In this document: piece by piece, positions 1 to 64,000 of the stretch
How the letters are laid out: each line of letters opens with the position of its first letter
How positions within the stretch are numbered: the first letter of the stretch is position 1
Assembly: GCA_964473825.1 (NCBI GenBank)
Contig: CAYYQL010000002.1
Location: 160,001 to 224,000 of the forward strand
DNA from: an uncultured archaeon
GTDB taxonomy: Archaea > Asgardarchaeota > Thorarchaeia > Thorarchaeales > Thorarchaeaceae
Direction of reading: 5' to 3'
DNA length: 64,000 nt
Translations under genes and position numbers: made by a program
The notes under the pieces: generated by a model
The model's input: only the letters and a program-made list of their open reading frames with translations
Databases searched by the model: none
Told to the model about the DNA's origin: nothing

Positions 1-637
1 AGGGGCCGTATCTACTCTGATATCGTTGGCCCCCGTTCAACTTGATATCATGATTTCCGGCTGTGAGAAACAGAGGAACAGAGAGATTTACCGCTGTGTC
101 ATCAAATCGTTGGTATTGTTTCTCTTGACCAAAGGGAGTGATGTCACCACAGTGAAACAGCATATTGGGACGGGCCATATTTGCAGTAGCAATAATCTCC
201 TCTATGGATCCCTGATACCCCTGCGAGTCGCCAAGTACGAAGAAATTCAGAGGAGGCGTATCTGAGGTTTCCATTGTGATGCTTGCATTGGTCATCTGAG
301 TTTCTAAGCGAAGCATATTGGATGATACATTTGAGTGTACTATGGAGTAGGGAACATCTGATGAGAAGCTGACTCTTTCTGTGTCGATATTGGTGATTTG
401 AACATCATGGTTGTTCAGGAAACCGGCTGCATCGGACGAGAGTTTCACTTGCATGGACAGAGCCATTGCACGGATTACCGTCTGATCGGCAGTCTGGGTC
501 AATACGTGTCCACCTTGGACTACTATTTCCGGTGCCGGAGTGGGACTTTCAGTGTGTATCAGATACACTGACCCTATGCCAGCAATACAGATGATGAGAA
601 TGCCTACAAGAGCAATAACCTCCCTTTGCTGCTTCAT
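1..637 (-). CDS. Membrane-anchored calcineurin-like metallophosphoesterase (3' end runs off window; not in ORF track)
   Basis: Manual translation from ATG at 637: MKQQREVIALVGILIICIAGIG (TM/signal) ... FFVLGDSQG ... FHCGDIT ... AGNHDI, the metallophosphoesterase motifs I-III; open to window edge. Confidence 0.85.
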   Translation of the reverse strand, partial: MKQQREVIALVGILIICIAGIGSVYLIHTESPTPAPEIVVQGGHVLTQTADQTVIRAMALSMQVKLSSDAAGFLNNHDVQITNIDTERVSFSSDVPYSIVHSNVSSNMLRLETQMTNASITMETSDTPPLNFFVLGDSQGYQGSIEEIIATANMARPNMLFHCGDITPFGQEKQYQRFDDTAVNLSVPLFLTAGNHDIKLNGGQRYQSRYGP

Positions 638-743
638 CTAGGATTCCAACTCCACTGAGTGATATGCATGACTGTATATTTCGGTTGTGCGAGGTGGTTA
701 AGAAGCTTGGCACGTGGTCACAGATCAGGAGGGGATTCTCTCC

Positions 744-2726
744 TCATTTCTCAGACTTTTTTATCTGCACGGTTGTTGAATTGAAGGAAGACCCCCCACC
801 AAGTCTTTGGGGTGTTGATAGTGTTATGGAGTTGGTAGGTCTTCCATCTAAATCGGCACCTTGGCGAGGGACCCATAAGACGCCTGATGGAATGGACTCT
901 GCGAGTCGAGCTTGCATCTTAATCTGCCCGCGTTCGTTTGAGAGTACTACAGTATCTCCTGAACGGATGTTCCTCTCTTTGGCATCGAGCGGATTGATTC
1001 GCACCATAGCAGGAATTGCCCCGAAGACCTCTTGAAATTGAGTATGACTGTATCGTGCCATTGCACTGTTCAAGAGAATGAACTCTTCGGGCTCGGGGGA
1101 TAGCGGAGAATACTGTGGGATAGGTGACAGATCGTAACTGTCAGCCTGAGTAGAATACAATTCGAGTTGCCCAGAGGGCGTAGGGTAATAGTCCAGAGGG
1201 AGATACTCCAATTCTACACACTTCCCACTCATTAGGTCGCCAAATGAGGCCTCTCTCAGCGATTCGTTCATGGCAATCTTCAGTGCGTCCCATGGATTCT
1301 CAAACAACCAATCATTGTCAAGCTTCAAGCGTTTTGCTATCTGACGCATCAACCATATCTCATCTCTGCTCTCGCCGAGAGGCGACACTATATTTCTGGA
1401 TGCCATTGTATAGCGATGCGCCCAAGCAATCGTTACATCGTCTTTTTCCAAGTAGGTACAAGCAGGGAGAATCAGATCTGCATAGTCTGTGGTTTCAGTC
1501 CAATGGGTATCGTGTACAACCACGAAGACATCATCCTGAGAGAGTCCCTCTCTCAAGGGAACTTGGTCGGGAATTGTCAATGCGGGATTCATATTGTAGA
1601 CAAATATGAACTTGAACTCACCACGTTCAATGAGAGGAGCCAAATCTACTTGACTCACAGTTTTCCAGTCGTTTGCTGACTGGTGCTTACCACTCAGATA
1701 CTCGTTGTCAATCTTGAATCCGCTTTCATTACTATAGAAAAAACCTCTGTGCATTCCGACAAGAGCGGGAAGAAGAGCAACAGCCCGAGTTGATTCAGCG
1801 CCCTGTAGATGCTTTTGCATGCCTACCCCTATCATAGTAGCACTGGGCTTCCGATTCGCATACAGATCGCCCAGTTCGCGAATGACTCCCTCGTCCAGAC
1901 CAGATATAGAAGAAGCTTTGGTCAGCGACCAATGGGTAACTTCCTGAGCAAACCGCTCATAACCCGTGGTATGTGTCGCGATGAACTCGTGGTCGGCCTT
2001 GTCGGTTTGGATGAGGTAATTTGCGAGGGAAAGAGCGAGGGGGACATCTGTACTGGGCCGAATTGGAAGCCATTTGTCAGCCTCTTCTACAGTTCGAGTC
2101 CTCCGGGGATCGATAACAATTATCGACGTATCATTCCTATCTCGTGCCTCTAGGGCCATGTCCCATATGTGTGGTGCGCTGACCACGGCATTGAAACCCC
2201 AGAAGACAATCATCTCCATGTGTAGGAGGTCATCAGGTTGAATGCCATAGTCTGAGCCGTAGTGGAGCGAGATGGCATCCCGACCGGACTTTGCACAGAG
2301 GGCATGGTCGGTTCTTGTTGCGCCCAAGGCATTCCAAAGACGCTGAGGAAAATGTAGGGTGAGTAGACCAGTGTTCCCGAAGTAGTCCAATAAGAGAACA
2401 CTTTCCTTTCCATGCTCTTCTATTGTGTTCTCCAGCCTAGTAGCCAGGATTTCTAGTGCCTCTTCCCATGATATCTGGCGCAGTTCATCCTGAGCATTAT
2501 CACGAAGATATGGATGTTCCACACGGTTTGTCACAAGACGCACCATGTCCTTAGCGGCGCGAGGACAGGTTATGCCTCGTGTGACGGGGTGCTCAGAATC
2601 ACCACGAATAGACTCGATTTGGCCGTTAGCATCGAGTGCAACAAGAAGGGTACAAGTGTCATAGCAGTCTCTTGGACAGACTGTTCGAAACTCATAGGGA
2701 GCAGCCATCGGATTTCCTGACTCCAA
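744..2726 (-). CDS. Molybdopterin oxidoreductase (DMSO reductase superfamily), catalytic subunit
   Basis: N-terminal Fe-S motif CPRDCYDTC...C, DPRRT, ADLILPACTYLEKDD, C-terminal INPLDAKERNI MGD-binding domain. Confidence 0.9.
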   Translation of the reverse strand: MESGNPMAAPYEFRTVCPRDCYDTCTLLVALDANGQIESIRGDSEHPVTRGITCPRAAKDMVRLVTNRVEHPYLRDNAQDELRQISWEEALEILATRLENTIEEHGKESVLLLDYFGNTGLLTLHFPQRLWNALGATRTDHALCAKSGRDAISLHYGSDYGIQPDDLLHMEMIVFWGFNAVVSAPHIWDMALEARDRNDTSIIVIDPRRTRTVEEADKWLPIRPSTDVPLALSLANYLIQTDKADHEFIATHTTGYERFAQEVTHWSLTKASSISGLDEGVIRELGDLYANRKPSATMIGVGMQKHLQGAESTRAVALLPALVGMHRGFFYSNESGFKIDNEYLSGKHQSANDWKTVSQVDLAPLIERGEFKFIFVYNMNPALTIPDQVPLREGLSQDDVFVVVHDTHWTETTDYADLILPACTYLEKDDVTIAWAHRYTMASRNIVSPLGESRDEIWLMRQIAKRLKLDNDWLFENPWDALKIAMNESLREASFGDLMSGKCVELEYLPLDYYPTPSGQLELYSTQADSYDLSPIPQYSPLSPEPEEFILLNSAMARYSHTQFQEVFGAIPAMVRINPLDAKERNIRSGDTVVLSNERGQIKMQARLAESIPSGVLWVPRQGADLDGRPTNSITLSTPQRLGGGSSFNSTTVQIKKSEK

Positions 2727-2777
2727 GTATCGTGGTGGTTTCTTGGTGGTCAGTCCTATATTAAGTGGAGGAATGTG

Positions 2778-3554
2778 TCAATTAACGGGTATTCCTTCCT
2801 GCCTCACACGTTCAGATAGCGTTTTGATACGCTTGTCTTTTCGCCAGACAGCAGTTTCTGCCAGGGTATCGGCAGTAACCGCCTGAAATCTTTCTTCGAT
2901 TGCCCCGGTGCGAGACTGTCCTATCAGGCCAAGATATTCATCAAGCAAAAGCCAGACCATTCTTCGTTTCTCCGGGGTGAAGATTGGGTCGGTATCAAGG
3001 ATACTCGCCGCTATTCCCCCGATGTCGAGAAGCCACGGCCCTTCACGAGCCTCCTCGAAGTCCACCCCCCAGAGCATATCATCAGCAAGAATGAAGTTTC
3101 GGAGACGGGGATCACCTTTGACCATCCCTGTAGTCTTATGGAAGTCGTAGTACCAATGTGCTAGCATTGCTGCGTATCTATTCTCTAGAGTGCGATTGAG
3201 TACATCAACTAATGATTCTCCAGAGATGTATTGCATGAGAATGACGCCGTTTCTTGCGCCGTATACCTCAGGTACGGAGAGCCCTACAGTCCGACAGGTA
3301 ACTAGCAGGTCATGTTCCAGGTCGAAGTGCCCTGTGACAAAGAGCTTACCAATCAGATTCTCTCCAGAAGAGAGGGTGAGTCTGAGAACGACGTTCTTCT
3401 TGCTCCTTAGGTGGTGAACTCCAGTGACCCTGTAAGGACGGCTCTTATGTTCGCCAACAAGCTCCCGGAGAATCTTCACGCGTTCCGCCTCCAGTATTTG
3501 ACCGTCTAGGCCATGTAGTCTTCCAGAGAGTCCGTCAAGAGCGTCCATTGTCAC
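2778..3554 (-). CDS. Atypical protein-kinase-like phosphotransferase (RIO/Bud32/APH-like)
   Basis: VPEV, MQYISG, catalytic-loop-like GDPRLRNF and DFE motifs. Confidence 0.7.
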   Translation of the reverse strand: MTMDALDGLSGRLHGLDGQILEAERVKILRELVGEHKSRPYRVTGVHHLRSKKNVVLRLTLSSGENLIGKLFVTGHFDLEHDLLVTCRTVGLSVPEVYGARNGVILMQYISGESLVDVLNRTLENRYAAMLAHWYYDFHKTTGMVKGDPRLRNFILADDMLWGVDFEEAREGPWLLDIGGIAASILDTDPIFTPEKRRMVWLLLDEYLGLIGQSRTGAIEERFQAVTADTLAETAVWRKDKRIKTLSERVRQEGIPVN

Positions 3555-3634
3555 TAGCCTTACGGGAGAAGATGTCTATTAGACTACCGACCGACCAATC
3601 ACTCTTTAAGCCCAGGGTGAAAGCGCTCTCCTGA

Positions 3635-3856
3635 TTGACAATGGATGGCCGAATTTGTAACGTTGAGAAAAACAAGGAAGACTGCGGCTGCACGTACCCT
3701 GGTTGTTCTCGCAAGGGATACTGCTGTGACTGCCTGAGATATCATTGGAAACACCGTGAACTCCCAGGTTGCCTGTTCCCGAAAGACGCCGAGAAGACAT
3801 TCGATAGGTCTCTAGAGTATTTTATCGAAGTCTGGAGTAAGGAGTTAGGCTTGTAG
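3635..3856 (+). CDS. Small Cys-rich protein (DUF6485-like)
   Basis: CGCTYPGCSRKGYCCDCLRYH...LPGCLF pattern. Confidence 0.7.
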   Translation: MTMDGRICNVEKNKEDCGCTYPGCSRKGYCCDCLRYHWKHRELPGCLFPKDAEKTFDRSLEYFIEVWSKELGL

Positions 3857-3860
3857 AAAG

Positions 3861-3965
3861 TGGCGGGCGCGCCAGGATTCGAACCTGGGACATCTTGCTG
3901 GCTTCGGGCCGTCTACGAGAATGACCCACCGAAGGCAAGCACCTTATCCGCTAGATTACGCGCCC
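3861..3965 (-). tRNA. tRNA-Arg(TCG) with 29-nt intron at 37/38 (3900-3928), CCA encoded
   Basis: GGGCGCG/CGCGCCC acceptor stem, CTTGC/GCAAG anticodon stem, TTCGAAT T-loop; BHB with CTTC/GAAG central helix. Confidence 0.95.
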
Positions 3966-4412
3966 TTGCGTGTAGCCCACAGATTCTGCTCTTAAGGACT
4001 TCCCTTGGAATCATTCAATCTGTCTGCTGTCACTGCATATCCAGAGCAGACTCACTACGGGTTTCGAGATTTGGGAATCAGTGGTATCTCGCAACAAGCA
4101 AGCTCTGGAGAGAATTCTCCTAGGGAAAGATTCGCTCCGTCAGTGGGATGCTGTACAAGACACGCAGGTTGATGTCCATGAGTCGATCATGTGAGGTGTC
4201 TAGACCTCTGAGTTGTGTAATGCCATTCCACGCGAAAGAGAACCAGTTGAGTCCTCTATACTGAGATGTCTCTACGATGCTGATTGCGCGATTTTTCTGT
4301 GTCTTGAAATTGGTCTGAATCTAGCACTCTTCCAGGGAACTCCAGAGGAAGTTCCCTCTTCGTTCGCAATTCAGAGCGAGGGGTCGTCAATATATTCTCC
4401 AAGATGTGAAGA

Positions 4413-5447
4413 CTACTTCTCAGCCATTCTGCGCATCTTTTCCTCTGTCGGATCCTTTACGACACTTTTGTCAGTAACAATCGCTGTCACGAGTTCGGGA
4501 GGAGTAATGTCAAAGGCAGGATTGTAGACCTTGGCATTGGGTAGAGTAACATACTCTCCATTGATGACTCGAATCTCGTCGGGGTCACGCTCTTCAATCA
4601 CCACGTCTTCGACATCGGTGACCATGTCAACTGTAGACATAGGCGCCACCGCATAGAAAGGAATCCCATGATGCTTTGCAGTAATTGCCATGGTGTAGGT
4701 GCCTATCTTGTTGATCACATGTCCTGTGCGCAAGATGCGATCTGCGCCCACTACACAGCAGTCGATTCGTCCCTGCTTGAATACGGTTCCAATCATTCCG
4801 TCGGTTATCAGAGTCGTGTCGATGTCATCTTCAAGGAACTCGAACACTGTCAGTCTAGCACCCTGTTGGCGTGGACGTGTTTCGGCCGCATAGACCTTGA
4901 TATCACCGTATTCCTCGTGAGCAACACGAACCACGGCACCAACTGTGCCTAGATGCACTGTAGCCAAGGAACCAGCGTTGCATATTGTCTGGATTGTGTA
5001 TCCAGGCTCAATGAGAGAGAGAGCATTCTCGCCTATCTGACGGCACATGCGTACGTCTTCCTCAGCGACCTCTTTCGCCTCTTCAATCAGTCGTTCTGTG
5101 ATTTTTTCAATAGAACCCTCCGTTTCTTTTGCCACACGAAGCATCCGCGCTGTAGCCCAAGTGAGATTGAATGCTGTTGGGCGAGTATTCAGGGTGTCAG
5201 CGGCATTCTCAAGATAGTCAACCAGAGCGTCCTTTTCTTCCGTCTTGCTCTCTAGAGCAGCCAATGCCATACCCATTGCTGCGGCTGCACCAATCGCAGG
5301 AGCTCCTCGAATCTCCATAACCTTGATCGATTCTGCAATTCTCTCGTGACTATCGGTCACTATGTGTTGGACTTCCAAAGGAAGCTTGGTTTGGTCCACT
5401 AGTCGTACTTTGTTATTGTCAAGCCATTCAATTGTCCGGAACATCAT
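4413..5447 (-). CDS. mtnA: S-methyl-5-thioribose-1-phosphate isomerase (eIF2B-like family)
   Basis: DQTKLP, IRGAPAIG, TRPTAFNL, CNAGSLAT, ETRPRQQG, GADRI, NKIGTY, NPAFDITP motifs. Confidence 0.9.
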   Translation of the reverse strand: MMFRTIEWLDNNKVRLVDQTKLPLEVQHIVTDSHERIAESIKVMEIRGAPAIGAAAAMGMALAALESKTEEKDALVDYLENAADTLNTRPTAFNLTWATARMLRVAKETEGSIEKITERLIEEAKEVAEEDVRMCRQIGENALSLIEPGYTIQTICNAGSLATVHLGTVGAVVRVAHEEYGDIKVYAAETRPRQQGARLTVFEFLEDDIDTTLITDGMIGTVFKQGRIDCCVVGADRILRTGHVINKIGTYTMAITAKHHGIPFYAVAPMSTVDMVTDVEDVVIEERDPDEIRVINGEYVTLPNAKVYNPAFDITPPELVTAIVTDKSVVKDPTEEKMRRMAEK

Positions 5448-5946
5448 TAGGTACTCCAAAATTCTGTCTGATAATCTGCTGAATCACGATGACGAGCTCT
5501 TGTACCACCTCTTGTATCTCGGAAGTGAGGCCCTCTCCAAATGTAACACTTAGGGGTTGAACTCCCAGTAGGATGGTCTTTGCACCGGTCTCCTGCTCAA
5601 GGTAGGTCATCAATAGAGAAAGAGGCATTCGGTGTGTGCTTATTGCGATACCACCAATCCGATCCTTGGTGATCAGTTCTATGCTACCGGGCTCTTTCCT
5701 CATATCGGCTGCATCAACCAAGATGACTCGTTCAGCACCGAACTTGGCAATTGGACGAGCAAATGCCTCGGGTACAGAACCAACATTCTCAACCATGACT
5801 GAAGGGTGATGGACATCCAAAGAGTTCACAACATAGATGCCCAGCCCATCGTCTGTCCGTAGATCATTGCCTATACCTAGTATGGCAATTCTGTTGGCTC
5901 CTTCGATGAAGACTTGGAGCTCCTTGGTTACCGTGTTAGCAGTCAC
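5428..5946 (-). CDS. Hydrogenase maturation protease (HycI-like)
   Basis: GIGNDLRTDDGLG, VPE, LVDAAD, STHRMPL motifs. Confidence 0.9.
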   Translation of the reverse strand: MTANTVTKELQVFIEGANRIAILGIGNDLRTDDGLGIYVVNSLDVHHPSVMVENVGSVPEAFARPIAKFGAERVILVDAADMRKEPGSIELITKDRIGGIAISTHRMPLSLLMTYLEQETGAKTILLGVQPLSVTFGEGLTSEIQEVVQELVIVIQQIIRQNFGVPNDVPDN

Positions 5947-5980
5947 AAGTTAATTCTATGCGGAGGGTTAATTTATTCTT

Positions 5981-6646
5981 GTGGATGGTCACGTCGAAGA
6001 CTTTTTCACGATACTGAATTCAGCTGATGTGAAAGGGGACTGTGAATTGTCCAACGAACATGATGTGGAACAGAATGACTTGGAAGAGTCCGAAGAAGAG
6101 ATACCGGCAGTGACTATCTTCTCCGGAAACAAAGGCTATGTTCCAAAAGATGAGGCAGATAGGATAGCCCAGCAAGGCTTCTATGGAGTCAGACTTGATG
6201 ATGGCAGACTAGAGCTGATACCTGTAGAGGTACTGCATCTGCTTGAAAGGCAAAGGATAGAACTGGTTGACGAGAAGGGGGAGAGGGTTGAGGCTAAAGA
6301 TGTAATCAACCTGCTCGTAGAGGAGGATCCAAGTCTCTGGACACGCTATCTCGTGTTCCGCGACCTGAGAAGTAGAGGATATGCTGTCAGGCAGGGGTTT
6401 GGTGGAGGAATTGGATTTCGTGTATATGCCCGGGGGGATAAGCCCGGTATTGCCACTGCAAATCAACTAGTTTATGTTCTGAAGGAAGGAGATTCTATCT
6501 CCCTCAATGACTTGGACAGAGTGACAGAAGCTGCAGCGGTTGCAAGGAAGAAACTGGTCTTTGCACTTGTTGACCAAAATGGAGAAGTGAACTTCTACAG
6601 AGTCGCTCAAACAATCCTTCAGGATAAGATCGGTGATAGCAAATGA
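5981..6646 (+). CDS. tRNA splicing endonuclease subunit, probably structural (beta) type
   Basis: YLVFRDLRSRGYAVRQGFG..FRVYARG..RKKLVFALVD family motifs; no His at the expected catalytic position. Confidence 0.8.
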   Translation: MDGHVEDFFTILNSADVKGDCELSNEHDVEQNDLEESEEEIPAVTIFSGNKGYVPKDEADRIAQQGFYGVRLDDGRLELIPVEVLHLLERQRIELVDEKGERVEAKDVINLLVEEDPSLWTRYLVFRDLRSRGYAVRQGFGGGIGFRVYARGDKPGIATANQLVYVLKEGDSISLNDLDRVTEAAAVARKKLVFALVDQNGEVNFYRVAQTILQDKIGDSK

Positions 6647-7914
6647 AACGGGGTTGGATAGATAAAGAGAATGAAGATCTGCTGAGGCTCGAGACCTTCT
6701 TTGATGATCACACCATGAGCGTACATCTGGTGGAGAATAATCCTCCGCGTGCCAAAAGAGGGGCACCGGGGGACTGGTCACTCATTGAGCTATCAGACAG
6801 GTTACTTACCTATGAGGAGCTTGACACACTTGCCCAAGCGATATTAGAAACGGCCAGATACGATAGAGGCTCTTTTATTGAGATCGAAGAAGAGGGAGCG
6901 GTGGTTGTACAGCTCAGGAACTATCGTATTGCTATAGCCATGCCACCGTTTGCAGACAAATACGAGATATCTGCTATCCGGCCCATCACGAAACTCACTA
7001 TTGATGACTACAATCTCAGTCCGAAGTTGATGACACGCTTCGAGTCCCGGGCAGAAGGCATTCTAATCTCAGGCTCACCAGGTTCCGGGAAGAGCACGTT
7101 TGCAGCAGCTCTTGCAGAGTTCTACAGCAATCAAGGAAATGTAGTCAAGACGCTGGAACAGCCCCGAGACCTTCAGGTAGACGAGGCGATTGTTCAGTAT
7201 TCTCCACTTGATGGAAGCATGGAGAAGGCAGCAGATGTCCTCCTTCTCGTCCGCCCCGACTTTGTGATTTACGATGAGCTCAGAAAGACAGTTGATTTCG
7301 CAGCCTATTCTGACTTAAGGTCAGCTGGTGTTGGAATGGTAGGGATTGTACACGCGGGTTCCTCGATTGATGCCCTTCAGAGGTTGATACACGGAGGCAG
7401 AGTTGAACTCGGGCAAATACCGAGTACTGTTGATACTGTAATCCATATTGAGGCAGGACTTGTCGCCAAGGTATCATCGCTCTCACTGAAAATCAAACTG
7501 CCCACAGGGATGAGTACATCACAACGCGACCTCTCTCGGCCAGTGGTAGAGGTCCGTGACTTCGAGACTGGGATTCTTGAATATGAGATGTTCACTTTCG
7601 GTGGAGAGAGAATTGTAGTACCAGTAAGAGGTGAGAAATCACCAGGTTTCTCACAACGAAGAGGTCGGGAACGGGGAACCCCGGGAGAAACAGTACCATT
7701 GTCGGTCAGCTACTCTAAGAAGAAGGTGACGGTGTACGCTGGCAGGAAATACTCGAAACAACGCATTGATATCTTTGCAGACGGTCAATATCTGTTCACC
7801 ACTGTGATAGGTCGAAATGGAGAAAGCTCTATCCGCATAAAGACGCGGCAGGGCAGAACCCTTGTAGATGCTATGGAAGAAGGAGCAACAATTACGGGAC
7901 AAGTGTCTAAATAG
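6643..7914 (+). CDS. PINA/MJ1533-family ATPase lacking an N-terminal PIN domain
   Basis: FFDDHTMSVHL..AKRGAPG signature, Walker A GSPGSGKST, LLVRPDFVIYDELRK, GVGMVGIVHA. Confidence 0.85.
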   Translation: MKRGWIDKENEDLLRLETFFDDHTMSVHLVENNPPRAKRGAPGDWSLIELSDRLLTYEELDTLAQAILETARYDRGSFIEIEEEGAVVVQLRNYRIAIAMPPFADKYEISAIRPITKLTIDDYNLSPKLMTRFESRAEGILISGSPGSGKSTFAAALAEFYSNQGNVVKTLEQPRDLQVDEAIVQYSPLDGSMEKAADVLLLVRPDFVIYDELRKTVDFAAYSDLRSAGVGMVGIVHAGSSIDALQRLIHGGRVELGQIPSTVDTVIHIEAGLVAKVSSLSLKIKLPTGMSTSQRDLSRPVVEVRDFETGILEYEMFTFGGERIVVPVRGEKSPGFSQRRGRERGTPGETVPLSVSYSKKKVTVYAGRKYSKQRIDIFADGQYLFTTVIGRNGESSIRIKTRQGRTLVDAMEEGATITGQVSK

Positions 7915-7965
7915 ACATGTGCTGCAGACAGTTTTAATAACAGGACGTCCGTTCTCTTCTGTTCA

Positions 7966-8068
7966 GGGCCCGTTGCCTAGCTCGGATAGGGCACCAGCCT
8001 CCTATGAACCAATACTAATCTTCGGAGCGAGCTGGGGTTCCCCGGTTCAAATCCGGGCGGGCCCGCCA
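7966..8068 (+). tRNA. tRNA-Arg(CCT) with 25-nt intron at 37/38 (8005-8029), CCA encoded
   Basis: GGGCCCG/CGGGCCC acceptor stem, CCAGC/GCTGG anticodon stem, BHB CTCC/GGAG; TATA-like TTTTAATAA at 7932-7940. Confidence 0.95.
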
Positions 8069-8147
8069 CAACACGGAAGATGTCAGTCCAGCTGGATTTC
8101 AGAGATTGGATTCTTCTTGTCTGCTGCCTGCTTGGTGTAGAAATGTC

Positions 8148-8834
8148 CTACTCTCGTTTCAAAATGTAAGATTCTACCTCGGTGCCAACATGCACTTCGT
8201 CTGCCATGTTCACGAAAAGACCTGTTTCAAGGACGCCGGATATCATTTTGAGATTCACTGCAATCTCCTCTGGATTTTCGATTGGTTCAGGAAACTTGAG
8301 ATCGAGAATGAAGTTGCCATTATCTGTTACGACGGGGCCCATCTTCCTTTGTGCCTCTCTTAATGTGGATGTGATGCCGAATTCGGCTATCTTTCGTCTA
8401 ACTACCCCTAGAGCAAAAGGTAATACCTCAACAGGGACATCACACTGCGTTCCAAGATGTTTCACCATCTTACTCTCGTCCACAATAATCACAAGTCGAC
8501 GAGATGCCGAAGCGACAACCTTCTCTTGGAAGAGGGCTCCACCGCCTCCTTTTGTCAGATTCAGGTCCTTGTCAACCTCATCTGCCCCATCCACCGTTAG
8601 AAGGAGCTCCGGATTAACATCTAGATTCGTCAGAGGAATGCCGTTTGTGATAGCCAGTTGATAGGCCTGATACGAACTCGGAACAACCGAAACTTCGACC
8701 TCTTTGTCTATGATTCTCTTACCTAATTCCTTCGCAAAGAGAACGACGGTGGATCCGCTTCCGAGACCTATTGCCCCACGTTCTGGGATTAATCTCACGG
8801 CACTCCGAGCTGCATGTTTCTTTGCACTTGACAT
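8148..8834 (-). CDS. rpiA: Ribose-5-phosphate isomerase A
   Basis: GLGSGST, DGADEV, KGGGGALFQEK, VTDNGNFILD; start reassigned to MSSAKK (8834). Confidence 0.95.
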   Translation of the reverse strand: MSSAKKHAARSAVRLIPERGAIGLGSGSTVVLFAKELGKRIIDKEVEVSVVPSSYQAYQLAITNGIPLTNLDVNPELLLTVDGADEVDKDLNLTKGGGGALFQEKVVASASRRLVIIVDESKMVKHLGTQCDVPVEVLPFALGVVRRKIAEFGITSTLREAQRKMGPVVTDNGNFILDLKFPEPIENPEEIAVNLKMISGVLETGLFVNMADEVHVGTEVESYILKRE

Positions 8835-9058
8835 ACTAGATACCTCTTGCCTTGTATAAGGGGCTGAGATACACCGAAAAAAGCCTTCCTGCAAGCAGGG
8901 CTCTGTAGAATAATTCACATCAGGTGTGGGAGCGAGTCCTGTCCTTGTTCCAGAATGTCCGGATGTGAACATTATGCTAGCAAACTGATGATGATCATGG
9001 TCATCGCGACCCTAGTCCCGTTGACTTTTTCTACAGAGCCTGCAAGCAGAGTAAGGAA

Positions 9059-9274
9059 TTAGACGATGAAACCACAGTGAGTGGCAAGATTGGCTTCGCT
9101 CTTCGACCTTGGGCGCCAATATACTGCCCAGCGTTCATCTTGGGTCTTGATTATTACGGCAGTTCGGTCTTCTCTGACTTCTTGAGCATGAACGACAGCT
9201 TCAGAATCACTATCAAAGACTGCCAGCAATTGGTAGACGTTTCCTGCAATCAACTTCCATTTTTGAGCTGTCAT
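9059..9274 (-). CDS. Small hypothetical protein (71 aa)
   Basis: ATG-started ORF filling the intergenic gap, co-oriented with neighbours; no motif recognised. Confidence 0.5.
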   Translation of the reverse strand: MTAQKWKLIAGNVYQLLAVFDSDSEAVVHAQEVREDRTAVIIKTQDERWAVYWRPRSKSEANLATHCGFIV

Positions 9275-9385
9275 AGAGATGGGTTTCCGTACTGCCTAAT
9301 AATCTCCCATCGATTTGGATGTGCAATTATTGATGAATAGATATGTTTGTGTGGGTGTAGAAAGAAAAGCGGGTCGATTCGGTAA

Positions 9386-10369
9386 TCAGTCCCCGCCCAT
9401 CAATGTCTTCAGTCGTTCCATTTCTGCAAGCATCTCAGACTGGAGTGAACTCTTGGGGCCGCCGGTCTTGGGGCCGCCACTGGAAGAGGCACCAGTCGGG
9501 GAAGTAGCTTCGGGGGGACTACCACCAGGAGGACCACCGCTTGGAGGACTACCACCAGGAGGACTACCGCTTGGAGGACTACCACCAGGAGGACTACCGC
9601 TTGGAGGACTGCCACCAGGAGGACTACCGCTTGGAGGACTGCCACCTGGGGGACCACCGCTTGGAGGACTGCCACCTGGGGGACCACCGCTTGGAGGACT
9701 ACCACCTGGGGGACCACCGCTTGGAGGACTACCACCTGGAGAGCCTACCCCAGACGGTTGGGGTTCTACAGACTTGGCTTCGCCCGGTACACCAACGCTC
9801 GGGGGGCCGCTCTCGTCTGCTTCAACGGCCTTGCCCGACATGGCTTCAAGTTTACGTAGATAATCAGATCGTGCTCGATCAACCGCAGAGGAAGAGTCAA
9901 GCATCTCCTTGAATTGTTCATCCTTCGCAATAGCCGCACGCACCGCTTCCATCCTTTGCTGATATGTAGACACAAGTTTTTGCCTCATATCTTCACTCAA
10001 ATCTTCCAAGTCTGAGTAGTACTCGATTGCTGCTAGGGCCTGCTGTACAGCATTCTCTTCGATTTTCAAGAAGATAAGAGCGTCTGAGGGATTTTTGATG
10101 TAGCTCAGTTTCTTGGCTCCAGAGATGCCGCTTGAAATATCCCCGGTCGATGCAACGATTCGTTGAATGCCAATCGCTACGTCATCTCGTGTTGAGGTTC
10201 GCTTACGTACTACCAATACAAGTATGATGACCAATAGCGGTACGACTGTCAAGATATAGAACCACGCAATCGGGCCAAATGGTATTCCCAGAGGCTGGAG
10301 GGTATCTGATATGGAGCGGAATAAATCGACGATGAGTCTCGTGAACTCAGTGTAAGGGGAGGTTTGCAA
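9386..10369 (-). CDS. Single-pass membrane protein with helical domain, Pro/Gly/Ser repeat linker and C-terminal amphipathic helix
   Basis: TM WFYILTVVPLLVIILVLVV followed by RKR; (GGSPPSG[G/S]PP) repeats; tail SSLQSEMLAEMERLKTLMGGD. Confidence 0.8.
   Translation of the reverse strand: MQTSPYTEFTRLIVDLFRSISDTLQPLGIPFGPIAWFYILTVVPLLVIILVLVVRKRTSTRDDVAIGIQRIVASTGDISSGISGAKKLSYIKNPSDALIFLKIEENAVQQALAAIEYYSDLEDLSEDMRQKLVSTYQQRMEAVRAAIAKDEQFKEMLDSSSAVDRARSDYLRKLEAMSGKAVEADESGPPSVGVPGEAKSVEPQPSGVGSPGGSPPSGGPPGGSPPSGGPPGGSPPSGGPPGGSPPSGSPPGGSPPSGSPPGGSPPSGSPPGGSPPSGGPPGGSPPEATSPTGASSSGGPKTGGPKSSLQSEMLAEMERLKTLMGGD
9513..9741. repeat. Coding tandem repeat, 30-bp unit (15-bp sub-period), about 7.5 copies
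   Basis: ttggaggact(a/g)ccacc(a/t)gg(a/g)ggac(t/c)accgc repeated head-to-tail with no spacers. Confidence 0.95.
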
Positions 10370-10607
10370 TTGGTATCACCTAGTAGTACATATCGACATA
10401 GATGCAAGCTTATGTGCGGTATTTTAGCTTTCTCGTGGGTATTTTATTTTGTATCACGCAGGTGTGACACGGATAGGGTCGATTAGTGGTTTGTGGTTAA
10501 CCCCTATGTTCGCACGAGCACTCATAAACATGTGTGTGATGCCACCACTAACGAACCACCGAGAGAATAGCTTTTAAGGTCAACACCTGCTCAGTTGCTT
10601 CAGAACT

Positions 10608-10740
10608 GCCCCAGTAGCAAAGCGGCCCGCTGTAGTTCTGTGCTACAGGCCGAAACTGCGCCTGACTTGTATGTCAGGAAGCTACTAGCCCTGACCACGA
10701 AATCAGGAGATCGCGAGTTCAAATCTCGCCTGGGGCTCCA
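10608..10740 (+). tRNA. tRNA-Thr(TGT) with two introns: D-loop 20b/21 (10629-10654, 26 nt) and 37/38 (10672-10701, 30 nt)
   Basis: GCCCCAG/CTGGGGC acceptor stem; D-loop BHB AG-CGGC-CCG-CTGTAG / CTACAG-GCCG-AAA-CT; anticodon BHB with one mismatch; TTTTAAG at about 10572; CCA encoded. Confidence 0.9.
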
Positions 10741-10787
10741 CTATCTTCGTACTTGAGTATCAGCTCGAAGTGTCACTGGTTCCTCTG

Positions 10788-12005
10788 TCATGCTTGTGAA
10801 TTCATTCTCTTTGCAGCGGTCTCGAGCGCTTCAATCAGGGGTAATTTCTTGCCAGTCATGAAGTCCATAGCAGCGCCACCACCTGTACTGATGTGAGTGA
10901 TTTCATCAGCAAGGTTCATCGTTTCTGCCATTGCACCAAGGTGGCCTCCACCAACTACGGTGATGCATTCGCATTCAGCCATTGCTTGTAGCACAGCAAT
11001 GGTCCCGCGGGCGAATTGCTCCTTTTCAAAGTAGCCCATAGGACCGTTTGCAAAAGCTATACCCGCTTTGTCTATGGCCTTGGTGAAGGCCTCTGTAGTC
11101 CTCGGACCAATATCATAGAGTGGATCACCACCGGTTTCATCAAATTCACACTCTACACGATTGCCATTTCGCTCCACTGCTGCATCAATCGGAAGCTGAA
11201 TTGCGTTCTGGTATTCCGAAAGGAGATTCTTGGCTACTTGTATCAAAGACTCGTAGTCCTTTATTGGTTCGGCATAGTGCTGTGGGATTTTGCCTGCGGC
11301 GACCAAGAATAGATTCCCGATAAGACCTCCGACTAGAACGGCATCTGCCCGTCCGGTTTCCAGAAGAGTATTGACAATCTTCAGTTTATCAGCAACTTTG
11401 CTGCCCCCCAGAACAAGAATCCAAGGATGTTTCTCCGATGAGAGAACCTCTGATAGTGTTCGTATTTCCATTTCCATTAGACGGCCTGCAACCGAGGGCA
11501 GATAAGGTGTGAATCCCACGACGGAAGCTTGAGAGCGATGTGCCGCCCCAAATGCATCGTTGACAAAGAGGTCAAAGAGTGGATATAATTCCTGTACGAT
11601 TGGTTCCTGAGACACCTCTTCTACAGGAGCCTTCTTCATCTCTCCGTCAAACATCCTGACATTTTGGAGAACAAGGATTTCGCCAACCTTGACCTTTTGA
11701 ATTGCATCCTTTGCAGCATGCCCAAAGATGTCATCAATGAATTGGGCATCGAGGCCAAGGTCTCTCATAATTCTGGCATGCTGCTCTAATGATATGAAGT
11801 CATCACTGCCGGGACGTCCTTGGTGGGCCATGAGGACAACCTTGCTTTTTCGGAGCTCTTCTAGAGTTGGAATTGCTGCTCTGATTCTCGAGTCGTCAGT
11901 AATCTCTTTCGTGTCGGGATTCACGGAGCAATTGATGTCGACACGGACGAGAACCCGCTTTCTCTCATATTGTACGTCGTCGAGTGTCTTGAAGGGGAGA
12001 TTCAT
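10788..12005 (-). CDS. pgk: Phosphoglycerate kinase
   Basis: RVDIN, AHQGRPG, NDAFGAAHRSQAS, LGGSKVADK, NGPMG, HISTGGGA. Confidence 0.97.
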   Translation of the reverse strand: MNLPFKTLDDVQYERKRVLVRVDINCSVNPDTKEITDDSRIRAAIPTLEELRKSKVVLMAHQGRPGSDDFISLEQHARIMRDLGLDAQFIDDIFGHAAKDAIQKVKVGEILVLQNVRMFDGEMKKAPVEEVSQEPIVQELYPLFDLFVNDAFGAAHRSQASVVGFTPYLPSVAGRLMEMEIRTLSEVLSSEKHPWILVLGGSKVADKLKIVNTLLETGRADAVLVGGLIGNLFLVAAGKIPQHYAEPIKDYESLIQVAKNLLSEYQNAIQLPIDAAVERNGNRVECEFDETGGDPLYDIGPRTTEAFTKAIDKAGIAFANGPMGYFEKEQFARGTIAVLQAMAECECITVVGGGHLGAMAETMNLADEITHISTGGGAAMDFMTGKKLPLIEALETAAKRMNSQA

Positions 12006-12214
12006 ATCGCCACGCACTCCTCATCATCACGGTTTGATAGCCATTATGATGATACTTTGGAAATGTAATAGTGCCTACACAAAAACCTACCTGATTAGAA
12101 ACAACTTGATTTCAGACGACGAGTCTGATGCAAGTCCGCATCCTGTTATACTCATGATAGGAGTGCCTTCGCAGACAGTGTAGATAGATTGACGGATTCC
12201 TTGTAAAAACAGAG

Positions 12215-12379
12215 TGGTGCCGCAGGAGGGCACCTCGCACCATCACCAAGAAGTGATAATGATTCGATCCCTCGACTTCGAGATGCCTCATCAGGCGCAG
12301 TCTCAATGACCCCAATAGTTTCTTGGGAATTCCAAGAAGATTATGAGTCTCGCGCCCCACCAGGCTAGGCTACTGCGGC
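12215..12379 (-). tRNA. Elongator tRNA-Met(CAT) with two introns: 37/38 (12285-12341, 57 nt) and T-loop 59/60 (12232-12262, 31 nt)
   Basis: GCCGCAG/CTGCGGC acceptor stem, CGAGA/TCTCG anticodon stem, BHB CTCA/TGAG; second BHB in T-loop with CATTATCAC/GTGATGGTG helix; CCA encoded. Confidence 0.88.
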
Positions 12380-12519
12380 AGGTTAGAACTCATCTTGAAG
12401 TCTAGCAAGCAAGCACACCGGATTTCTCTAATTAAGGTTGTCCTCAAGTCAGAGAAACTCACTCCATTGAAGTGATTTTTGAATCGAACACGCTTGGTCT
12501 GAGATTGCTTTTGCCGCCG

Positions 12520-14439
12520 CTATTCCTTCCTCAATACTCGTTGGACTTCTTTCTCTAGCATCTCCTTGACTTTCTTGCCATCTGCCTTTCCTTTTAGCTC
12601 TTTCATGGCAATTCCCATCAGCCCACCAACGGAGCGTTCTCCCTGTTCCTGAATGAAGTCAGTTCGATTCTCAACAATTTTCTGGATGATGGCGCTGATT
12701 TCCTGATCAGCAACCATCTGAAGGTCCAGAGCACTGACTGCGTTAGCTAGATTATGATCGGGATTCTCCGCTAGGTATGAGAGAATGTCGGGCAGAGCTT
12801 CTGCTGAGATTTCCTCAGCCTCTATTGCATAAAACACCTGGAGAATCAGATCTTCACTGATATTCTCCACAGGAACGCCCTCACGATTAAGGCTAACCAA
12901 TGTGTTTTCCAGCGTAACAGCGACTAAGGTCGGGGAAACCTCTGTTTCATCTATTACTCTCTCAAAAGTATCGAGATTCAGAGAGCGTACGATGAGAGAT
13001 GCTAGCTCTTCGCTTAGGTCAAGTGTTTCAACAAAGCGTTTCTTCTTCGACTTCAGAGATTCTGGCATGCTGGAAAGAATACGCTTGTGCCGTGAATCCG
13101 TAATCTTGACTGGACGTACATCTGTTTCGGGGTACATCCGTTCCGCCCCTGGACGGGGACGAGCATAACGAGTTGTACCATTTGGTAGTGGAGTGCGTGT
13201 TTCCGCCGGTACGCCCTCCAGTGCTCTCTTAGCACGGTCCAATACAGCCGTGAAGCTATCCGTTCCGCTTTCCTCGTCTGCAACTACGAGGACTACTGCG
13301 TCTTGGGATTCTGCAGATACAGCTGTTCTTAGCCCCTTTATCTCGTCTGCTGAGATTCCATACGCTGGTAGTTCGTCGGTGTGAAAGATGCCCCCGACTC
13401 CACCCCAGAATTTCGCATAGTCTGAGAACTCCGTTCCGAGTCGCCTCTCTGGCTGAATCTCCCGTCCTATCAAACCAGCAAATCCCGGCAGACAGATAGC
13501 ATAGGCTCTGTCACCTTTTTGGAGAGCCCGTTTGATGGTTCTTGATTCTGAGTTCTGGAAGACCGATGAAACATTAGTAATCTCTTCTCCGATGTCTTGA
13601 GATTCGATTCCTCTTTCTCTGAGATTATGAGCAATTTCTAGGAGATTTTTCTGCCGAAGGGCTTCATTCTCTACAATACTGGCAAGCATGTCAAGTTGCT
13701 GGAGACCCTTGATCTCAGTTATTGCTCCACCCTTGATTGATACATTAACATCTTGTCTGATACTTCCAAGCCCTCTCTTCACCTTCTTTGTGGACCTGAG
13801 CAAGAAACCGATAGTGAGCGCCACTTCTTGTGCTTCCTGAGGTGTGGAGATGTCAGGTGCCGTTGCAATCTCGATGAGAGGAATTCCTAGTCTGTCGAGA
13901 CGATAGGTACGTATGTTCTTCTTCTCATCCTCATCTGTCTTACGAGCGGCATCCTCCTCAAGGCAGATTGTCTGGATACCGATTGGTTTGTCATTGACTA
14001 ATATACTGCCCCCCATGGCTATGACAGCAGTTCTCTGAAATCCCGTTGTGTTGCTACCATCAATCACTATCTTTCTCATCGGGTGGATTTCATCCATAAC
14101 ATTAGAATCCAAGAAATGAGCCATTATTAGGGAAATATCTATTGACTCTTCATCAATCTCGTGAGGTGGTTCTTCATCTGCCTCGACCAAGCAGGTCGTG
14201 CTGTTGTAATACTCGTAATAGAAGAGCTTCTTTCGCTGGAATTCGAAGAGTGCTGCAGGATCAATTTCTCCGAGTTCGCTTTGTGTAGGGCGTAGGCGTC
14301 GTAAGAATCCACCGTCTGGTTCATCATCTCGTATTACTGTTGGGCAGTGACAGAATAGCTTCCTTGTAGTTTCAAGTTGTTGGTGAAGTTCAAGCCCGAC
14401 CTTCAGCCCTAGCTTCTCGAAGTCAAGGGCGTCCGTCAT
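12520..14439 (-). CDS. gatE: Glu-tRNA(Gln) amidotransferase subunit E
   Basis: GLKVGLELHQQL, RRLRPTQSELGEID, DGSNTTGFQRT, RPGAERMYPETD; start reassigned to MTDAL. Confidence 0.97.
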   Translation of the reverse strand: MTDALDFEKLGLKVGLELHQQLETTRKLFCHCPTVIRDDEPDGGFLRRLRPTQSELGEIDPAALFEFQRKKLFYYEYYNSTTCLVEADEEPPHEIDEESIDISLIMAHFLDSNVMDEIHPMRKIVIDGSNTTGFQRTAVIAMGGSILVNDKPIGIQTICLEEDAARKTDEDEKKNIRTYRLDRLGIPLIEIATAPDISTPQEAQEVALTIGFLLRSTKKVKRGLGSIRQDVNVSIKGGAITEIKGLQQLDMLASIVENEALRQKNLLEIAHNLRERGIESQDIGEEITNVSSVFQNSESRTIKRALQKGDRAYAICLPGFAGLIGREIQPERRLGTEFSDYAKFWGGVGGIFHTDELPAYGISADEIKGLRTAVSAESQDAVVLVVADEESGTDSFTAVLDRAKRALEGVPAETRTPLPNGTTRYARPRPGAERMYPETDVRPVKITDSRHKRILSSMPESLKSKKKRFVETLDLSEELASLIVRSLNLDTFERVIDETEVSPTLVAVTLENTLVSLNREGVPVENISEDLILQVFYAIEAEEISAEALPDILSYLAENPDHNLANAVSALDLQMVADQEISAIIQKIVENRTDFIQEQGERSVGGLMGIAMKELKGKADGKKVKEMLEKEVQRVLRKE

Positions 14440-14440
14440 A

Positions 14441-15793
14441 TCAGATGACCTCCTTTGGCGGCTGATATTCTTGCATTTCAGTTCGCATTTCAATCTCACC
14501 CACGTGAGAAAGAGTCATAAGCTCCTCTACTTTCTCAGACGTCCTCTCATTGGCCAATAGCCACATCAGTTTCACCAAGGCTGTTTCAGCAAGTGTGTCC
14601 TGGAGGGGGATGACGCCCATCTCAAGGAGCTCTACGCCGGAACGATATACGTCCATGTTGACACGTCCCCAGATGCATTGTGATGTCATGCCAACAACTA
14701 GTCCTTCATCAATAGCATTCTGTATTGCAGGATAAAGGCCGTTCGGGGTGTGACCCAAGCCTGAGCCTTCTAGAATCAGGCCCTTATGTCCCGTGGAGAT
14801 AATATTCTCAATGAAAGTTGCCTGTATTCCGGGGTATGTCTTCACGAGGGCAACCTTCTCCTCGAATCTCGGTTTAACTCGGAGTTTCCTTTCCTTGGCG
14901 CGGTGAAATAGTGGAGGTGATAGTTCGGTAATCTGAGGAGGATCAATTCGATAGAGGGGACGACTATTGATGGAACGGAAGGCGTCACGGCGACTGCTGT
15001 GGCATTTGCGCACTCGAGTACCTCGATGTGCAAGGAGAGCTTTGTCATCGGTTTGCCCGTGCATCACAACCATAACTTCTGCCACATCTGTATTACCGGC
15101 CAAATCAATGGCCCCTGTGAGATTCAGTGCCGCATCTGATGAGGGTCTATCCGAAGATCTCTGTGAACCTACAAGAGCCACAGGCACCGGAAGGTTTTGG
15201 AGTGAGAAGGAAAGGGCTGCTGCTGTGAAGGCAAGGGTATCCGTGCCGTGTGCAATCACGACACCATCAACCCCTGCACGTATTTCCTTAGCCACAGCTC
15301 TTGTGATTTTTGACCAGTCGGATGGATAGATATTCTCAGAAAGGCGGCTCATGATGACTTTGGCCCTGATGTTGGCTCTTTCTCCTAGTTCTGGAACAGT
15401 ATCATGTAGGTCCTGCACAGATAAGGCGGGGTTAACTGCACCGGTTTGATAATCAACTTTGCTTGCAATGGTTCCCCCGGTACTCAGGATTGAAACAGTG
15501 GGCAGGTCCTTCTTGGGTTCAAGCTCAATCTTATCACGATGATGTCTTCTTCTTGCTCTTTTGATCTGTCGAATTGAAGCTTTCTTGTCGATCCGGATGC
15601 CCGTGTTGTATCCGCTATCTAGTTTGATGACAATATGTTCCGGGTCACTTCCGATTTGAGCCCGGGGCATGAGTATACCAGTAAGATCTCTAGTATCAGT
15701 GACAACCCTGATGGTATCGCCAACTCTCGCATTTGCTTGCTGCAATTTCTTCAGAACAACGCCAGCATACCCGGAACTATCTAATCCTGACAT
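14441..15793 (-). CDS. gatD: Glu-tRNA(Gln) amidotransferase subunit D
   Basis: TGGTIASKVDY, HGTDT, GSQRSSDRPSSD, asparaginase-like; adjacent to gatE. Confidence 0.97.
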   Translation of the reverse strand: MSGLDSSGYAGVVLKKLQQANARVGDTIRVVTDTRDLTGILMPRAQIGSDPEHIVIKLDSGYNTGIRIDKKASIRQIKRARRRHHRDKIELEPKKDLPTVSILSTGGTIASKVDYQTGAVNPALSVQDLHDTVPELGERANIRAKVIMSRLSENIYPSDWSKITRAVAKEIRAGVDGVVIAHGTDTLAFTAAALSFSLQNLPVPVALVGSQRSSDRPSSDAALNLTGAIDLAGNTDVAEVMVVMHGQTDDKALLAHRGTRVRKCHSSRRDAFRSINSRPLYRIDPPQITELSPPLFHRAKERKLRVKPRFEEKVALVKTYPGIQATFIENIISTGHKGLILEGSGLGHTPNGLYPAIQNAIDEGLVVGMTSQCIWGRVNMDVYRSGVELLEMGVIPLQDTLAETALVKLMWLLANERTSEKVEELMTLSHVGEIEMRTEMQEYQPPKEVI

Positions 15794-15877
15794 ATATCAT
15801 ACGCCTCTGGGATGTCAAGCCGACTGCAGTTGGGCTTGGACATAAATGTTCGCCAATTAATATAATGGGGTGTTGCA

Positions 15878-16441
15878 TCATATCAGACTGAAGATGACCG
15901 ACAGACCGATAACAACGAATACAGTTCCTGTCGCAATCTGCACTTTTCTAATGGGAAGCCGTTCTGCCATCCTATCTCCTGCAAATGCACTTATTCCGTT
16001 TAGAAGAAGAAAACTGACAAAGGAACCCACAAATACGGCAATTGGAAACGCTGACTGTGCTGCGAGACCTAGAATCGCGATTTGACTCTTATCACCTAGC
16101 TCCGACAATAGAATCAAAGAGAACATGCTGAACATGCTCTTTGGACTATCACAGTACTCAGATAGGTCACCATCCCTATAGATGAGCGTGTGCAGGCCCA
16201 TGATTACGAAAAGGATGCCTGATACATACAAGATAATCTGGATTGGTAGTGCGAATGACAGGATTACAGCAACAATAATGGCAAAACCAGAAGCAACAGC
16301 CAGTGCTAGTATTGAGGAAAGAATCACTGATGCGGGTCGTCTGAACTTGGCACCAAGACAGAGTGTCGTGAGCATCGTCTTGTCACCCAGTTCGGTAAGG
16401 AGAATGATTAGTGTGGTTGAAAGGAAAGTCAATATTGGCAT
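15878..16441 (-). CDS. GDT1/TMEM165 (UPF0016) Ca2+/Mn2+ transporter
   Basis: Two ELGDK(T/S) motifs in a hydrophobic two-repeat protein. Confidence 0.92.
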   Translation of the reverse strand: MPILTFLSTTLIILLTELGDKTMLTTLCLGAKFRRPASVILSSILALAVASGFAIIVAVILSFALPIQIILYVSGILFVIMGLHTLIYRDGDLSEYCDSPKSMFSMFSLILLSELGDKSQIAILGLAAQSAFPIAVFVGSFVSFLLLNGISAFAGDRMAERLPIRKVQIATGTVFVVIGLSVIFSLI

Positions 16442-16489
16442 TATATTTTCGTCCTCTGGAACCTCGTGAGGCTAAGATGGTCTGAAAGT

Positions 16490-17818
16490 TCACTTTGAGA
16501 GATACTCTGATTGCATTTCTTTGGTGAAACCGTTCTCCTTGATTATATCTCTGAAGAGATATGCGCTCTCTCTAGGGATACGCTCAAGCGTGTCATAGTC
16601 GATTTCAATCAGGCCGAAATGGCTCTCAAATCCCTGGGCCCATTCAAAGTTGTCAGTAAGAGACCACACAAGGTAGCCTCGGATGTCAGCACCCTTCTGA
16701 ATGACTCGATGGACCTGCTGAAGATGTTTCAGGATATACCTGCAACGAAGATGGTCGTCTTGGGTACCAATACCGTTCTCTGTGAGAAAGATGGGGGTCT
16801 TATACTTCTCCCAGTATGATTTCAAGACATGATAGTAGCCTTCGGGGTACACTTCCCAGTCTAGCCCCTCACATCGCTCAAGCTCTGGATCCTTCGGAGG
16901 GGTTTCGCCAGTCATGATATCATATTCAGAGGAAACTACCATACGGCTATAGTAGTTGATACCGATAAAATCGGCAGAATCATCGAGGAGAGCGTATCTG
17001 CTTCCATCGCCAGCGGGCTCCGGAATAGTCGAGGTCATCACACCACGAATCCAGACATGATTATACAAATCGTCCAAGTAGCCTGCCAACTCCACATCAT
17101 CAGGATTCTCAGGATCTTGGGGCATGAAATATGTACAGCTGAGTACTGGTGCAATCTGGGGCGGTTCAAGTCCTTCTGATTCATACACCTCACGGATTCC
17201 TGTGGCAGCATGTCCATGTGCCCTTAGCAGGTTCCCGGCTACGGCTAATGCTTTTATATAGTCATTAAGACCTGGTGGGAATTCGCCGTATAGATACCCC
17301 ATTGTGACAACAACCATGGGTTCATTGATTGTGTTCCAGATGATGTCATAATCTGATAGAGCATCGACAATTTTCCGAGTGTATCTACCAAAGAGCCCCG
17401 GACTTTCAGGATTCAACCACGCATCCATATCACGGAACCAGATTGGATTTGTGAAATGATGAAGAGTCACCATAGGTTGGATATCACGTTCGATGAGCGA
17501 TTGCACAACCTTGCGATAGTGCTCTATCCCTCTCTCATCCCACTTCCCCGGACGAGGCTCTATGCGACTCCATTCGATGGAAAACCGGTGAACTTGGTGC
17601 CCGAATTTCCTCGCGAGGTCAAAGTCCTCTTCATAGCGATTATAGTGATCACAGGCAATTTCTGAGGTCTTGCCATCACGTATCTTCCCAGGAATCTTTT
17701 CCCATTCGCGCCAATCGTTTCTGTTTCCCCCCTCAGTCTGATGAGAGGAGGCGGCACTTCCCCACAGAAACCCCTCTGGGAATTCTAAATCTCTATAGGT
17801 CATAGTTGTTCTCTCCAA
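16490..17818 (-). CDS. Glycoside hydrolase family 1 (beta-glucosidase/galactosidase)
   Basis: FPEGFLWG, RFSIEWSRIEP, TINEP acid/base and LTENG nucleophile, DNFEWAQG. Confidence 0.95.
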   Translation of the reverse strand: MERTTMTYRDLEFPEGFLWGSAASSHQTEGGNRNDWREWEKIPGKIRDGKTSEIACDHYNRYEEDFDLARKFGHQVHRFSIEWSRIEPRPGKWDERGIEHYRKVVQSLIERDIQPMVTLHHFTNPIWFRDMDAWLNPESPGLFGRYTRKIVDALSDYDIIWNTINEPMVVVTMGYLYGEFPPGLNDYIKALAVAGNLLRAHGHAATGIREVYESEGLEPPQIAPVLSCTYFMPQDPENPDDVELAGYLDDLYNHVWIRGVMTSTIPEPAGDGSRYALLDDSADFIGINYYSRMVVSSEYDIMTGETPPKDPELERCEGLDWEVYPEGYYHVLKSYWEKYKTPIFLTENGIGTQDDHLRCRYILKHLQQVHRVIQKGADIRGYLVWSLTDNFEWAQGFESHFGLIEIDYDTLERIPRESAYLFRDIIKENGFTKEMQSEYLSK

Positions 17819-17852
17819 GTAGGCAACCGGTCTGTTTCATAAGAGTTGCTGA

Positions 17853-17972
17853 TGGTGCGGGAGGAGGGATTCGAACCCTCGGACTCCTTCGAGAGCGGAT
17901 GACTCATTCCTTGACCCCGTAGTTCATCAGATCTTAAGTCCGCCGCCTTTGACCGGGCTTGGCAACTCCCGC
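17853..17972 (-). tRNA. tRNA-Leu(TAA) with 32-nt intron at 37/38 (17901-17932)
   Basis: GCGGGAG/CTCCCGC acceptor stem, long variable arm, BHB CTTA/TGAG, CCA encoded. Confidence 0.93.
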
Positions 17973-18051
17973 ATGAGTAATCTATTGCGCCTTGCACTCC
18001 GCACGTGTACTCTTCAAGGTTGCTAGAACAGATGAAGAAGTCCGGAGTGTA

Positions 18052-18157
18052 TGGTGGGGCGGGCCGGATTTGAACCAGCGACCGTCGAGAACAGCGAGAA
18101 TCTCGTCTGTTTTCTCGGTGTAAGCGAGACATCATAGCCGAGCTAGACTACCGCCCC
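18052..18157 (-). tRNA. tRNA-Val(TAC) with 28-nt intron at 44/45 in the variable region (18084-18111)
   Basis: Intact anticodon arm TCTCG-CTTACAC-CGAGA; removing a relaxed BHB (CGAG/CTCG helix) restores the AGGTC variable loop; CCA encoded. Confidence 0.88.
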
Positions 18158-18216
18158 GATGAAGAACGGCCTCATCTTCCGAAGTGTGAAGATGATGTAT
18201 CCAATAAAAGAATTCC

Positions 18217-18894
18217 CTAGTGACGCCGTGCGATTATATGGAATTCGTGCTTCGAATCCGATAGTACGAGTGCCTTGATATCCGAGAAGCCGATTTCAAC
18301 CAACTTTGAGTGTATCTGCTTAGCAGAATCCTGATGGAAGTCCATCTTGATGGCTAGGACGAGCCAACCAGCATCTTTCAGAAAACGAGCATATCTTTGT
18401 GCCAGCCGAAGTGTTCCGTCTGGTTTCGTGGTCACATCAATGAGCAATGTTTCAAGCTCGCCCTCAGAGCATACGGCTTTCGGGTCGATTGAAAATGCAT
18501 CACCAATTACGACAGAAATATTGTCGTATTGCTTGGCAATTGTAAGTAGATTCTCTGCAAAACTATCTGAAATCTCGATTCCAATGCAGTTCGCTCCAAT
18601 CTTTGAGCAATAGAGAAGAAAGCCCCCAGCTGAGCTTCCAATGTCTAGGACCATGTCCCCTTCTTGAATTATCCCCGACCCAAAGCTGTCATTGATTCGC
18701 CTGAGTTTCTCAAATCCGAGCGGATAGTCCAGATAATCCGAAAGGATTCGGACAGAATCGCTATCGTCTATGTCTGTTGATGGTTTGGCAGGTTGTCCAT
18801 TTACTAGTATATGACCGGAATTGATTCCTCTCTTTGCAGTCTGTCTGGACGAGAAATGACCCTCTTCTACCAACCATCGGTCAAGCCTTGTCAT
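18217..18894 (-). CDS. TlyA-like RNA methyltransferase (S4 + FtsJ-type SAM domain)
   Basis: MTRLDRWL...SRQTAK S4 domain; LDIGSSAGGF SAM motif. Confidence 0.85.
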   Translation of the reverse strand: MTRLDRWLVEEGHFSSRQTAKRGINSGHILVNGQPAKPSTDIDDSDSVRILSDYLDYPLGFEKLRRINDSFGSGIIQEGDMVLDIGSSAGGFLLYCSKIGANCIGIEISDSFAENLLTIAKQYDNISVVIGDAFSIDPKAVCSEGELETLLIDVTTKPDGTLRLAQRYARFLKDAGWLVLAIKMDFHQDSAKQIHSKLVEIGFSDIKALVLSDSKHEFHIIARRH

Positions 18895-19654
18895 TTCTCT
18901 TACTCCTTGCTTCGTCAGGAATGAAAAGGTGAATTGGAACACCCCGTAGCAGGGGGCCTATCTCAGTGATAATGCCGGTTGCATTTGTAGTTCTCTTACA
19001 TACCAGACAATACTCGTGGCGTCCTAGATCTTCGATTTGATAGATATCATCTTGATGGCCAGATTGCTGCAGAGCACCATGAATCATTGCTAGACTGGAA
19101 CCGAGAACTAGCAGTCTATCGTGATCATCAGAAAGCCAGGAGTTGAATCTCTCGATTGTGGAGTCAGCAAGAGTTGCCTCCAGTGTTCTATCATGGGGGT
19201 TCTTATCAGCGATGATGATTCTAACAGGGAGATGCTCAACCAATGTCAGAGCGTCGGCAATACCCCTCACAGAAGCTCTCTCCATATTGATCTGACCGCG
19301 TAGTCGATGTAGAGGCACGAGGGCATCGATGAAAGCCGGTGTGATGACTCCAATGTCTACGTAGACTCCATAGCCTACATGACCAATGTCGATGAGTTGA
19401 CCGGTGTATTCGCTTCCAATCTCAATCTCATCGAAAGTGTGAGTCTGGCCATATTCCATCTCTAGTACATTCTTTAGGAACTCTTTGTCCTCCCCAATAG
19501 TCTGACATGTCAGATGACCTCGTTCGTCAGAACCGACATTTTGTATCCGGACCTGAAGGCTCTGTGTTTTATCCTCAAGGTCGGCCCTGAAGTTGGAGAG
19601 AAGCCGATTCCTGTATGCGCCATAGATCTTTGTGAAAAGAACCAGTTCTTTCAA
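18881..19654 (-). CDS. DUF2110-family protein
   Basis: G.VGYGVYVDIG...DALVPLHRLR motif; typical position next to tfe. Confidence 0.75.
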   Translation of the reverse strand: MKELVLFTKIYGAYRNRLLSNFRADLEDKTQSLQVRIQNVGSDERGHLTCQTIGEDKEFLKNVLEMEYGQTHTFDEIEIGSEYTGQLIDIGHVGYGVYVDIGVITPAFIDALVPLHRLRGQINMERASVRGIADALTLVEHLPVRIIIADKNPHDRTLEATLADSTIERFNSWLSDDHDRLLVLGSSLAMIHGALQQSGHQDDIYQIEDLGRHEYCLVCKRTTNATGIITEIGPLLRGVPIHLFIPDEARSKRNDKA

Positions 19655-19729
19655 GTAGATACCTCAGTAGTTTTTTCATGTACATGAAATGCGTTCATTT
19701 TCAGACAGAATACAATGAGAATGCTAGTT

Positions 19730-20257
19730 TCAAGTCGTACTTGTGGCCTCAAGGTCGGCTTTCAGCTCTTCTACTCGCTTGCGAAGAAAACTTATCGCCT
19801 TCTCGTTGTCAACGTATTCAAGTTGTCCATTACAGACAGGACATCTGAATGAAAGATTCATCGCCTCTTCAAAGGGTACAGGAGATGAGTCTCTATTCAC
19901 GCATGCATATAGGTCATTATTGGTTTCGTGCTCCAATCGCTGTTCAAGAAGATTCAGTACCATTCGTTTCTTCCTATTTACTAGAGCTTGTGCTTTGTTT
20001 GGATCGATTTTCCAGAAATAAAGAAACCACCCGGTATCGGTATCTCTTATTCTACGATATGATGCAAGGTGATTGTCATGAAGCTTGTACAGGATTCGAC
20101 GTACGACATTCAATTTGAGGTCGGTCTTCGTTGCGATTTCTTCATCAGTTGTTTCGTCAGAGTTGACAAGTACTGTGGCGACTTCAACGCCTTCCTTGCC
20201 GGCTATCTCCTCGACTACTAGTCTGAATAGGTCATTGTTGAAGCTGGGATGTGCCAT
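19730..20257 (-). CDS. tfe: Transcription factor E alpha
   Basis: TDEEIA...VRRILYKLHD wHTH, GWFLYFW, Zn ribbon C...FRCPVC. Confidence 0.95.
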   Translation of the reverse strand: MAHPSFNNDLFRLVVEEIAGKEGVEVATVLVNSDETTDEEIATKTDLKLNVVRRILYKLHDNHLASYRRIRDTDTGWFLYFWKIDPNKAQALVNRKKRMVLNLLEQRLEHETNNDLYACVNRDSSPVPFEEAMNLSFRCPVCNGQLEYVDNEKAISFLRKRVEELKADLEATSTT

Positions 20258-20445
20258 CTAGGTAATCACCTTAGTACGTGTCTGTTGGCCAGTTGACTAG
20301 ACATTGATGATATCCAAAATTGCCAAGCAGAGATTTGCACCAATTATATTATTAGATTGAATACTATATAAGAGCTCTGACCTGATGATGCTTTCCTCAG
20401 ACGATGAGTCTTGATATTGTGACCTTTTCGGGAGAAGTGGTTCTA

Positions 20446-21021
20446 CTAATTCCCCTTTTGTGATTTCTTTCTCTTCACCTTTACAACATCACCCAAAGTA
20501 GTGCCCTTGTAGGAATCCTTCTTGTACGTCTTGACTGGAACTGCTGTAATAGGTTCTAGAAGAGAGAGATCCAGCTCTCGTTCTAGACCTCGAATTGCTT
20601 TCTTTGTCGGTTTGAGCCGTCCAGATTCTATGGACTGCAAGGTCGTGATTCTTTCGCCTATCTTCTGTGCCAACTCATCCTGACTCAGTTTCGCTCGTTG
20701 TCGAGCAGTACGAATCTTCTTAGCATAGTCTTCCACAAGAATCATGTCATCTAGAGTAACGCCCCGAGAGTGGTTCTTCTTCGTTCTGTTGCGCTTCACA
20801 GGTGCATGAGTTGTCTGTGTGGAGGAAGGACTCCGACCCCGACTTCCTGACCAAGCGGGGCGGCCACTGGATCTTGTTGATGAAGTCGAGCTGTGTGGGC
20901 TCTTGGTAGCTCCACCGAATTTCATGGCACATTCGTAACAGACGAGCATCTCGGCGCCTTCAATCTTAACTTGACGACCTCTGCTTTTCATCTGTCTGCC
21001 ACATAGCTCACAACTGGGCAT
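20446..21021 (-). CDS. mbf1: Archaeal multiprotein bridging factor aMBF1
   Basis: CELCG...VCYEC Zn ribbon, LVEDYAKKIRTAR HTH, TLGDVV tail. Confidence 0.93.
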   Translation of the reverse strand: MPSCELCGRQMKSRGRQVKIEGAEMLVCYECAMKFGGATKSPHSSTSSTRSSGRPAWSGSRGRSPSSTQTTHAPVKRNRTKKNHSRGVTLDDMILVEDYAKKIRTARQRAKLSQDELAQKIGERITTLQSIESGRLKPTKKAIRGLERELDLSLLEPITAVPVKTYKKDSYKGTTLGDVVKVKRKKSQKGN

Positions 21022-21271
21022 TAGATTGTCCTCTGGTAGCAGAACATCACTTCTGGAATCTTAAAAACATCTTGATTTCCTAGTCATTTTGTCAGAAAAA
21101 AGTGTCAGATATGTGTAAGATTTCCTCCTTGCTGACACGTAGTCTTGAACACTCTCAGGGGAGGGATGGAACGCAGAAGTCTCTTACAGGTGACGTTCAC
21201 TCACCAAATTGTAAGAAACGGATTATTATCAACTCACCATTAATCCTCAAAGGGTGATTCTGCAAGATATC

Positions 21272-21288
21272 GTATTACTGATATTACA
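21272..21288. promoter_or_regulatory. GTAATAC-family heptad pair (leftmost member of a dispersed array)
   Basis: GTATTAC-tg-ATATTAC with 9-bp period, in the mbf1/pan divergent intergenic region. Confidence 0.5.
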
Positions 21289-21366
21289 ATAGAGTAAAAT
21301 GGCGCCGTAACCCTCAAAGATAGCCTTAAAAAACTAGTAGTTGATGAGGAGTTGAGGTGCTACTGC

Positions 21367-22569
21367 ATGCCAGGTACTACCGATGCTAAGAAAGATGGAA
21401 GCCTAGATGACTCGTCGTATACACAAAGCTATACACGACACCTTGAGCGTCGACTTAGGGCATTGGAAACAGAGAAACAGATTCTACAGGCAGAGCGCAG
21501 TAGGCTTGAGAAAGAAACACAGACACTTAGAACCGAGCTCGAAAAGCTCAGACAGTCACCACTGATAACTGCAACAATAATTGACATGTTAGAAGACGGA
21601 AGAGCGATAGTGAAGAGCTCCACAGGACCGAATTTCGTTGTTCATGTCGCTTCATCAATCTCAAGAGATAAACTACGCTCCGGTATGAGAGTTGCTCTGA
21701 ATCAGAGATCGTTTTCTGTCACTCAGGAGCTTCCACCTTCGCGCGACCCGATGATTCGTGCCATGGAGATTGAGGAAGCGCCGGATGTATCATATGTGGA
21801 CATAGGTGGTCTCAGAGAGCAAATAGATGAAATCAAAGAAACAGTTGAGTTGCCGCTCTTGAAACCCCATGTTTTTGCTGAGGTGGGTGTTGAACCTCCA
21901 AAGGGTGTTCTTCTAACGGGACCTCCGGGAACCGGGAAGACGCTGTGCGCACGTGCAGTTGCCCATGAAACCAATGCCACATTTATCCGTGTTATCGGAT
22001 CTGAGTTAGTCCAGAAATTCATAGGCGAGGGAGCACGACTCGTGAGAGAAATCTTCATGTTGGCAAAGGAAAAGGCTCCCGCGATTGTCTTTGTTGACGA
22101 GCTGGACGCAGTAGGGTCTCATCGGCTAGATATTGCAACTTCAGGGGACAGGGAGGTTCAGCGAACACTCATGCAGCTTCTCAGCGAGCTGGATGGCTTT
22201 GAAGCTAGGGGGCAGGTGGCAGTTCTAGGCGCCACCAATAGACCAGATATTCTGGATCCGGCCCTGCTTAGACCAGGCCGTTTCGATAGGATAATCCAGT
22301 TCCCAAAGCCAGATAGTCATAGTCGACTTGAGATATTCAAGATTCATACACGTGGAATGAAACTAGATTCTGAATTGGACTTCGGTTTCTTGGTGTCTGC
22401 AACTGAGGGAACCACCGGGGCCGACATCAAGGCAATCTGCACGGAAGCAGGAATGTTCACAATCCGAGATAGTAGAGTCTGTGTTGGTCAGGAAGATTTT
22501 CGGAAAGCAATAAACAAAGTACAGACACGCGGTACAGGTGATCAAGCCCCTAGCGGAATCTATTGTTGA
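21367..22569 (+). CDS. pan: Proteasome-activating nucleotidase
   Basis: N-terminal coiled coil, GPPGTGKT, DELDA, DPALLRPGRFDR, C-terminal HbYX (IYC). Confidence 0.97.
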   Translation: MPGTTDAKKDGSLDDSSYTQSYTRHLERRLRALETEKQILQAERSRLEKETQTLRTELEKLRQSPLITATIIDMLEDGRAIVKSSTGPNFVVHVASSISRDKLRSGMRVALNQRSFSVTQELPPSRDPMIRAMEIEEAPDVSYVDIGGLREQIDEIKETVELPLLKPHVFAEVGVEPPKGVLLTGPPGTGKTLCARAVAHETNATFIRVIGSELVQKFIGEGARLVREIFMLAKEKAPAIVFVDELDAVGSHRLDIATSGDREVQRTLMQLLSELDGFEARGQVAVLGATNRPDILDPALLRPGRFDRIIQFPKPDSHSRLEIFKIHTRGMKLDSELDFGFLVSATEGTTGADIKAICTEAGMFTIRDSRVCVGQEDFRKAINKVQTRGTGDQAPSGIYC

Positions 22570-22597
22570 ATGGAATAGTCCAGTAATTGTGAAGTGA

Positions 22598-23425
22598 ATG
22601 AGATACCGTACTTATCTTGAGCGTGAATTGAAAGGGCAAATCCCCGAAGGTGCAAGAATACCTAGAGGCTATCACCTCATAGGACATGTCATCCTACTTG
22701 AGGTTGATCTATCACTACGGGGTTTTATACAGGAAATTGCTGAGTTGAGTCTTGCTTATGAATCACGAGCCAAGAGTATTCTCGTCCGGAATGGGCCAAC
22801 TTCTGGTGAGCATAGAATACCATCATATCGATTCATAGCGGGGGATCCAAATACAGAAACGGAACATATAGAGAATGGGGTTCGATTCAGGCTGGACCCG
22901 ACCAAGGTGACCTTCTGTGGTGGAAATCGAGCTGAACGAATACGTATGGGGTCTAGCGTTCACGAGAATGAACGGATTGTTGATATGTTCGCTTGTGTGG
23001 GACAGTTTGGAATTCATTTTGCCAAGACGGGAGGAGCAGAAGTTACGTGTATAGAGATTAATCCTGAAGCATTTCGGTATTTGGAGAAGAACATTGTGCT
23101 TAATGGAGTAGAGAACAGAGTTCGGGGCATCTTAGGAGATTGTAGAGAAAAGGTACCAAGAGAATGGGCTGATAGGATTGTCATGGGGTATCTAGACAAT
23201 ACTTGTGACTACTTGCCGTATGCTTTCAAAGCGTTGAAAGCTGGTGGCGGGGTTGTCCATATGCATATTTCGGCACCACTGCACGAGAGAGATTCTATTG
23301 GGAGGACCATAGGTTCGATAGGACTAGCAGCTGGCTTCTCAATATCTTATAATGTACGAGAAATCAAGAGCTACGCACCGGGTATCGTACATCTGGTGTA
23401 TGATGTTGACGCAATTCCATCCTAG
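22598..23425 (+). CDS. Trm5/Taw2 (Met-10+) family tRNA-modifying SAM transferase
   Basis: HIENGVRF, ERIRM, DMFACVGQF, EINPEA, ADRIVMGY, IKSYAPG. Confidence 0.88.
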   Translation: MRYRTYLERELKGQIPEGARIPRGYHLIGHVILLEVDLSLRGFIQEIAELSLAYESRAKSILVRNGPTSGEHRIPSYRFIAGDPNTETEHIENGVRFRLDPTKVTFCGGNRAERIRMGSSVHENERIVDMFACVGQFGIHFAKTGGAEVTCIEINPEAFRYLEKNIVLNGVENRVRGILGDCREKVPREWADRIVMGYLDNTCDYLPYAFKALKAGGGVVHMHISAPLHERDSIGRTIGSIGLAAGFSISYNVREIKSYAPGIVHLVYDVDAIPS

Positions 23426-23506
23426 ATGCAGTATAACGTAATCGTTTTATCATCACAACTGGGAGCTAGCTACTAGAAGTAAACCGGTTATGACGAGGAA
23501 TTCAGA

Positions 23507-23890
23507 ATGGGATTCAGAGGAGTGTCACCAAAGCAGCTTGCACGAATGATGAAGAAGATGGGTATTGAACAGAAGGAGGTGCCCGGTGCCAAAGAAGTGA
23601 TTATTCGATTTGAGGACAAGGAATGGGTGATAAACAGTCCACAGGTGACTATGGTCAAACAAGGGGGTTCCGAGACCTATCAGATTGGAGGAGATCGCTC
23701 CGAACGAGGTCTTACAACAGGAAGTGCTCCTGAGAAACGTGAGGAATCGAAAGAGCAGGAGATTGAAATCCCAATGGAAGATGCAGCTCTTGTGGCTAGT
23801 CAAGCTGGCGTCGATGTGGAACGAGCAAAAGAGGCTCTGAAAGAAACAAAGGGCGATCTTGCAGCTGCAATTCTTAGACTAAAATCGTAA
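23507..23890 (+). CDS. nac: Nascent polypeptide-associated complex protein
   Basis: MMKKMGI..EVII NAC domain and UBA-like EDAALVASQAGV..GDLAAAIL. Confidence 0.95.
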   Translation: MGFRGVSPKQLARMMKKMGIEQKEVPGAKEVIIRFEDKEWVINSPQVTMVKQGGSETYQIGGDRSERGLTTGSAPEKREESKEQEIEIPMEDAALVASQAGVDVERAKEALKETKGDLAAAILRLKS

Positions 23891-24163
23891 TATTGGTATT
23901 ACAATTCAAGCATATCTTGGATTTGGTGATAATTCCGTTGATGGTTACATCAGCTCTAAGATTTAGGACTCGCCGTGCTTTTCGGCAATCTTCAGTTCGG
24001 TCTTGAAACCAGAAACATTGCATGTGCTGTTGTTGTAACATAGGGGTGTCATTCATTCGATTTGTGAATGGATTGAAGCATTAATCATAGCTGCTATGTG
24101 GCTCCGGCAACCCTGAGATGTCCATCTTCGTCCAAGTATTCTATAGTTGCTGGTGTGCCCTGA

Positions 24164-24442
24164 CTATGCGAAAGTGTATGCAAGTGCAGATACTAGAATC
24201 ATGAAGATACAGACAAGAATCCATTGTCTTAGGTACCTCTTGGTAAGTTTTGGACGCTCATTGATTTGACCAGTCACTATTAGAGTCATTGCGGAGATGA
24301 AGAGAAAAGCAAAAGGCAATGACACCGAGCTCGTGCTGAGTGGGGTATCAGTTATCACTATTATTGCAGCAAGACCACCAAAGATGAGAAAGGAGATGAT
24401 CATCAGCGAGTTTAGTACGTGTCGGACCCTATCAGTATTCAT
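24164..24442 (-). CDS. Small three-TM membrane protein
   Basis: Three hydrophobic segments, ATG start. Confidence 0.7.
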   Translation of the reverse strand: MNTDRVRHVLNSLMIISFLIFGGLAAIIVITDTPLSTSSVSLPFAFLFISAMTLIVTGQINERPKLTKRYLRQWILVCIFMILVSALAYTFA

Positions 24443-24661
24443 TTTATCTGGCTCCGTGAATTCTGGCCAGGTGTTTCAGGAATCGGACACTAGAAAAAGA
24501 TTGTGTAATCTGCTCGTTTGCTTGCAGGTCCCTTGAGAAAGGATCGGGATTTGTAGAGTGTGTTTATGAGGGAATGTAGCCGCATTGCTTATAACACAAT
24601 GTTGTATTACAAGAACTACTCTTGATACAGTATGTTAGTTTCGACTTCAGAGGTCTAGAAC

Positions 24662-25636
24662 ATGACAATTGCAATTCACGAGTCGGCTCTGATCCGGCAC
24701 TTCAATACGCGCAAAGAAACTCTTCGTATGTGGGAAGAGAAGATCGGCTGTAGGTTCTCTCCCTTCCGTGGATTCAAGATGCCAGATAGCCGGTTGTACG
24801 TTGAACATCCCGATTTCTTAGATGCAATAGTTGACTTAGTCTTGACAAATGAGAGACATATATTTCTCCGTGGAGCTGTTGGTTCGGGCAAGAGCACACT
24901 GATGCTTTTAGCCTTGCGAGACCTACCAACACTTGCTGATAGAAGAGGTAACAAGTTCGTCACTGGATATGTGGGCATGACAGGACTTTATGAGAAACAG
25001 ATGGCTGCGGCAATCGCTGATTCTTTGCGTATCAAGTATCGACGTTCTTGGGAGTCTAGTCAGATAATCGAGGCAGTAGCAGAAGAGTGTCTCAGACGAT
25101 ACGTAGAGGAAAACAGTAGAACCGCACTGTTCATTGAAGATGTTGCTGATAACCAGGAAGCAGCATTTCACAAACTGCGATTCCTCGCAGACTTGCCTAC
25201 TGAGGAGATGGTTGAGGAACATCCTGAACCATTGGATGAGCCTATTGTCACTCTGATTATGTCAGGTACAGCCGAATACTGGAATGCTATGCTGAACTTT
25301 CTCCCCCAAATAGCAGATAGGACCGAACCATTGGATGTGCCACCTTTGGAAGATGCCAAGGCAAAGGAATTCATTGGTAGAAGAATTGCTTATGCGCGGG
25401 GGAACATAGATGAATTTGACAAGAACGATTTTGACATCAGCCCATTCAGTGAGGAGGCAATCGAGATAATCAATGATGCAGCTGGCGGTAACCCGCGGGA
25501 TATACGGATGCTTGCTAGAGGCTGTCAGCAAGTTGCCGCAGAGAATTTCAAACAACGAGGCGATCCAACAGTTGGCCGGGAGATAGCCAGTCTTGTTGCT
25601 GATGCTTATGATACCATACTCAGAGAGGTGCGCTAA
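24662..25636 (+). CDS. AAA+ ATPase (ExeA/TnsC/Cdc6-like architecture), function unknown
   Basis: Walker A GAVGSGKST, Walker B LFIEDV, sensor-I IMSGT, Arg finger QIADR, sensor-II GGNPRDI. Confidence 0.85.
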   Translation: MTIAIHESALIRHFNTRKETLRMWEEKIGCRFSPFRGFKMPDSRLYVEHPDFLDAIVDLVLTNERHIFLRGAVGSGKSTLMLLALRDLPTLADRRGNKFVTGYVGMTGLYEKQMAAAIADSLRIKYRRSWESSQIIEAVAEECLRRYVEENSRTALFIEDVADNQEAAFHKLRFLADLPTEEMVEEHPEPLDEPIVTLIMSGTAEYWNAMLNFLPQIADRTEPLDVPPLEDAKAKEFIGRRIAYARGNIDEFDKNDFDISPFSEEAIEIINDAAGGNPRDIRMLARGCQQVAAENFKQRGDPTVGREIASLVADAYDTILREVR

Positions 25637-25927
25637 GTGAGTCTACTAGGAAAATACAGAAAGGAATCTGAGAAGGAGGAAAGCGAAGCTGCTTCTGATA
25701 CCACTACAAGGGTTCGTAAGGAAGAAGAAACACGGGAATCGGTTCCGAACAAAGAACGGAAGAGTCCTATTGTCTCTTTTTCGATTGATGCAGATCTTAG
25801 AGAGTGCCTACAAGCTATCAGGAAGGCAAAAGCAATCAATCTGAGTATGTGGGTTGAGAAGAAGTTGAAAGCTGCAGTCTTCAGCGAGTTCCCACGAATA
25901 GCTGAGCAGTTCTTGGAATCTACCTGA
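25637..25927 (+). CDS. Putative ribbon-helix-helix DNA-binding protein with charged disordered N-tail
   Basis: IVSFSI strand, helix, INLSMWVEKKL second helix; starts immediately after the ATPase stop codon. Confidence 0.7.
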   Translation: MSLLGKYRKESEKEESEAASDTTTRVRKEEETRESVPNKERKSPIVSFSIDADLRECLQAIRKAKAINLSMWVEKKLKAAVFSEFPRIAEQFLEST

Positions 25928-26042
25928 TTATGTAGCACATTGACCTTCCCGATTGCCTTCTCGAGAGAGTTGTTAAGGCATCCGGCTAGAGTACTGCTCA
26001 ATTGGGAACCTCTGATTAGTAGATTCACTGTAACTCAGATAT

Positions 26043-26058
26043 GTAATAACCGTAATAC
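26043..26058. promoter_or_regulatory. GTAATAC heptad pair downstream of the ATPase-RHH operon
   Basis: GTAATAA-cc-GTAATAC, 9-bp period. Confidence 0.5.
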
Positions 26059-26060
26059 AG

Positions 26061-27434
26061 TTATTTCTTGGTGGCCTTGTGCATCTCGGCAAATTGGGTG
26101 ATACGATCCATACAGAGAATAGCGGTGGATGGATCATCATAACATGGGATTCTGTTCATCTCAAGCAAATCCTTACCCGGTTTTCCAACATCGCCAGCAA
26201 GCCAGACACCCACAACAGGTTTGTTGGTTCTAGATGTCCTTACACCCTCTAAGGTGCCAGCCGCGTGTTCGGTCTGTGTCATCCCTGCAAATGTAGGGAC
26301 ACCGCAGAGCACAAGAAGCATGTCGATGCTTGGATCGCGCAGCATAAGTTCGGTGGCCACTCTGTATTCTCTTCTCCCACCACTTGCCACTACATCTACA
26401 GGATTGTCAGTCGCTGCCATAGGTGGCAGGACTTCGTATAGTCTATCGCGAGTTTCTGAAGAAAGATGTGGAATCTCTAGCCTGTATCGTGAGGCTTCAT
26501 CTGTGGCCAAGACCCCTGCGCCTCCTGTATTACTAATAATACCAATATTACGACCCATCGGAAGTGGTTGGTAATCAAAGAGCTTCGCGATTTCGAATAG
26601 AGTATCTAGAGTGGGAGCTGTTACACAGCCAGCCTGACGGATTGCCGCCCCGAAGACCTTGGAAGAGCCAGCAAGAGATCCTGTGTGGGATTTCGTAGCC
26701 CGTGCGCCAGCTTTACTCGTGCCACCTTTCAGGACAACAACTGGTTTCCTTTCGGAAGCTCGCTTCAATGCTTGGTATAGCGCACGTCCTTTCTCAACTC
26801 CTTCGACATAGACAGTTATCACTGTGGTCTTTGAGTCATTGCGCAAGTAGTCAAGTAGTTCCACAAAACCGACATCAGCTGCGTTGCCTATGCTTGCAAA
26901 CTTGCTCATGCCAATTCTTTTTGCACGAGTTGTGTAGATTATCATTCCTCCGAGAGCACCACTCTGCGAAATCAGGGCTATATTACCTCGTTCAGGCATC
27001 ATCGTGAATGTGCCGTTGAAGAGACGGCTGTTTGAAACTCCGACACAATTAGGTCCAATTATTCTGACATCTGATTCCTTCGCGGCTTTGACTAGCTTGT
27101 TCTCAAGGATTGCCCCTTCTTCGCCTACTTCACTGAATCCACCAGATATTATCACTGCGTTCCTAGCTCCTGTTTCACGGATGTCCTTCATCAGTGATGG
27201 ACAGTATTTCGCAGCGATAGCTACAATGACCAGATCAACAGGTTCTGGAATCTCTTTGAGACTCTCGTAGGCCTTCACTCCCATGACCTGTTCTCGACTC
27301 CGCGTTACTGGATAACTGTCTAGTTCAGAAGCAAGGAGATTCATAAGCAGAGAATTTCCCAGTTTCCGGTAATCGGCAGAGGCCCCGACTAGAGCGACTC
27401 TTCTTGGATTGAAGAAGGGGTCAATGTCTGACAT
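26061..27434 (-). CDS. acdA: ADP-forming acyl-CoA synthetase alpha subunit (ACD)
   Basis: VALVGAS, IIGPNCVG, SQSGA, SHTGSLAG phospho-His, NTGGAGV, NPVDV; start reassigned to MSDID. Confidence 0.92.
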   Translation of the reverse strand: MSDIDPFFNPRRVALVGASADYRKLGNSLLMNLLASELDSYPVTRSREQVMGVKAYESLKEIPEPVDLVIVAIAAKYCPSLMKDIRETGARNAVIISGGFSEVGEEGAILENKLVKAAKESDVRIIGPNCVGVSNSRLFNGTFTMMPERGNIALISQSGALGGMIIYTTRAKRIGMSKFASIGNAADVGFVELLDYLRNDSKTTVITVYVEGVEKGRALYQALKRASERKPVVVLKGGTSKAGARATKSHTGSLAGSSKVFGAAIRQAGCVTAPTLDTLFEIAKLFDYQPLPMGRNIGIISNTGGAGVLATDEASRYRLEIPHLSSETRDRLYEVLPPMAATDNPVDVVASGGRREYRVATELMLRDPSIDMLLVLCGVPTFAGMTQTEHAAGTLEGVRTSRTNKPVVGVWLAGDVGKPGKDLLEMNRIPCYDDPSTAILCMDRITQFAEMHKATKK

Positions 27435-27843
27435 ATTGGGATGGCACAATTGTGTTTGATTTATGTCTGTCGTAGGTTGGCCACCTTTGAAGTTCAATTC
27501 TCAAATCCGACCGATAAGATGTGAAGATGCAAGATGTTGTAATACTATTATTATGACTAATAGAGTCGTAGGGAGGGAGAGATCGGTACTGTCTTTTTTC
27601 CTCCACGTATACACCCATGATGCGATTTCGTTCTTCCGTGAAATAACGGAGGATATTCGCCAATGTCATGACAATCCTTTTCAGCATTTAACGGTCAGTC
27701 GTATACAAAATTGTATCCGCTGAAACGAACAGAAATAGAGTAAGTTGAAGGAGCCCTCATAACTCTTTATTTATAGTTTGAAGAGTTATGGGCTCTGTTA
27801 CGAAATGCCTCTATTAGAGGTAACATGATTCATAGGTGGAAGA

Positions 27844-28395
27844 TTGAAAATGACCGGTTCTGACCAGAAACGAAGTAGTACAAAAGCTGTTGCATCAAAT
27901 GTGAAGAAGACTTTGAAGGAGCCTATACTACAAGGGCTACTTGACCGGAGTGGCTTGACCGAAGTGCAGCTAGAAACCCTATTGATTGATCTGGTCATAG
28001 AAGATCTGATTGATGGCAGTGTGCCCTATGAGAAGAAGGCATCTCTAAGGTCTCGAGAAGGCAGTAGATCACTGGGAGTGAGTCGGGGGGCATTCAATCG
28101 TACTTTGCACCAAGCGCGGCGGAATGTAACCAAGGCAGTGCATACTATGCTTCTTCTTGCCTATCTTGATTTATTCGATCTGAATATCTTTCGTCCTTTC
28201 GAAGAAGTTGCAGGGGAAATCCGGAAATATCGAAACATCAGAGATGTGTTAGCTGGCAGAGCAGAGCTCTCAGCCGAGGATTTAGAGAGTTATCGTACAG
28301 CAGAAAGAGCAATCATAAGCGCTGTTGATGACCTTACATCTCCGCTCATTTTGAAATCTGAGAATTCGAAAAAACAGGCAGGCTTCGGACGTTAA
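27844..28395 (+). CDS. Conserved-looking hypothetical protein with HTH-like segment
   Basis: LTEVQLETL...GVSRGAFNRTLHQARRNV recognition-helix-like motif. Confidence 0.7.
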   Translation: MKMTGSDQKRSSTKAVASNVKKTLKEPILQGLLDRSGLTEVQLETLLIDLVIEDLIDGSVPYEKKASLRSREGSRSLGVSRGAFNRTLHQARRNVTKAVHTMLLLAYLDLFDLNIFRPFEEVAGEIRKYRNIRDVLAGRAELSAEDLESYRTAERAIISAVDDLTSPLILKSENSKKQAGFGR

Positions 28396-28817
28396 GGTAT
28401 GTAATATTTGTAATACTGTCATCTTGGGTTTGAATAGAGAGCATCAGTCAAGAACTAAAAAAGAAAAATGGCACGAGTGTGCCGCGCTGAAGCAATCAGG
28501 CATGTTCCAACCGTTGCTACGGAATCATCTTGGAGGTTTGTGTTTGAGGAGATAGAGATGCCGTAACTGACGATTGAAGATCCGGGAAGGACCTAGCCGT
28601 CATTATCTCTATCAACACGACACACTCACTATTATTGTGGGATACGGGTATACATAGTTCTAATCCTAGAACGAGGATTTTCCGCTTGGATTTGTGCGAC
28701 TTTCTGTCTTTGGCATTCCAGTTTCTCCGCATAATACTTGTAATACAGTATCGTGATAGAGAAGAATCCTTATTCGCAAGATGTTAGGACTGTTTGAGCG
28801 GCACAATCGCGTCTTAG

Positions 28818-30050
28818 GTGATACAAGTGAGTGGAAAACGACGCCTAGATGAATTGCGCAAAAGGGCAGAACAACACTCTAGGAATTCGGAAAAAGCACG
28901 AGTTCAAGAATCCATCACAAATGCAATCGGTGATAGAAGAGGAAGGGATCTTGTAGACCAGATTTCGAAGATTGAGAAGCATTCAGGATGGGAGCATGTG
29001 GTGGAGGTATTGGCTTCAGCGCGGCTTGCAGAGTATTCTACTCCTATAGCACTCGGATTCCAGAAGAGGAAGCTGGAACCGTTGAAGTTCAGAGAGGTGT
29101 TGTTCGGACTCTTTTCATGTTCAGGTTTTGAACCGATAGATGTTCCCACCGAAGAGATTCTTAATCAGCTTTATGAAGTTGATAGTTTCGTTAAGGCGAA
29201 CACTCTATTCCGGGCTCTTATTGAAAATCATGCTTCGAATCAGATTAAATCAGGAGACCTGTTATTCTTCTCAGGGGACTCGTGGAATTCTGACATAACT
29301 GAGAGAGTCAACTCGCTACAAGAGAGTCAAATGGAGAATTTTGTTCTACCCAGTGTGAATGAGAATGTTCAACTACAGAAACTATGGAGGACAGAGTTAG
29401 GACGCCGCCTGCTTGCTAATCTAGGTGTGAAAGGGACTATCCTCAATCTCGATAGTGATGTAATACAGATATTAACTGTATCATTTCCTGGTTTGACAAC
29501 GACAACAGAGAAACAAGTGAAGGCCAACTCACAGATACCTAACGTTCCTTCCCTTCCGGTTTATGACCGTCTGCTTACGGCTATTATTGAGCATGAGATA
29601 GAAGATCTCCGGAACCTAGGTAGTCAATGGGCATATCCAGTTCTTGACTACTACGTGAGTGAGTCACTGAGAGATTATTTGGAAAGTGATAGTCCAGAGG
29701 AGTATCGGCGATATCTGAGTGGTCTCAATGCACATATTGCGGTCCGTGCTGTTGAATCGATATCTACGTTCCAGAAACTCATAGAAAGAATTGACGTCCC
29801 TAGAGTTTCAGAGCCAGCAGCACTTGCCCTGGGAAACTTCTTCACTGAACCAGCCATCGCTGTTCTCTTGGAAAAAGTCTGTTCTACGTTAGATGAAACA
29901 AGCGAAGCTGCTCTGAGAGCATTGCAACGGATTCATGACTTTACACCCGAAGCTGAGCCAATGATAAGACTGGCAGCTGAGACCAACTGCAGGTCAGCTG
30001 CAAGACTGAATGCAATACTGGAAACACGTATTTGGAGCTCATCGCGTTGA
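28818..30050 (+). CDS. Hypothetical alpha-helical protein with C-terminal HEAT-like repeats
   Basis: 410-aa ORF; AALALGNF and AALRALQRI HEAT-like segments. Confidence 0.65.
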   Translation: MIQVSGKRRLDELRKRAEQHSRNSEKARVQESITNAIGDRRGRDLVDQISKIEKHSGWEHVVEVLASARLAEYSTPIALGFQKRKLEPLKFREVLFGLFSCSGFEPIDVPTEEILNQLYEVDSFVKANTLFRALIENHASNQIKSGDLLFFSGDSWNSDITERVNSLQESQMENFVLPSVNENVQLQKLWRTELGRRLLANLGVKGTILNLDSDVIQILTVSFPGLTTTTEKQVKANSQIPNVPSLPVYDRLLTAIIEHEIEDLRNLGSQWAYPVLDYYVSESLRDYLESDSPEEYRRYLSGLNAHIAVRAVESISTFQKLIERIDVPRVSEPAALALGNFFTEPAIAVLLEKVCSTLDETSEAALRALQRIHDFTPEAEPMIRLAAETNCRSAARLNAILETRIWSSSR

Positions 30051-30096
30051 TTGCGGCCAATCGTATTACAAGTATTCCTTATAATACGTGACGTTC

Positions 30097-30501
30097 TTAT
30101 CGTGGAAGTGTCCATTCTGAATGCTCTTCAACTGGAACAAACCCCAGGATTAAGTTGCCTCGAACTTCATCGAACTTGAACACTCCGAAAATATGGCGGT
30201 CGCTACTGTTCCCCCAATCGATTCTTTGTCGAGCGATCAGGTTCTCAAAGAGAGACCTGCATTGTCGCCTTACCGTCAAGAAAAGATTCCGATACCGTCT
30301 GCGTTGAGATGGTCGGATATCCCACCGCTCTAGAATAAAACGATTGGCAAGGCTATTGCTCGAGATCAGGATTGATCTCTTTTTCATGTTTGACAACTGT
30401 ACACTCTCTTCCAGTGCCTTTCTCAAAATATCAGGAGCGGTTGCCAGAATAGACGGCGTTGCGATTGGTTCTTTGAATGCTATGCTGTTCTTCTTGGACA
30501 A
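30097..30501 (-). CDS. Hypothetical basic protein (134 aa)
   Basis: Arg-rich ORF filling the gap; no family recognised. Confidence 0.6.
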   Translation of the reverse strand: MSKKNSIAFKEPIATPSILATAPDILRKALEESVQLSNMKKRSILISSNSLANRFILERWDIRPSQRRRYRNLFLTVRRQCRSLFENLIARQRIDWGNSSDRHIFGVFKFDEVRGNLILGFVPVEEHSEWTLPR

Positions 30502-30657
30502 ATGCCTCGACCATCCTCACACTAATACTGTGTGTCTTGGCTTAAGAAGACCACAATCAAGATGAACGCATCAGCCGCCTAACAACTGCACACTCTCTTC
30601 CAGTTCCTTCTTCGGTGAACTAATATCATTACACGGACCTAGCTTTCAGGGTGTAGT

Positions 30658-33003
30658 GTGTTGAAACAAAGAGCCAGAATTCACGTTACAGGTATAGTAC
30701 AGGGAGTTGGATTCAGGCCCTTCATCTTTCGTCAGGCAAAAGAACGGTCTCTACAAGGTTATGTCCTCAATCTCGGAGATGCTGGCGTTAGAATAGTGAC
30801 AGAGGGCGATGAAGAGAAAATCCAAGATTTCATTCAAGAGATACAGAGTAATCCACCATCGATATCACGCATAGAAACTCTGGATACTGAATGGATGGAA
30901 CCAACCGGAGAATTCAACGACTTCGTTATCAAGAAATCATCGACCGGAAGAAGCAAGGATGCTGCACCTGAGATTCCACCAGACATAGCAATATGTCGGG
31001 ACTGTGTTGAAGACCTATTTGATCCAAATTCTCGGTGGCACCTCTACCCCTTTACATCGTGTGCTGCCTGTGGACCTCGGTTTTCCACTATCACCGACCT
31101 TCCTTACGATAGACCCAATACAACCATGGATGATTTTCCACTATGTGATACTTGTAATACGGGTTATACAAATCCACTCGATAGAAGGTACCATGCTCAA
31201 ACCACAGCGTGTGAGAGGTGTGGTCCTTCCTACAGACTTGTTGATAAGCAAGGAAATCTAGTCGAAGATGAAGATCCTGTTCCTGTTGCTGTATCTATGC
31301 TTGACCAAGGAAGGATTGTAGCGCTACAAGGAATATCTGGTACGCATCTTGCCACAATAGTGTCAGATCCTAATCCAATACGCAAGTTGCGTCGAAGGAA
31401 GCGAAAGTCGCATCGCCCCTTTGCTGTGATGTTTCGGGATATCGAAACCGTCAAGACACAGTTTGACCTCAGTGATATGGAACAGGACTTGCTCTTATCA
31501 TGGAGAAGGCCTATTGTTCTCTTGACTATTGGAGACGATGTATCACGTGTAATACCTCAGTCTTCAATTGACCAGATTGCACCTGGCCTGGATAGCATAG
31601 GAGTGATGCTGCCCTATGCGCCGATGCATCATATGCTATTCGAGTATACAGATGAACCCGCATTGATTATGACGAGTGCAAATCCGTCCGGTGTCCCCAT
31701 GTACATCGAACCAGACAGGATTATTTCGGACCTGAGAGATATTACTGATTTCTCTCTTGTTCATGATAGACGAATTCATCAACGGGCAGACGATTCTGTC
31801 ATTAAACCATTGACCAAGTCGAAGGCGGTATTCATTCGTCGTTCACGTGGTTACGTTCCAGAACCGATAGGGGTTCGTGGTCCTTGGGGCGACTTGACCG
31901 GTATTGCTGTTGGACCTGAAGAGAAAGTCACGGGATCTGTGCTCAAGGCTAGCAACGCCTACCTTACACAGTACATTGGTGATGTCGACAAAGTAGAAAC
32001 CATCAACTTCCTGTCTGATGCACTACATCATATCAGGCATCTGATTGATGTGCCCAGACCTGATTTTGTTGCGTGTGACCTGAACCCGCAGTTTCTCACC
32101 ACCGAATTAGGCGAAGAGATGAGTAAAGACCTTGATGCTCCATTGGTCAGAGTTCAGCATCATCATGCACATCTAGCGGGACTGATTGCAGAGCATAATC
32201 TGCCCCCTGATACTCGTATTGTGTGTATTACGGTTGATGGGTACGGATATGCACCAACAGGAGAAGCTTGGGGTGGTGATATCCTTCTAGGAAACTATGA
32301 TGAATACCAACGAGTCGGAGGGCTTAGACATAGTGTCCTTCCCGGAGGAGATTTGTCAGCACGATATGCAGCAAGGTCTCTGTTGGGGATCTTAGATGAT
32401 GAGATTGATCTGTCGCAGATACTAGAATTGTCAAGGGGTTATGATATTGCACTTGGAACCCCAACCGATCCCAATACTATTGCTATGGTGTATGAGTCAT
32501 TAAGAAAAGGTATCAATACTGTCGATACGACGAGTGCCGGCAGATTTCTGGATGCGGTTTCATTAGCTATAGGCGTGTGTGGAGAGAATACATACGATGG
32601 AGAATGTCCAATGCGTCTTGAAGCTATAGCACACGATAGGGGACTCCAACTCGAAGCTCACTTCCTCGAGGCTCACGATGGTCTGAATCTGGATACAAGA
32701 GACTTGTTATTACAAGTAATACAACTGAGGAAATCAGAAGTGCCACAAGAGGGGCTTGCATACACAGCCCTACATACCTTAGGTGCAAGCCTAGCTGATG
32801 CAAGTTGTGATATCGCGGAACAACATGGGCTTCAACATATCGGTCTCTCAGGAGGAGTCGCACTGAATAGGATTGTAACACGATCTGTGATTAATCAGGT
32901 TAACAAGAGAGGATTAACGCCGCTTATCCACAAGCAAGTACCACCTGGCGACGGAGGAATCTCTCTCGGACAGCTTGCTATTGGGGCAAAGAAGCTTTCT
33001 TGA
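30658..33003 (+). CDS. hypF: Hydrogenase maturation carbamoyltransferase HypF
   Basis: GIVQGVGFRPF acylphosphatase, CxxC Zn fingers, YrdC-like domain, QHHHAH, PPGDGGISLGQ. Confidence 0.97.
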   Translation: MLKQRARIHVTGIVQGVGFRPFIFRQAKERSLQGYVLNLGDAGVRIVTEGDEEKIQDFIQEIQSNPPSISRIETLDTEWMEPTGEFNDFVIKKSSTGRSKDAAPEIPPDIAICRDCVEDLFDPNSRWHLYPFTSCAACGPRFSTITDLPYDRPNTTMDDFPLCDTCNTGYTNPLDRRYHAQTTACERCGPSYRLVDKQGNLVEDEDPVPVAVSMLDQGRIVALQGISGTHLATIVSDPNPIRKLRRRKRKSHRPFAVMFRDIETVKTQFDLSDMEQDLLLSWRRPIVLLTIGDDVSRVIPQSSIDQIAPGLDSIGVMLPYAPMHHMLFEYTDEPALIMTSANPSGVPMYIEPDRIISDLRDITDFSLVHDRRIHQRADDSVIKPLTKSKAVFIRRSRGYVPEPIGVRGPWGDLTGIAVGPEEKVTGSVLKASNAYLTQYIGDVDKVETINFLSDALHHIRHLIDVPRPDFVACDLNPQFLTTELGEEMSKDLDAPLVRVQHHHAHLAGLIAEHNLPPDTRIVCITVDGYGYAPTGEAWGGDILLGNYDEYQRVGGLRHSVLPGGDLSARYAARSLLGILDDEIDLSQILELSRGYDIALGTPTDPNTIAMVYESLRKGINTVDTTSAGRFLDAVSLAIGVCGENTYDGECPMRLEAIAHDRGLQLEAHFLEAHDGLNLDTRDLLLQVIQLRKSEVPQEGLAYTALHTLGASLADASCDIAEQHGLQHIGLSGGVALNRIVTRSVINQVNKRGLTPLIHKQVPPGDGGISLGQLAIGAKKLS

Positions 33004-33038
33004 GTGTGTATTATCTATAATACACATCTAACTTTGGG

Positions 33039-33653
33039 TCAGATGTATTTCCTAACTTCTTCCAGGCCTCTCTTGAAAGCAGCCTTGTTTATGGATTCAA
33101 ACCTACCGGGAAAGGATGACGCGATGGTCTCTAAGGCAGTCTTCTCGCTAATCGGTGTAATTGACGAAGCTATAACTGCCCCCAACATGACCATGTTCAT
33201 CGACCGGGGACTGCCGGCATCCTTTGCGAACTTCATAGCATCAAATTTGATTATCTTTTCAGTGAAATTCCGCAAGGAGGATTCTATGATTTCTTCAGAA
33301 GGATATTCTGCTTTTCCCATAGAAACTGCAACAGGATAAACAACATGCGAGTTCATGAGTACTTGACCGCTTGGTTTGATCACGGAAATCTCTCTTAGAG
33401 TTTCAGCCGGTTCAAATCCGACAAGGATGTCTGCGGTTCCGGTATCGACAATCGGCCCTCTAACGTCTGAACCAATTCGTACAGTACAGACTACGTGACC
33501 CCCTCTCTGTGCCATCCCATGAATCTCGCCCACTCGGACGTTGAGTCCATCTGCCAGTGCAGCCTTGGCCATTATCTCAGCTAGCGTGAGAACGCCCTGA
33601 CCTCCAACTCCTGAAATCACTATGTTCAAAATATCAGCTGAGTCTTCACTCAC
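33039..33653 (-). CDS. iorB: Indolepyruvate:ferredoxin oxidoreductase beta subunit
   Basis: GVGGQGV, EIHGMAQRGGHV; GTG start at 33653. Confidence 0.93.
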   Translation of the reverse strand: MSEDSADILNIVISGVGGQGVLTLAEIMAKAALADGLNVRVGEIHGMAQRGGHVVCTVRIGSDVRGPIVDTGTADILVGFEPAETLREISVIKPSGQVLMNSHVVYPVAVSMGKAEYPSEEIIESSLRNFTEKIIKFDAMKFAKDAGSPRSMNMVMLGAVIASSITPISEKTALETIASSFPGRFESINKAAFKRGLEEVRKYI

Positions 33654-33655
33654 AT

Positions 33656-35548
33656 CTATTCCTCCTTCTGCTTGATTGCACCCTGCGGACATACTTCTAC
33701 ACAGGTGCCACAGAGATTGCATAATGTTTCGTCTATCACAGCCTTGCCTGTTTCAGGATCTTCATACATGGCTGGGCATGACAACCGATTGAGACAGCGT
33801 TTGCATGCGTTACAGATCTCGGGATCGACATAGTATTGAGACGGGTACTCTTCCGTCCTTCGTCTTTCTGCTGCCGTGAGCAAGGCACATGGTTCTCTCG
33901 ATACGAGAACTGCAGGTGCCTGGTTCTCACGTACCCAGTTCACCATCTCTCGAACCTCCTTGACCATATCTGCAACAGAATCGAATGGCCGAATAGTCTT
34001 GACATACTCTACTCCAAGACCTTGGCAGACCTTGGCTATATCTAGGGGTTCAACTTGTTTTTGCATGCCGGTTAGACCCGTACCCGGATGTGGCTGATGA
34101 CCAGTCATTGCTGTAGTGCGATTGTCTAATACAACAAGAGAAACAGGATGCTGATTGTAGACTGCATTTGCAACACCGGCGAGGCCAGATGCGAAGAACG
34201 TACTATCCCCAATTGTTGCAACCACATCTTGATCGGTTACCTGTGCAAGCCCACAGGCAGTTGTTATAGAGGATCCCATATCAAAGAGTATGTCTGCGGT
34301 TTCAAGTGGAGGGGCGATACTCAGCGTATAACATCCAATATCTGAGGGGTAGATTGCCTTTCCGCGAGTTGCCGTCTTTATGGCATAATAGCTTGCCCGA
34401 TGAGGACATCCAGCACAGAGGAGAGGAGGTCGTGGTGGAATGTCAGGGAGCTCTGCTGCCTTCTCTTCAAGTGCTTCCCAGAGAGTTGGTGTATTACGAT
34501 TAATAGCCTCTGATATTCCCTTCATGACGATCCGAGGACTGTACTCATATGTTCTAGAGAAGTATCCTTGTTCCTTTCCCAGAATGTCAACATCGACTTC
34601 TCTCAGTTGAGCAATCCTGCGAGTGTGTGTTTCCAAGAAGGGTTCAAGCTCCTCTACAATGACTACTTTCGAATGACGCCTCAAGAAATCGGAAATCTTG
34701 TCTTCTGGGACAGGATGGGTCATACCAAGTTTCAGTACTTCAGCATTAAGATTCATGATTGAGAGAGATTCCACGACGTAGTTGTATGCTACGCCGCTTG
34801 TGATTATGCCCAGTTCGCCCTCACCCTCAGTGAAGTTGAGATTGCTGGATTCTGAAATGCTCTTGGCTTTCTCAATCTGTTGGAGCAACCAAGGATGACG
34901 TGTTCTTGCAACTGATGGAACCGGGACAAATCGGAACGGTTCCTTTTCGAATTCTACATGCTTGGGACGATCTTGAATGGGCCCGAAAGTAACAGGGGAT
35001 CGCGAGTGATTTACTCGCGTAGTTGTTCGAAGAACCACTGGAAGCTCCAGTTTCTCGGAGATTTCATAGATTTCCAATAGCATACTCTTTGCTTCTGCAG
35101 GGTCAGCGGGCTCTACCATAGGCATATTTGCCATCAGTGAGTAGTATCTGGAATCATTCTCGTTCTGAGAACTCCACATGCTGGGGTCATCGGCTACCAC
35201 AATGATCATGCCTCCCCGCACACCAACATATGCTAGGGTCATGAAAGGGTCTGCGGCCACATTCAGTCCTGGCCCCTTGCATACCATCATTGATCGCACT
35301 CCTGCAACAGCAGCCGCTCCTGCTACCTCCATTGCAACCTTTTCATTGCTACTGAACTCAAAATAGAAATTGGGAATGTGAGGAGCCATTGAAAACAAGT
35401 TGTTTCCTATCTCACTACTCGGCGTTCCTGGATAGAGAGCCACAAGGCGAACACCTGCCTCCAGGGTACCCCGGGCAATCGCCTCATTAGCAAGTAAGAG
35501 GTGAGTGGCCCCAACACAATCCGCCAGAAGTTCGTTCCTTTTGGTCAT
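33656..35548 (-). CDS. iorA: Indolepyruvate:ferredoxin oxidoreductase alpha subunit
   Basis: YPGTPSSEI, NEKVAME, RPPLLCAGCPHR, GDSTF, TAMTGHQPHP, C-terminal ferredoxin. Confidence 0.96.
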   Translation of the reverse strand: MTKRNELLADCVGATHLLLANEAIARGTLEAGVRLVALYPGTPSSEIGNNLFSMAPHIPNFYFEFSSNEKVAMEVAGAAAVAGVRSMMVCKGPGLNVAADPFMTLAYVGVRGGMIIVVADDPSMWSSQNENDSRYYSLMANMPMVEPADPAEAKSMLLEIYEISEKLELPVVLRTTTRVNHSRSPVTFGPIQDRPKHVEFEKEPFRFVPVPSVARTRHPWLLQQIEKAKSISESSNLNFTEGEGELGIITSGVAYNYVVESLSIMNLNAEVLKLGMTHPVPEDKISDFLRRHSKVVIVEELEPFLETHTRRIAQLREVDVDILGKEQGYFSRTYEYSPRIVMKGISEAINRNTPTLWEALEEKAAELPDIPPRPPLLCAGCPHRASYYAIKTATRGKAIYPSDIGCYTLSIAPPLETADILFDMGSSITTACGLAQVTDQDVVATIGDSTFFASGLAGVANAVYNQHPVSLVVLDNRTTAMTGHQPHPGTGLTGMQKQVEPLDIAKVCQGLGVEYVKTIRPFDSVADMVKEVREMVNWVRENQAPAVLVSREPCALLTAAERRRTEEYPSQYYVDPEICNACKRCLNRLSCPAMYEDPETGKAVIDETLCNLCGTCVEVCPQGAIKQKEE

Positions 35549-35643
35549 TTCAGTGCCTCACTAGGACGATCATCCACAAAGACGAACGAGCAACAATAGG
35601 AAATGTGTATCAGTCTTTTGGTTCGTGATATACTAACGTCTTC

Positions 35644-35661
35644 TTAGAACATGTGTTCCAA
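35644..35661. promoter_or_regulatory. GAAC-N4-GTTC palindrome, copy 1 of 3 (others 35878-35895, 36205-36222)
   Basis: TTAGAACATGTGTTCCAA; TTGGAACACATGTTCCAA; TAAGAACACATGTTCCAG. Confidence 0.75.
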
Positions 35662-35670
35662 GCGATTCTA

Positions 35671-35840
35671 GACCCCTTTATTTCCAGTAGAGCTTCGTGT
35701 CGATCGGTTCCCGTTCGCTTAATTAACCAAAACTATAAATAGCTATTAGGTCAGCTGTCCTTATCTCCATTTTAATACAATACACTACTACCCGCTGTTG
35801 TAGTACCCCATTTTTTAAACTCTAGTGGAAACGAAGGGGT
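35671..35840. other. Probable replication origin: inverted ORB pair flanking an AT-rich spacer
   Basis: Minus-strand CTCTACTGGAAATAAAGGGGTC (35671-35692) and plus-strand CTCTAGTGGAAACGAAGGGGT (35820-35840) match the archaeal ORB pattern (TCCA-TGGAAA plus G-string); about 127-bp AT-rich spacer. Confidence 0.75.
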
Positions 35841-35897
35841 GAACCGGGAGATTCCGGATCTACTCATTCATTATAGTTTGGAACACATGTTCCAATT

Positions 35898-36188
35898 CTA
35901 CACTTTATCGAATTGGACAACTTCAAAAACAACAGTGGAGAGAATATCGTTGTATTTCTTGAAAAGCTGGTCAAACATACTCTTACAAGTGTCAGGTACG
36001 AGAATAGCAGAGTTGGCAACTGCTTCGGAAGCTGAGCATTGATCTAGCAATCCAGGTTTCCGCTTCTCCTTCTTACCACTCTTTGTCTTCCAAGAATAGA
36101 CAAAACCGTACAATTCCTTAGTAAAGGCTACTCTTCTTGCATTTGTCTGACGTGCCTTCTCACAGTCATAGACATACAGATAGACCAT
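35898..36188 (-). CDS. Small Cas2/VapD-like ferredoxin-fold protein (stand-alone)
   Basis: MVYLYVYD N-terminal strand with Asp, RR..F..ELYG, NSAILVP. Confidence 0.6.
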   Translation of the reverse strand: MVYLYVYDCEKARQTNARRVAFTKELYGFVYSWKTKSGKKEKRKPGLLDQCSASEAVANSAILVPDTCKSMFDQLFKKYNDILSTVVFEVVQFDKV

Positions 36189-36331
36189 GCTACTATCCCA
36201 AGACTAAGAACACATGTTCCAGTATTCAAACAGTGTATTACCGGCATAATCTCTCAGACGGAAAGATTAATGCAGGGGAAAAAACGCAAGTGGTTCTCGT
36301 GGCTACCTAAACATTATGAGGTGACTTTCGA

Positions 36332-37636
36332 GTGAATAAGATTGGTATTAGAAAAGAAGAGAAAGCATTTGAAAGACGTGTGCCGCTTGTGCCATCTCAT
36401 GTATCACAATTGGTCAAGGATTACGATATAGATGTCGTTTTAGAACCTAATGAACAACGCGTCTTTCCTGAAAGTGCATACTCACAAGTAGGTGCATCCA
36501 TCTCCTCGTTGAAGGGAGATAGAGCGGATGTAATCCTTGGGATCAAGGAGATGCCATTAGGCTTCTTTGAGAAGGACAAGGTGTACGTTTTCTTCAGCCA
36601 CACAATCAAGGGCCAAGAACACAACATGGACATGCTGCAAGACTTGATAGATTCTGGAGCCACACTTATTGACTATGAATGCGTCACTAACGAAAGAGGG
36701 ACCCGTCTCATCTACTTCGGAAACTGGGCAGGGATGGCAGGAATGTCGGACACCTTACGAGTTTTCGGAGAACTCCTTGACAGGAAACGAATTGCTCCAA
36801 ACCCCTTCTCGGACATGAAGCCAACCCTAGATTGTGATGGTCTCGACGGTCTTCGTGAGGTCTTCCAACAAGTTGCACAACGCATTAAGGAAGATGGACT
36901 TCCTGCTTCATTGGTTCCATTGGTAGTTGGGTTTGCTGGCTACGGTAATGTTTCTCGTGGTGCTCAAGAGATGTTTGACATCCTGCCTCACGAAGCCGTG
37001 GATCCTAGAAGTCTCTCTACCTTAGAATCTCGAAGTGACATCATCTACAAATGTGTGTTCAAAGAGAAGGACATGGTGGAGCCCAGGAGCCCAGACATTC
37101 AATTCGATTTACAGGACTACTACAAGTACGGCAGCGAGAAATACTCGGGATTATTCCATAGATACGCTCCATATCTCACCATTCTAATGAACTGTATATA
37201 CTGGACAAAGAAATATCCACGACTTCTGACTAGGGAACAGATTCGCGACATCTGGCAAAGATCTAACAACCGTCTCTTAGTCATCGGTGACATATCCTGT
37301 GATATTCGGGGCGCAATAGAGTTCACTGTTCGGACTACAAAGCCCGACAAACCTGCCTTCACATACTTAATAGACAAGGATGAGGCGAAGCTAGAGATTA
37401 CTGAGGAGGGACCGGTTGTCATGGCCATTGACAATCTGCCTTGTGAACTTCCTCGTGAATCATCAACATCTTTTAGTGAAACATTACTCGAGTTCATACC
37501 GCCCCTTGCAAAGGCCGATTTCACAGCTGACTTTCAACAACTAGAACTCCCAAATGAGCTAAAGAAGGCTGTTATCGTCTATCGTGGAGAACTGACGGAA
37601 GAATATGAACATCTGAAGAAATACTTAGAGAAGTGA
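36332..37636 (+). CDS. Lysine-ketoglutarate reductase (saccharopine-forming, AlaDH/PNT fold)
   Basis: GIRKE..ERRVPL, GIKE, FFSHTIKGQ..NM, LIDYE, DISCD, AIDNLPCELPRESS. Confidence 0.9.
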   Translation: MNKIGIRKEEKAFERRVPLVPSHVSQLVKDYDIDVVLEPNEQRVFPESAYSQVGASISSLKGDRADVILGIKEMPLGFFEKDKVYVFFSHTIKGQEHNMDMLQDLIDSGATLIDYECVTNERGTRLIYFGNWAGMAGMSDTLRVFGELLDRKRIAPNPFSDMKPTLDCDGLDGLREVFQQVAQRIKEDGLPASLVPLVVGFAGYGNVSRGAQEMFDILPHEAVDPRSLSTLESRSDIIYKCVFKEKDMVEPRSPDIQFDLQDYYKYGSEKYSGLFHRYAPYLTILMNCIYWTKKYPRLLTREQIRDIWQRSNNRLLVIGDISCDIRGAIEFTVRTTKPDKPAFTYLIDKDEAKLEITEEGPVVMAIDNLPCELPRESSTSFSETLLEFIPPLAKADFTADFQQLELPNELKKAVIVYRGELTEEYEHLKKYLEK

Positions 37637-38979
37637 CTACAATGAAACGAGTGTTATGCCTAGGTGCTGGACTGGTTGCAAAACCCTATGTACAGTATCT
37701 TTCTGATAGGGGATATCATGTAACCGTGGCCAGTCGGACTGAGAAAAAAGCACAGAAGCTCATACGTGAATGTGCCAGCGCAGAAGCTGTGAGATTTGAC
37801 ATAAGTAAAGATGACGAGCTCCTAAACAAACTGATATCAGAGGCTGACTTGGTCTGCTCACTCCTTCCCTACACATTCCATGTCAAAGCTGCCAAGGTCG
37901 CATTGAAATTTGGAAAGCATTTCTGTACAACCTCTTACATTTCCGATGACATGCAGGATCTTGATGCCGCTGCTAAAGCGGCTAGAGTGCTACTTCTTAA
38001 TGAATGTGGGGTCGATCCCGGAATTGATCACATGAGTGCTATGAAGATTATTGACGAAGCTCATGAGAATGGCGGTAAAATAGTCAGTTTCACTTCGTTC
38101 ACAGGGGGTCTTCCCGCACCAGATGCCAATAACAATCCCTTCGGGTACAAGCTATCGTGGAGTCCGCGAGGAGTTTTACTTGCCGGAAGAAACGATGCAC
38201 ACTTTCTGAAAGATGGAGAAGAGGTGACCATTTCGGGCAAGGATCTCTTTGACAACTGCAGGATTATGGAAGTTCCAGGCATGGGCCAATTCGAAGGATA
38301 TCCCAATCGTGACAGTATGTCATACATTCGTATCTATGACATCCCAGAAACACAGACTATGCTACGTGGCACTTACCGGAATGTGGGCTGGTGTTCTACA
38401 CTCAAGAAGATTGCAGACCTCGGTCTACTCTCTCTCAACGAAGAGTCGTTCAAAGGAATGACATACTCTCAAATGCTTCGCGATGCAATAGGGTCTGAGG
38501 GGGGCAACATACGGCTAGTGGTAGCCAAAGAGATTGATGTTGAATCCGATAGCCCCATCCTAGACCGACTTGAATGGTTGGGGCTATTCTCGGACATTGA
38601 AATACCTGAGGACATTGACACCAGACTTGATGCTCTTTGCCATCTCTTTGTAGAAAAGATGCAATATGCACCTGGAGAACGTGATATGATTGTAATGCAT
38701 CACGAGTTTGTAATCCAATATCCAGATAGGAAGGAGAAAGTCACGTCGACATTGGTTGACTATGGAATCCCTGACGGAAACAGTTCCATGTCCAGAACTG
38801 TTGCATTGCCCGTCGCAATTGCCAGCCGTATGATTCTCGAAGGAACAATCAATGTCACAGGGGTACACAGACCAATCATTCCCAAGATTTACAATCCAAT
38901 ATTGGATGAGCTTGAGGAATTAGGCATCAAGTTCGAAGAAAAACGGACTGTATTGGATACTGATACACAGAGCATTTAG
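37633..38979 (+). CDS. Saccharopine dehydrogenase (Lys9/AASS SDH-like)
   Basis: GAGLVA, SLLPYTFH, NECGVDPGIDHM, GGLPAP, YKLSWSPRG, YPNRDS, MSRTV. Confidence 0.93.
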   Translation: MTTMKRVLCLGAGLVAKPYVQYLSDRGYHVTVASRTEKKAQKLIRECASAEAVRFDISKDDELLNKLISEADLVCSLLPYTFHVKAAKVALKFGKHFCTTSYISDDMQDLDAAAKAARVLLLNECGVDPGIDHMSAMKIIDEAHENGGKIVSFTSFTGGLPAPDANNNPFGYKLSWSPRGVLLAGRNDAHFLKDGEEVTISGKDLFDNCRIMEVPGMGQFEGYPNRDSMSYIRIYDIPETQTMLRGTYRNVGWCSTLKKIADLGLLSLNEESFKGMTYSQMLRDAIGSEGGNIRLVVAKEIDVESDSPILDRLEWLGLFSDIEIPEDIDTRLDALCHLFVEKMQYAPGERDMIVMHHEFVIQYPDRKEKVTSTLVDYGIPDGNSSMSRTVALPVAIASRMILEGTINVTGVHRPIIPKIYNPILDELEELGIKFEEKRTVLDTDTQSI

Positions 38980-38998
38980 AGTGATTGCGTAGCATATA

Positions 38999-39631
38999 CT
39001 ACTCAAATTGAATCTCAATAGCTGCAAGGATCTCTTCAGCCCGTTGAGTTTCACTCTGCACTTCGTCCAGCTCAGTTCTTAGTCTATAGGTATAACCGGA
39101 CCTATTGCCGAATCTCTCAAGATGACCCTTACCCCTGTCCCACATTCTTGCTAAGTATGTAGAGGCTGTACTTTTTGGCAAATCTTCGCCAAATGTCCCC
39201 TCATATATCTCTGTAACATCTAATGAGGAGAACTTGCCATGCTTGAATGAGGCATAAATTATCATCTGCATCTTCTCGAAATTACTCATAGATTCGGGGA
39301 TTACCTTCTCAAACGAAAGCGTCTGTTTTTCCTGAGAAACAGGTGATAGCGTCTGGCCAGTTGTTGTTTCAAGAAAAACACGGAACTTTGCAAGCATCTC
39401 ATCCACGGTGCCTTTCACCTGAAAGCTCGACTCTTCTCGTGTGGCTTCATTAGAGATTACGATTTTGAAATCAAATGGCGACTCGGTCATTGCAAGGATC
39501 TTCTTGAATCTCATCAATGCCTCATCCGGTGTAACATACTTGCATTGGAAGATCTCGTCCAGGCCTGGAGCTGAGCTATAAGTGAATTCATAGATGAAAC
39601 CAGTTCGTTCACTTCCCAAAGTATATTCCAC
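38999..39631 (-). CDS. Protein with C-terminal winged-HTH DNA-binding domain
   Basis: FSSLDVTEIYE...KSTASTYLARM...LERFGNRSGYTYRL wHTH pattern. Confidence 0.75.
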   Translation of the reverse strand: MEYTLGSERTGFIYEFTYSSAPGLDEIFQCKYVTPDEALMRFKKILAMTESPFDFKIVISNEATREESSFQVKGTVDEMLAKFRVFLETTTGQTLSPVSQEKQTLSFEKVIPESMSNFEKMQMIIYASFKHGKFSSLDVTEIYEGTFGEDLPKSTASTYLARMWDRGKGHLERFGNRSGYTYRLRTELDEVQSETQRAEEILAAIEIQFE

Positions 39632-39641
39632 TCCAGTCTTC

Positions 39642-40056
39642 TATTCACAAGGACATAGCATTGGAAGCTAGATAAGTGTGAGTATGTGAATCGCGCATAT
39701 CGGGATAATGGCAATATATCCTCCAAGTATCCATATCAAGCTTGTCAGCCCCTTGCATTAATGAATTAGATACTAAGAACCCTCTGACACAACATAACGA
39801 GATTATTAGGCCTTTAAATCCAAATTAAGAGGTTTCTTCCATGCTCTCCGATATTCACAGCAATTATAATGCTGTGAATAACCATAGGCGTTATAAGAAT
39901 TCTCCTACCGAATCTCCACTGGAAACGAAGGGGTGTCGCTATTCACAATAGCTAGCGCACTTATGGGCTCCGTTTGCCTCTTAGATGACAATATGACTAG
40001 TCTTTGTCATAGAACATTCACAAATATGGCGCCATTCACAAATTCGTATTGTGAAC
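39642..40056. repeat. Cluster of ATTCACA boxes upstream of the wHTH gene
   Basis: ATTCACA/TGTGAAT at 39643, 39685, 39853, 39873, 39941, 40016, 40034, plus variants; includes the inverted repeat TATTCACAGCA-N7-TGCTGTGAATA. Confidence 0.8.
39914..39934 (+). promoter_or_regulatory. Solitary ORB element
   Basis: CTCCACTGGAAACGAAGGGGT, 19/21 identical to the ORB at 35820. Confidence 0.75.
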
Positions 40057-40096
40057 AAGTTTCTTCGTGAGGATCTCAGTGATGATGATACGATTC

Positions 40097-41104
40097 TTAT
40101 GTCGCATATTCAAGTGGAATCATGTAGTCCGTGCTTCTTTCTCCAAGAACAAACTGACTGTACTCCTTACCACTATCTAGCTCGCTAACCAGTTCAACTG
40201 CTCCACTCACTTCAACAGTGCTACTCACACTAGCTTGTTCTGCAAATCTTCCTCGAAAACTCACAATTCTCTCAACTGCTGAACACGAATCGCAGTCAAC
40301 AAGATACATAGAGGGTGTGAATATAGAATCAGAGTTGTCTGTTATTCTGCAGATTTCACTTCGCAGTCCCAACTGCCTATAGATCCTGTCTTCATACTCA
40401 TAATCTAACTCCGATGGAAGTTTGACCAGCTTGATGTAGAACTCCCTATCTCTGAAGATCCCCTGCAGGTGCTTCTTCTCCTCGATTCTTCCTGAAACTG
40501 CTGAATTAGAACCTATTCCTCCCCAACGGAAATTCACATGTTCACACAGACGTCCTCCGCTGTATCTTTCAACGATTCCATCTCTGAAAAGGCCATCCAT
40601 TGTTGAATACACCTTTCTTGCAGCTTCAGAACCATAGACAACTATGTCGATATCTGACGAATCGATACTAAGACTCAGCAGTTGAGATCCCGTGATACCT
40701 ACCTCTTCCAACTCTATATCCGCCGATTCGACTATTCTGCTCACAAGTGCTAGCGAATCCGACTCCAAAGCAGTCATATGATGTCCAAGGTCCCTTAATT
40801 CTCCAAGTGCGTCGGTAGCTTCTAGTATGCAGGCGATATCTTTCCGATCTACAGCCTGTAATCTGCGTCCGTGGTTTTCATCATACCGTAGATACCTGGG
40901 AAATCTCTTCTCTAGATATTTCTCTCGTTCCCTTAGATCGTATATCTTCCGGTACCTCTTCCCAGAACGAGTCATTCGGTCTCCTCTTTCTGACGGTACA
41001 TATCTTAGATATGCAATCACTCTGTCTTTCGGATGCACTATCCCTTTTACCTCAAAAATGAGGTCCTCCCTTGTAACAAGAAAAGATCCCTCAACTAGTA
41101 GCAT
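40097..41104 (-). CDS. Predicted archaeal nucleotidyltransferase (COG1665-like)
   Basis: FEVKG..HP..AYLRYVP, GITGS..SDIDIVVYG pol-beta motif. Confidence 0.8.
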   Translation of the reverse strand: MLLVEGSFLVTREDLIFEVKGIVHPKDRVIAYLRYVPSERGDRMTRSGKRYRKIYDLREREKYLEKRFPRYLRYDENHGRRLQAVDRKDIACILEATDALGELRDLGHHMTALESDSLALVSRIVESADIELEEVGITGSQLLSLSIDSSDIDIVVYGSEAARKVYSTMDGLFRDGIVERYSGGRLCEHVNFRWGGIGSNSAVSGRIEEKKHLQGIFRDREFYIKLVKLPSELDYEYEDRIYRQLGLRSEICRITDNSDSIFTPSMYLVDCDSCSAVERIVSFRGRFAEQASVSSTVEVSGAVELVSELDSGKEYSQFVLGERSTDYMIPLEYAT

Positions 41105-41157
41105 AGTATCGCTGTCATCGATTCAGATTAAAAGGACTATGTCGTTTGTTCCAAACA

Positions 41158-42369
41158 ATGAACCCAAAATTGAATGTTCGCTCTGATTTCCCAATTCTCA
41201 TGAAATACCCCGATCTAGTATATCTCGACTCGACCAGTACGTCTTTAGTCCCCCAAGTGACTATCGAAGCAACAGAGAGATTCATGAAACACACACTTGT
41301 ATCTTCTAGGCGTGGTGCCTATGGACTGGCAGTCGATGGTAGTAGAATGGTGGACGATACTCGGAGATCACTTGCACAAATCCTAAATACCAATGACTCT
41401 CAACTCTCTTTTCAGAAATCTATCGCATCGGCTTGTGCGTCATTTGCATACGGGTACGACTGGGAATCCTCGGGAAAGAACAAGGTCGTTGTTGCACAAA
41501 GCGAGGAACATAACATCTTCGTATCACTTCTGCGTGTTTGTCAAATACTAGACCTTGAGTTCGAAATGATACCTGTTGATAGCAGCGATGTCCTGAATCT
41601 TGATGAGCTGACGAATGCGATAGACGATAGAACCGGCATTGTAGCCATCAGTCATGTCACTACGGGTCTTGGAATCGTTAATCCTCTTCATGAAGCATCA
41701 GAGATTGCTAGAGAACACAATGCTCTTCTCCTGACAGATGCCTCTCGCTCCATCGGATTCACGGAATTCGACATAACAACCATCCCTGCAGATATCATCT
41801 TGTTCTCGGCGAATATCGGTCTACTTGCTCCTCCTGGTCTTGCACTTCAATGGCATGCCATCAATATCCTGGACGATTTCTTGCCCGGCATACTGGGTGG
41901 CTCGGCAGTCACAGAAGTCGGAAGAGAATCATTCCAGATATCTAGAATACCCTACAGATTCGAATCTGATACTCTGAATCTTCCTGCAATTGCAGGTCTC
42001 GGTTCTTCCATTCAATACTTGGAGAGAATAGGCGTTGACAATGTTGTCGAATCTAATCGAAGGCTCTCAACCAGAGTTTCAAGAGAGCTAACCGAAAAAG
42101 AGAATATCACTCTATATGGAGAAAATCATGATCAGAGAACAATCTTTGGCTTCAACATCTTTGACGGTGACGAGCTCAACTGTCATGATGCAGCTCTCCT
42201 TCTTGATCAGGCCGGTATTGCCGTAAGGACTGGATTTCTCTGTGCTCATCCATCAATTCAAACAATTGCATCAAATGGTTTGATACAGATTTCCACTCAT
42301 TTCTACAATACGATTGAAGACATCGATTATGTCGGAGAAACACTCTCTTCAATCAGCAGAATGCTTTGA
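41158..42369 (+). CDS. SufS-like cysteine desulfurase homologue (class V aminotransferase), PLP lysine apparently absent
   Basis: VRSDFPIL..YLDS, RFESDT, GIAVRTGFLCAHP; the SxHK motif reads SANI. Confidence 0.8.
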   Translation: MNPKLNVRSDFPILMKYPDLVYLDSTSTSLVPQVTIEATERFMKHTLVSSRRGAYGLAVDGSRMVDDTRRSLAQILNTNDSQLSFQKSIASACASFAYGYDWESSGKNKVVVAQSEEHNIFVSLLRVCQILDLEFEMIPVDSSDVLNLDELTNAIDDRTGIVAISHVTTGLGIVNPLHEASEIAREHNALLLTDASRSIGFTEFDITTIPADIILFSANIGLLAPPGLALQWHAINILDDFLPGILGGSAVTEVGRESFQISRIPYRFESDTLNLPAIAGLGSSIQYLERIGVDNVVESNRRLSTRVSRELTEKENITLYGENHDQRTIFGFNIFDGDELNCHDAALLLDQAGIAVRTGFLCAHPSIQTIASNGLIQISTHFYNTIEDIDYVGETLSSISRML

Positions 42370-42372
42370 CCA

Positions 42373-42669
42373 TCAAAAAGTGAACGTTGGGGGATACATC
42401 ACAAAGTACTGTACCACCAATGACAACAGGATTCCACTCAAGACCAGCCCCTTTCCCTTTTTACCGTTGATATCAGTAAACCAGAGTATTGCCCCGACAA
42501 GCACCACTATGAACCCTGATACCCTGCCGATAAAAATTAGAAAGTCCCATATCTCTCCAAAATAACCTGCAATGAGAGCTGCAAAGTCCGACAGTACACT
42601 TGCCACCCAAAATGACCGAATCATCATCATTCGATGATAAGTAAAGACAATCTGATTTAAGCCCCTCAC
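42373..42669 (-). CDS. Small membrane protein
   Basis: Hydrophobic ORF overlapping the glmS stop; start uncertain. Confidence 0.6.
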   Translation of the reverse strand: MRGLNQIVFTYHRMMMIRSFWVASVLSDFAALIAGYFGEIWDFLIFIGRVSGFIVVLVGAILWFTDINGKKGKGLVLSGILLSLVVQYFVMYPPTFTF

Positions 42670-44489
42670 AAGACAGTAACAGATTTCGCAAGATTTCTCG
42701 GTCGATCCGGGTCATAACCCTTCTTTCTGGCCATGTAATAGCTGAATATCTGAAGGGGCACAACATATGGCATCACAGAGAATTGTGATGGTACCCCCGG
42801 AGGAATCTCGAACACATAATCCGCCAGTCCTGCAATCTCAGTGTCGCCTTTTTCGATAACCGCGATAATCTCTGCTCCCCTAGCCTTCATCTCCATGATA
42901 TTCCCAATCAATCTACTTCTAGTATCATCTTTTGGAGCAACAAAAACCACAGGAAATCCCTTTTCTACCAGTGCAATGGGTCCATGTTTTGATTCTCCTG
43001 CAGAATAGCCTTCTGCATGATTGTATGCTATCTCTTTCAGCTTCAATGCTCCTTCGAATGCAGTCGCTATGGAGATCCCTCGACCTAGGAACAGGAAACT
43101 AGGCTTCTGGTAGTATATGCCTGCGAGTCTCCTTGCCATTTCTTCGTTCCGAGTTATTACCTCCGACACAGTGTTCGGAAGTTCCTTCAAAAATTCTTCT
43201 AGCCTCTTTAGCGAGTCCTTATTCATCACCTGTCTAATTCTTGCAGTAGATAGAGAGATTTGAGCAAGCGCAGTCAACTGCACCATGAAAGTCTTGGTTG
43301 CTGCCACTCCTATTTCAGGTCCGGCTTGGGTTAGCACAGTATGATCTGCAATCCGAGTAATCGAACTACCTAAGACATTCGTTACTGCAACAACTCGTGC
43401 CCCATTGGACTTCGCATACTTCACGGCCGAAATGGTATCTGTGGTTTCACCTGACTGTGTTATTGCTATCACACAAGTATTATCAGATATCGATTCATAT
43501 ACCGTATCTTCAAAGTCGCTTGCAATCTCAAATGTAGACAAGACACCAGAAATTGACGCTAACATATGACGCCCCGCCATTGCAGCATGTCCCGATGTTC
43601 CCATGGCAAGCAGAAAGATGTGTTTGGCGTTTGCTATAATCTGGGCTGCCCCGTCAATCATTTCCCTTCCAATGTGCAGTGTACTTCTTATTGCATCAGG
43701 TTGTTCGTGAATCTCCTTGAGCATAAAATGAGGATATCCACCTTTCTGTGCCTGATCAGCAGTCCAACTTATCTCAATCGTATCTCGTTCAACAGTTTCT
43801 CCAGACTCCAACTCTCGTATCTCAACACCATCTGTTTCGAGTACGGCGATTTCACCATCTAGTAGTAGAATCATGTCTTTAGTCATGGGGAGGAACGCAG
43901 GAATGTCTGAAGACACATACGAGGCCCCTTCCTTTCGACCTATAACCAGAGGGTTCCCATTTCTTGTACATACTATCTTGTTGGGTTCCTTGACATGCAT
44001 CGCCACAATAGCATAAGTCCCCTCAATTCGCTTTGTAACTTCAACGAGTGCCTGTTCCAAGCCTATCCCCTGTCTTATGGCATCTTCAATCAGATGAGGT
44101 ATCACCTCGGTATCGGTTTCAGATTCAAATGAATGCCCCTTATCCCTCAGATGCTGCCTTAATTCTAGGAAGTTGTCTATGACTCCATTGTGTACAACTG
44201 CTATGTTCCCACTGCAATCGAAGTGTGGATGTGCATTAAATAAAGAAGGAATACCATGTGTGGCCCACCTAGTATGACCAATGCCGATTTCTCCAGGCAG
44301 ATTATCCAGATCAAGACGCTTGTGAACCTCGTCAATTTTGCCCTCATCCTTCTTCGTGTGCAGTTCTCCATCCGCAATAGTGGTTATGCCCACCGAATCA
44401 TAACCCCGATACTCGAGACGTTTCAGAGCTTGATGTAGAAAGGGAGCTACTTGACCGCGTTTTTGCACTACACCAATTATGCCACACAC
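42666..44489 (-). CDS. glmS: Glutamine-fructose-6-phosphate transaminase
   Basis: MCGI, LEYRGYDS, GHTRWATHG, QSGET, LKLKEI, PRNLAKSVTV. Confidence 0.98.
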   Translation of the reverse strand: MCGIIGVVQKRGQVAPFLHQALKRLEYRGYDSVGITTIADGELHTKKDEGKIDEVHKRLDLDNLPGEIGIGHTRWATHGIPSLFNAHPHFDCSGNIAVVHNGVIDNFLELRQHLRDKGHSFESETDTEVIPHLIEDAIRQGIGLEQALVEVTKRIEGTYAIVAMHVKEPNKIVCTRNGNPLVIGRKEGASYVSSDIPAFLPMTKDMILLLDGEIAVLETDGVEIRELESGETVERDTIEISWTADQAQKGGYPHFMLKEIHEQPDAIRSTLHIGREMIDGAAQIIANAKHIFLLAMGTSGHAAMAGRHMLASISGVLSTFEIASDFEDTVYESISDNTCVIAITQSGETTDTISAVKYAKSNGARVVAVTNVLGSSITRIADHTVLTQAGPEIGVAATKTFMVQLTALAQISLSTARIRQVMNKDSLKRLEEFLKELPNTVSEVITRNEEMARRLAGIYYQKPSFLFLGRGISIATAFEGALKLKEIAYNHAEGYSAGESKHGPIALVEKGFPVVFVAPKDDTRSRLIGNIMEMKARGAEIIAVIEKGDTEIAGLADYVFEIPPGVPSQFSVMPYVVPLQIFSYYMARKKGYDPDRPRNLAKSVTVL

Positions 44490-44585
44490 TATCGAGCACC
44501 TCAGATTAACCGGACCTATTCACCATCTAATATACTCCAAGGCCCGAGTACAAAAGGAGTTTGCGATTAGTACTCTGTCCGTTTT

Positions 44586-44897
44586 CTAACCGGTAAGCTC
44601 GATTTCGATATATACCGAATCAGGAATTCTCACACGCATTATCTGGCGGATGGCCCTTTCGTCTGCGTCTATGTCTATCAGTCTCTTATGAATACGCATT
44701 TCCCACTTATCCCAAGACTGAGAGCCCTGTCCACAAGGAGTCTTTCTTGTTGGAACAACCATTCTACGAGTAGGTAATGGGATAGGACCTGCCATCCTAA
44801 CACCAGTCTTTCGAGTAATCCGTTTAATCTGATTACATACTCCGTCAAGATGCTCAGTGCTTGTACTCGACAGTCTGATTCTCGCCTTCTGAGTCAT
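44586..44897 (-). CDS. rps10: 30S ribosomal protein uS10
   Basis: [26 protein letters not shown]. Confidence 0.97.
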
Positions 44898-45030
44898 ATG
44901 GTGTTTCTACTCCTTCGAATGGGTATCCACGGGGGTCAGAAGTGGTTTGGATAAAAAGGTTGTCTTATGTGTGAATGGAAGTAACTAAGGACAACAACTT
45001 CCATATAGGACGGGCCTTTCTATAGCGAAA

Positions 45031-45834
45031 GTGCCACTATTGAAAAACATCTCCATAGTCAAACTGGGTGGCTCGGCCATTACGTTCAAGAATCTTACAC
45101 CTCCGAAAACTAATGCTTCCTTACTCGAACGTGTGGCCAGAGAGCTTGCTTCATACAAAGGTACGTTAGTGATCGTTCTTGGTGGCGGCGCACATGGTCA
45201 TCAAGCGGCACACAGATTCGGGTATGGAAGCCCAGATGCATCAACCACAGACATTCTATCAGGCATTTCTCATATCAGACACAACATGTCTGTTCTTTCT
45301 CAAGAAGTGGAAACTCACATCAACAAATACGGTCTAAATGCAGTTGTACACCCGCCGTTTTGCAGCGTCTTGTTACGAAACGGAAGAATCAAAGAATATC
45401 CGCTCTATCATTATACGAAATCTATGGAGTCCGGCCTCACTGTTCTAACTCATGGCGACGTCTGTTTCGATATGCAAGAGGGTGCTTCTATCCTTAGTGG
45501 GGACACGATAGTGACTCATTTGACAAGAAACCTGAAACCCAAGAGCGTACTTATCGGAACGGACGTCGATGGAGTGTACAAAGGAGATCCCAAGACCAAT
45601 CCAGATGCACTCTTTGTTCCGGAGCTCGACAGCTCGAATTTAGATGAAATTGTTCGGTTTGCTGGCCCATCAGGAAGTACTGATGTCACTGGTGGTATGA
45701 AGAGAAAACTAGAAGGGCTGGTTGATGTTGCGAAGTACACTGAGAAGATTGCAATATTTAATTTGACAATATCGGGCCGTCTTCAGGCTCTACTTCAACA
45801 CAAACAGACACGATGCACCACAGTTATCGAATGA
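45031..45834 (+). CDS. ipk: Isopentenyl phosphate kinase
   Basis: KLGGSAITFK, GGGAHGH, HGDV, SGD, DVTGGM. Confidence 0.9.
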   Translation: MPLLKNISIVKLGGSAITFKNLTPPKTNASLLERVARELASYKGTLVIVLGGGAHGHQAAHRFGYGSPDASTTDILSGISHIRHNMSVLSQEVETHINKYGLNAVVHPPFCSVLLRNGRIKEYPLYHYTKSMESGLTVLTHGDVCFDMQEGASILSGDTIVTHLTRNLKPKSVLIGTDVDGVYKGDPKTNPDALFVPELDSSNLDEIVRFAGPSGSTDVTGGMKRKLEGLVDVAKYTEKIAIFNLTISGRLQALLQHKQTRCTTVIE

Positions 45835-45836
45835 AA

Positions 45837-48800
45837 CTAGTTTCGAATCGTGTTCAAACTCTTATCCAGTGTGACCAATTCCAAGTTCTTAGGATTGACA
45901 ATGCTCTCATCCATGTACTCTGCAGCCGAGAGAATACATACTATCTTCGTGGATTTGCATTTCCTACACGCAATGTCACCATGCATTCGTTGAAGGGTTG
46001 TCAACTGCTGCTGAGTTGGAAACAATACATAGGACGTATCTCCAGAACAAAGGTCATAAAACTCATGACCAACATGTATAGGATTAGACTTCGCTAGATG
46101 ATTTCTCAGAAACTCCAACGTTTCTTTTCGGAATCTCTCAAGTACCCGAGTATTGACAATCCAAAGCCCTTCTTCCATCTCAATCCATGTATCATTGGTT
46201 TCATTTCTTATTGCAGTCAGCATCTCATCAGCAAGTAATTCTGTCAAGGCCTGTTTTCCAATTTCTTTGCGAAGGGGAACCGACCTAGATTGAGAGCTTT
46301 GGAGAGAGGTAGTTTCAATGAAGTTGATAATATCATCCCACGAAACTAGACCACTCTTAAGTTCAACAAAGTCTTGCAGCAGTCCCAACCATATTCGTTT
46401 TTGCACACGATCTGTGGATCTTCGATGCAAACCATCGTACTTCTCTGCTGCACCTTTCTCAAAAACAGATTCCGATTTCTCTACGACGTCAAGATTCTCT
46501 CCTAATTCGGCAGGATTTCCTATTGGGCGTTCCAGAGTTTCTAGGAGTCCATCAAGAGAGCTTGGAAAGGCTGAAACGACACTGACATTCTCAAATCCAT
46601 TAATATCACTTATGAATTCTCTCAGTCTTGCCGCAGCAAGACTGCCCCTTACGACCACATGCATTGTCTGTACATTGTTGCCAAGACTAGTCATCTGCTG
46701 ACGGATAGTTTGCAGTATGCTATCAATAGACGACGACTTGAGATGCTGTGCAAAAATCAACACTGCTGTTTCATCCAACAGAATCCTGCACCCGGCTAGA
46801 CCAACATCTTCGACACTTAGGTTACTACTGGAATCCACTCTACTAATGATGTAGTCTTTAATCACCCTCTTAATCGACTCTAATCCTTTTCCCGGCAATG
46901 CAAAGATAAAACCACCGGGCATTAATGATATCGACTCTCGCTCTATTATGGACCTAGAGATTAGTGTTTGAACTAGACTTTCGGCTTCATCCTCGGTGAA
47001 ATCGGGTTTGACTTTGGCAATTAGCCTAGTCAAATCCTCCAGTATCACGGTTTTCTCTGACGCAAGGAAAGCCACGATATGACTAGTCACTTCTGAGATG
47101 CTTGACTCTAAGGTTTCTTCCTTTGACGGGAAATCTTCAGACTCGTTTATGCTTTCGTCTACAGCAATCACCTTAGAGTCAAAGATCCTGTCTTCATTAT
47201 CGAAAGATGTTGATGGCTGCAAAGTTGCTATTTCAAAGGTGCGACACTTGGGGATAGATATTAGAGCTCTACCCACTTCGAGACCGCGGAGATATTTTTC
47301 CTGTTCTTCATCAAGAGAAAGAAACCTAGCTCCTACTTCGCTGTCATAGGGCAGACGGAAAACCACTTTTGTTGCAGTATTGGCAAGAATGTTTGATGAA
47401 ATCGTCGGCCTCGTTGAAACAACAACTACACCTTGCCCCGTTGCTCTCTGAAGCAATACCATTGATTCCCCGGTTGTAACATCGGCAGCCGTATTCCTTG
47501 TGTAGCTCTCAGGTACAAGATTACTCGCTTCTTCCAAGACAACTACATGTTCTAGGTCCGAACTAAGCCCACGTTTCATTGCATTTTCAAAAATGCGTTT
47601 AGCTACCAGATTGTACAGTAATCTCGCTGCATCCATACCACCCACCCTTGCAACATACCTTAGGTCAAATATCACCCTGCTCTTCAGCAAATCCGAAATC
47701 CGAATCTTCTTTCCTTTATTGCCAAATACAGACTTCAGTGGCTCTCTCGTAAGGATTTCTAATCTATTGAGTAGCGCATCTCTAGTCATCTGACCCGAAC
47801 GATCGTTTCCGGCCAACTCCTCAATCTTCTCTACAAGGATGGAAACAGAATCCAGCTCACTCTTTATGCTCACTGTTTCAATGACTGCATCCCTGAGAAG
47901 CTTTTCCATCGCTGGAGACAAATCAGATGAGGTTCCTCTTTCTCTTAGAAGCTCACGCAGAATCACAAAGGTTGTATGAGCAGTTTCCTTCGAATCTGTT
48001 TCACTATCGATTAGCTCAATCACGAAGTTGGGATCAAGGCCAGGTCGCAACATCAATACCGGGGTATTCCCACAATTCGTAAGATCACTATATTCAGAGC
48101 CTTTTACATCAAATATCCACCAAGGCATTTCTGTCTTCTGACTCAATTGGGCTATCAACTGCCTCACAAGAGTTGTCTTGCCGGTTCCGGTTGCTCCTAG
48201 AACCGCCATGTGTTCCACCAACCAGTTCCTTCTGAGACCCACCGGGCTGAGGTTTCTTTCCTCATAGATGGCCCAGCCAAGCTTCAATTCATGATCTATC
48301 TTCTCTCGTGAAGGAATCTCAAATACGGGTGTATATGACTTAGAAATGACAGGCAATCTTTGAACAGGGAGATTGACGTAAGCAACTAAGTCATTTGTAT
48401 GTATGCGCTGTTTCTTGATGTGCCCTCTAGTTATCATTCGATAGAGTGTAGGGCGATCAATCTTGTGGCTCCCCATCTCAAAGCTTTCATCATTCCCCCA
48501 CAGCGATGCAACTATTCCATCCAAGCTATTCATTGTCGAACGAGATTCATCATCGGTCTCATATTGCACTTGAATGTAGACGGTGGAATCATACCAGCCT
48601 CCGTCACTCTGTATGTTTCTATACTGGCCTAACAGTTCTTGTTTTTCGGCTTGTTCTGCAAGCGAATCATCCTTTCTCTTCTCCTTTGTTCTAATCTTCC
48701 GCCATCTTGACTCCAACTTCTTTCTCTCTCTTCCAGGTCTTGCAGCAGAAAGGGTACAAACCAACAAAGCATTGGCCTTCTGTTTCAGAAGAGTTGACAT

Positions 48801-49550
48801 AAACCTACCAATCTGAGTTGCATTGGATTTTGGTGAACATCTTGGCCTGCCCTTTAATAGAAGAAGCACTTTTCCCACATTAGAAGACCAGCTCGCATCT
48901 CCACTCAAGTTACTCCTTGTTACAGCCTGTTCCAACTCGATGCCCTTTAATTGTCGAAGCTCGATCTTCTGCAACGAGGACATGATGATCGCTTCGCACC
49001 TTGTGGCTTCTCTTTGTAGAATTCTCTTCAGTGCATTCACAGAGTTAGCCGTTGTTGTAACGAACAGTCGAACAATCGGTTGGTTGTTTTCGATACCTGC
49101 CTCAAATGTGACTCTAACTTCGTCTTCCAAACCAGCTCGTATAGCTAATAACATCGATGTATCATATACTGCCTCCCCCTCTTCATCTCTTAGCGCCGAT
49201 ATCGAAGTGGAATCTATCTGAAGACAGCATGTTCCTACATGATGATCTCCCATTGATACAATAACCAAATCATCATCAGTTCCAACGACAACATCCTCTA
49301 AGGCTACTCGTATGGCCGTCCCCATAAGTACGGCCAATACTGGAATCGAACACAGCATCAACTCAACTGCAAGCTTGAAGGGATAACTAGGTGCATTGAC
49401 CATCCCAAGAATAGGAAGAAAGTAAAAGGCAATCGCATATACACTTGTCAATATGGCCCCTGCTGGCCAAACATATCTGACTAGCTTGTCGGCCGTTTGT
49501 CGAAGATGCTGATCTGCTTTCCCACTCGCGAACTCCACTATCCGATTCAC
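45837..49550 (-). CDS. Large membrane-anchored HerA/VirB4/FtsK-family ATPase (DUF87-type)
   Basis: Two N-terminal TM helices, HMAVLGATGTGKT, FDVKGSEY, VVLEEA, ILANTATKVVFRL; long C-terminal extension. Confidence 0.85.
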   Translation of the reverse strand: MNRIVEFASGKADQHLRQTADKLVRYVWPAGAILTSVYAIAFYFLPILGMVNAPSYPFKLAVELMLCSIPVLAVLMGTAIRVALEDVVVGTDDDLVIVSMGDHHVGTCCLQIDSTSISALRDEEGEAVYDTSMLLAIRAGLEDEVRVTFEAGIENNQPIVRLFVTTTANSVNALKRILQREATRCEAIIMSSLQKIELRQLKGIELEQAVTRSNLSGDASWSSNVGKVLLLLKGRPRCSPKSNATQIGRFMSTLLKQKANALLVCTLSAARPGRERKKLESRWRKIRTKEKRKDDSLAEQAEKQELLGQYRNIQSDGGWYDSTVYIQVQYETDDESRSTMNSLDGIVASLWGNDESFEMGSHKIDRPTLYRMITRGHIKKQRIHTNDLVAYVNLPVQRLPVISKSYTPVFEIPSREKIDHELKLGWAIYEERNLSPVGLRRNWLVEHMAVLGATGTGKTTLVRQLIAQLSQKTEMPWWIFDVKGSEYSDLTNCGNTPVLMLRPGLDPNFVIELIDSETDSKETAHTTFVILRELLRERGTSSDLSPAMEKLLRDAVIETVSIKSELDSVSILVEKIEELAGNDRSGQMTRDALLNRLEILTREPLKSVFGNKGKKIRISDLLKSRVIFDLRYVARVGGMDAARLLYNLVAKRIFENAMKRGLSSDLEHVVVLEEASNLVPESYTRNTAADVTTGESMVLLQRATGQGVVVVSTRPTISSNILANTATKVVFRLPYDSEVGARFLSLDEEQEKYLRGLEVGRALISIPKCRTFEIATLQPSTSFDNEDRIFDSKVIAVDESINESEDFPSKEETLESSISEVTSHIVAFLASEKTVILEDLTRLIAKVKPDFTEDEAESLVQTLISRSIIERESISLMPGGFIFALPGKGLESIKRVIKDYIISRVDSSSNLSVEDVGLAGCRILLDETAVLIFAQHLKSSSIDSILQTIRQQMTSLGNNVQTMHVVVRGSLAAARLREFISDINGFENVSVVSAFPSSLDGLLETLERPIGNPAELGENLDVVEKSESVFEKGAAEKYDGLHRRSTDRVQKRIWLGLLQDFVELKSGLVSWDDIINFIETTSLQSSQSRSVPLRKEIGKQALTELLADEMLTAIRNETNDTWIEMEEGLWIVNTRVLERFRKETLEFLRNHLAKSNPIHVGHEFYDLCSGDTSYVLFPTQQQLTTLQRMHGDIACRKCKSTKIVCILSAAEYMDESIVNPKNLELVTLDKSLNTIRN

Positions 49551-49881
49551 ATCCTTCTTAATTCAAGCCTATAGAAGCATACTCTCAACTCAGAGACTGA
49601 TTCAGTACGATTCAATATGAACACCCCCGAGAATTCCAGGAACCGGTTCATTGGAACTTCAGATTGCCAACCAACAGCAACCATCTGGAATGGAGAGACA
49701 CAGACCGCGCCTCTATTGAAGAGAAATTACCATATTATCCCAGAGGAACGAAAAGAGGGGGTTAAATTCTCTGCTCGTGAGAGATTTGTGAGAAAGCCGG
49801 CCAGTTCCCAGAAACAAGTCGGGATCATTTCCAGTTTCTGAAGGGGCACTCTATAGTCTGCTTACTCAAGACCAGCTGCAG

Positions 49882-51852
49882 GTGAATACAAGTATGGGAA
49901 ACCTAAGAATCCTTACCATATCGATGATCTTGATTGTAGTCGGGATGATATATTCGTCGCCCATGGAAGAGGCAGATGGGGGCATCCAAGTTGCCTATCG
50001 GGGAGAGTACACGAATCTAACAGCGCAACTGCTACAGAACGGTACATACGGCGACCCGGTGATAGGGGAGCCAATCGAATTCTATGAGGAAACAACAGAC
50101 ACTTTGTTGGGAATCAGTCTGACAGATTTCCAAGGCTACGCAACTCTTGAATGGCACGTTCCATTGAATCACACATTAGGGACAACACTTGTAAACGCAA
50201 CATACCGAGGTAATGAAACCATCTTTCTTGCTCCCTCCTGTCAATGGTTAGAAGTCACTATCTATATGCGCACTAAGTTGAAAGCCAGCGTATCTGATAC
50301 GCATCTAGCACCAGGTGACCTACTGTTCATCTCTGCAGAGTTACGAAATCAACAAAACGAAACATTAGGAAACGAAATACTGGAGTTACGTTATGGAAAC
50401 AACACAATGGCCACGACTTACACCAATTCCTCTGGTCTGGCTAGATTCCTAATTCATGTTAACAATTCTTGGGCGTATCTTGGCGAGAACACACTCACAA
50501 TCAATCATCCCCAGAATCCTGATACCTATACCTCACAATCCTGGGATCTCATAACAGTTACTGTCAATAAAGTGACATCTTGGATAGATTGTACCCATAA
50601 TCACCTAGAAACGCTATCTCTTGGGGATTCCTTGAATCTTCACATTAGACTCAATTCCACAGAAGGACATCTGATTCACAAGAATCTACGATTTTACTTG
50701 AATGGGGGTCTCTATACCAGTCTGCAAACAAACTCAACAGGTAACGCCGAACTACTCCTAATAATGGATGAATCATTCACCATTGGACCCCAACACTTGG
50801 AGGTACGTTTCGAGGGCACTGACAGATATACCTCATGCCAAGAAGTCATCAGCTTCGATATACTCACATCAGTACTTGTTTCAGTACAACAGCCCAATTT
50901 GCCAATTATTGCGATGAATACTACCTTGAAGATCCACGCGCATGACCTTTTCAGACGGCCGATTTCCAATGTTGTTGTCCAATTCTATGACAGAACAAGT
51001 AATTTGCAAATATCTATGAATTATGAGCCGCCATTTATCACCATCGAGTTTCCTGTTCTTCCACCCAAAGGTCCTCACGATATCCACATTAACTTCGCAG
51101 GAAATCCATACCTTTCCAATGGGTCCTTGAATTATACCATCTATTGCTGGTCTTGTCCTGACTTCAGTAGGTTAAACTATAGCATAGAGGGCTATGCTTT
51201 TCCTGGTCAGGAAATTATAGTGGAAGCTCAACTACGGGATTTTAACAGTTCTCTCTCTCGGCACCCCGTAGATTTGCTAGTAGATGGAGTGCACACACTA
51301 ACCACAAGAACAGACAGTGGTGGGGATTTCAAAGCCAGTCTTGCGGTTCCATTGCATCAAGGCGCCCACAATATGACTCTTATCTCCCATAGGATGGAGC
51401 CAAACTACATAGCAGAATCATTGGTTTCATACAGCTTCATAGTCACAAACAGAATCCCTGTAAGGGTTGTTCTGATTGAGCAGCATATCATCCCCCCTCT
51501 GAAGAGCATTGACGTTACATTAGAAGCCAAGGCGCTCAACGGCAGTTACCCCAATGGTCTGATTATTCAATATAGATGGTTAGATATCGTCCAGACGAGC
51601 CAGTCCGACCACTGGGGAATATTCCAATTACAGCTGCCGCTGCCTAGCCTCCCCGGGCTATATCATCTGACAATAGGCCTTCTACCGACATCCTATACTA
51701 GAGCTCTTAATGACTCGATTCTGATTAGTATTTCTGAAGACCAAATCCTTGCTGCCCAAGGAGTCGGAATTCCTATCTTAACTCTTAGTCTAACTAGCTC
51801 GTCGGTATTGGCCATGATACCCTTTCTAAGAAGAAAATACCTTATCGGATAA
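49882..51852 (+). CDS. Cell-surface protein with Ig-like repeats, signal peptide and C-terminal TM anchor
   Basis: N-terminal hydrophobic segment, repeated T(D/N)xxGxA motifs, many N-glycosylation sequons, TM followed by RRK. Confidence 0.8.
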   Translation: MNTSMGNLRILTISMILIVVGMIYSSPMEEADGGIQVAYRGEYTNLTAQLLQNGTYGDPVIGEPIEFYEETTDTLLGISLTDFQGYATLEWHVPLNHTLGTTLVNATYRGNETIFLAPSCQWLEVTIYMRTKLKASVSDTHLAPGDLLFISAELRNQQNETLGNEILELRYGNNTMATTYTNSSGLARFLIHVNNSWAYLGENTLTINHPQNPDTYTSQSWDLITVTVNKVTSWIDCTHNHLETLSLGDSLNLHIRLNSTEGHLIHKNLRFYLNGGLYTSLQTNSTGNAELLLIMDESFTIGPQHLEVRFEGTDRYTSCQEVISFDILTSVLVSVQQPNLPIIAMNTTLKIHAHDLFRRPISNVVVQFYDRTSNLQISMNYEPPFITIEFPVLPPKGPHDIHINFAGNPYLSNGSLNYTIYCWSCPDFSRLNYSIEGYAFPGQEIIVEAQLRDFNSSLSRHPVDLLVDGVHTLTTRTDSGGDFKASLAVPLHQGAHNMTLISHRMEPNYIAESLVSYSFIVTNRIPVRVVLIEQHIIPPLKSIDVTLEAKALNGSYPNGLIIQYRWLDIVQTSQSDHWGIFQLQLPLPSLPGLYHLTIGLLPTSYTRALNDSILISISEDQILAAQGVGIPILTLSLTSSSVLAMIPFLRRKYLIG

Positions 51853-51856
51853 GAAT

Positions 51857-51965
51857 TGGTGCTCCGGCCGGGATTCGAACCCGGGTCGAGGGATCGAGAG
51901 TCCCTCATGCTGGGCCGGACTACACTCGGTTGATTCATGCACATTCATGAAACATCTACCGGAGC
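51857..51965 (-). tRNA. tRNA-Glu(CTC) with 31-nt intron at 10/11 (51925-51955)
   Basis: GCTCCGG/CCGGAGC acceptor stem, AGGGA-CTCTCGA-TCCCT anticodon arm; BHB CGGT/ACCG with TTCATG/CATGAA helix; CCA encoded. Confidence 0.9.
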
Positions 51966-52040
51966 TTTGGCAAGCCAGTTCGGAGCGATGTTTCACCACA
52001 TAGTATCCAAAATAAGGCTTTCCGTCCGAAAACAATCGGA

Positions 52041-52244
52041 TTACGGAAGAAGGTCTGTAAGTCCACTCCAACTGTCTTCCAATAGATGAAGTAATCCATT
52101 CACGACTTCTTGTGCCCACCCAGTGGCCTGCAATATCACCGCAATCACAATGGAAACAGTGACAACGGCGATACCAAGAAGCAGACTCTCTTCTACAAGA
52201 GGCCCGCCATTCTCATCAGAGAGCAATTTTCCCTTATCGCACAC
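52041..52244 (-). CDS. Flp-like type IV pilin
   Basis: DENG/GPLVE class III signal with Glu at +5 followed by a hydrophobic helix; directly downstream of a secretion ATPase. Confidence 0.7.
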   Translation of the reverse strand: MCDKGKLLSDENGGPLVEESLLLGIAVVTVSIVIAVILQATGWAQEVVNGLLHLLEDSWSGLTDLLP

Positions 52245-52315
52245 GGTCTTTTCACCCTGAACTCTCTTCTTCCCAGGGATATTTTAACTCCCCTAGAATC
52301 AAGACTCACTAGGTA

Positions 52316-54028
52316 TCAACAGGCACGACTTGATGATTCAAGGCAAGAAACTGTCTGTTCCTGCAGGTGCTCTGTGGCTTCATGTGGTTCCATGAATCTC
52401 ATTGTCCCTATCCTTGCAACTAGATTCTCGTACATGAAATTGAAATCCTCTAACCCATCTTCCTCGCATCGCAACCAAACCGCCCCATCCTTAATCATTC
52501 TGTTCGGAAGATCCGCATTGGAATCGTTAGAGTATAGTATGTTGAGTCCTCGAAATTCAATGCAACCATCCTTTCTTCCTCTCCTGACCTCAACAATCTC
52601 GCTCACGTATCTGCGAGAATCTCCCGGGTTCGGTCTTCTCATTGTTACAATAAGGTCGAGCATCGCAAGGCTAGTATTGACAATATGGTGATTCACCCGG
52701 AATCTCGAAATCAAAGATGATGCAGAATCACTATGACAGGTATTAGCACATCTCAGTCCGGCAGACAGAGCATGAAATAGCGCATGACTATGTTCTTTCG
52801 TTTGAATCTCTCCGAGGATGACATAATCTGGGGAGCGGTGTAGGGATTTGATTATCTCCCGAGTCTTATCGGAAACCCCTTCCATCTCATCAAGAGGATC
52901 CACTTGAATCCTAGTTTGATGCTGATTCGGATGAACCCGACTTTCGATAGCATCTTCAATATAGATCTTCCTCCATACTGAAGGTGTTATCTGGTCTAGA
53001 GCGTTTAGTAGGGTAGACTTACCTGTTCCTGGTCCTCCTGTAATAACAATATTCTGGCGTAGACGCAATGCAAGGATAAGGAGAGCTGCCCCCTCAGCCG
53101 AGATTGTTTCATTATGAATCAGATGAAACAACGTCATTATCTCCCTTCTTGCTCTTCTTATCTGCATCTGAAAACCATCGGGACACAGGGGCATAACAGC
53201 CATCGAAACCCGGAGGTTTGCATCTAAGAAGCCCACTCTACTCTTGAAAGAAGGGTTTCTCCTGTCGAGGTGGTGATTACTCTCCAGCCTAGCAAGTGTC
53301 ACCATCGGCTTGATTGCGCTTCTTGGAAAAACCCAATCTGATTTGCACCGTCCCAGACGAGCATGATCGAAATAGACTTGAGAACCCGGGCTGTCAATGA
53401 ATATCTCCTCAATTTCGTCGTCTAGTAATAATGGAATTATTGGAAATAGTACAGTTGAGCTATGACTTGCAATTTGGGAAATAGTATCTCTCGTCGGTAT
53501 GCTTATCTCTGGCAGTGATTCTTCCAGTTCTTCACACACTTTGTGTTGCAGATATCTAACTCTCTGCGTCAAAGATTCTGTACAACGCAACAGGCCTCTA
53601 GAGAACTCTGGGATCCTACTTGTCATCTTATCTAAGAGAACACTTTCAAGGTTAGACCTGAGTTTGGGAAGTGCAAAATAACACATCTCATTCTCACAAC
53701 CCGCCTGTGTGAATATTGATACGTAAGGTCCTATAATATAGGCATCAATGACCCCATCTGTTTCCAAATTCTTTCCCATAGTATTGTCTATCCAGACCTG
53801 CTCCCAATCTCCAGAACACCAAGGCGGATTTGGTGGGACCGCGTTGTAGTCGGTAGGAATATACATGAAACCCCTCTCTCTCTCCACAATGATGGGCGTC
53901 AGCTGTTCAGCGCTTTCCCTAGCAAAAGCTAGTACAGAACACTTACCATTTCGACTATTATGACAGTTATCGCATCTTTCCGGCGAACACATCACCAGAT
54001 TCACATATTGTTTCGTCATGCTAATCAA
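52316..54028 (-). CDS. TadA/CpaF/VirB11-type secretion/pilus assembly ATPase
   Basis: DDEIEEIFID, GGPGTGKSTLL, IEDAIE, LHRSPDYVILGEI; Cys-rich N-terminus. Confidence 0.88.
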   Translation of the reverse strand: MISMTKQYVNLVMCSPERCDNCHNSRNGKCSVLAFARESAEQLTPIIVERERGFMYIPTDYNAVPPNPPWCSGDWEQVWIDNTMGKNLETDGVIDAYIIGPYVSIFTQAGCENEMCYFALPKLRSNLESVLLDKMTSRIPEFSRGLLRCTESLTQRVRYLQHKVCEELEESLPEISIPTRDTISQIASHSSTVLFPIIPLLLDDEIEEIFIDSPGSQVYFDHARLGRCKSDWVFPRSAIKPMVTLARLESNHHLDRRNPSFKSRVGFLDANLRVSMAVMPLCPDGFQMQIRRARREIMTLFHLIHNETISAEGAALLILALRLRQNIVITGGPGTGKSTLLNALDQITPSVWRKIYIEDAIESRVHPNQHQTRIQVDPLDEMEGVSDKTREIIKSLHRSPDYVILGEIQTKEHSHALFHALSAGLRCANTCHSDSASSLISRFRVNHHIVNTSLAMLDLIVTMRRPNPGDSRRYVSEIVEVRRGRKDGCIEFRGLNILYSNDSNADLPNRMIKDGAVWLRCEEDGLEDFNFMYENLVARIGTMRFMEPHEATEHLQEQTVSCLESSSRAC

Positions 54029-54160
54029 TCCGGATGAGATATCCTCTCACTTTGTACAATACTCATATCGTGTCCAAGCTCGAAATCAGGACACAATAAT
54101 GATAATGGGGTAGTTTCACATTGGTGTTGAATATATGCAATATAATCTCCAACCAATCAG

Positions 54161-55189
54161 CTAACTTCTTCCGATTATGGTCTTCATCATTCCATAATGG
54201 TCTCTAATACTGTATTCAGCGACTTCAGTCGCTCTAGATGCCAACTTCTGCGTTAACACTGAACGTTTGCCAAAATCACTGGCTACTAAACGGTCTCCTG
54301 CGTATGCAGCTGAAACTGTGAAAATGAATGGATTACGTCCTCCTCGTGCTGTGGCCGGAATTCTATCAATTACTTCTAACATCTTAAGTCGGAGTCTGCT
54401 TTCATAATCTCTCAAATCCCATCCTCTTGCTTCTATCTTTTTCACAATCTTGGTGTTATTCATCAACATGGAGATGACCCGCGGAACATAGTCTTCCGGT
54501 TGGCGAATTTTGGGTGCATACCCTGTCACCGACCGAAGCCTAAGTGCTTCTCTGACCATTGCCCGTACACTGACTCTATGACCACACTTGTCAAAAACAT
54601 CGGCAATTTCATCCAACGTAATTGGTGCCTCCTCTTTGAACTCTCGAACTGCCATCAGAAGACAGACTGCTATCAGAAGGATATTATTGGTTACTTCCAC
54701 TTCTTCTTCTGTTAGGACTTTTTTGTAGAGATAGGCAGTACGATCTCGAACTTGCTCACTTAGCATAAGAAGTTTGGATGCCCGATTCAATGTTCTTAAT
54801 GCTCGATATTTTGCCTCATCTTTGCCAATCCTGATTCTGGTACTATAGACTGTTTTCAGTCGCTTGAACTTTCTCTGATTTCGACCCGACAATGGATGGC
54901 CGGCAACATCACGAAAGTATCTATCTCTATGAAAGCCAATGTAGCTCCCTAAACCATCTACAATATGCATCCTGTTCCCTAAGGAAACATACATTGTAGC
55001 ATCTGGTGTTTCTGCTCCACTTTCCTCTCCCATTTGGTAAGTTGGATACACATATTCTCGAGAAATCACCAATCCACAACTCGTACAAACAACATGCCCA
55101 CGATTTACCAGTAGAGGTCCATTACAGTCAGGACACGAATTCATCGTATTTCTGTGTTCATTGTTTGATCTATTCGCCAAAGACCACAC
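54161..55189 (-). CDS. Divergent TFIIB (TFB) paralogue
   Basis: CPDC...CTSCGLV Zn ribbon, two cyclin-like repeats (DRTAYLYKK, ITLDEIA, GRNP, LTQK..VAEYSIR). Confidence 0.8.
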   Translation of the reverse strand: MWSLANRSNNEHRNTMNSCPDCNGPLLVNRGHVVCTSCGLVISREYVYPTYQMGEESGAETPDATMYVSLGNRMHIVDGLGSYIGFHRDRYFRDVAGHPLSGRNQRKFKRLKTVYSTRIRIGKDEAKYRALRTLNRASKLLMLSEQVRDRTAYLYKKVLTEEEVEVTNNILLIAVCLLMAVREFKEEAPITLDEIADVFDKCGHRVSVRAMVREALRLRSVTGYAPKIRQPEDYVPRVISMLMNNTKIVKKIEARGWDLRDYESRLRLKMLEVIDRIPATARGGRNPFIFTVSAAYAGDRLVASDFGKRSVLTQKLASRATEVAEYSIRDHYGMMKTIIGRS

Positions 55190-55367
55190 CCAGTGTTCCT
55201 AGTAGCCCTATTACCTAACATTCTTTCAGAAGGCGAGTTTCCTACTATCAGGCTGAACTGTCTACTGGATAGGACTAGCTAGTTGATTGAAGGGGCATGA
55301 TAATACCACCCTGAATGAGGGTTAACCGAAAGTAATGTGTGTTTCTTCCACCTGACTGACGAATCTG

Positions 55368-55733
55368 CTAGAAGATTGCTATGTAAATCCGATTCCCAGT
55401 GAAGATTCGTTTCTTTGCTGCAGTGACCTTTTCCATTTCTAGTACTAATCTGAGTCCACCAAAAGTTCCTACAGCCTGTATCCCTTCTTCTAGTCTTGCC
55501 TTAAACACATTACCTTCAGCATAGAATTTCGCTTCATCTCCATTGGAGATTGGGCTATCATCAATAACAATATCAAGATTCTCTTTTGCATCAAACTGAT
55601 TTGCCAAGGCTTCTGGGACTTCTAAGGTCATCTCTAATCCCTCACTCTTCTCGGTAATACTTAGCATCATCAGGCCTTTGGTCTCGGTTTCTTCAATCGA
55701 GTCCAATTTGCTCCCTTTAATTCGAATAGCCAT
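55368..55733 (-). CDS. rpo8: RNA polymerase subunit Rpo8/RpoG (Rpb8 homologue)
   Basis: OB-fold-sized ORF with FYAEGNVF...TFGGLRL, matching the Rpb8 G.VY..SFGGL motif. Confidence 0.75.
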   Translation of the reverse strand: MAIRIKGSKLDSIEETETKGLMMLSITEKSEGLEMTLEVPEALANQFDAKENLDIVIDDSPISNGDEAKFYAEGNVFKARLEEGIQAVGTFGGLRLVLEMEKVTAAKKRIFTGNRIYIAIF

Positions 55734-55853
55734 GGGTCTTTCAATTCTCCTCTAAGAGGTCTATCATTCTCGACTTGGAAGGATGAATTAAACCTGTCGT
55801 TGTCCTGGTGTGACTTTTTTAGGCATAGGTTTCACAGATTCTTGGTGAACTAG

Positions 55854-58469
55854 GTGAATCATCACACCAAAGCAAGCACGATAATCCCTGTGGCCCTCAT
55901 TCTATGTCTAATCGTGCCCGTCGACGCCTACTACTTCCAGTTCCAGTATTTTGAAACCGACCGAGCCGTCTATGAGGTCGGACAAACAATCAACATGGTT
56001 GCAAAACTCATAGCAGAATTCAGTGACGAAGGATGGTGTTTTGTTTCATTTGGAGTCGTAACAGACGTAGGCCCAATTTTTCAAGATGGGTACTACATTG
56101 AGTCTTCGTTAGACCCACAGTTCACAACAAGCTATTACACTATCCTCCCCAACGAAACGTACCCTGGTCTAAGCGGTACTATAGCCCACGTGATTTTCAA
56201 TGCAGAGATCTACGATGGATACTCTCAGAGCATTACCGAAACAATAGAAGTAAACATAACACGCGGCCATCTCTCTGTCCTCCCTCTAAGCGAACTGGAA
56301 CTCCCACATGGAATAGACTCAAACATCTCGCTGAAGATAGCAAGTACTCACAATGAGGACGTGGTTCTCCAAGAGCAAGTTCTCTCCTACCAAGTCAATG
56401 GCATAGACTCTTCATATACGGTCGAGGGTAATGAGAGCATCAATTCTCAAGGAATCGCTACTATACCTTTGAATTCTTCCAGCATCAATCCCGGGCACTA
56501 TGATCTGACTGTAAGCACAGAGGGAACAGACTCGTTTCTTCCTCTGGTGGACACACTTCCTATATACATCACCCCTCCCAACTCATCTTTATTGGTAAGG
56601 TCTAGTCCTGATGAAATTCATTGCCCAGACCATGAAGGAGTCGACATAGGAAGTGTTAACCTCCTTGTCGATCACCTCGGAGAAGATGGCGAAAGAATCA
56701 AGAACAGCACCATATCGTGGGAAACGGTCTTTTCACAGTCTAACTTCACGAATCACTTCAATGGAACTTATAGTGCTTCAGTGCAGTTTCCAGTTTCTCC
56801 CGGAAACTACACCATTCTCATCATTGCCAAGAATGAAATATATGCTTCAGTCAACATAACCAAGACAATATTGGTAACCAAACGTACGCCAGCAATTACT
56901 GTATCCTTTCCCAGTGGCTTGATAGCAGGCAACGAAACTTCATTACAACTGACTCTTACGGATTCACTCTTAGAAAGCCCTATACCAAGTCTTGAATTCA
57001 ATGTCACCATTTCCCTTAGTGACCAAGTCCTTTACAACAATGCTACCTCAGTTAATACAGATGGTTCCTTCAAAGCAGAATTCGAGATCTCTTCCGATTT
57101 ATGGGGTTTGGCAGACATTCGCGTTGAAACTTACGAAAATGAGAATTATACTGGTATGATTCTAATAGATACTCAAAGTGTCGAATTCGTACCAGAAGTT
57201 TGCTGGGTTCAAAACACGCCTTCTAACATTGGTCAGAACACAAGCATGTCAGTTACACTACTCAAGCCCGATGGCCAGAGTCTAGTAGGAATCACTGTTT
57301 CGCTATTTGATTCCTATGCGCAATTGATAGGCTCTACGCACACCGATGCAAATGGCACCGGTGAGTTTGTCTGGACCGTTCCAAGTGATCTTCCTTCTGG
57401 TTCTTATGAATACACAATTGTTACCACAGAAATGCCTTCTCAATTCGCTTTGGCAACCTTTCTGGCATTTCAGCTGTCACATTATGATCTATTGTCGGTG
57501 AGCCTTCAAGGAGAGGACTTTGACTGTCTGCGAGGAGAAAACTTCACACTGAATTTCCGGGTTGACTCCAATTGGAACGAAACTCAAAACCTACTATTGC
57601 AGCTTTCGTTTTCCACACTAATAACAATCAATCAGACTATCAAATCTGATACAGTATACTCTATTCAGATTCCGGTTCCAGCCGACTCTTCCCTTGGAAC
57701 GCATTCACTTACTATTGGCACACTAAATAATACATGCGTCCTCTCAGGGTCAGTCTTAGTTGACATCAACATCTTGGGGCGCATCATAGTGGCCATTGAA
57801 TCGGCTGAGGCCTTTTACGCCGAGAATCTTTCCATGACTCTCTCACTAATGGACGAATTCGGTCTTTCGGTTGACGAGTTCTCCATCACTGTATTCCTAG
57901 ACGGGCGGTTCGTAGATGTGATTCACAGATCGAATCAAACAATAGAAGCCATTGCAATATCTAATGCATTTTCCCCGGGAATTCACAATCTGACCGTAAC
58001 GATAAATGGAACATACTACAAATCAGCTGAGGATGAGGCTTTTCTGACAATCTGGATGAGAACGTCACTTTCTCTAGCCCTCAACCGAAACCAATTCAAC
58101 TTCTCCTGCAGTCAGGGCGATGAAATGACCTCAATCATTTCTTCTGGTTCTATCATCAGCCCCCCGCCAATCTTGTTTAATGGGACCACTTCTACACAAT
58201 CTCCAACCACTCGTTCTATCTCCCGGGATAATTGCCCCAAACTGAGTTCTGGAACCAATAATCGCTCAACTGATTCAGAGAAGGCTTTTACTTCTCTATC
58301 GGGGAACGGCCAGACGGTTCTAAGCCTCAGCGACTTCATTGACAGCATGGATGAGGCCGTAAACATGACTTCTTCGACTGTTCGAGAGGTGCAACCATAC
58401 GATACAATTCCCCATTCTGCCTTTTCAGGTCCTTTGATGATTGTATCAGTAAGAAGGCTTCGCCTCTGA
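55854..58469 (+). CDS. Large secreted/surface protein with Ig-like repeats; 3' end overlaps the convergent gene
   Basis: Signal peptide, beta-rich repeats (TDANGTG, PGxY), many sequons. Confidence 0.75.
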   Translation: MNHHTKASTIIPVALILCLIVPVDAYYFQFQYFETDRAVYEVGQTINMVAKLIAEFSDEGWCFVSFGVVTDVGPIFQDGYYIESSLDPQFTTSYYTILPNETYPGLSGTIAHVIFNAEIYDGYSQSITETIEVNITRGHLSVLPLSELELPHGIDSNISLKIASTHNEDVVLQEQVLSYQVNGIDSSYTVEGNESINSQGIATIPLNSSSINPGHYDLTVSTEGTDSFLPLVDTLPIYITPPNSSLLVRSSPDEIHCPDHEGVDIGSVNLLVDHLGEDGERIKNSTISWETVFSQSNFTNHFNGTYSASVQFPVSPGNYTILIIAKNEIYASVNITKTILVTKRTPAITVSFPSGLIAGNETSLQLTLTDSLLESPIPSLEFNVTISLSDQVLYNNATSVNTDGSFKAEFEISSDLWGLADIRVETYENENYTGMILIDTQSVEFVPEVCWVQNTPSNIGQNTSMSVTLLKPDGQSLVGITVSLFDSYAQLIGSTHTDANGTGEFVWTVPSDLPSGSYEYTIVTTEMPSQFALATFLAFQLSHYDLLSVSLQGEDFDCLRGENFTLNFRVDSNWNETQNLLLQLSFSTLITINQTIKSDTVYSIQIPVPADSSLGTHSLTIGTLNNTCVLSGSVLVDINILGRIIVAIESAEAFYAENLSMTLSLMDEFGLSVDEFSITVFLDGRFVDVIHRSNQTIEAIAISNAFSPGIHNLTVTINGTYYKSAEDEAFLTIWMRTSLSLALNRNQFNFSCSQGDEMTSIISSGSIISPPPILFNGTTSTQSPTTRSISRDNCPKLSSGTNNRSTDSEKAFTSLSGNGQTVLSLSDFIDSMDEAVNMTSSTVREVQPYDTIPHSAFSGPLMIVSVRRLRL

Positions 58470-59245
58470 AGGATTTTATCGCGAAGTCTTTCAACTAATC
58501 TACGATGGACCTCGGAATCCGAAGTCTTTCTGTAGCCTCTCTCATCGTGCGTGGAACCTGTTACCAAGAGATTATGCCCATCACCAAAACGCGGCATTAT
58601 CGCATGTCCGTTGCCATCAATCTCTCCATACGGCTTCTTGCCCTTTCTGGCGAATCTTCTCTTTATAGAATAGTCTGTGCCCGAGTCTATGACTACTCTC
58701 TCACGGGAGTGACCTACTACTTCATCAGAAAGCAGTATGACCGGATGCCGAAAACACTCTGACAAAACAAAGGCCCTTCTAGTGAGTTCGAACGCTTCTT
58801 GTGCCGAATTAGGCGACAGTACTATGCTCTCATGATCTCCGTGAGTTCCCCATCTCGACTGCAGAAAATCTCCCTGTGCACATTTGGTAGCCTGACCGGT
58901 ACTCGGACCCACTCTCTGCACATCAACTACCACACAGGGTGTTTCGGTCATGACTGCATATCCTATGTTTTCTTGCATAAGGCTAAAACCAGGCCCCGAC
59001 GTGGCAGTCATGGCGAGATGTCCGCCCCACGAAGCGCCCACTACAGCTGATATCGCTCCGATTTCATCTTCCATCTGAAGATATCTCCCATTCATCTCCG
59101 GCAGTTTCTCTGCCATGATTTCGGCTATCTCAGATGCAGGGGTAATTGGATATCCTGCAAAGAACCTACACCCGGCCGCCAGTGCACCTTCTGCGCATGC
59201 CTGATTCCCTTGCCAGAAATGGACATGCGTTGTTCTATTAGACAA
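58112..59245 (-). CDS. 2-oxoacid:ferredoxin oxidoreductase alpha subunit (KorA-like)
   Basis: GNQACAEG, AGYPITPASEI, QMEDEI, TATSGPGFSLMQE, QRVGPSTG. Confidence 0.93.
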   Translation of the reverse strand: MSNRTTHVHFWQGNQACAEGALAAGCRFFAGYPITPASEIAEIMAEKLPEMNGRYLQMEDEIGAISAVVGASWGGHLAMTATSGPGFSLMQENIGYAVMTETPCVVVDVQRVGPSTGQATKCAQGDFLQSRWGTHGDHESIVLSPNSAQEAFELTRRAFVLSECFRHPVILLSDEVVGHSRERVVIDSGTDYSIKRRFARKGKKPYGEIDGNGHAIMPRFGDGHNLLVTGSTHDERGYRKTSDSEVHRRLVERLRDKILQRRSLLTDTIIKGPEKAEWGIVSYGCTSRTVEEVMFTASSMLSMKSLRLRTVWPFPDREVKAFSESVERLLVPELSLGQLSREIERVVGDCVEVVPLNKIGGGLMIEPEEMIEVISSP

Positions 59246-59354
59246 TCTTAAGACACTCAGTACTCTCGCCAGCTTGCCGAATAAAATAAGCCTTCAGTTT
59301 GGGCAACAGCTTCTCCGATAGTCTTTTATCGAAATCACCTGATTTTCCCTTCAG

Positions 59355-59452
59355 GCGGCCGTGGTCTAGTTTGGTTAGGACGGAAGCTTCCCAAGCTTCC
59401 AACCCGTGACGGTCGTATGACCGCGGGACTTCAAATCCCGGCGGCCGCACCA
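59355..59452 (+). tRNA. tRNA-Gly(CCC) with 21-nt intron at 53/54 (59409-59429)
   Basis: GCGGCCG/CGGCCGC acceptor stem, GAAGC-TTCCCAA-GCTTC arm; BHB CCCG-TGA-CGGTC / GACCG-CGGG-ACT; CCA encoded. Confidence 0.88.
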
Positions 59453-59496
59453 TATCTTTGGTCATGTTTAAGAACCCATTTCCAGAATAGGCCATT

Positions 59497-59570
59497 TGGC
59501 GAGTGATGAGTACAATGACCCCGATGAGTCAAGAAGACGATGATTTAGATCTTGAGTGACGAGCTCGCCA
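59497..59570 (+). ncRNA. Candidate box C/D guide sRNA for tRNA wobble (N34) 2'-O-methylation
   Basis: 8-bp terminal stem TGGCGAGT/GCTCGCCA; mutually compensated boxes C ATGAGTA with D ACGA and C' ATGATTT with D' AAGA; guides complementary to pre-tRNA-Met and pre-tRNA-Leu; TTTAAG about 25-30 nt upstream. Confidence 0.75.
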
Positions 59571-59667
59571 CCATTACTTTCGCTTACCTGTGCTCCTGGT
59601 GTACGATTAAGTGAACAGAGCGCAGAACGCTTTTAAGCATCTGCGTGACCTTCCATACTGGTCTGCA

Positions 59668-60867
59668 ATGTCACATGACTTCGTTGAAGACGAGCTGAGT
59701 CGACATAGTGTTTTCAAATCTGAACATTTCTTGTCAATCGATTATGTGCCAGAAGGCCTTCCTCATCGCGAAAAGGAGCTCCGAATGCTCGCTCAGACAT
59801 TCAAGACTCTCATCACTTCGCCTGGCCGAACAAGCATCAGACTCCTGATTGAGGGGCCCGTGGGCACGGGTAAGACAGCAGTGGCCAAGCGCTTCTCTGA
59901 GCAACTTGTACAAGCAGCCGATAGAAGAGACATAAGATTACACAAAGTTCACATCAATTGTCGTGTCAGTAAGAGTGTATATTTGGTGTACCTACGAATG
60001 CTTCGTGAGTTTAAACCTCGATTTCCAAAACGGGGCCACTCACCGCAGGAAATCCTTCAGATGCTTGTCGAGGTACTAGATAGGGAAGACAGGTATGTCC
60101 TCGTCATATTGGACGAACTAGACTATTTCATGAAGCAGCAGGGTGCGGACATTCTCTACGATCTGACTCGGTTAATGGATGACCGCTTGAACGCTCCTCA
60201 ACGAATTTCCATTATTGGCGTTGGTCGTCGAATTCCATTAGATAGTGATCTTCTTGATCAGAGTACCCGAAGCACTCTACAACGAAATATGCTACGATTT
60301 GACAAATACGACTTTTCCGCTCTTCTTGACATTCTAAGAGAACGAGTTTCCATGGCGTTTAAACCAGGTGCAATTATGAATGACACACTAGAATTGATAT
60401 GCAATATTGCATCTGAACGAGGCGATGCCCGATATGCAATCGAACTCCTGTGGCGTGCCGGCAAACAAGCAGACCGCGTTGAATCGGATGTGGTCATCCC
60501 TGACTATGCTCGCCAAGCAAAGGCCGATACTCACCCAGAACTCAGGAAAGAAGTCCTCACTACACTACCACTTCACAACAAACTGCTTCTTCTTGCTGCC
60601 ACTCGAAAACTGAAAGAGAATCGAGGGGCTTATGCAACTATAGGTGAAGTGGAAGAAATGTATGGTTCTATATGCGAGGAGTACGGGAAAGAACCCCGAG
60701 CACACACACAGGTGTGGGAGTGGGTTCAGGACCTGACTGCCCATGGTGTCATAGACACTCAACGTTCGGGTGCGGGTCAAAGGGGGCAGACCACAATGGT
60801 CGGCCTCTCAGATGTTCCAGCGCAAATGCTAGAACGCTTTCTAATTGAATTACTCGATAAGCGATAG
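59668..60867 (+). CDS. cdc6: Orc1/Cdc6 replication initiator
   Basis: LSIDYVPEGLPHRE, GPVGTGKT, VILDELD, GDARYAIELL, C-terminal wH with RGQT; start reassigned to MSHD. Confidence 0.95.
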   Translation: MSHDFVEDELSRHSVFKSEHFLSIDYVPEGLPHREKELRMLAQTFKTLITSPGRTSIRLLIEGPVGTGKTAVAKRFSEQLVQAADRRDIRLHKVHINCRVSKSVYLVYLRMLREFKPRFPKRGHSPQEILQMLVEVLDREDRYVLVILDELDYFMKQQGADILYDLTRLMDDRLNAPQRISIIGVGRRIPLDSDLLDQSTRSTLQRNMLRFDKYDFSALLDILRERVSMAFKPGAIMNDTLELICNIASERGDARYAIELLWRAGKQADRVESDVVIPDYARQAKADTHPELRKEVLTTLPLHNKLLLLAATRKLKENRGAYATIGEVEEMYGSICEEYGKEPRAHTQVWEWVQDLTAHGVIDTQRSGAGQRGQTTMVGLSDVPAQMLERFLIELLDKR

Positions 60868-60880
60868 GTTGCGATACTTG

Positions 60881-61168
60881 ATGACTGATGAAACCACCAC
60901 TTACATCCCCATTGAGGAGATTTTTTCGTCGAAAGGACGAATCAAGATACTGAAAGAATTGGCCCTTTCCCGCGAACTCAATATATCAGAACTATGCCGA
61001 AGAGTCAGCCTCAACCATACCACAACCAAGAAGCATCTCAATGCCCTCATGGATTCAGGACTCGTCGAAGAAAAGACATTCGGGCGGATTAAGATCTATA
61101 GATATAGAATCGAAGATTTGCGTGCTAGGTCTCTCAAGAACATGCTTGACCTTTGGCGTTCGACCTGA
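60881..61168 (+). CDS. ArsR-like winged-HTH protein
   Basis: IFSSKGRIKIL..LNISEL..NHTTTKKHL..GRIKIY. Confidence 0.85.
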   Translation: MTDETTTYIPIEEIFSSKGRIKILKELALSRELNISELCRRVSLNHTTTKKHLNALMDSGLVEEKTFGRIKIYRYRIEDLRARSLKNMLDLWRST

Positions 61169-61186
61169 GGGGGTTGTCAGTATACC

Positions 61187-62017
61187 GTGCCAATCTATGC
61201 AGTTCGATTGTTCTATCTTGGAACCCATTATCACGGATCTCAATATCAGCCTGGGCTTGACACGGTTCAAGGTCGATTGATAGAGGCCGTGGCCCAGTGG
61301 GAAGGGTTACCACATGATACCAAGACTGTTAGATTCTCAGGAAGAACCGATAGGGGCGTCCATAGTTTGGGGCAGCTGGTCACAATCGAAACAAATACTC
61401 CCTTGAATCTAAATGAAGTGAACAGACACCTACCTCAAGACATCGTCCTTTGGGCTCATACGCAGGTCGATGACTTGTTTAATCCTCGTCACAATGCACT
61501 TCTACGCCACTACCGATACTACCTACCGGCAGAAGACGCATCGCTATCATTATCCTTGATGAAAAAAGCTGCGCAGGAACTTGTCGGCACAAATAACTAT
61601 ATCCAACTCTCAAAGCCTAACGGTGATAGGACAACCTATGCAACACTTCTTGATATATCAATTTCCAGAAAAAGAAATGTGGTCTGTTTCGATGTATATG
61701 GAACCAACTTCCTTTGGAAACAAGTCCGCAAGATGGTTACACTGCTGTCTAACATTGGAAACGGACAGATTGAACCTGAGTTATCCCGAGAACTGGTAGA
61801 ATGCACTTGGAAACCACCCGGCGGGATACGTCCAGCTCCAGAGGAGGGTCTAGTGTTAATAGAAGTCATGGTCAACTTCAACATCAAACCCAATAGATAC
61901 GCACTGAATAGGGTCAGAAAGTGCCTGAATCATAGACTAGGTTTCTTTAGCAGAACACTGATAGCACTGAATGGCTTGACTAATGACGTCCAATCTTATC
62001 GATATCCCTTTTACTAG
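61187..62017 (+). CDS. truA: tRNA pseudouridine(38-40) synthase
   Basis: YHGSQYQP..TVQG, SGRTDRGVHS, FLWKQVRKMV, PAPEEGL. Confidence 0.95.
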   Translation: MPIYAVRLFYLGTHYHGSQYQPGLDTVQGRLIEAVAQWEGLPHDTKTVRFSGRTDRGVHSLGQLVTIETNTPLNLNEVNRHLPQDIVLWAHTQVDDLFNPRHNALLRHYRYYLPAEDASLSLSLMKKAAQELVGTNNYIQLSKPNGDRTTYATLLDISISRKRNVVCFDVYGTNFLWKQVRKMVTLLSNIGNGQIEPELSRELVECTWKPPGGIRPAPEEGLVLIEVMVNFNIKPNRYALNRVRKCLNHRLGFFSRTLIALNGLTNDVQSYRYPFY

Positions 62018-63209
62018 CTTTCAACCAGTCCGCAAACTCAGACTTCATGGCAGGCTCTCTTTGAACTATTGTCCCAATGACCTCTTGGTGTGTCTTAGCA
62101 ACGCGTTGTTGTGAGATCCCAGATACTTGTGACAGCTTGGCCATTGTCTTCGCTCTCTTATCTGTGGTTCTCCTTCCTCGCCAGACAAGAAGCGGCCAAG
62201 TTGGCCTGTCATAATGAACGGAACGAAATGCTGTCCGGGTGCGACTCGTGCTCGTACCTACAGAGAGAAAGTCGTAGACATATGACAGAAGCTTCCAATT
62301 CTGTTGCTTCATTATTCTACCCAAGTTCAAATCGGCAATTGAGAGAGCATCCATCCCAGAAGAGAGTTCCTTCATTGTCTTCAAATGATGATGCATATTC
62401 TCATCAAGCCATAGTAGAATCTCGTCATGATTCGAATCTGTTTCTGATATTACTCTTCTTGCGACCGAGGGATCTGTAGTAGCAAAGAGCTTCCTGATTG
62501 CAGTATCAATCCTTCGGCGTTCATTACGGGCAGCAAGTCCCATCTTCTTCCCCGTGACGCCGCCTCTGATTGCCTTCTCCAGATCCGAGATTGCTGCCCT
62601 CATATCGCCCCCTGATTGTTCGACTATCGTCATCAAATCTTCTAGTTCGACGCGATGGCCAGAGTCATTCAAGATTCCTCTTAGCACATCAACCATGTTC
62701 TCTGATGCAATAGCACGAAACTCCAAGACTACAGACCGTTTCTTGATGTCTTTCAGTCTTGGACTATCGGGGTCATTCGCCGTCATCACGATCGGATGGA
62801 CTGTCTTCTCTACAACTTGTAAGATAGCTCGTACTCCACCTCTGTCGCTAGTCCCAGAGAGCCCATCAACCTCATCAAGTAGGATGATTCTCATTCTCCC
62901 ATCTATTGTCTGTTGAGTGGCTGCCCTCCAGACCTGTCTTTCTATCGCACCCTTATTGCGCTTGTCACTAGCATTGAACTCCACTAGTTCGGCGTCTAAG
63001 TCATTGACCAACGCACCCACAGATGCAGTCTTTCCCACACCAGGGGGGCCAATAAGAAGAACCGCCCTACTATCAGGCGCTCCATCTTTCCAAGACTCTA
63101 ACCATAGCTTCAATTTGTTTACAGAAACGGTGTTCCCAACTACCTGTGAGATAGAAGTTGGTCTGTATTTCTCCGGCCAAGGAAGTGACTCGTGAGAACG
63201 CAAATTCAA
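61980..63209 (-). CDS. rfcL: Replication factor C large subunit
   Basis: WPEKYRP, GPPGVGKT, EFNASDKR, LDEVDG, GDMRAAI. Confidence 0.93.
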   Translation of the reverse strand: MNLRSHESLPWPEKYRPTSISQVVGNTVSVNKLKLWLESWKDGAPDSRAVLLIGPPGVGKTASVGALVNDLDAELVEFNASDKRNKGAIERQVWRAATQQTIDGRMRIILLDEVDGLSGTSDRGGVRAILQVVEKTVHPIVMTANDPDSPRLKDIKKRSVVLEFRAIASENMVDVLRGILNDSGHRVELEDLMTIVEQSGGDMRAAISDLEKAIRGGVTGKKMGLAARNERRRIDTAIRKLFATTDPSVARRVISETDSNHDEILLWLDENMHHHLKTMKELSSGMDALSIADLNLGRIMKQQNWKLLSYVYDFLSVGTSTSRTRTAFRSVHYDRPTWPLLVWRGRRTTDKRAKTMAKLSQVSGISQQRVAKTHQEVIGTIVQREPAMKSEFADWLKASKRDIDKIGRH

Positions 63210-64000
63210 TCCTCCATTCCAAGGTACGCTAGTAATGCAGTAATCTGTACTTCTCCATTTGCCCCCTCGGACACTCTGAATTCTGCCTCTGCATTTCTCT
63301 CAAGAATTCGCACCAGCCTATGGGATGCAAGTTCGAAACTCTTCAACTCTCGGTGAATCTGTCTTACCAAATCCACTGGTGAAACTCCCGAGCTATAAAT
63401 CAGCTCTTCAAGTATTTCTATGGCCCCCATCTGGTTTCCCAACAGAGCCTTGTCAAGCATATCTCTGACTAGATCTGGATTCGCTCGTCCAGAGATACTA
63501 TACACTATTTCTTCAGAGATTGTCTGACCGGTTGAGGATGCTGCCTGAAGCAAGTTGACTGCCGCTCGCATGTCACCATCAGCAAGGTACAGTATTGCGT
63601 CTATCCCTGTGCTGTCAATGGACACAGTTTCATGTTTTGCTATGTATCTCAGTCGATCAGCTATATCATCATTAGGAAGTCTGGAGAACCTGAACACTGC
63701 ACATCTTGACTGAATAGGGGGGATAATCCGACTCGAGTAATTGCATATCAGAATCATCCTGCAAGACTTGGCATAGGCTTCCATTGTTCGTCTTAGAGCG
63801 TGTTGTGCATCTGCTGTGAGATGGTCTGCTTCGTCTAGAACAAGAATCTTGAATGGCGCGGTTCCTGACGGAACAGTACGCGCAAAGTTCTTCACTTGAT
63901 TTCTAACAACATCGATACCCCTTTCATCGCTGGCATTCAATTCCATGAAATTGCGGTCGAATGAGTCGCCAAACAGATCTCGAGCCATAGCCATGGCTGC
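63206..64000 (-). CDS. rfcS: Replication factor C small subunit (5' end outside window)
   Basis: ELNASDERGIDVVR, LDEAD, AQHALRRTME, IQSRC. Confidence 0.96.
   Translation of the reverse strand, partial: AAMAMARDLFGDSFDRNFMELNASDERGIDVVRNQVKNFARTVPSGTAPFKILVLDEADHLTADAQHALRRTMEAYAKSCRMILICNYSSRIIPPIQSRCAVFRFSRLPNDDIADRLRYIAKHETVSIDSTGIDAILYLADGDMRAAVNLLQAASSTGQTISEEIVYSISGRANPDLVRDMLDKALLGNQMGAIEILEELIYSSGVSPVDLVRQIHRELKSFELASHRLVRILERNAEAEFRVSEGANGEVQITALLAYLGMED

Follow-up and report, generated by a model that had tools for sequence, protein, structure and literature searches.

A field of GTAWTAC heptads beside a predicted replication origin and an ATPase-RHH operon in Thorarchaeota: a candidate for an undescribed system of centromere-like or origin-organising type

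The operon and its two products

The stretch of Thorarchaeota DNA analysed here (64,000 nucleotides, hereafter the window) contains a two-gene operon encoding an AAA+ ATPase (P0001) and a small, predicted ribbon-helix-helix (RHH) protein (P0002), which lies amid a dispersed array of palindromic heptads and about 10 kb from a predicted origin of replication. The genes and the origin that matter for the argument are the following (window coordinates):

24662-25636, plus strand: AAA+ ATPase P0001, 324 aa, with Walker A (GAVGSGKST), Walker B (acidic, FIED) and sensor 2 (GGNPR)
25637-25927, plus strand: predicted ribbon-helix-helix protein P0002, 96 aa, GTG start, strand-helix-helix C-terminus at residues 44-92
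27844-28395, plus strand: HTH protein, 183 aa, recognition helix GVSRGAFNRTL; conserved next to the operon and HypF in every lineage examined
35671-35841, no strand: predicted oriC-type origin, inverted ORBs at 35671-35692 (minus) and 35820-35841 (plus) around a 127-bp AT-rich spacer

As the preliminary description of this DNA had it, the two genes at 24662-25927 are tightly coupled: the ATPase gene ends at 25636 and the GTG start of P0002 follows at 25637, with no intervening base. The gene pair is core, syntenic and present in one copy, among syntenic housekeeping genes; it does not sit on a mobile element away from origins, the contrary outcome that the same description had kept in view.

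The motifs of the ATPase family are intact and its identity across genera, 78-98%, exceeds the conservation of PAN. P0001 has an ExeA-like N-terminal region, lacks a winged-helix domain, and its 324-aa chain ends with the AAA+ lid. Pfam returns AAA_22/AAA_16 only (AAA_22 at 23.6 bits against a cut-off of 27), the ExeA-like model TIGR03015 is matched at E 1.8e-7 with 30.9 bits against a cut-off of 324, and some members of the family are named ExeA by JGI and NCBI. The closest folds, at Z 10-12, are MuB, ORC/Cdc6 (archaeal Orc1/Cdc6 and eukaryotic proteins) and TnsC; in fold score against P0001, NB-ARC, MuB and TnsC are equal to Orc1/Cdc6. The sensor 2 motif GNPR resembles the Cdc6 type. P0001 is nevertheless not an Orc1/Cdc6 initiator, because the family model TIGR02928 stays below its cut-off (E 0.05, 12.5 bits against 181; not significant) and there is no C-terminal winged-helix domain; the true Orc1/Cdc6 genes of the genome lie elsewhere, at 59710-60801 of the window and on C30. 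Nor is it a ParA, for its Walker A reads GAVGSGKST rather than the deviant KGGxGK and it carries an AAA+ lid with the GGNPR sensor 2; the initial assignment to a non-ParA AAA+ ATPase therefore stands, and Pfam and fold agree with it. The family is narrow: out of 1.84 billion sequences only 25 representatives reach E<=1e-3, and the named members are all Asgard. It belongs to no class known to segregate DNA.

P0002 begins with an invariant basic peptide, MSLLGKYRKE, which a charged linker of variable sequence joins to the RHH part at the C-terminus. Pfam finds no RHH match in it or in 24 homologues. However, the orthologue from the Gerd lineage exceeds the Pfam cut-off for RHH_1 (PF01402; 23.2 bits against 20.5) and is aligned with residues 44-84 of P0002 by hhalign at 97.9% and E 4e-13, so that P0002 is, by homology, a ribbon-helix-helix protein, in keeping with the RHH-like domain and charged tail first ascribed to it. 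Its language-model neighbours include Arc/HicB, CopG and ParG. The AF2 monomer is a poor model (pLDDT 59.6) with helices at 54-63 and 71-84 after an unstructured segment at 44-50, and a fold search with it gives nothing above Z 3.1, which we attribute to an obligate dimer having been modelled as a lone chain. The sole match in a PDB sequence search, PLC-beta, is spurious.

The heptad field and the adjoining origin

The heptads around the operon share the palindrome GTA-W-TAC, whose central base is free (A or T, 223:186), and they are grouped in twos or threes at a 9-bp period. Because the heptad is itself palindromic, the distinction between direct and inverted orientation drawn in the preliminary description is void. 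Its heptad coordinates all hold, those at 24604 and 36235 as exact heptads, but single ones whose partner is degenerate or absent. The sites are listed below (window coordinates, no strand):

21272-21287: heptad pair, 80 bp before the PAN gene
23887-23902: heptad pair, at the NAC stop codon
24604-24619: exact heptad and degenerate partner, 58 bp before the start of the ATPase gene, directly after a TATA-like box; probable autoregulatory site of the operon
26043-26067: heptad cluster, in the gap separating the RHH gene from the ACS 3' end
26527-26551: triple heptad, inside ACS, codons for NIGIISNT; in 17/17 family loci at fixed synonymous positions
27539-27554: heptad cluster, 42 bp before the ACS start
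28401-28416: heptad pair, 3' end of the HTH gene
28731-28746: heptad pair, upstream of a 410-aa HEAT-like gene
29460-29475: heptad cluster, inside the 410-aa HEAT-like gene
30063-30087: triple heptad, between convergent genes
31145-31169: triple heptad, inside HypF, codons CDT CNT GYT; a pair here in 14/15 family loci
31540-31555: heptad pair, inside HypF
32216-32231: heptad pair, inside HypF; in 13/15 family loci
32707-32722: heptad pair, inside HypF
33008-33023: heptad pair, between convergent HypF and POR-gamma gene
34491-34506: heptad cluster, inside the IOR-alpha gene; in 12/17 family loci
36235-36241: last exact heptad, single, just past the origin

Many clusters are intergenic, as was first described, but about half lie within coding sequence. 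Five are found at 3' gene ends or between convergent genes and five at 40-100 bp upstream of start codons, the operon promoter among them; the genes that carry the clusters or are flanked by them (PAN, NAC, ACS, HypF, IOR) are housekeeping genes with no functional relation to one another.

The window contains 21 exact copies of GTAATAC/GTATTAC where 3.9 would be expected, and 0 of 100 shuffles had as many as 21; the whole 3.27-Mb genome contains only 149. A genome-wide count of pairs (heptad-N2-heptad, with at most two mismatches in total over both heptads), as proposed in the preliminary description, reveals strong enrichment and a distribution that is far from uniform: of 24 pairs in 3.27 Mb, 22 are on this contig and 20 within 21272-34506 of the window, where about 0.1 are expected. 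At least 83% of all pairs are thus confined to one origin-bounded field of 13.2 kb (about 14 kb). Eleven control palindromes of equal base composition yield 9-227 pairs genome-wide and 0 or 1 each in this region; since the controls are unclustered and 20 of the 24 heptad pairs fall there, the array is private to the region. The gap between heptad sites has a median of 768 bp and is shorter than 300 bp in only 9 of 233 cases.

The ORB elements that close the field are 22-mers with the core TGGAAAC-N-GGGG. There are three copies in the assembly, all at this locus, and the pair is conserved in relatives; by such sequence criteria the predicted origin is real. The inverted pair at 35671-35841 constitutes the right-hand boundary of the array, which bears out the claim that the array extends to the predicted origin, and the array stops at the ORB pair in genomes G000, G010 and G021.

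Conservation and variation among Asgard lineages

The co-occurrence of operon and motif across Asgard genomes, which the preliminary description had suggested examining, is observed throughout the related Thorarchaeota: the field accompanies the operon in all 16 related loci examined, with 12-35 pairs per 20 kb, amounting to 38-86% of each genome's total, and the repeats extend over 11-16 kb and into genes. One genome of the family has no ATPase match and only 4 pairs. In 12 of 17 family loci a heptad pair precedes the ATPase gene by no more than 150 bp.

The intragenic sites are kept at synonymous positions across 15 genera, and heptads occupy orthologous codons in ACS (17/17 loci), HypF (14/15 and 13/15) and IOR (12/17); at these sites the protein sequence yields to the motif. 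The major codon has a frequency of 0.92 within sites and 0.53 elsewhere, in a test that is partly circular as the sites are defined by motif presence. The intragenic ACS, HypF and IOR sites are absent from the sister-family outgroup. Together these patterns suggest that selection acts on the DNA itself at the intragenic heptads.

Outside the family, the motif varies. In the sister family f2 a mismatch-tolerant palindrome scan identifies TTAWTAA, with 12 of 45 genome-wide pairs, both perfect ones included, in the 14 kb around the operon; exact k-mers gave none in f2, and by exact k-mers no motif was found in the Odin loci. Frey-type lineages have palindromes of their own, GATATC in f19 (10 of 61 TGATATCA copies within 15 kb) and GTTAAC in the Frey lineages. 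In the Gerd/Heimdall lineage the same GTAWTAC boxes crowd immediately around the operon and on its downstream side: they are found 35 bp ahead of the ATPase gene, between both genes, and as about 20 heptads in a 950-bp gap that directly follows the RHH gene (18-21 pairs against 0.69 in shuffles). The RHH strands differ among lineage groups that have different motifs, and GTAWTAC, TTAWTAA, GATATC and GTTAAC represent natural specificity variants; the covariation is loose, for Gerd (PVISATV) and Thor (PIVSFSI) have the motif in common. In most of the sampled Asgard families no copy of the operon turned up (e.g. 0/25 and 0/14), so it is not a general Asgard solution.

A centromere-like reading, its rivals and its relatives

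We favour, with a rough probability of 0.5, the reading that the origin is the seat of a centromere-like nucleoprotein domain, which the RHH protein would nucleate and on which the AAA+ ATPase would act. RHH dimers would read each GTAWTAC box, with two or three adjacent boxes bound cooperatively at the 9-bp register; cooperative binding on repeats is known from MetJ, omega, ParG and SegB. The basic N-terminal peptide, on its flexible linker, would recruit or stimulate the ATPase, which in its ATP state may assemble on the flanking duplex as ORC/Cdc6, MuB and TnsC do. Some 15-20 nucleation points, about 0.8 kb apart, would make the 14 kb beside oriC a single nucleoprotein domain that marks, compacts or positions the origin region in a centromere-like manner, while the site over the operon promoter would provide autoregulation. 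On this evenly balanced judgement, heptad clusters, RHH protein and ATPase would together make up a single module for handling the chromosome, linked to the origin and built on the logic of a partition cassette.

The nearest folds of the ATPase make a replication-linked role a serious rival. An ORC-like AAA+ protein without a winged-helix domain, tethered beside oriC via the RHH protein, could regulate initiation and move no DNA, whether by Hda/RIDA-like or datA-like titration or inactivation of Orc1/Cdc6 or MCM, by sequestration after firing, or by licensing. Besides fold and sensor 2, linkage speaks for it: the array adjoins the sole ORB cluster of the genome, and the operon is tied to ORBs in Thor, f2, Odin, Frey and f19 (close by in the last three) and to an Orc1/Cdc6 gene in Gerd. 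However, MuB, TnsC and NB-ARC do as well as Orc1/Cdc6 by fold while sequence similarity to the latter is not significant, an evenly spaced 14-kb field within genes exceeds the needs of a local regulator, and the Gerd array adjoins the operon, about 10 kb from cdc6. We consider origin control unlikely, if the best of the alternatives.

Less probable still is a local regulon, in which the RHH protein is an autoregulated repressor of neighbouring promoters and the co-transcribed ATPase is functionally separate. RHH proteins are mostly repressors and some clusters do occupy promoter positions, but the clusters within coding sequence or at 3' ends and between convergent genes, the unrelated functions of the genes, the synonymous positions kept in 15 genera, the regular spacing and the single field all argue against it. 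Comparably improbable is another heptad reader, such as the 183-aa HTH neighbour (a possible accessory or alternative reader, found with the operon and with HypF in loci from Thor, f2, Frey, f19 and Gerd) or a 134-aa basic protein, with ATPase and RHH as passengers of the locus, since f1 and f2 share one HTH recognition helix but not the motif, it is the ATPase and RHH genes that the Gerd boxes flank, and RHH proteins typically target short palindromes repeated in tandem every 8-11 bp.

Among known systems, the centromere-like domain finds its closest counterpart in SegAB of the Sulfolobales, likewise an archaeal chromosomal operon with an NTPase gene followed by that of an RHH protein with a disordered N-terminal part. 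SegB reads a 3-1-3 palindromic core, AGA-S-TCT, comparable to GTA-W-TAC, at sites near segAB that are mostly intragenic (10.1101/2025.02.07.637068). In both cases sites are clustered near the operon, many of them within genes, and the Metallosphaera segAB locus adjoins oriC1. By contrast, SegA is a ParA-type Walker ATPase and P0001 an ExeA/ORC-like AAA+ protein, no sequence similarity between SegB and P0002 was detected, and SegB sites are also scattered genome-wide, whereas at least 83% of the Thorarchaeota pairs lie in one field.

The type Ib cassettes (ParF-ParG/parH of TP228, delta-omega of pSM19035) likewise place an NTPase gene before that of a small RHH protein with a flexible basic N-tail; their centromere consists of iterated short repeats (heptads for omega) and a promoter site autoregulates. 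The RHH protein with a flexible N-tail and the short iterated repeats at operon and promoter, features of type Ib and SegAB-type systems, are thus present here; the ParA-family ATPase with its deviant Walker A is not. The Thorarchaeota system differs from type Ib cassettes in its motor class, in being chromosomal, single-copy and core, and in having repeats spread over 11-16 kb into genes; the compact Gerd order of ATPase, RHH and array resembles that of sopABC/parABS. Bacterial parS/ParB clusters similarly place many dispersed palindromic sites near the origin to nucleate a large nucleoprotein complex, but the predicted reader here is an RHH protein rather than an HTH CTPase clamp. MuB, TnsC/TniB and Orc1/Cdc6 are likewise AAA+ ATPases; they form oligomers on duplex DNA, where a partner with sequence specificity positions or switches them. 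In comparison, this locus is without transposase context and P0001 without a winged-helix domain.

Reviews credit Asgard archaea only with ParA/ParB-like genes (PMC7617429). The 95.7%-complete MAG yielded no canonical SegAB or ParABS and no ParB_N domain; its ParA-like genes have roadblock-like rather than RHH neighbours. As ParA/MinD-like ATPases and SMC are encoded, a conventional segregation route may operate. A literature search found no published description of an ATPase-RHH-heptad system. A bolder proposal, which we regard as doubtful, is that Asgard archaea possess a machine of a new class for segregating DNA or positioning the origin, in which an ORC/MuB-like AAA+ ATPase, instead of a ParA, actin or tubulin motor, would polymerise on DNA from an RHH-marked, multi-kb chromosomal centromere written into housekeeping genes beside oriC. 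Were the ATPase a motor or organiser, it would add a new NTPase class to partition-like systems, and the joining of an ORC-related AAA+ protein to centromere-like DNA would bear on the evolution of origins and centromeres. We know of no genetically manipulable Thorarchaeota strain; the DNA motif, the small RHH protein and the ATPase are three components open to direct testing. The intragenic heptads, for their part, offer a clear example of putative DNA-binding sites that limit codon choice and even protein sequence.

Locus and heptad array

The window (G000:C2:160001-224000) comes from a 3.27-Mb genome in 103 contigs with a completeness of 95.7%, assigned to the Asgard lineage Thorarchaeota by the source names attached to near-identical proteins. 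Its 19.7-37.6 kb section holds ordinary core genes, among which no sign of a mobile element was found.

Features of the locus
left side of 19.7-37.6 kb: TFE, aMBF1, PAN (proteasome ATPase), Trm5/Tyw2 methyltransferase and NAC, then the ATPase-RHH operon
24662-25636 (+): 324-aa AAA+ ATPase (P0001)
25637-25927 (+): 96-aa ribbon-helix-helix (RHH) protein (P0002)
right of the operon: ACS (ADP-forming acetyl-CoA synthetase), four uncharacterised genes, HypF, POR-gamma/IOR-alpha pair
27844-28395 (+): 183-aa HTH protein, sigma-r4/DUF134-like HTH, weak matches only
beyond POR-gamma/IOR-alpha: 96-aa gene, alanine-dehydrogenase-like gene
35671-35692 (-) and 35820-35841 (+): inverted origin recognition box (ORB) 22-mers, core TGGAAAC-N-GGGG
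59710-60801: Orc1/Cdc6 gene (another lies on a different contig)

Exact GTAATAC/GTATTAC heptads number 21 in the window against 3.9 expected, and 149 in the whole genome, 16 of them in a 20-kb stretch of the window's contig. Defining a pair as heptad-N2-heptad with at most two mismatches summed over both heptads, 20 of the 24 pairs in the genome fall at 21272-34506; about 0.1 would be expected by chance in 13.2 kb. Eleven control palindromes of equal base composition form 9-227 pairs each genome-wide and 0 or 1 in the array region, and outside the array only four GTA-type pairs remain, a lower number than for any control. The genome-wide count thus bears out the preliminary description, which had proposed testing for an enrichment of pairs around the operon and origin. 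The 9-bp period that it reported also stands, as a strict register across 17 family loci (142 clusters of two heptads and 43 of three, with an A/T-rich 2-nt spacer); its distinction between direct and inverted orientation does not, since the unit is itself palindromic, GTA-W-TAC, with A (223) or T (186) as the central base in these loci. Co-occurrence across genomes, a check that it had suggested, gave operon and array together in all 16 family loci examined.

Of 24 genomes of the family, 23 encode the ATPase (78-98% identity), which is better conserved than PAN or IOR of the same loci. Each of the 16 fetched loci carries 12-35 pairs within 20 kb around it, which amount to 38-86% of the pairs of the respective genome; the single family genome lacking an ATPase match (91% complete) has only 4 pairs. 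Family loci hold 10-23 clusters over 11-16.5 kb, separated by a median of 768 bp, and only 9 of 233 gaps are shorter than 300 bp, against about a quarter under random placement.

Five clusters of the window precede a start codon by 40-100 bp; one of these is 58 bp before the ATPase start, directly after a TATA-like box. Another five occupy 3' ends or the spaces between convergent genes, and the remaining ones are intragenic, in ACS, the 410-aa gene, HypF and IOR-alpha. In codon alignments, pairs recur at orthologous codons in 17/17 loci for ACS, in 14/15, 13/15 and 7/15 for HypF and in 12/17 for IOR-alpha. The ACS run (xGT AAT ATT GGT ATT ATT AGT AAT AC) keeps its synonymous positions fixed across about 15 genera, and the four-fold sites flanking it are freely variable. 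For HypF and IOR, even the amino-acid sequence conforms to the motif (C-N-T, R-N-T), and genomes that have no site there carry other residues; in the sister-family outgroup similar peptides are encoded, with the motif absent. The major codon has a frequency of 0.92 in sites vs 0.53 elsewhere, a test that is partly circular because the sites are defined by motif presence. These patterns indicate that the intragenic sites are selected as DNA. A plain repressor regulon of the neighbouring promoters is an unlikely account of the array: sites lie also within genes and at 3' ends, the genes concerned are unrelated, and the clusters are regularly spaced.

Some minor features of the locus deserve mention. 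The 766-bp NAC-ATPase gap contains a single doubtful ORF (92 aa, 24164-24442, -) without a family match. A local inversion sets the window's genus apart at 27800-30100: its HTH and 410-aa genes occupy the + strand, and their homologues in the other genera the - strand; heptad clusters flank both genes regardless. Rfam places tRNA genes of 95-117 nt at 3864-3965, 17856-17972, 18055-18157 and 59355-59449, unreported by ARAGORN, which probably contain introns.

The ATPase and the small protein

P0001 displays a GAVGSGKST Walker A motif, an acidic FIED Walker B, an SGT sensor 1, a GGNPR sensor 2 and a conserved Arg within IADRTEP; a winged-helix domain is absent from its 324 residues. Its Pfam matches (AAA_22/AAA_16) are both sub-threshold, and in NCBIfam an ExeA-like model reaches E 1.8e-7 and Orc1/Cdc6 only E 0.05. 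The best folds for its structure model (pLDDT 65.8) are MuB, archaeal/eukaryotic ORC/Cdc6, TnsC and NB-ARC, tied at Z 10-12. Among 1.84 billion representatives, a profile search retrieved only 25 proteins at E<=1e-3, the named members belonging to Thor-, Gerd/Heimdall-, Frey- and Odinarchaeia; in a sample of the phylum six families are positive, and several others returned none (e.g. 0/25 and 0/14).

The start codon of P0002 directly follows the ATPase stop. In the protein, the N-terminal peptide (MSLLGKYRKE) is invariant, the charged linker after it varies, and the C-terminal strand-helix-helix is conserved. P0002 has no Pfam or PDB match of its own, and its monomer model is poor. We assign it to the RHH fold because its Gerd/Heimdall orthologue, clearly homologous (hhalign 97.9%), passes Pfam RHH_1 and because a language model places residues 36-96 next to Arc/HicB, CopG and ParG clusters. 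Both initial assignments, an AAA+ ATPase distinct from ParA and an RHH-like protein with a charged N-tail, agree with these motifs, folds and homologies.

The predicted origin and the module in other lineages

The two ORBs enclose a 127-bp AT-rich spacer, and their core is of what we take to be the canonical archaeal type. ORBs are initiator sites (PMC3089459). The element has three copies in the whole assembly, the third at 39914. Most family loci preserve the inverted pair at the right-hand array end, and in two relatives, viewed over 60 kb, the dense array ends at the ORBs. The third copy (39911-39935), 88% identical to that at 35817-35841 and 4 kb from the origin pair, lies upstream of an uncharacterised 210-aa gene (38999-39631) without a Pfam match. 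Immediately adjoining the origin, a 96-aa Cas2-like protein (35898-36188, -) starts with YLYVYD; its homologues in Odin, Frey and f19 loci (L030, L031, L032, L046) likewise adjoin ORBs, and no CRISPR context was seen. Three copies of the palindrome GAACACATGTTCCA surround this gene, at 35647, 35881 and 36208.

In Gerd/Heimdall, where the ATPase is 43% identical to P0001, GTAWTAC-N2-GTAWTAC recurs as 18-21 pairs in 21 kb (32% GC) vs 0.69 in shuffles. Pairs lie 35 bp upstream of the ATPase and between the ATPase and RHH genes, about 20 heptads lie in a 950-bp non-coding gap directly 3' of the RHH gene, and an Orc1/Cdc6 gene is about 10 kb away; this ATPase-RHH-array arrangement has the compact layout of plasmid partition cassettes. 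The sister family (f2; ATPase 67% identical) retains the architecture with TTAWTAA as its box: a 14-kb region surrounding the operon and an ORB-like pair contains 12 of the 45 pairs of the genome, the only two perfect ones among them. The RHH strand reads VIFTCSI in f2 vs PIVSFSI in the window's family; the recognition helix of the neighbouring HTH protein is identical in both. Across Thor, f2, Frey, f19 and Gerd loci, the gene for this 183-aa protein stays in the neighbourhood of HypF and the operon. In a closed f19 genome and in Frey-type genomes, the ATPase-RHH pair is more distantly related; it adjoins an ORB and a Cas2-like gene and lies inside clusters of private palindromes: GATATC in f19 (12-13 bp period; 10 of 61 TGATATCA copies in 15 kb) and GTTAAC in Frey.

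Nearest known systems

These observations are consistent with a module whose RHH protein would read the boxes and whose AAA+ protein would work on or from the bound complexes in an origin-proximal domain. Segregation, origin-region organisation and initiation control are candidate roles, between which sequence cannot decide. Elsewhere in the genome, ParA/MinD-like ATPases (G000:C25:16610-17368 and C5:13437-14243) have roadblock/longin-like neighbours that do not resemble RHH/ParB partners. The closest described system is SegAB, whose RHH protein SegB recognises a 3-1-3 palindromic core at sites clustered near its operon and mostly intragenic (10.1101/2025.02.07.637068); the P0002 system shares the RHH fold, the 3-1-3 palindrome, the operon-near clusters and many intragenic sites, its binding being predicted. 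HpaAB of Haloferax is another ParA-RHH pair. However, a ParA ATPase defines type I and SegAB systems; here an ExeA/ORC-like AAA+ protein takes its place, and the module is therefore a member of neither.

Follow-up and report, generated by a model that had tools for sequence, protein, structure and literature searches.

The 74-nt element at positions 59497-59570 on the plus strand of the window (the whole 64,000-nt stretch of DNA that was analysed) is, by its sequence, a genuine and conserved candidate box C/D sRNA of Asgard archaea, and one of its two guide arms, the D' arm, is matched to a motif inside tRNA introns in what the comparison of genomes indicates to be a real, co-evolving interaction. 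The other arm, the D guide, is predicted to be aimed at the wobble base of tRNA-Leu(CAA) and tRNA-Leu(UAA), with nucleotide 34 at D+5, and this half of the molecule is the expected kind of guide. The reading that we favour, with confidence somewhat above even, is that an independently transcribed box C/D sRNA would place its D guide on N34 of the leucine tRNAs and its D' guide on the intron motif, which would serve as a docking site.

The host genome is a Thorarchaeota (Asgard) MAG of 3.27 Mb, in which the element lies between an intron-bearing tRNA-Gly gene and cdc6, the latter recognised by the Cdc6 domains that Pfam found in the ORF beginning at ATG 59668, probably the true start of the gene. 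The tRNA genes of the window were found with Rfam and with ARAGORN allowing introns; ARAGORN in its default mode called no tRNA in the window because all of the tRNAs there carry introns. At the sRNA locus Rfam returned no family at an E value of 5 or better, in keeping with the original prediction, which had described the element as hidden from searches by boxes that are degenerate but mutually compensated. The TATA-like box upstream (TTTAAG/TTAAGG) stood at a constant offset in the alignment of most family members, and a TT[TA]A[AG] box was present no more than 45 nt upstream of the sRNA in 33 of 42 Thorarchaeota loci, a pattern consistent with a putative promoter from which the sRNA would be expressed. 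Genes for fibrillarin (283 bits) and Nop5 (210 bits), two proteins with which such an RNA would assemble, are adjacent on contig C17 of the host genome.

BLAST matched the sRNA in 22 of 25 genomes of the family, at 74-100% identity, and in an alignment of 21 sRNA copies from this Thorarchaeota family invariant blocks alternated with variable blocks. A covariance model built from that alignment and run on 151 Asgard genomes gave exactly one full-length match in 87 of them, including all 26 genomes of the family. The suggestion that relatives should carry the sRNA near cdc6 was borne out at 42 of the 46 public Thorarchaeota loci, where it lay 52-114 nt upstream of that gene. Conservation and covariation extended to the element as a whole, the stem, boxes C, D and C', both guides and the intron motif. 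The features and their coordinates are collected in Table 1.

Table 1. Features of the candidate sRNA, its surroundings and its predicted tRNA targets (coordinates are window positions unless a contig is named).
Feature	Position	Strand	Remarks
tRNA-Gly gene, intron-bearing	59355-59449		
TATA-like box TTTAAG	59467-59472	+	~25 nt 5' of sRNA start; putative promoter element
Box C/D sRNA element (candidate)	59497-59570	+	~74 nt, between tRNA-Gly gene and cdc6
Terminal stem, 5' strand	59497-59504	+	8 bp with 59563-59570
Box C, AUGAGUA	59506-59512	+	K-turn G.A pairs via G59508-A59509
D' guide	59513-59523	+	core AUGACCCC at 59515-22; D'+5 = C59519
Box D', AUGA	59524-59527	+	CUGA in other Asgard lineages
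Internal hairpin	59528-59538	+	GUC/GAC stem; C-stem of C'/D' K-turn
Box C', AUGAUUU	59540-59546	+	sheared G59542-A59543
D guide	59546-59558	+	D+5 = G59554
Box D, ACGA	59559-59562	+	NNGA in family, CUGA in other lineages
Elongator tRNA-Met(CAU) gene	12215-12385	-	57-nt intron at 37/38, second intron in T arm; C34 = 12345
Met intron motif UGGGGUCAUUG	12304-12314	-	predicted D' guide target, 11 bp including one G.U, -19.6 kcal/mol
tRNA-Leu(UAA) gene	17853-17972	-	32-nt intron at 37/38; U34 = 17936
Leu(UAA) intron motif CGGGGUCA	17912-17919	-	second predicted D' target, 8 nt past D-guide target
D-guide target ACUUAAG/AUCUG	17928-17939	-	predicted; spans exon/intron junction (slash) of Leu(UAA)
pre-tRNA-Leu(CAA) gene	G000 (host genome) contig C30:21734-21847		outside window

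The letters of the 74-nt element and of the TTTAAG upstream of it were in place as originally described, and its 8-bp terminal stem covaried, with 98% of alignment cells paired and with compensatory changes from GC to AU. At the pair 59504:59563 the family showed a U.G, C-G and U-A series, which identifies the plus strand as the RNA. In the internal hairpin, where 59528-31 pair with 59535-38, all four pairs covaried and 89% of cells were paired. None of 500 shuffles attained the covariation scores of stem and hairpin, slid controls gave at most 49% paired cells against the 88% observed, and RNAalifold independently predicted both the terminal stem and the internal hairpin.

Judged from these helices and the boxes beside them, the sRNA has two true K-turns, a terminal C/D and an internal C'/D' one. 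In the terminal K-turn a 3-nt bulge lies beside the 8-bp covarying stem; UGA 59507-09 of box C is invariant, 59510-11 pair variably with 59559-60, and GA 59561-62 of box D is likewise invariant, with the terminal stem starting at the next nucleotide, which upholds the assignment of ATGAGTA and ACGA as boxes C and D. The proposed box C', ATGATTT, also stood, (R)AUGA (59540-43) being kept both in the family and phylum-wide. Box D' had been misplaced: the AAGA at 59531-34 that was put forward in the original prediction lies in the variable loop of the hairpin and is different in every genus, and the true D' is at 59524-27, where the invariant UGA 59525-27 abuts the 5' side of the covarying hairpin and faces box C'. 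In this internal K-turn the sheared pairs G59542.A59527 and A59543.G59526 are followed by U59544.U59525, the bulge is GAU 59539-41, and the hairpin supplies the C stem.

The boxes are degenerate in Thorarchaeota (C, AUGANNN; D, NNGA), and distant Asgard homologues carry canonical RAUGA, CUGA, RAUGA and CUGA at the assigned box positions. The guide spacers, 11 nt from C to D' and 12 nt from C' to D, resemble those of archaeal sRNAs, and each of the archaeal box C/D features for which we looked was present, namely a terminal K-turn, an internal C'/D' motif, guides of ~12 nt and a target at the fifth position. Another parse, with a "perfect" GTGATGA at 59503-09 and GTGA at 56-59, was rejected, since its 5' letters (59503-06) vary and it leaves no closing stem.

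The sequence GAUCUUGAGU of the D guide was invariant in the 87 sampled Asgard matches. In every genome of the family GGAUCUUGAGU pairs with ACUCAAGAUCC of tRNA-Leu(CAA) (nucleotides 31-41), with C34 at D+5, and in the host genome the duplex of the D guide with pre-tRNA-Leu(CAA) covers 12 nt (11 Watson-Crick pairs and one G.U; -17.5 kcal/mol) and sets C34 opposite G59554. This agrees with the earlier suggestion that a Leu(CAA) tRNA would be the better D target. The pairing that had been claimed for pre-tRNA-Leu(UAA), TAGATCTTGAGT (59546-57) with 17939-17928, was found over the full 12 nt and with N34 at D+5, but it contains two G.U pairs rather than one; the complete duplex runs over 12-13 nt at -16.6 kcal/mol, with a U34.G59554 wobble. 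Against tRNA-Leu the D guide scored a z of approximately -4.6, 0 of 300 shuffled guides were as good, and the next-best tRNA was far behind. Guide position 59547 is G in most genera, which fits C41 of the mature tRNA, and A in the host's genus, which fits the fourth base of the intron; precursors are therefore the better match in the host's genus.

The core of the D' guide, AUGACCCC, was invariant in all 21 aligned sRNAs. As the original prediction had stated, CAATGACCCC (59513-22) is the exact complement of GGGGTCATTG (12304-13, minus strand) in the 57-nt intron of elongator tRNA-Met, and across the host genome it is precisely the introns of Met and Leu(UAA) that, among the tRNAs, match the D' guide best. 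Orthologues of the elongator tRNA-Met were found in 28 genomes of the family; the intron carries GGGGUCA in 27 of them and GGGGUUA in the other, a variant that still pairs with the guide through a G.U. (The initiator tRNA and an intron-less CAU tRNA sit elsewhere in the host genome.) In the consensus fold of 20 Met introns GGGGUCA is invariant and unpaired and its flanks vary, and the motif has a variable, covarying hairpin on one side and, on the other, the 3' segment whose pairing with C32-U36 makes the bulge-helix-bulge helix.

With the Leu(UAA) intron the D' guide forms 8 Watson-Crick base pairs (-15.7 kcal/mol). Every one of the 21 Leu(UAA) genes of the family that have an intron carries the motif (19 with GGGGUCA, 1 with GGGUCA and 1 with GGGGUCC), in each case 9-12 nt after intron nucleotide 3, and GGGGUCA occurred in no Leu(CAA) intron of the family. 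The D'+5 nucleotide, C59519, stands opposite the fourth G of the motif in both precursors, at 12310 in Met and 17915 in Leu(UAA). The linker between anticodon loop and motif measures 10-13 nt in the tRNA-Met of other families and consists of a hairpin plus 5-11 free nt in that of Thorarchaeota.

To follow this pairing beyond the family, the sRNA of every genome was compared with that genome's own tRNA-Met intron. In other Asgard families the D' core reads UCUGACCC(C/U/A), and compensatory changes retain the pairing of D' guide and Met intron across seven families. In Thorarchaeota AUGACCCC faces GGGGUCAU over 8-11 bp; in families f19, f3, f13 and f7, UCUGACCCC faces GGGGUCAGA over 9-11 bp; in genome G159, CUGACCCAA faces UUGGGUCAGA over 10 bp; and in genome G112 an unrelated D' guide, CAGGGCCUU, retains the pairing with AAGGCCCU over 8 bp. 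The covariation that the original prediction had called for was accordingly found across the seven Asgard families but was weak in the duplex flanks inside the family (permutation p of 0.12 for Met and 0.03 for Leu), so that it is the phylum-level changes that carry the argument. Pattern searches found no matching tRNA-Met intron in the sRNA-bearing genomes G068, G083, G085, G094, G029, G098 and others, and a search with the complement of the f16 guide matched only coding-looking sequence; BLAST with the Thorarchaeota tRNA-Met gene was too insensitive beyond the family.

Other candidate partners of the D' guide were discarded. Ribosomal RNA was rejected on the finding of no conserved GGGGUCA in the 16S and 23S rRNA of five relatives, the host MAG itself containing no rRNA genes. 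A copy of GGGTCATT in the tRNA-Arg(UCG) intron of the host was put down to chance, as it is absent in the same genus and in the sister species and the intron is missing in most relatives. Two further places in the host genome with ACTCATAA...GGGGTCA are not tRNAs, and a genome-wide fuzzy search with extended guide complements gave scattered, coding-looking matches.

In the docking reading that we favour, the sRNA would assemble with L7Ae, Nop5 and fibrillarin, and the 12-nt D guide would pair with the anticodon loop of Leu(CAA) or Leu(UAA), in the host genome across the exon/intron junction of the precursor. The fibrillarin on the D side would then produce Cm34 in Leu(CAA) and a 2'-O-methylated U34 in Leu(UAA). 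The D' guide would have no mature RNA target and would form 8-11 bp with the single-stranded motif in the 37/38 introns of Leu(UAA) and elongator Met. With that motif ~9-13 unpaired nt downstream of the anticodon loop, one precursor could span both guides, antiparallel to the sRNA, and in Leu(UAA) a linker of 8-12 nt would bridge the compact C'/D' K-turn. Docking on the intron would keep poorly matched precursors on the RNP for methylation of N34, namely Leu(UAA), with its G.U at the target, and possibly Met. On Leu(UAA) the sole sensible site is U34 with this G.U pair, and the intron motif is for that reason read as a docking aid for a sub-optimal substrate. The case for docking is strong for Leu(UAA) and speculative for Met; from the sequence comparisons, the introns of both probably act as docking sites, and the earlier proposal that the intron has a function probably holds, given the co-evolving pairing of guide and motif. 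In some Thorarchaeota genera the 37/38 intron is missing from Leu(UAA) genes, which means that docking cannot be indispensable.

The wobble base of tRNA-Met is a less certain matter. Its anticodon loop, ACUCAUAAUC, departs from the Leu target at positions 36 and 37 only, and the D guide pairs with it through 5+4 bp around two mismatches (-9.8 kcal/mol, z of -0.2), no better than shuffled guides do. Neither guide of the sRNA pairs continuously with the Met anticodon loop so as to set C34 at N+5 from a conserved box. The Rfam models sR-tMet (RF02163) and sR49 (RF01303) had no match in the host genome, a weak negative, and a fuzzy search of the host genome for a separate tRNA-Met guide gave scattered, coding-looking matches. 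An action of the sRNA on Met C34 is suggested because of the analogy with Leu(UAA); that the Met precursor might be held in such a way that the D guide reaches C34 is a tentative proposal. We are similarly doubtful of its broader form, in which the 37/38 introns of Met and Leu(UAA) would be kept as a landing pad and one D guide, perfect only for Leu(CAA), would also methylate imperfect tRNAs, including Cm34 of Met.

A second reading, compatible with docking but in our judgement unlikely, takes D' as an ordinary catalytic guide that would methylate the intron at the fourth G of GGGGUCA independently of the D guide. Its purpose could be to stabilise or mark the excised intron or to tune cleavage, and excised tRNA introns are often circularised. 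The geometry fits: a well-formed D' K-turn lies directly beside the 8-11 bp duplex, the spacer is 11 nt long, and N+5 always falls on a paired G, as the standard rule predicts. We know of no role for a methylated tRNA intron, however, and the motif keeps a short and constrained spacing from the anticodon loop and is found only in precursors with D-target-like loops, being absent from other intron-bearing tRNAs; these two restrictions speak for cooperation with the D guide.

It is also conceivable, though we think it rather improbable, that the sRNP would act as an RNA chaperone or timer that opens the bulge-helix-bulge and delays or orders splicing relative to modification of the anticodon loop, with no contribution of D' to methylation efficiency. 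The D-guide target shares nucleotides with C32-A35, the partners of the intron's 3' end in the central helix of the bulge-helix-bulge, and binding of the sRNA and recognition by the endonuclease would consequently be mutually exclusive. Archaeal dual guides with nearby sites have been proposed as chaperones (Lui 2018, via PMC7994747). Precursors of Leu(CAA) present the same conflict at the bulge-helix-bulge yet lack the motif, and the present data fit docking and a chaperone or timer alike.

The original prediction itself had a long, split D' guide, in which 59524-30 (ATGAGTC) would pair with G30-U36 of pre-tRNA-Met and 59513-22 with its intron, 29 nt being looped out, so that with AAGA as box D' the methylated nucleotide would be C34. 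Both complementarities are exact in the host genome, and the failure of sR-tMet and sR49 to match there leaves this tRNA with no separate guide that we could find, but the model is very improbable. ATGAGTC is indeed the exact complement of Met G30-U36, but C34 is not at D'+5, and the match is a by-product of box D' and a hairpin strand: it arises because the K-turn holds UGA constant, G59528 is the closing base of the stem and UC belongs by chance to the stem of the host's genus. What had been taken for part of the guide is the true D' box, flanked by the covarying hairpin, in which 59528-30 pair with 59536-38. Elsewhere the stems GCC/GGC, AUC/GAU and GAAUU/AAUUC cut the match to the invariant anticodon loop to 3-5 bp, and other Asgard families, with CUGACC and the like in place of this segment, are unable to pair with CUCAU, yet keep the intron pairing. 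The split guide would also leave unexplained the same motif in Leu(UAA) introns.

That the intron complementarity is incidental, with D' directed at some other RNA (rRNA or another tRNA) or simply an orphan, is scarcely credible, even though one target-less guide is reported for many tRNA-targeting sRNAs of archaea (PMC7994747) and some Asgard families yielded no matching intron, since guide and intron change jointly across seven families, including the wholesale replacement in G112, no rRNA match is conserved in relatives, and the best tRNA matches in the host genome are the two introns.

Among known systems the nearest to the D-guide half is P. abyssi sR47, a guide shown in vitro, together with L7Ae, Nop5 and fibrillarin, to methylate C34 of tRNA-Leu(CAA) (PMC3413156). 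The two RNAs have the same D-guide core, GAUCUUGAGU, and in both C34 is placed at D+5; the core agrees exactly with the sR47 target oligonucleotide (PMC3413156). We attribute the shared core to the shared target; the Rfam search, with no family at the locus, gave no sign of homology to Pyrococcus sR47 beyond the guide, and the likeness may be one of convergence on the same target. Whereas sR47 has a K-loop, the Asgard sRNA has a C'/D' K-turn with a hairpin, and boxes that are degenerate in Thorarchaeota; and unlike sR47 as described, which we compared on its D guide, it has a D' guide tied to tRNA introns. Pyrococcus employs a different guide for N34 in each of Leu(CAA), Leu(UAA), Met and Trp, and the tRNA-targeting sRNAs of archaea usually have one guide without a target (PMC7994747).

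Guides for Cm34 of the box C/D type that act on intron-containing elongator pre-tRNA-Met have been described (Grosjean 2008, PMC2584109), and the haloarchaeal sR-tMet of Haloferax volcanii is one that acts on this precursor, according to the account of Joardar et al. 2011 contained in PMC4033218. With sR-tMet (RF02163) and Pyrococcus sR49 (RF01303) the Asgard sRNA would share the engagement of unspliced elongator pre-tRNA-Met, in which the intron matters. In those guides, however, one contiguous duplex covers the anticodon loop with C34 at N+5, whereas the whole of the Asgard D' duplex is in the intron, 10-27 nt downstream, with an intron G at N+5. For docking, the nearest precedent in mechanism comes from eukaryotic box C/D snoRNAs (van Nues et al. 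2011, PMC3116282), where extra base-pairing near the site aids methylation; there the accessory pairing extends the same guide and is made on rRNA, whereas in the Asgard sRNA it would be provided by a whole second guide with its own K-turn and be made on a removable tRNA intron.

The intron of euryarchaeal pre-tRNA-Trp encodes a box C/D guide for Cm34 and Um39 (PMC7994747), and in that case, as is predicted for the Asgard sRNA, the anticodon loop is methylated under RNA guidance before splicing, with a tRNA intron taking part. The difference is that the pre-tRNA-Trp intron is itself the guide, whereas the Asgard introns would be the target of a free-standing guide gene. In humans SNORD97/SCARNA97 direct Cm34 of elongator tRNA-Met (PMC6601510). 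They and the Asgard sRNA, the latter by prediction, can be likened by function as box C/D RNPs at a tRNA wobble base in related lineages, but SNORD97/SCARNA97 are direct guides on the anticodon loop with no involvement of an intron. Our search of the literature found no paper on Asgard sRNAs that pair with tRNA introns.

The reason for the retention of tRNA introns in archaea and eukaryotes is a long-standing question. To our knowledge the answers are few, being that some introns are needed for a modification and that others encode a guide. Asgard archaea are the lineage closest to eukaryotes, in which both intron-dependent tRNA modification and snoRNA-guided Cm34 of tRNA-Met exist. A guide arm and an intron motif that track each other phylum-wide constitute direct evolutionary evidence that the modification machinery reads the intron, and they change the view of the "orphan" second guides of tRNA-targeting sRNAs. 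If the introns of Met and Leu(UAA) are indeed kept as landing pads, the finding would amount to a circuit, in the archaea most closely related to eukaryotes, in which RNA-guided modification depends on an intron.

The genome G056 holds a pair of elongator tRNA-Met genes about 190 nt apart (contig C356, positions 8425-8642; loci L263 and L267), and both carry the GGGGTCAGA intron motif, which is complementary to the D' guide of this genome's own box C/D sRNA. In the window, the elongator tRNA-Met gene encodes CCA and is interrupted by a second intron of approximately 30 nt in the T arm, in addition to the intron at 37/38. This T-arm intron, or other extra introns, is present in some relatives and absent from others.

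The string CAATGACCCC occurs three times in the 64 kb of the window, as against approximately 0.1 expected occurrences, and the surroundings of the third exact copy resemble neither an sRNA nor a tRNA. A further candidate target of the D' guide, the GGGTCATT string with which the intron of tRNA-Arg(UCG) begins, offers 8 nt of complementarity; it was ruled out, and the match is attributed to chance, because it is not conserved even within the same genus.

Window positions of the features discussed
Feature	Position	Strand	Observation
tRNA-Arg(UCG)	3864-3965	-	intron begins with GGGTCATT
Elongator tRNA-Met gene	12215-12385	-	two introns; encoded CCA
S4/methyltransferase protein gene	18217-18942	-	241 aa
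Match to a box C/D family	53110-53202	-	weak Rfam match to SNORD35 (22.6 bits, E 1.5), under the gathering score
CAATGACCCC, third exact copy	53746-53755	+	
(A/T)TACTTTCGG..ACCTC block	59575-59590	+	directly 3' of the sRNA

The tRNA-Val and tRNA-Leu(UAA) genes directly adjoin a gene whose product combines an S4 domain with an FtsJ-like or fibrillarin-like methyltransferase domain, the architecture of a TlyA-like ribose methyltransferase. No rRNA genes were found in the assembly of the window's own MAG. Of five relatives searched, four carry their 16S and 23S genes on separate contigs, and the remaining one has both on a single contig, with approximately 59 kb between them. Two relatives have 16S genes 2.3-2.4 kb long, a length that implies large insertions.

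The block that follows the sRNA is kept in nearly all members of the family, where it may act as a terminator, as a signal for processing, or as a control element of cdc6 or of an origin.
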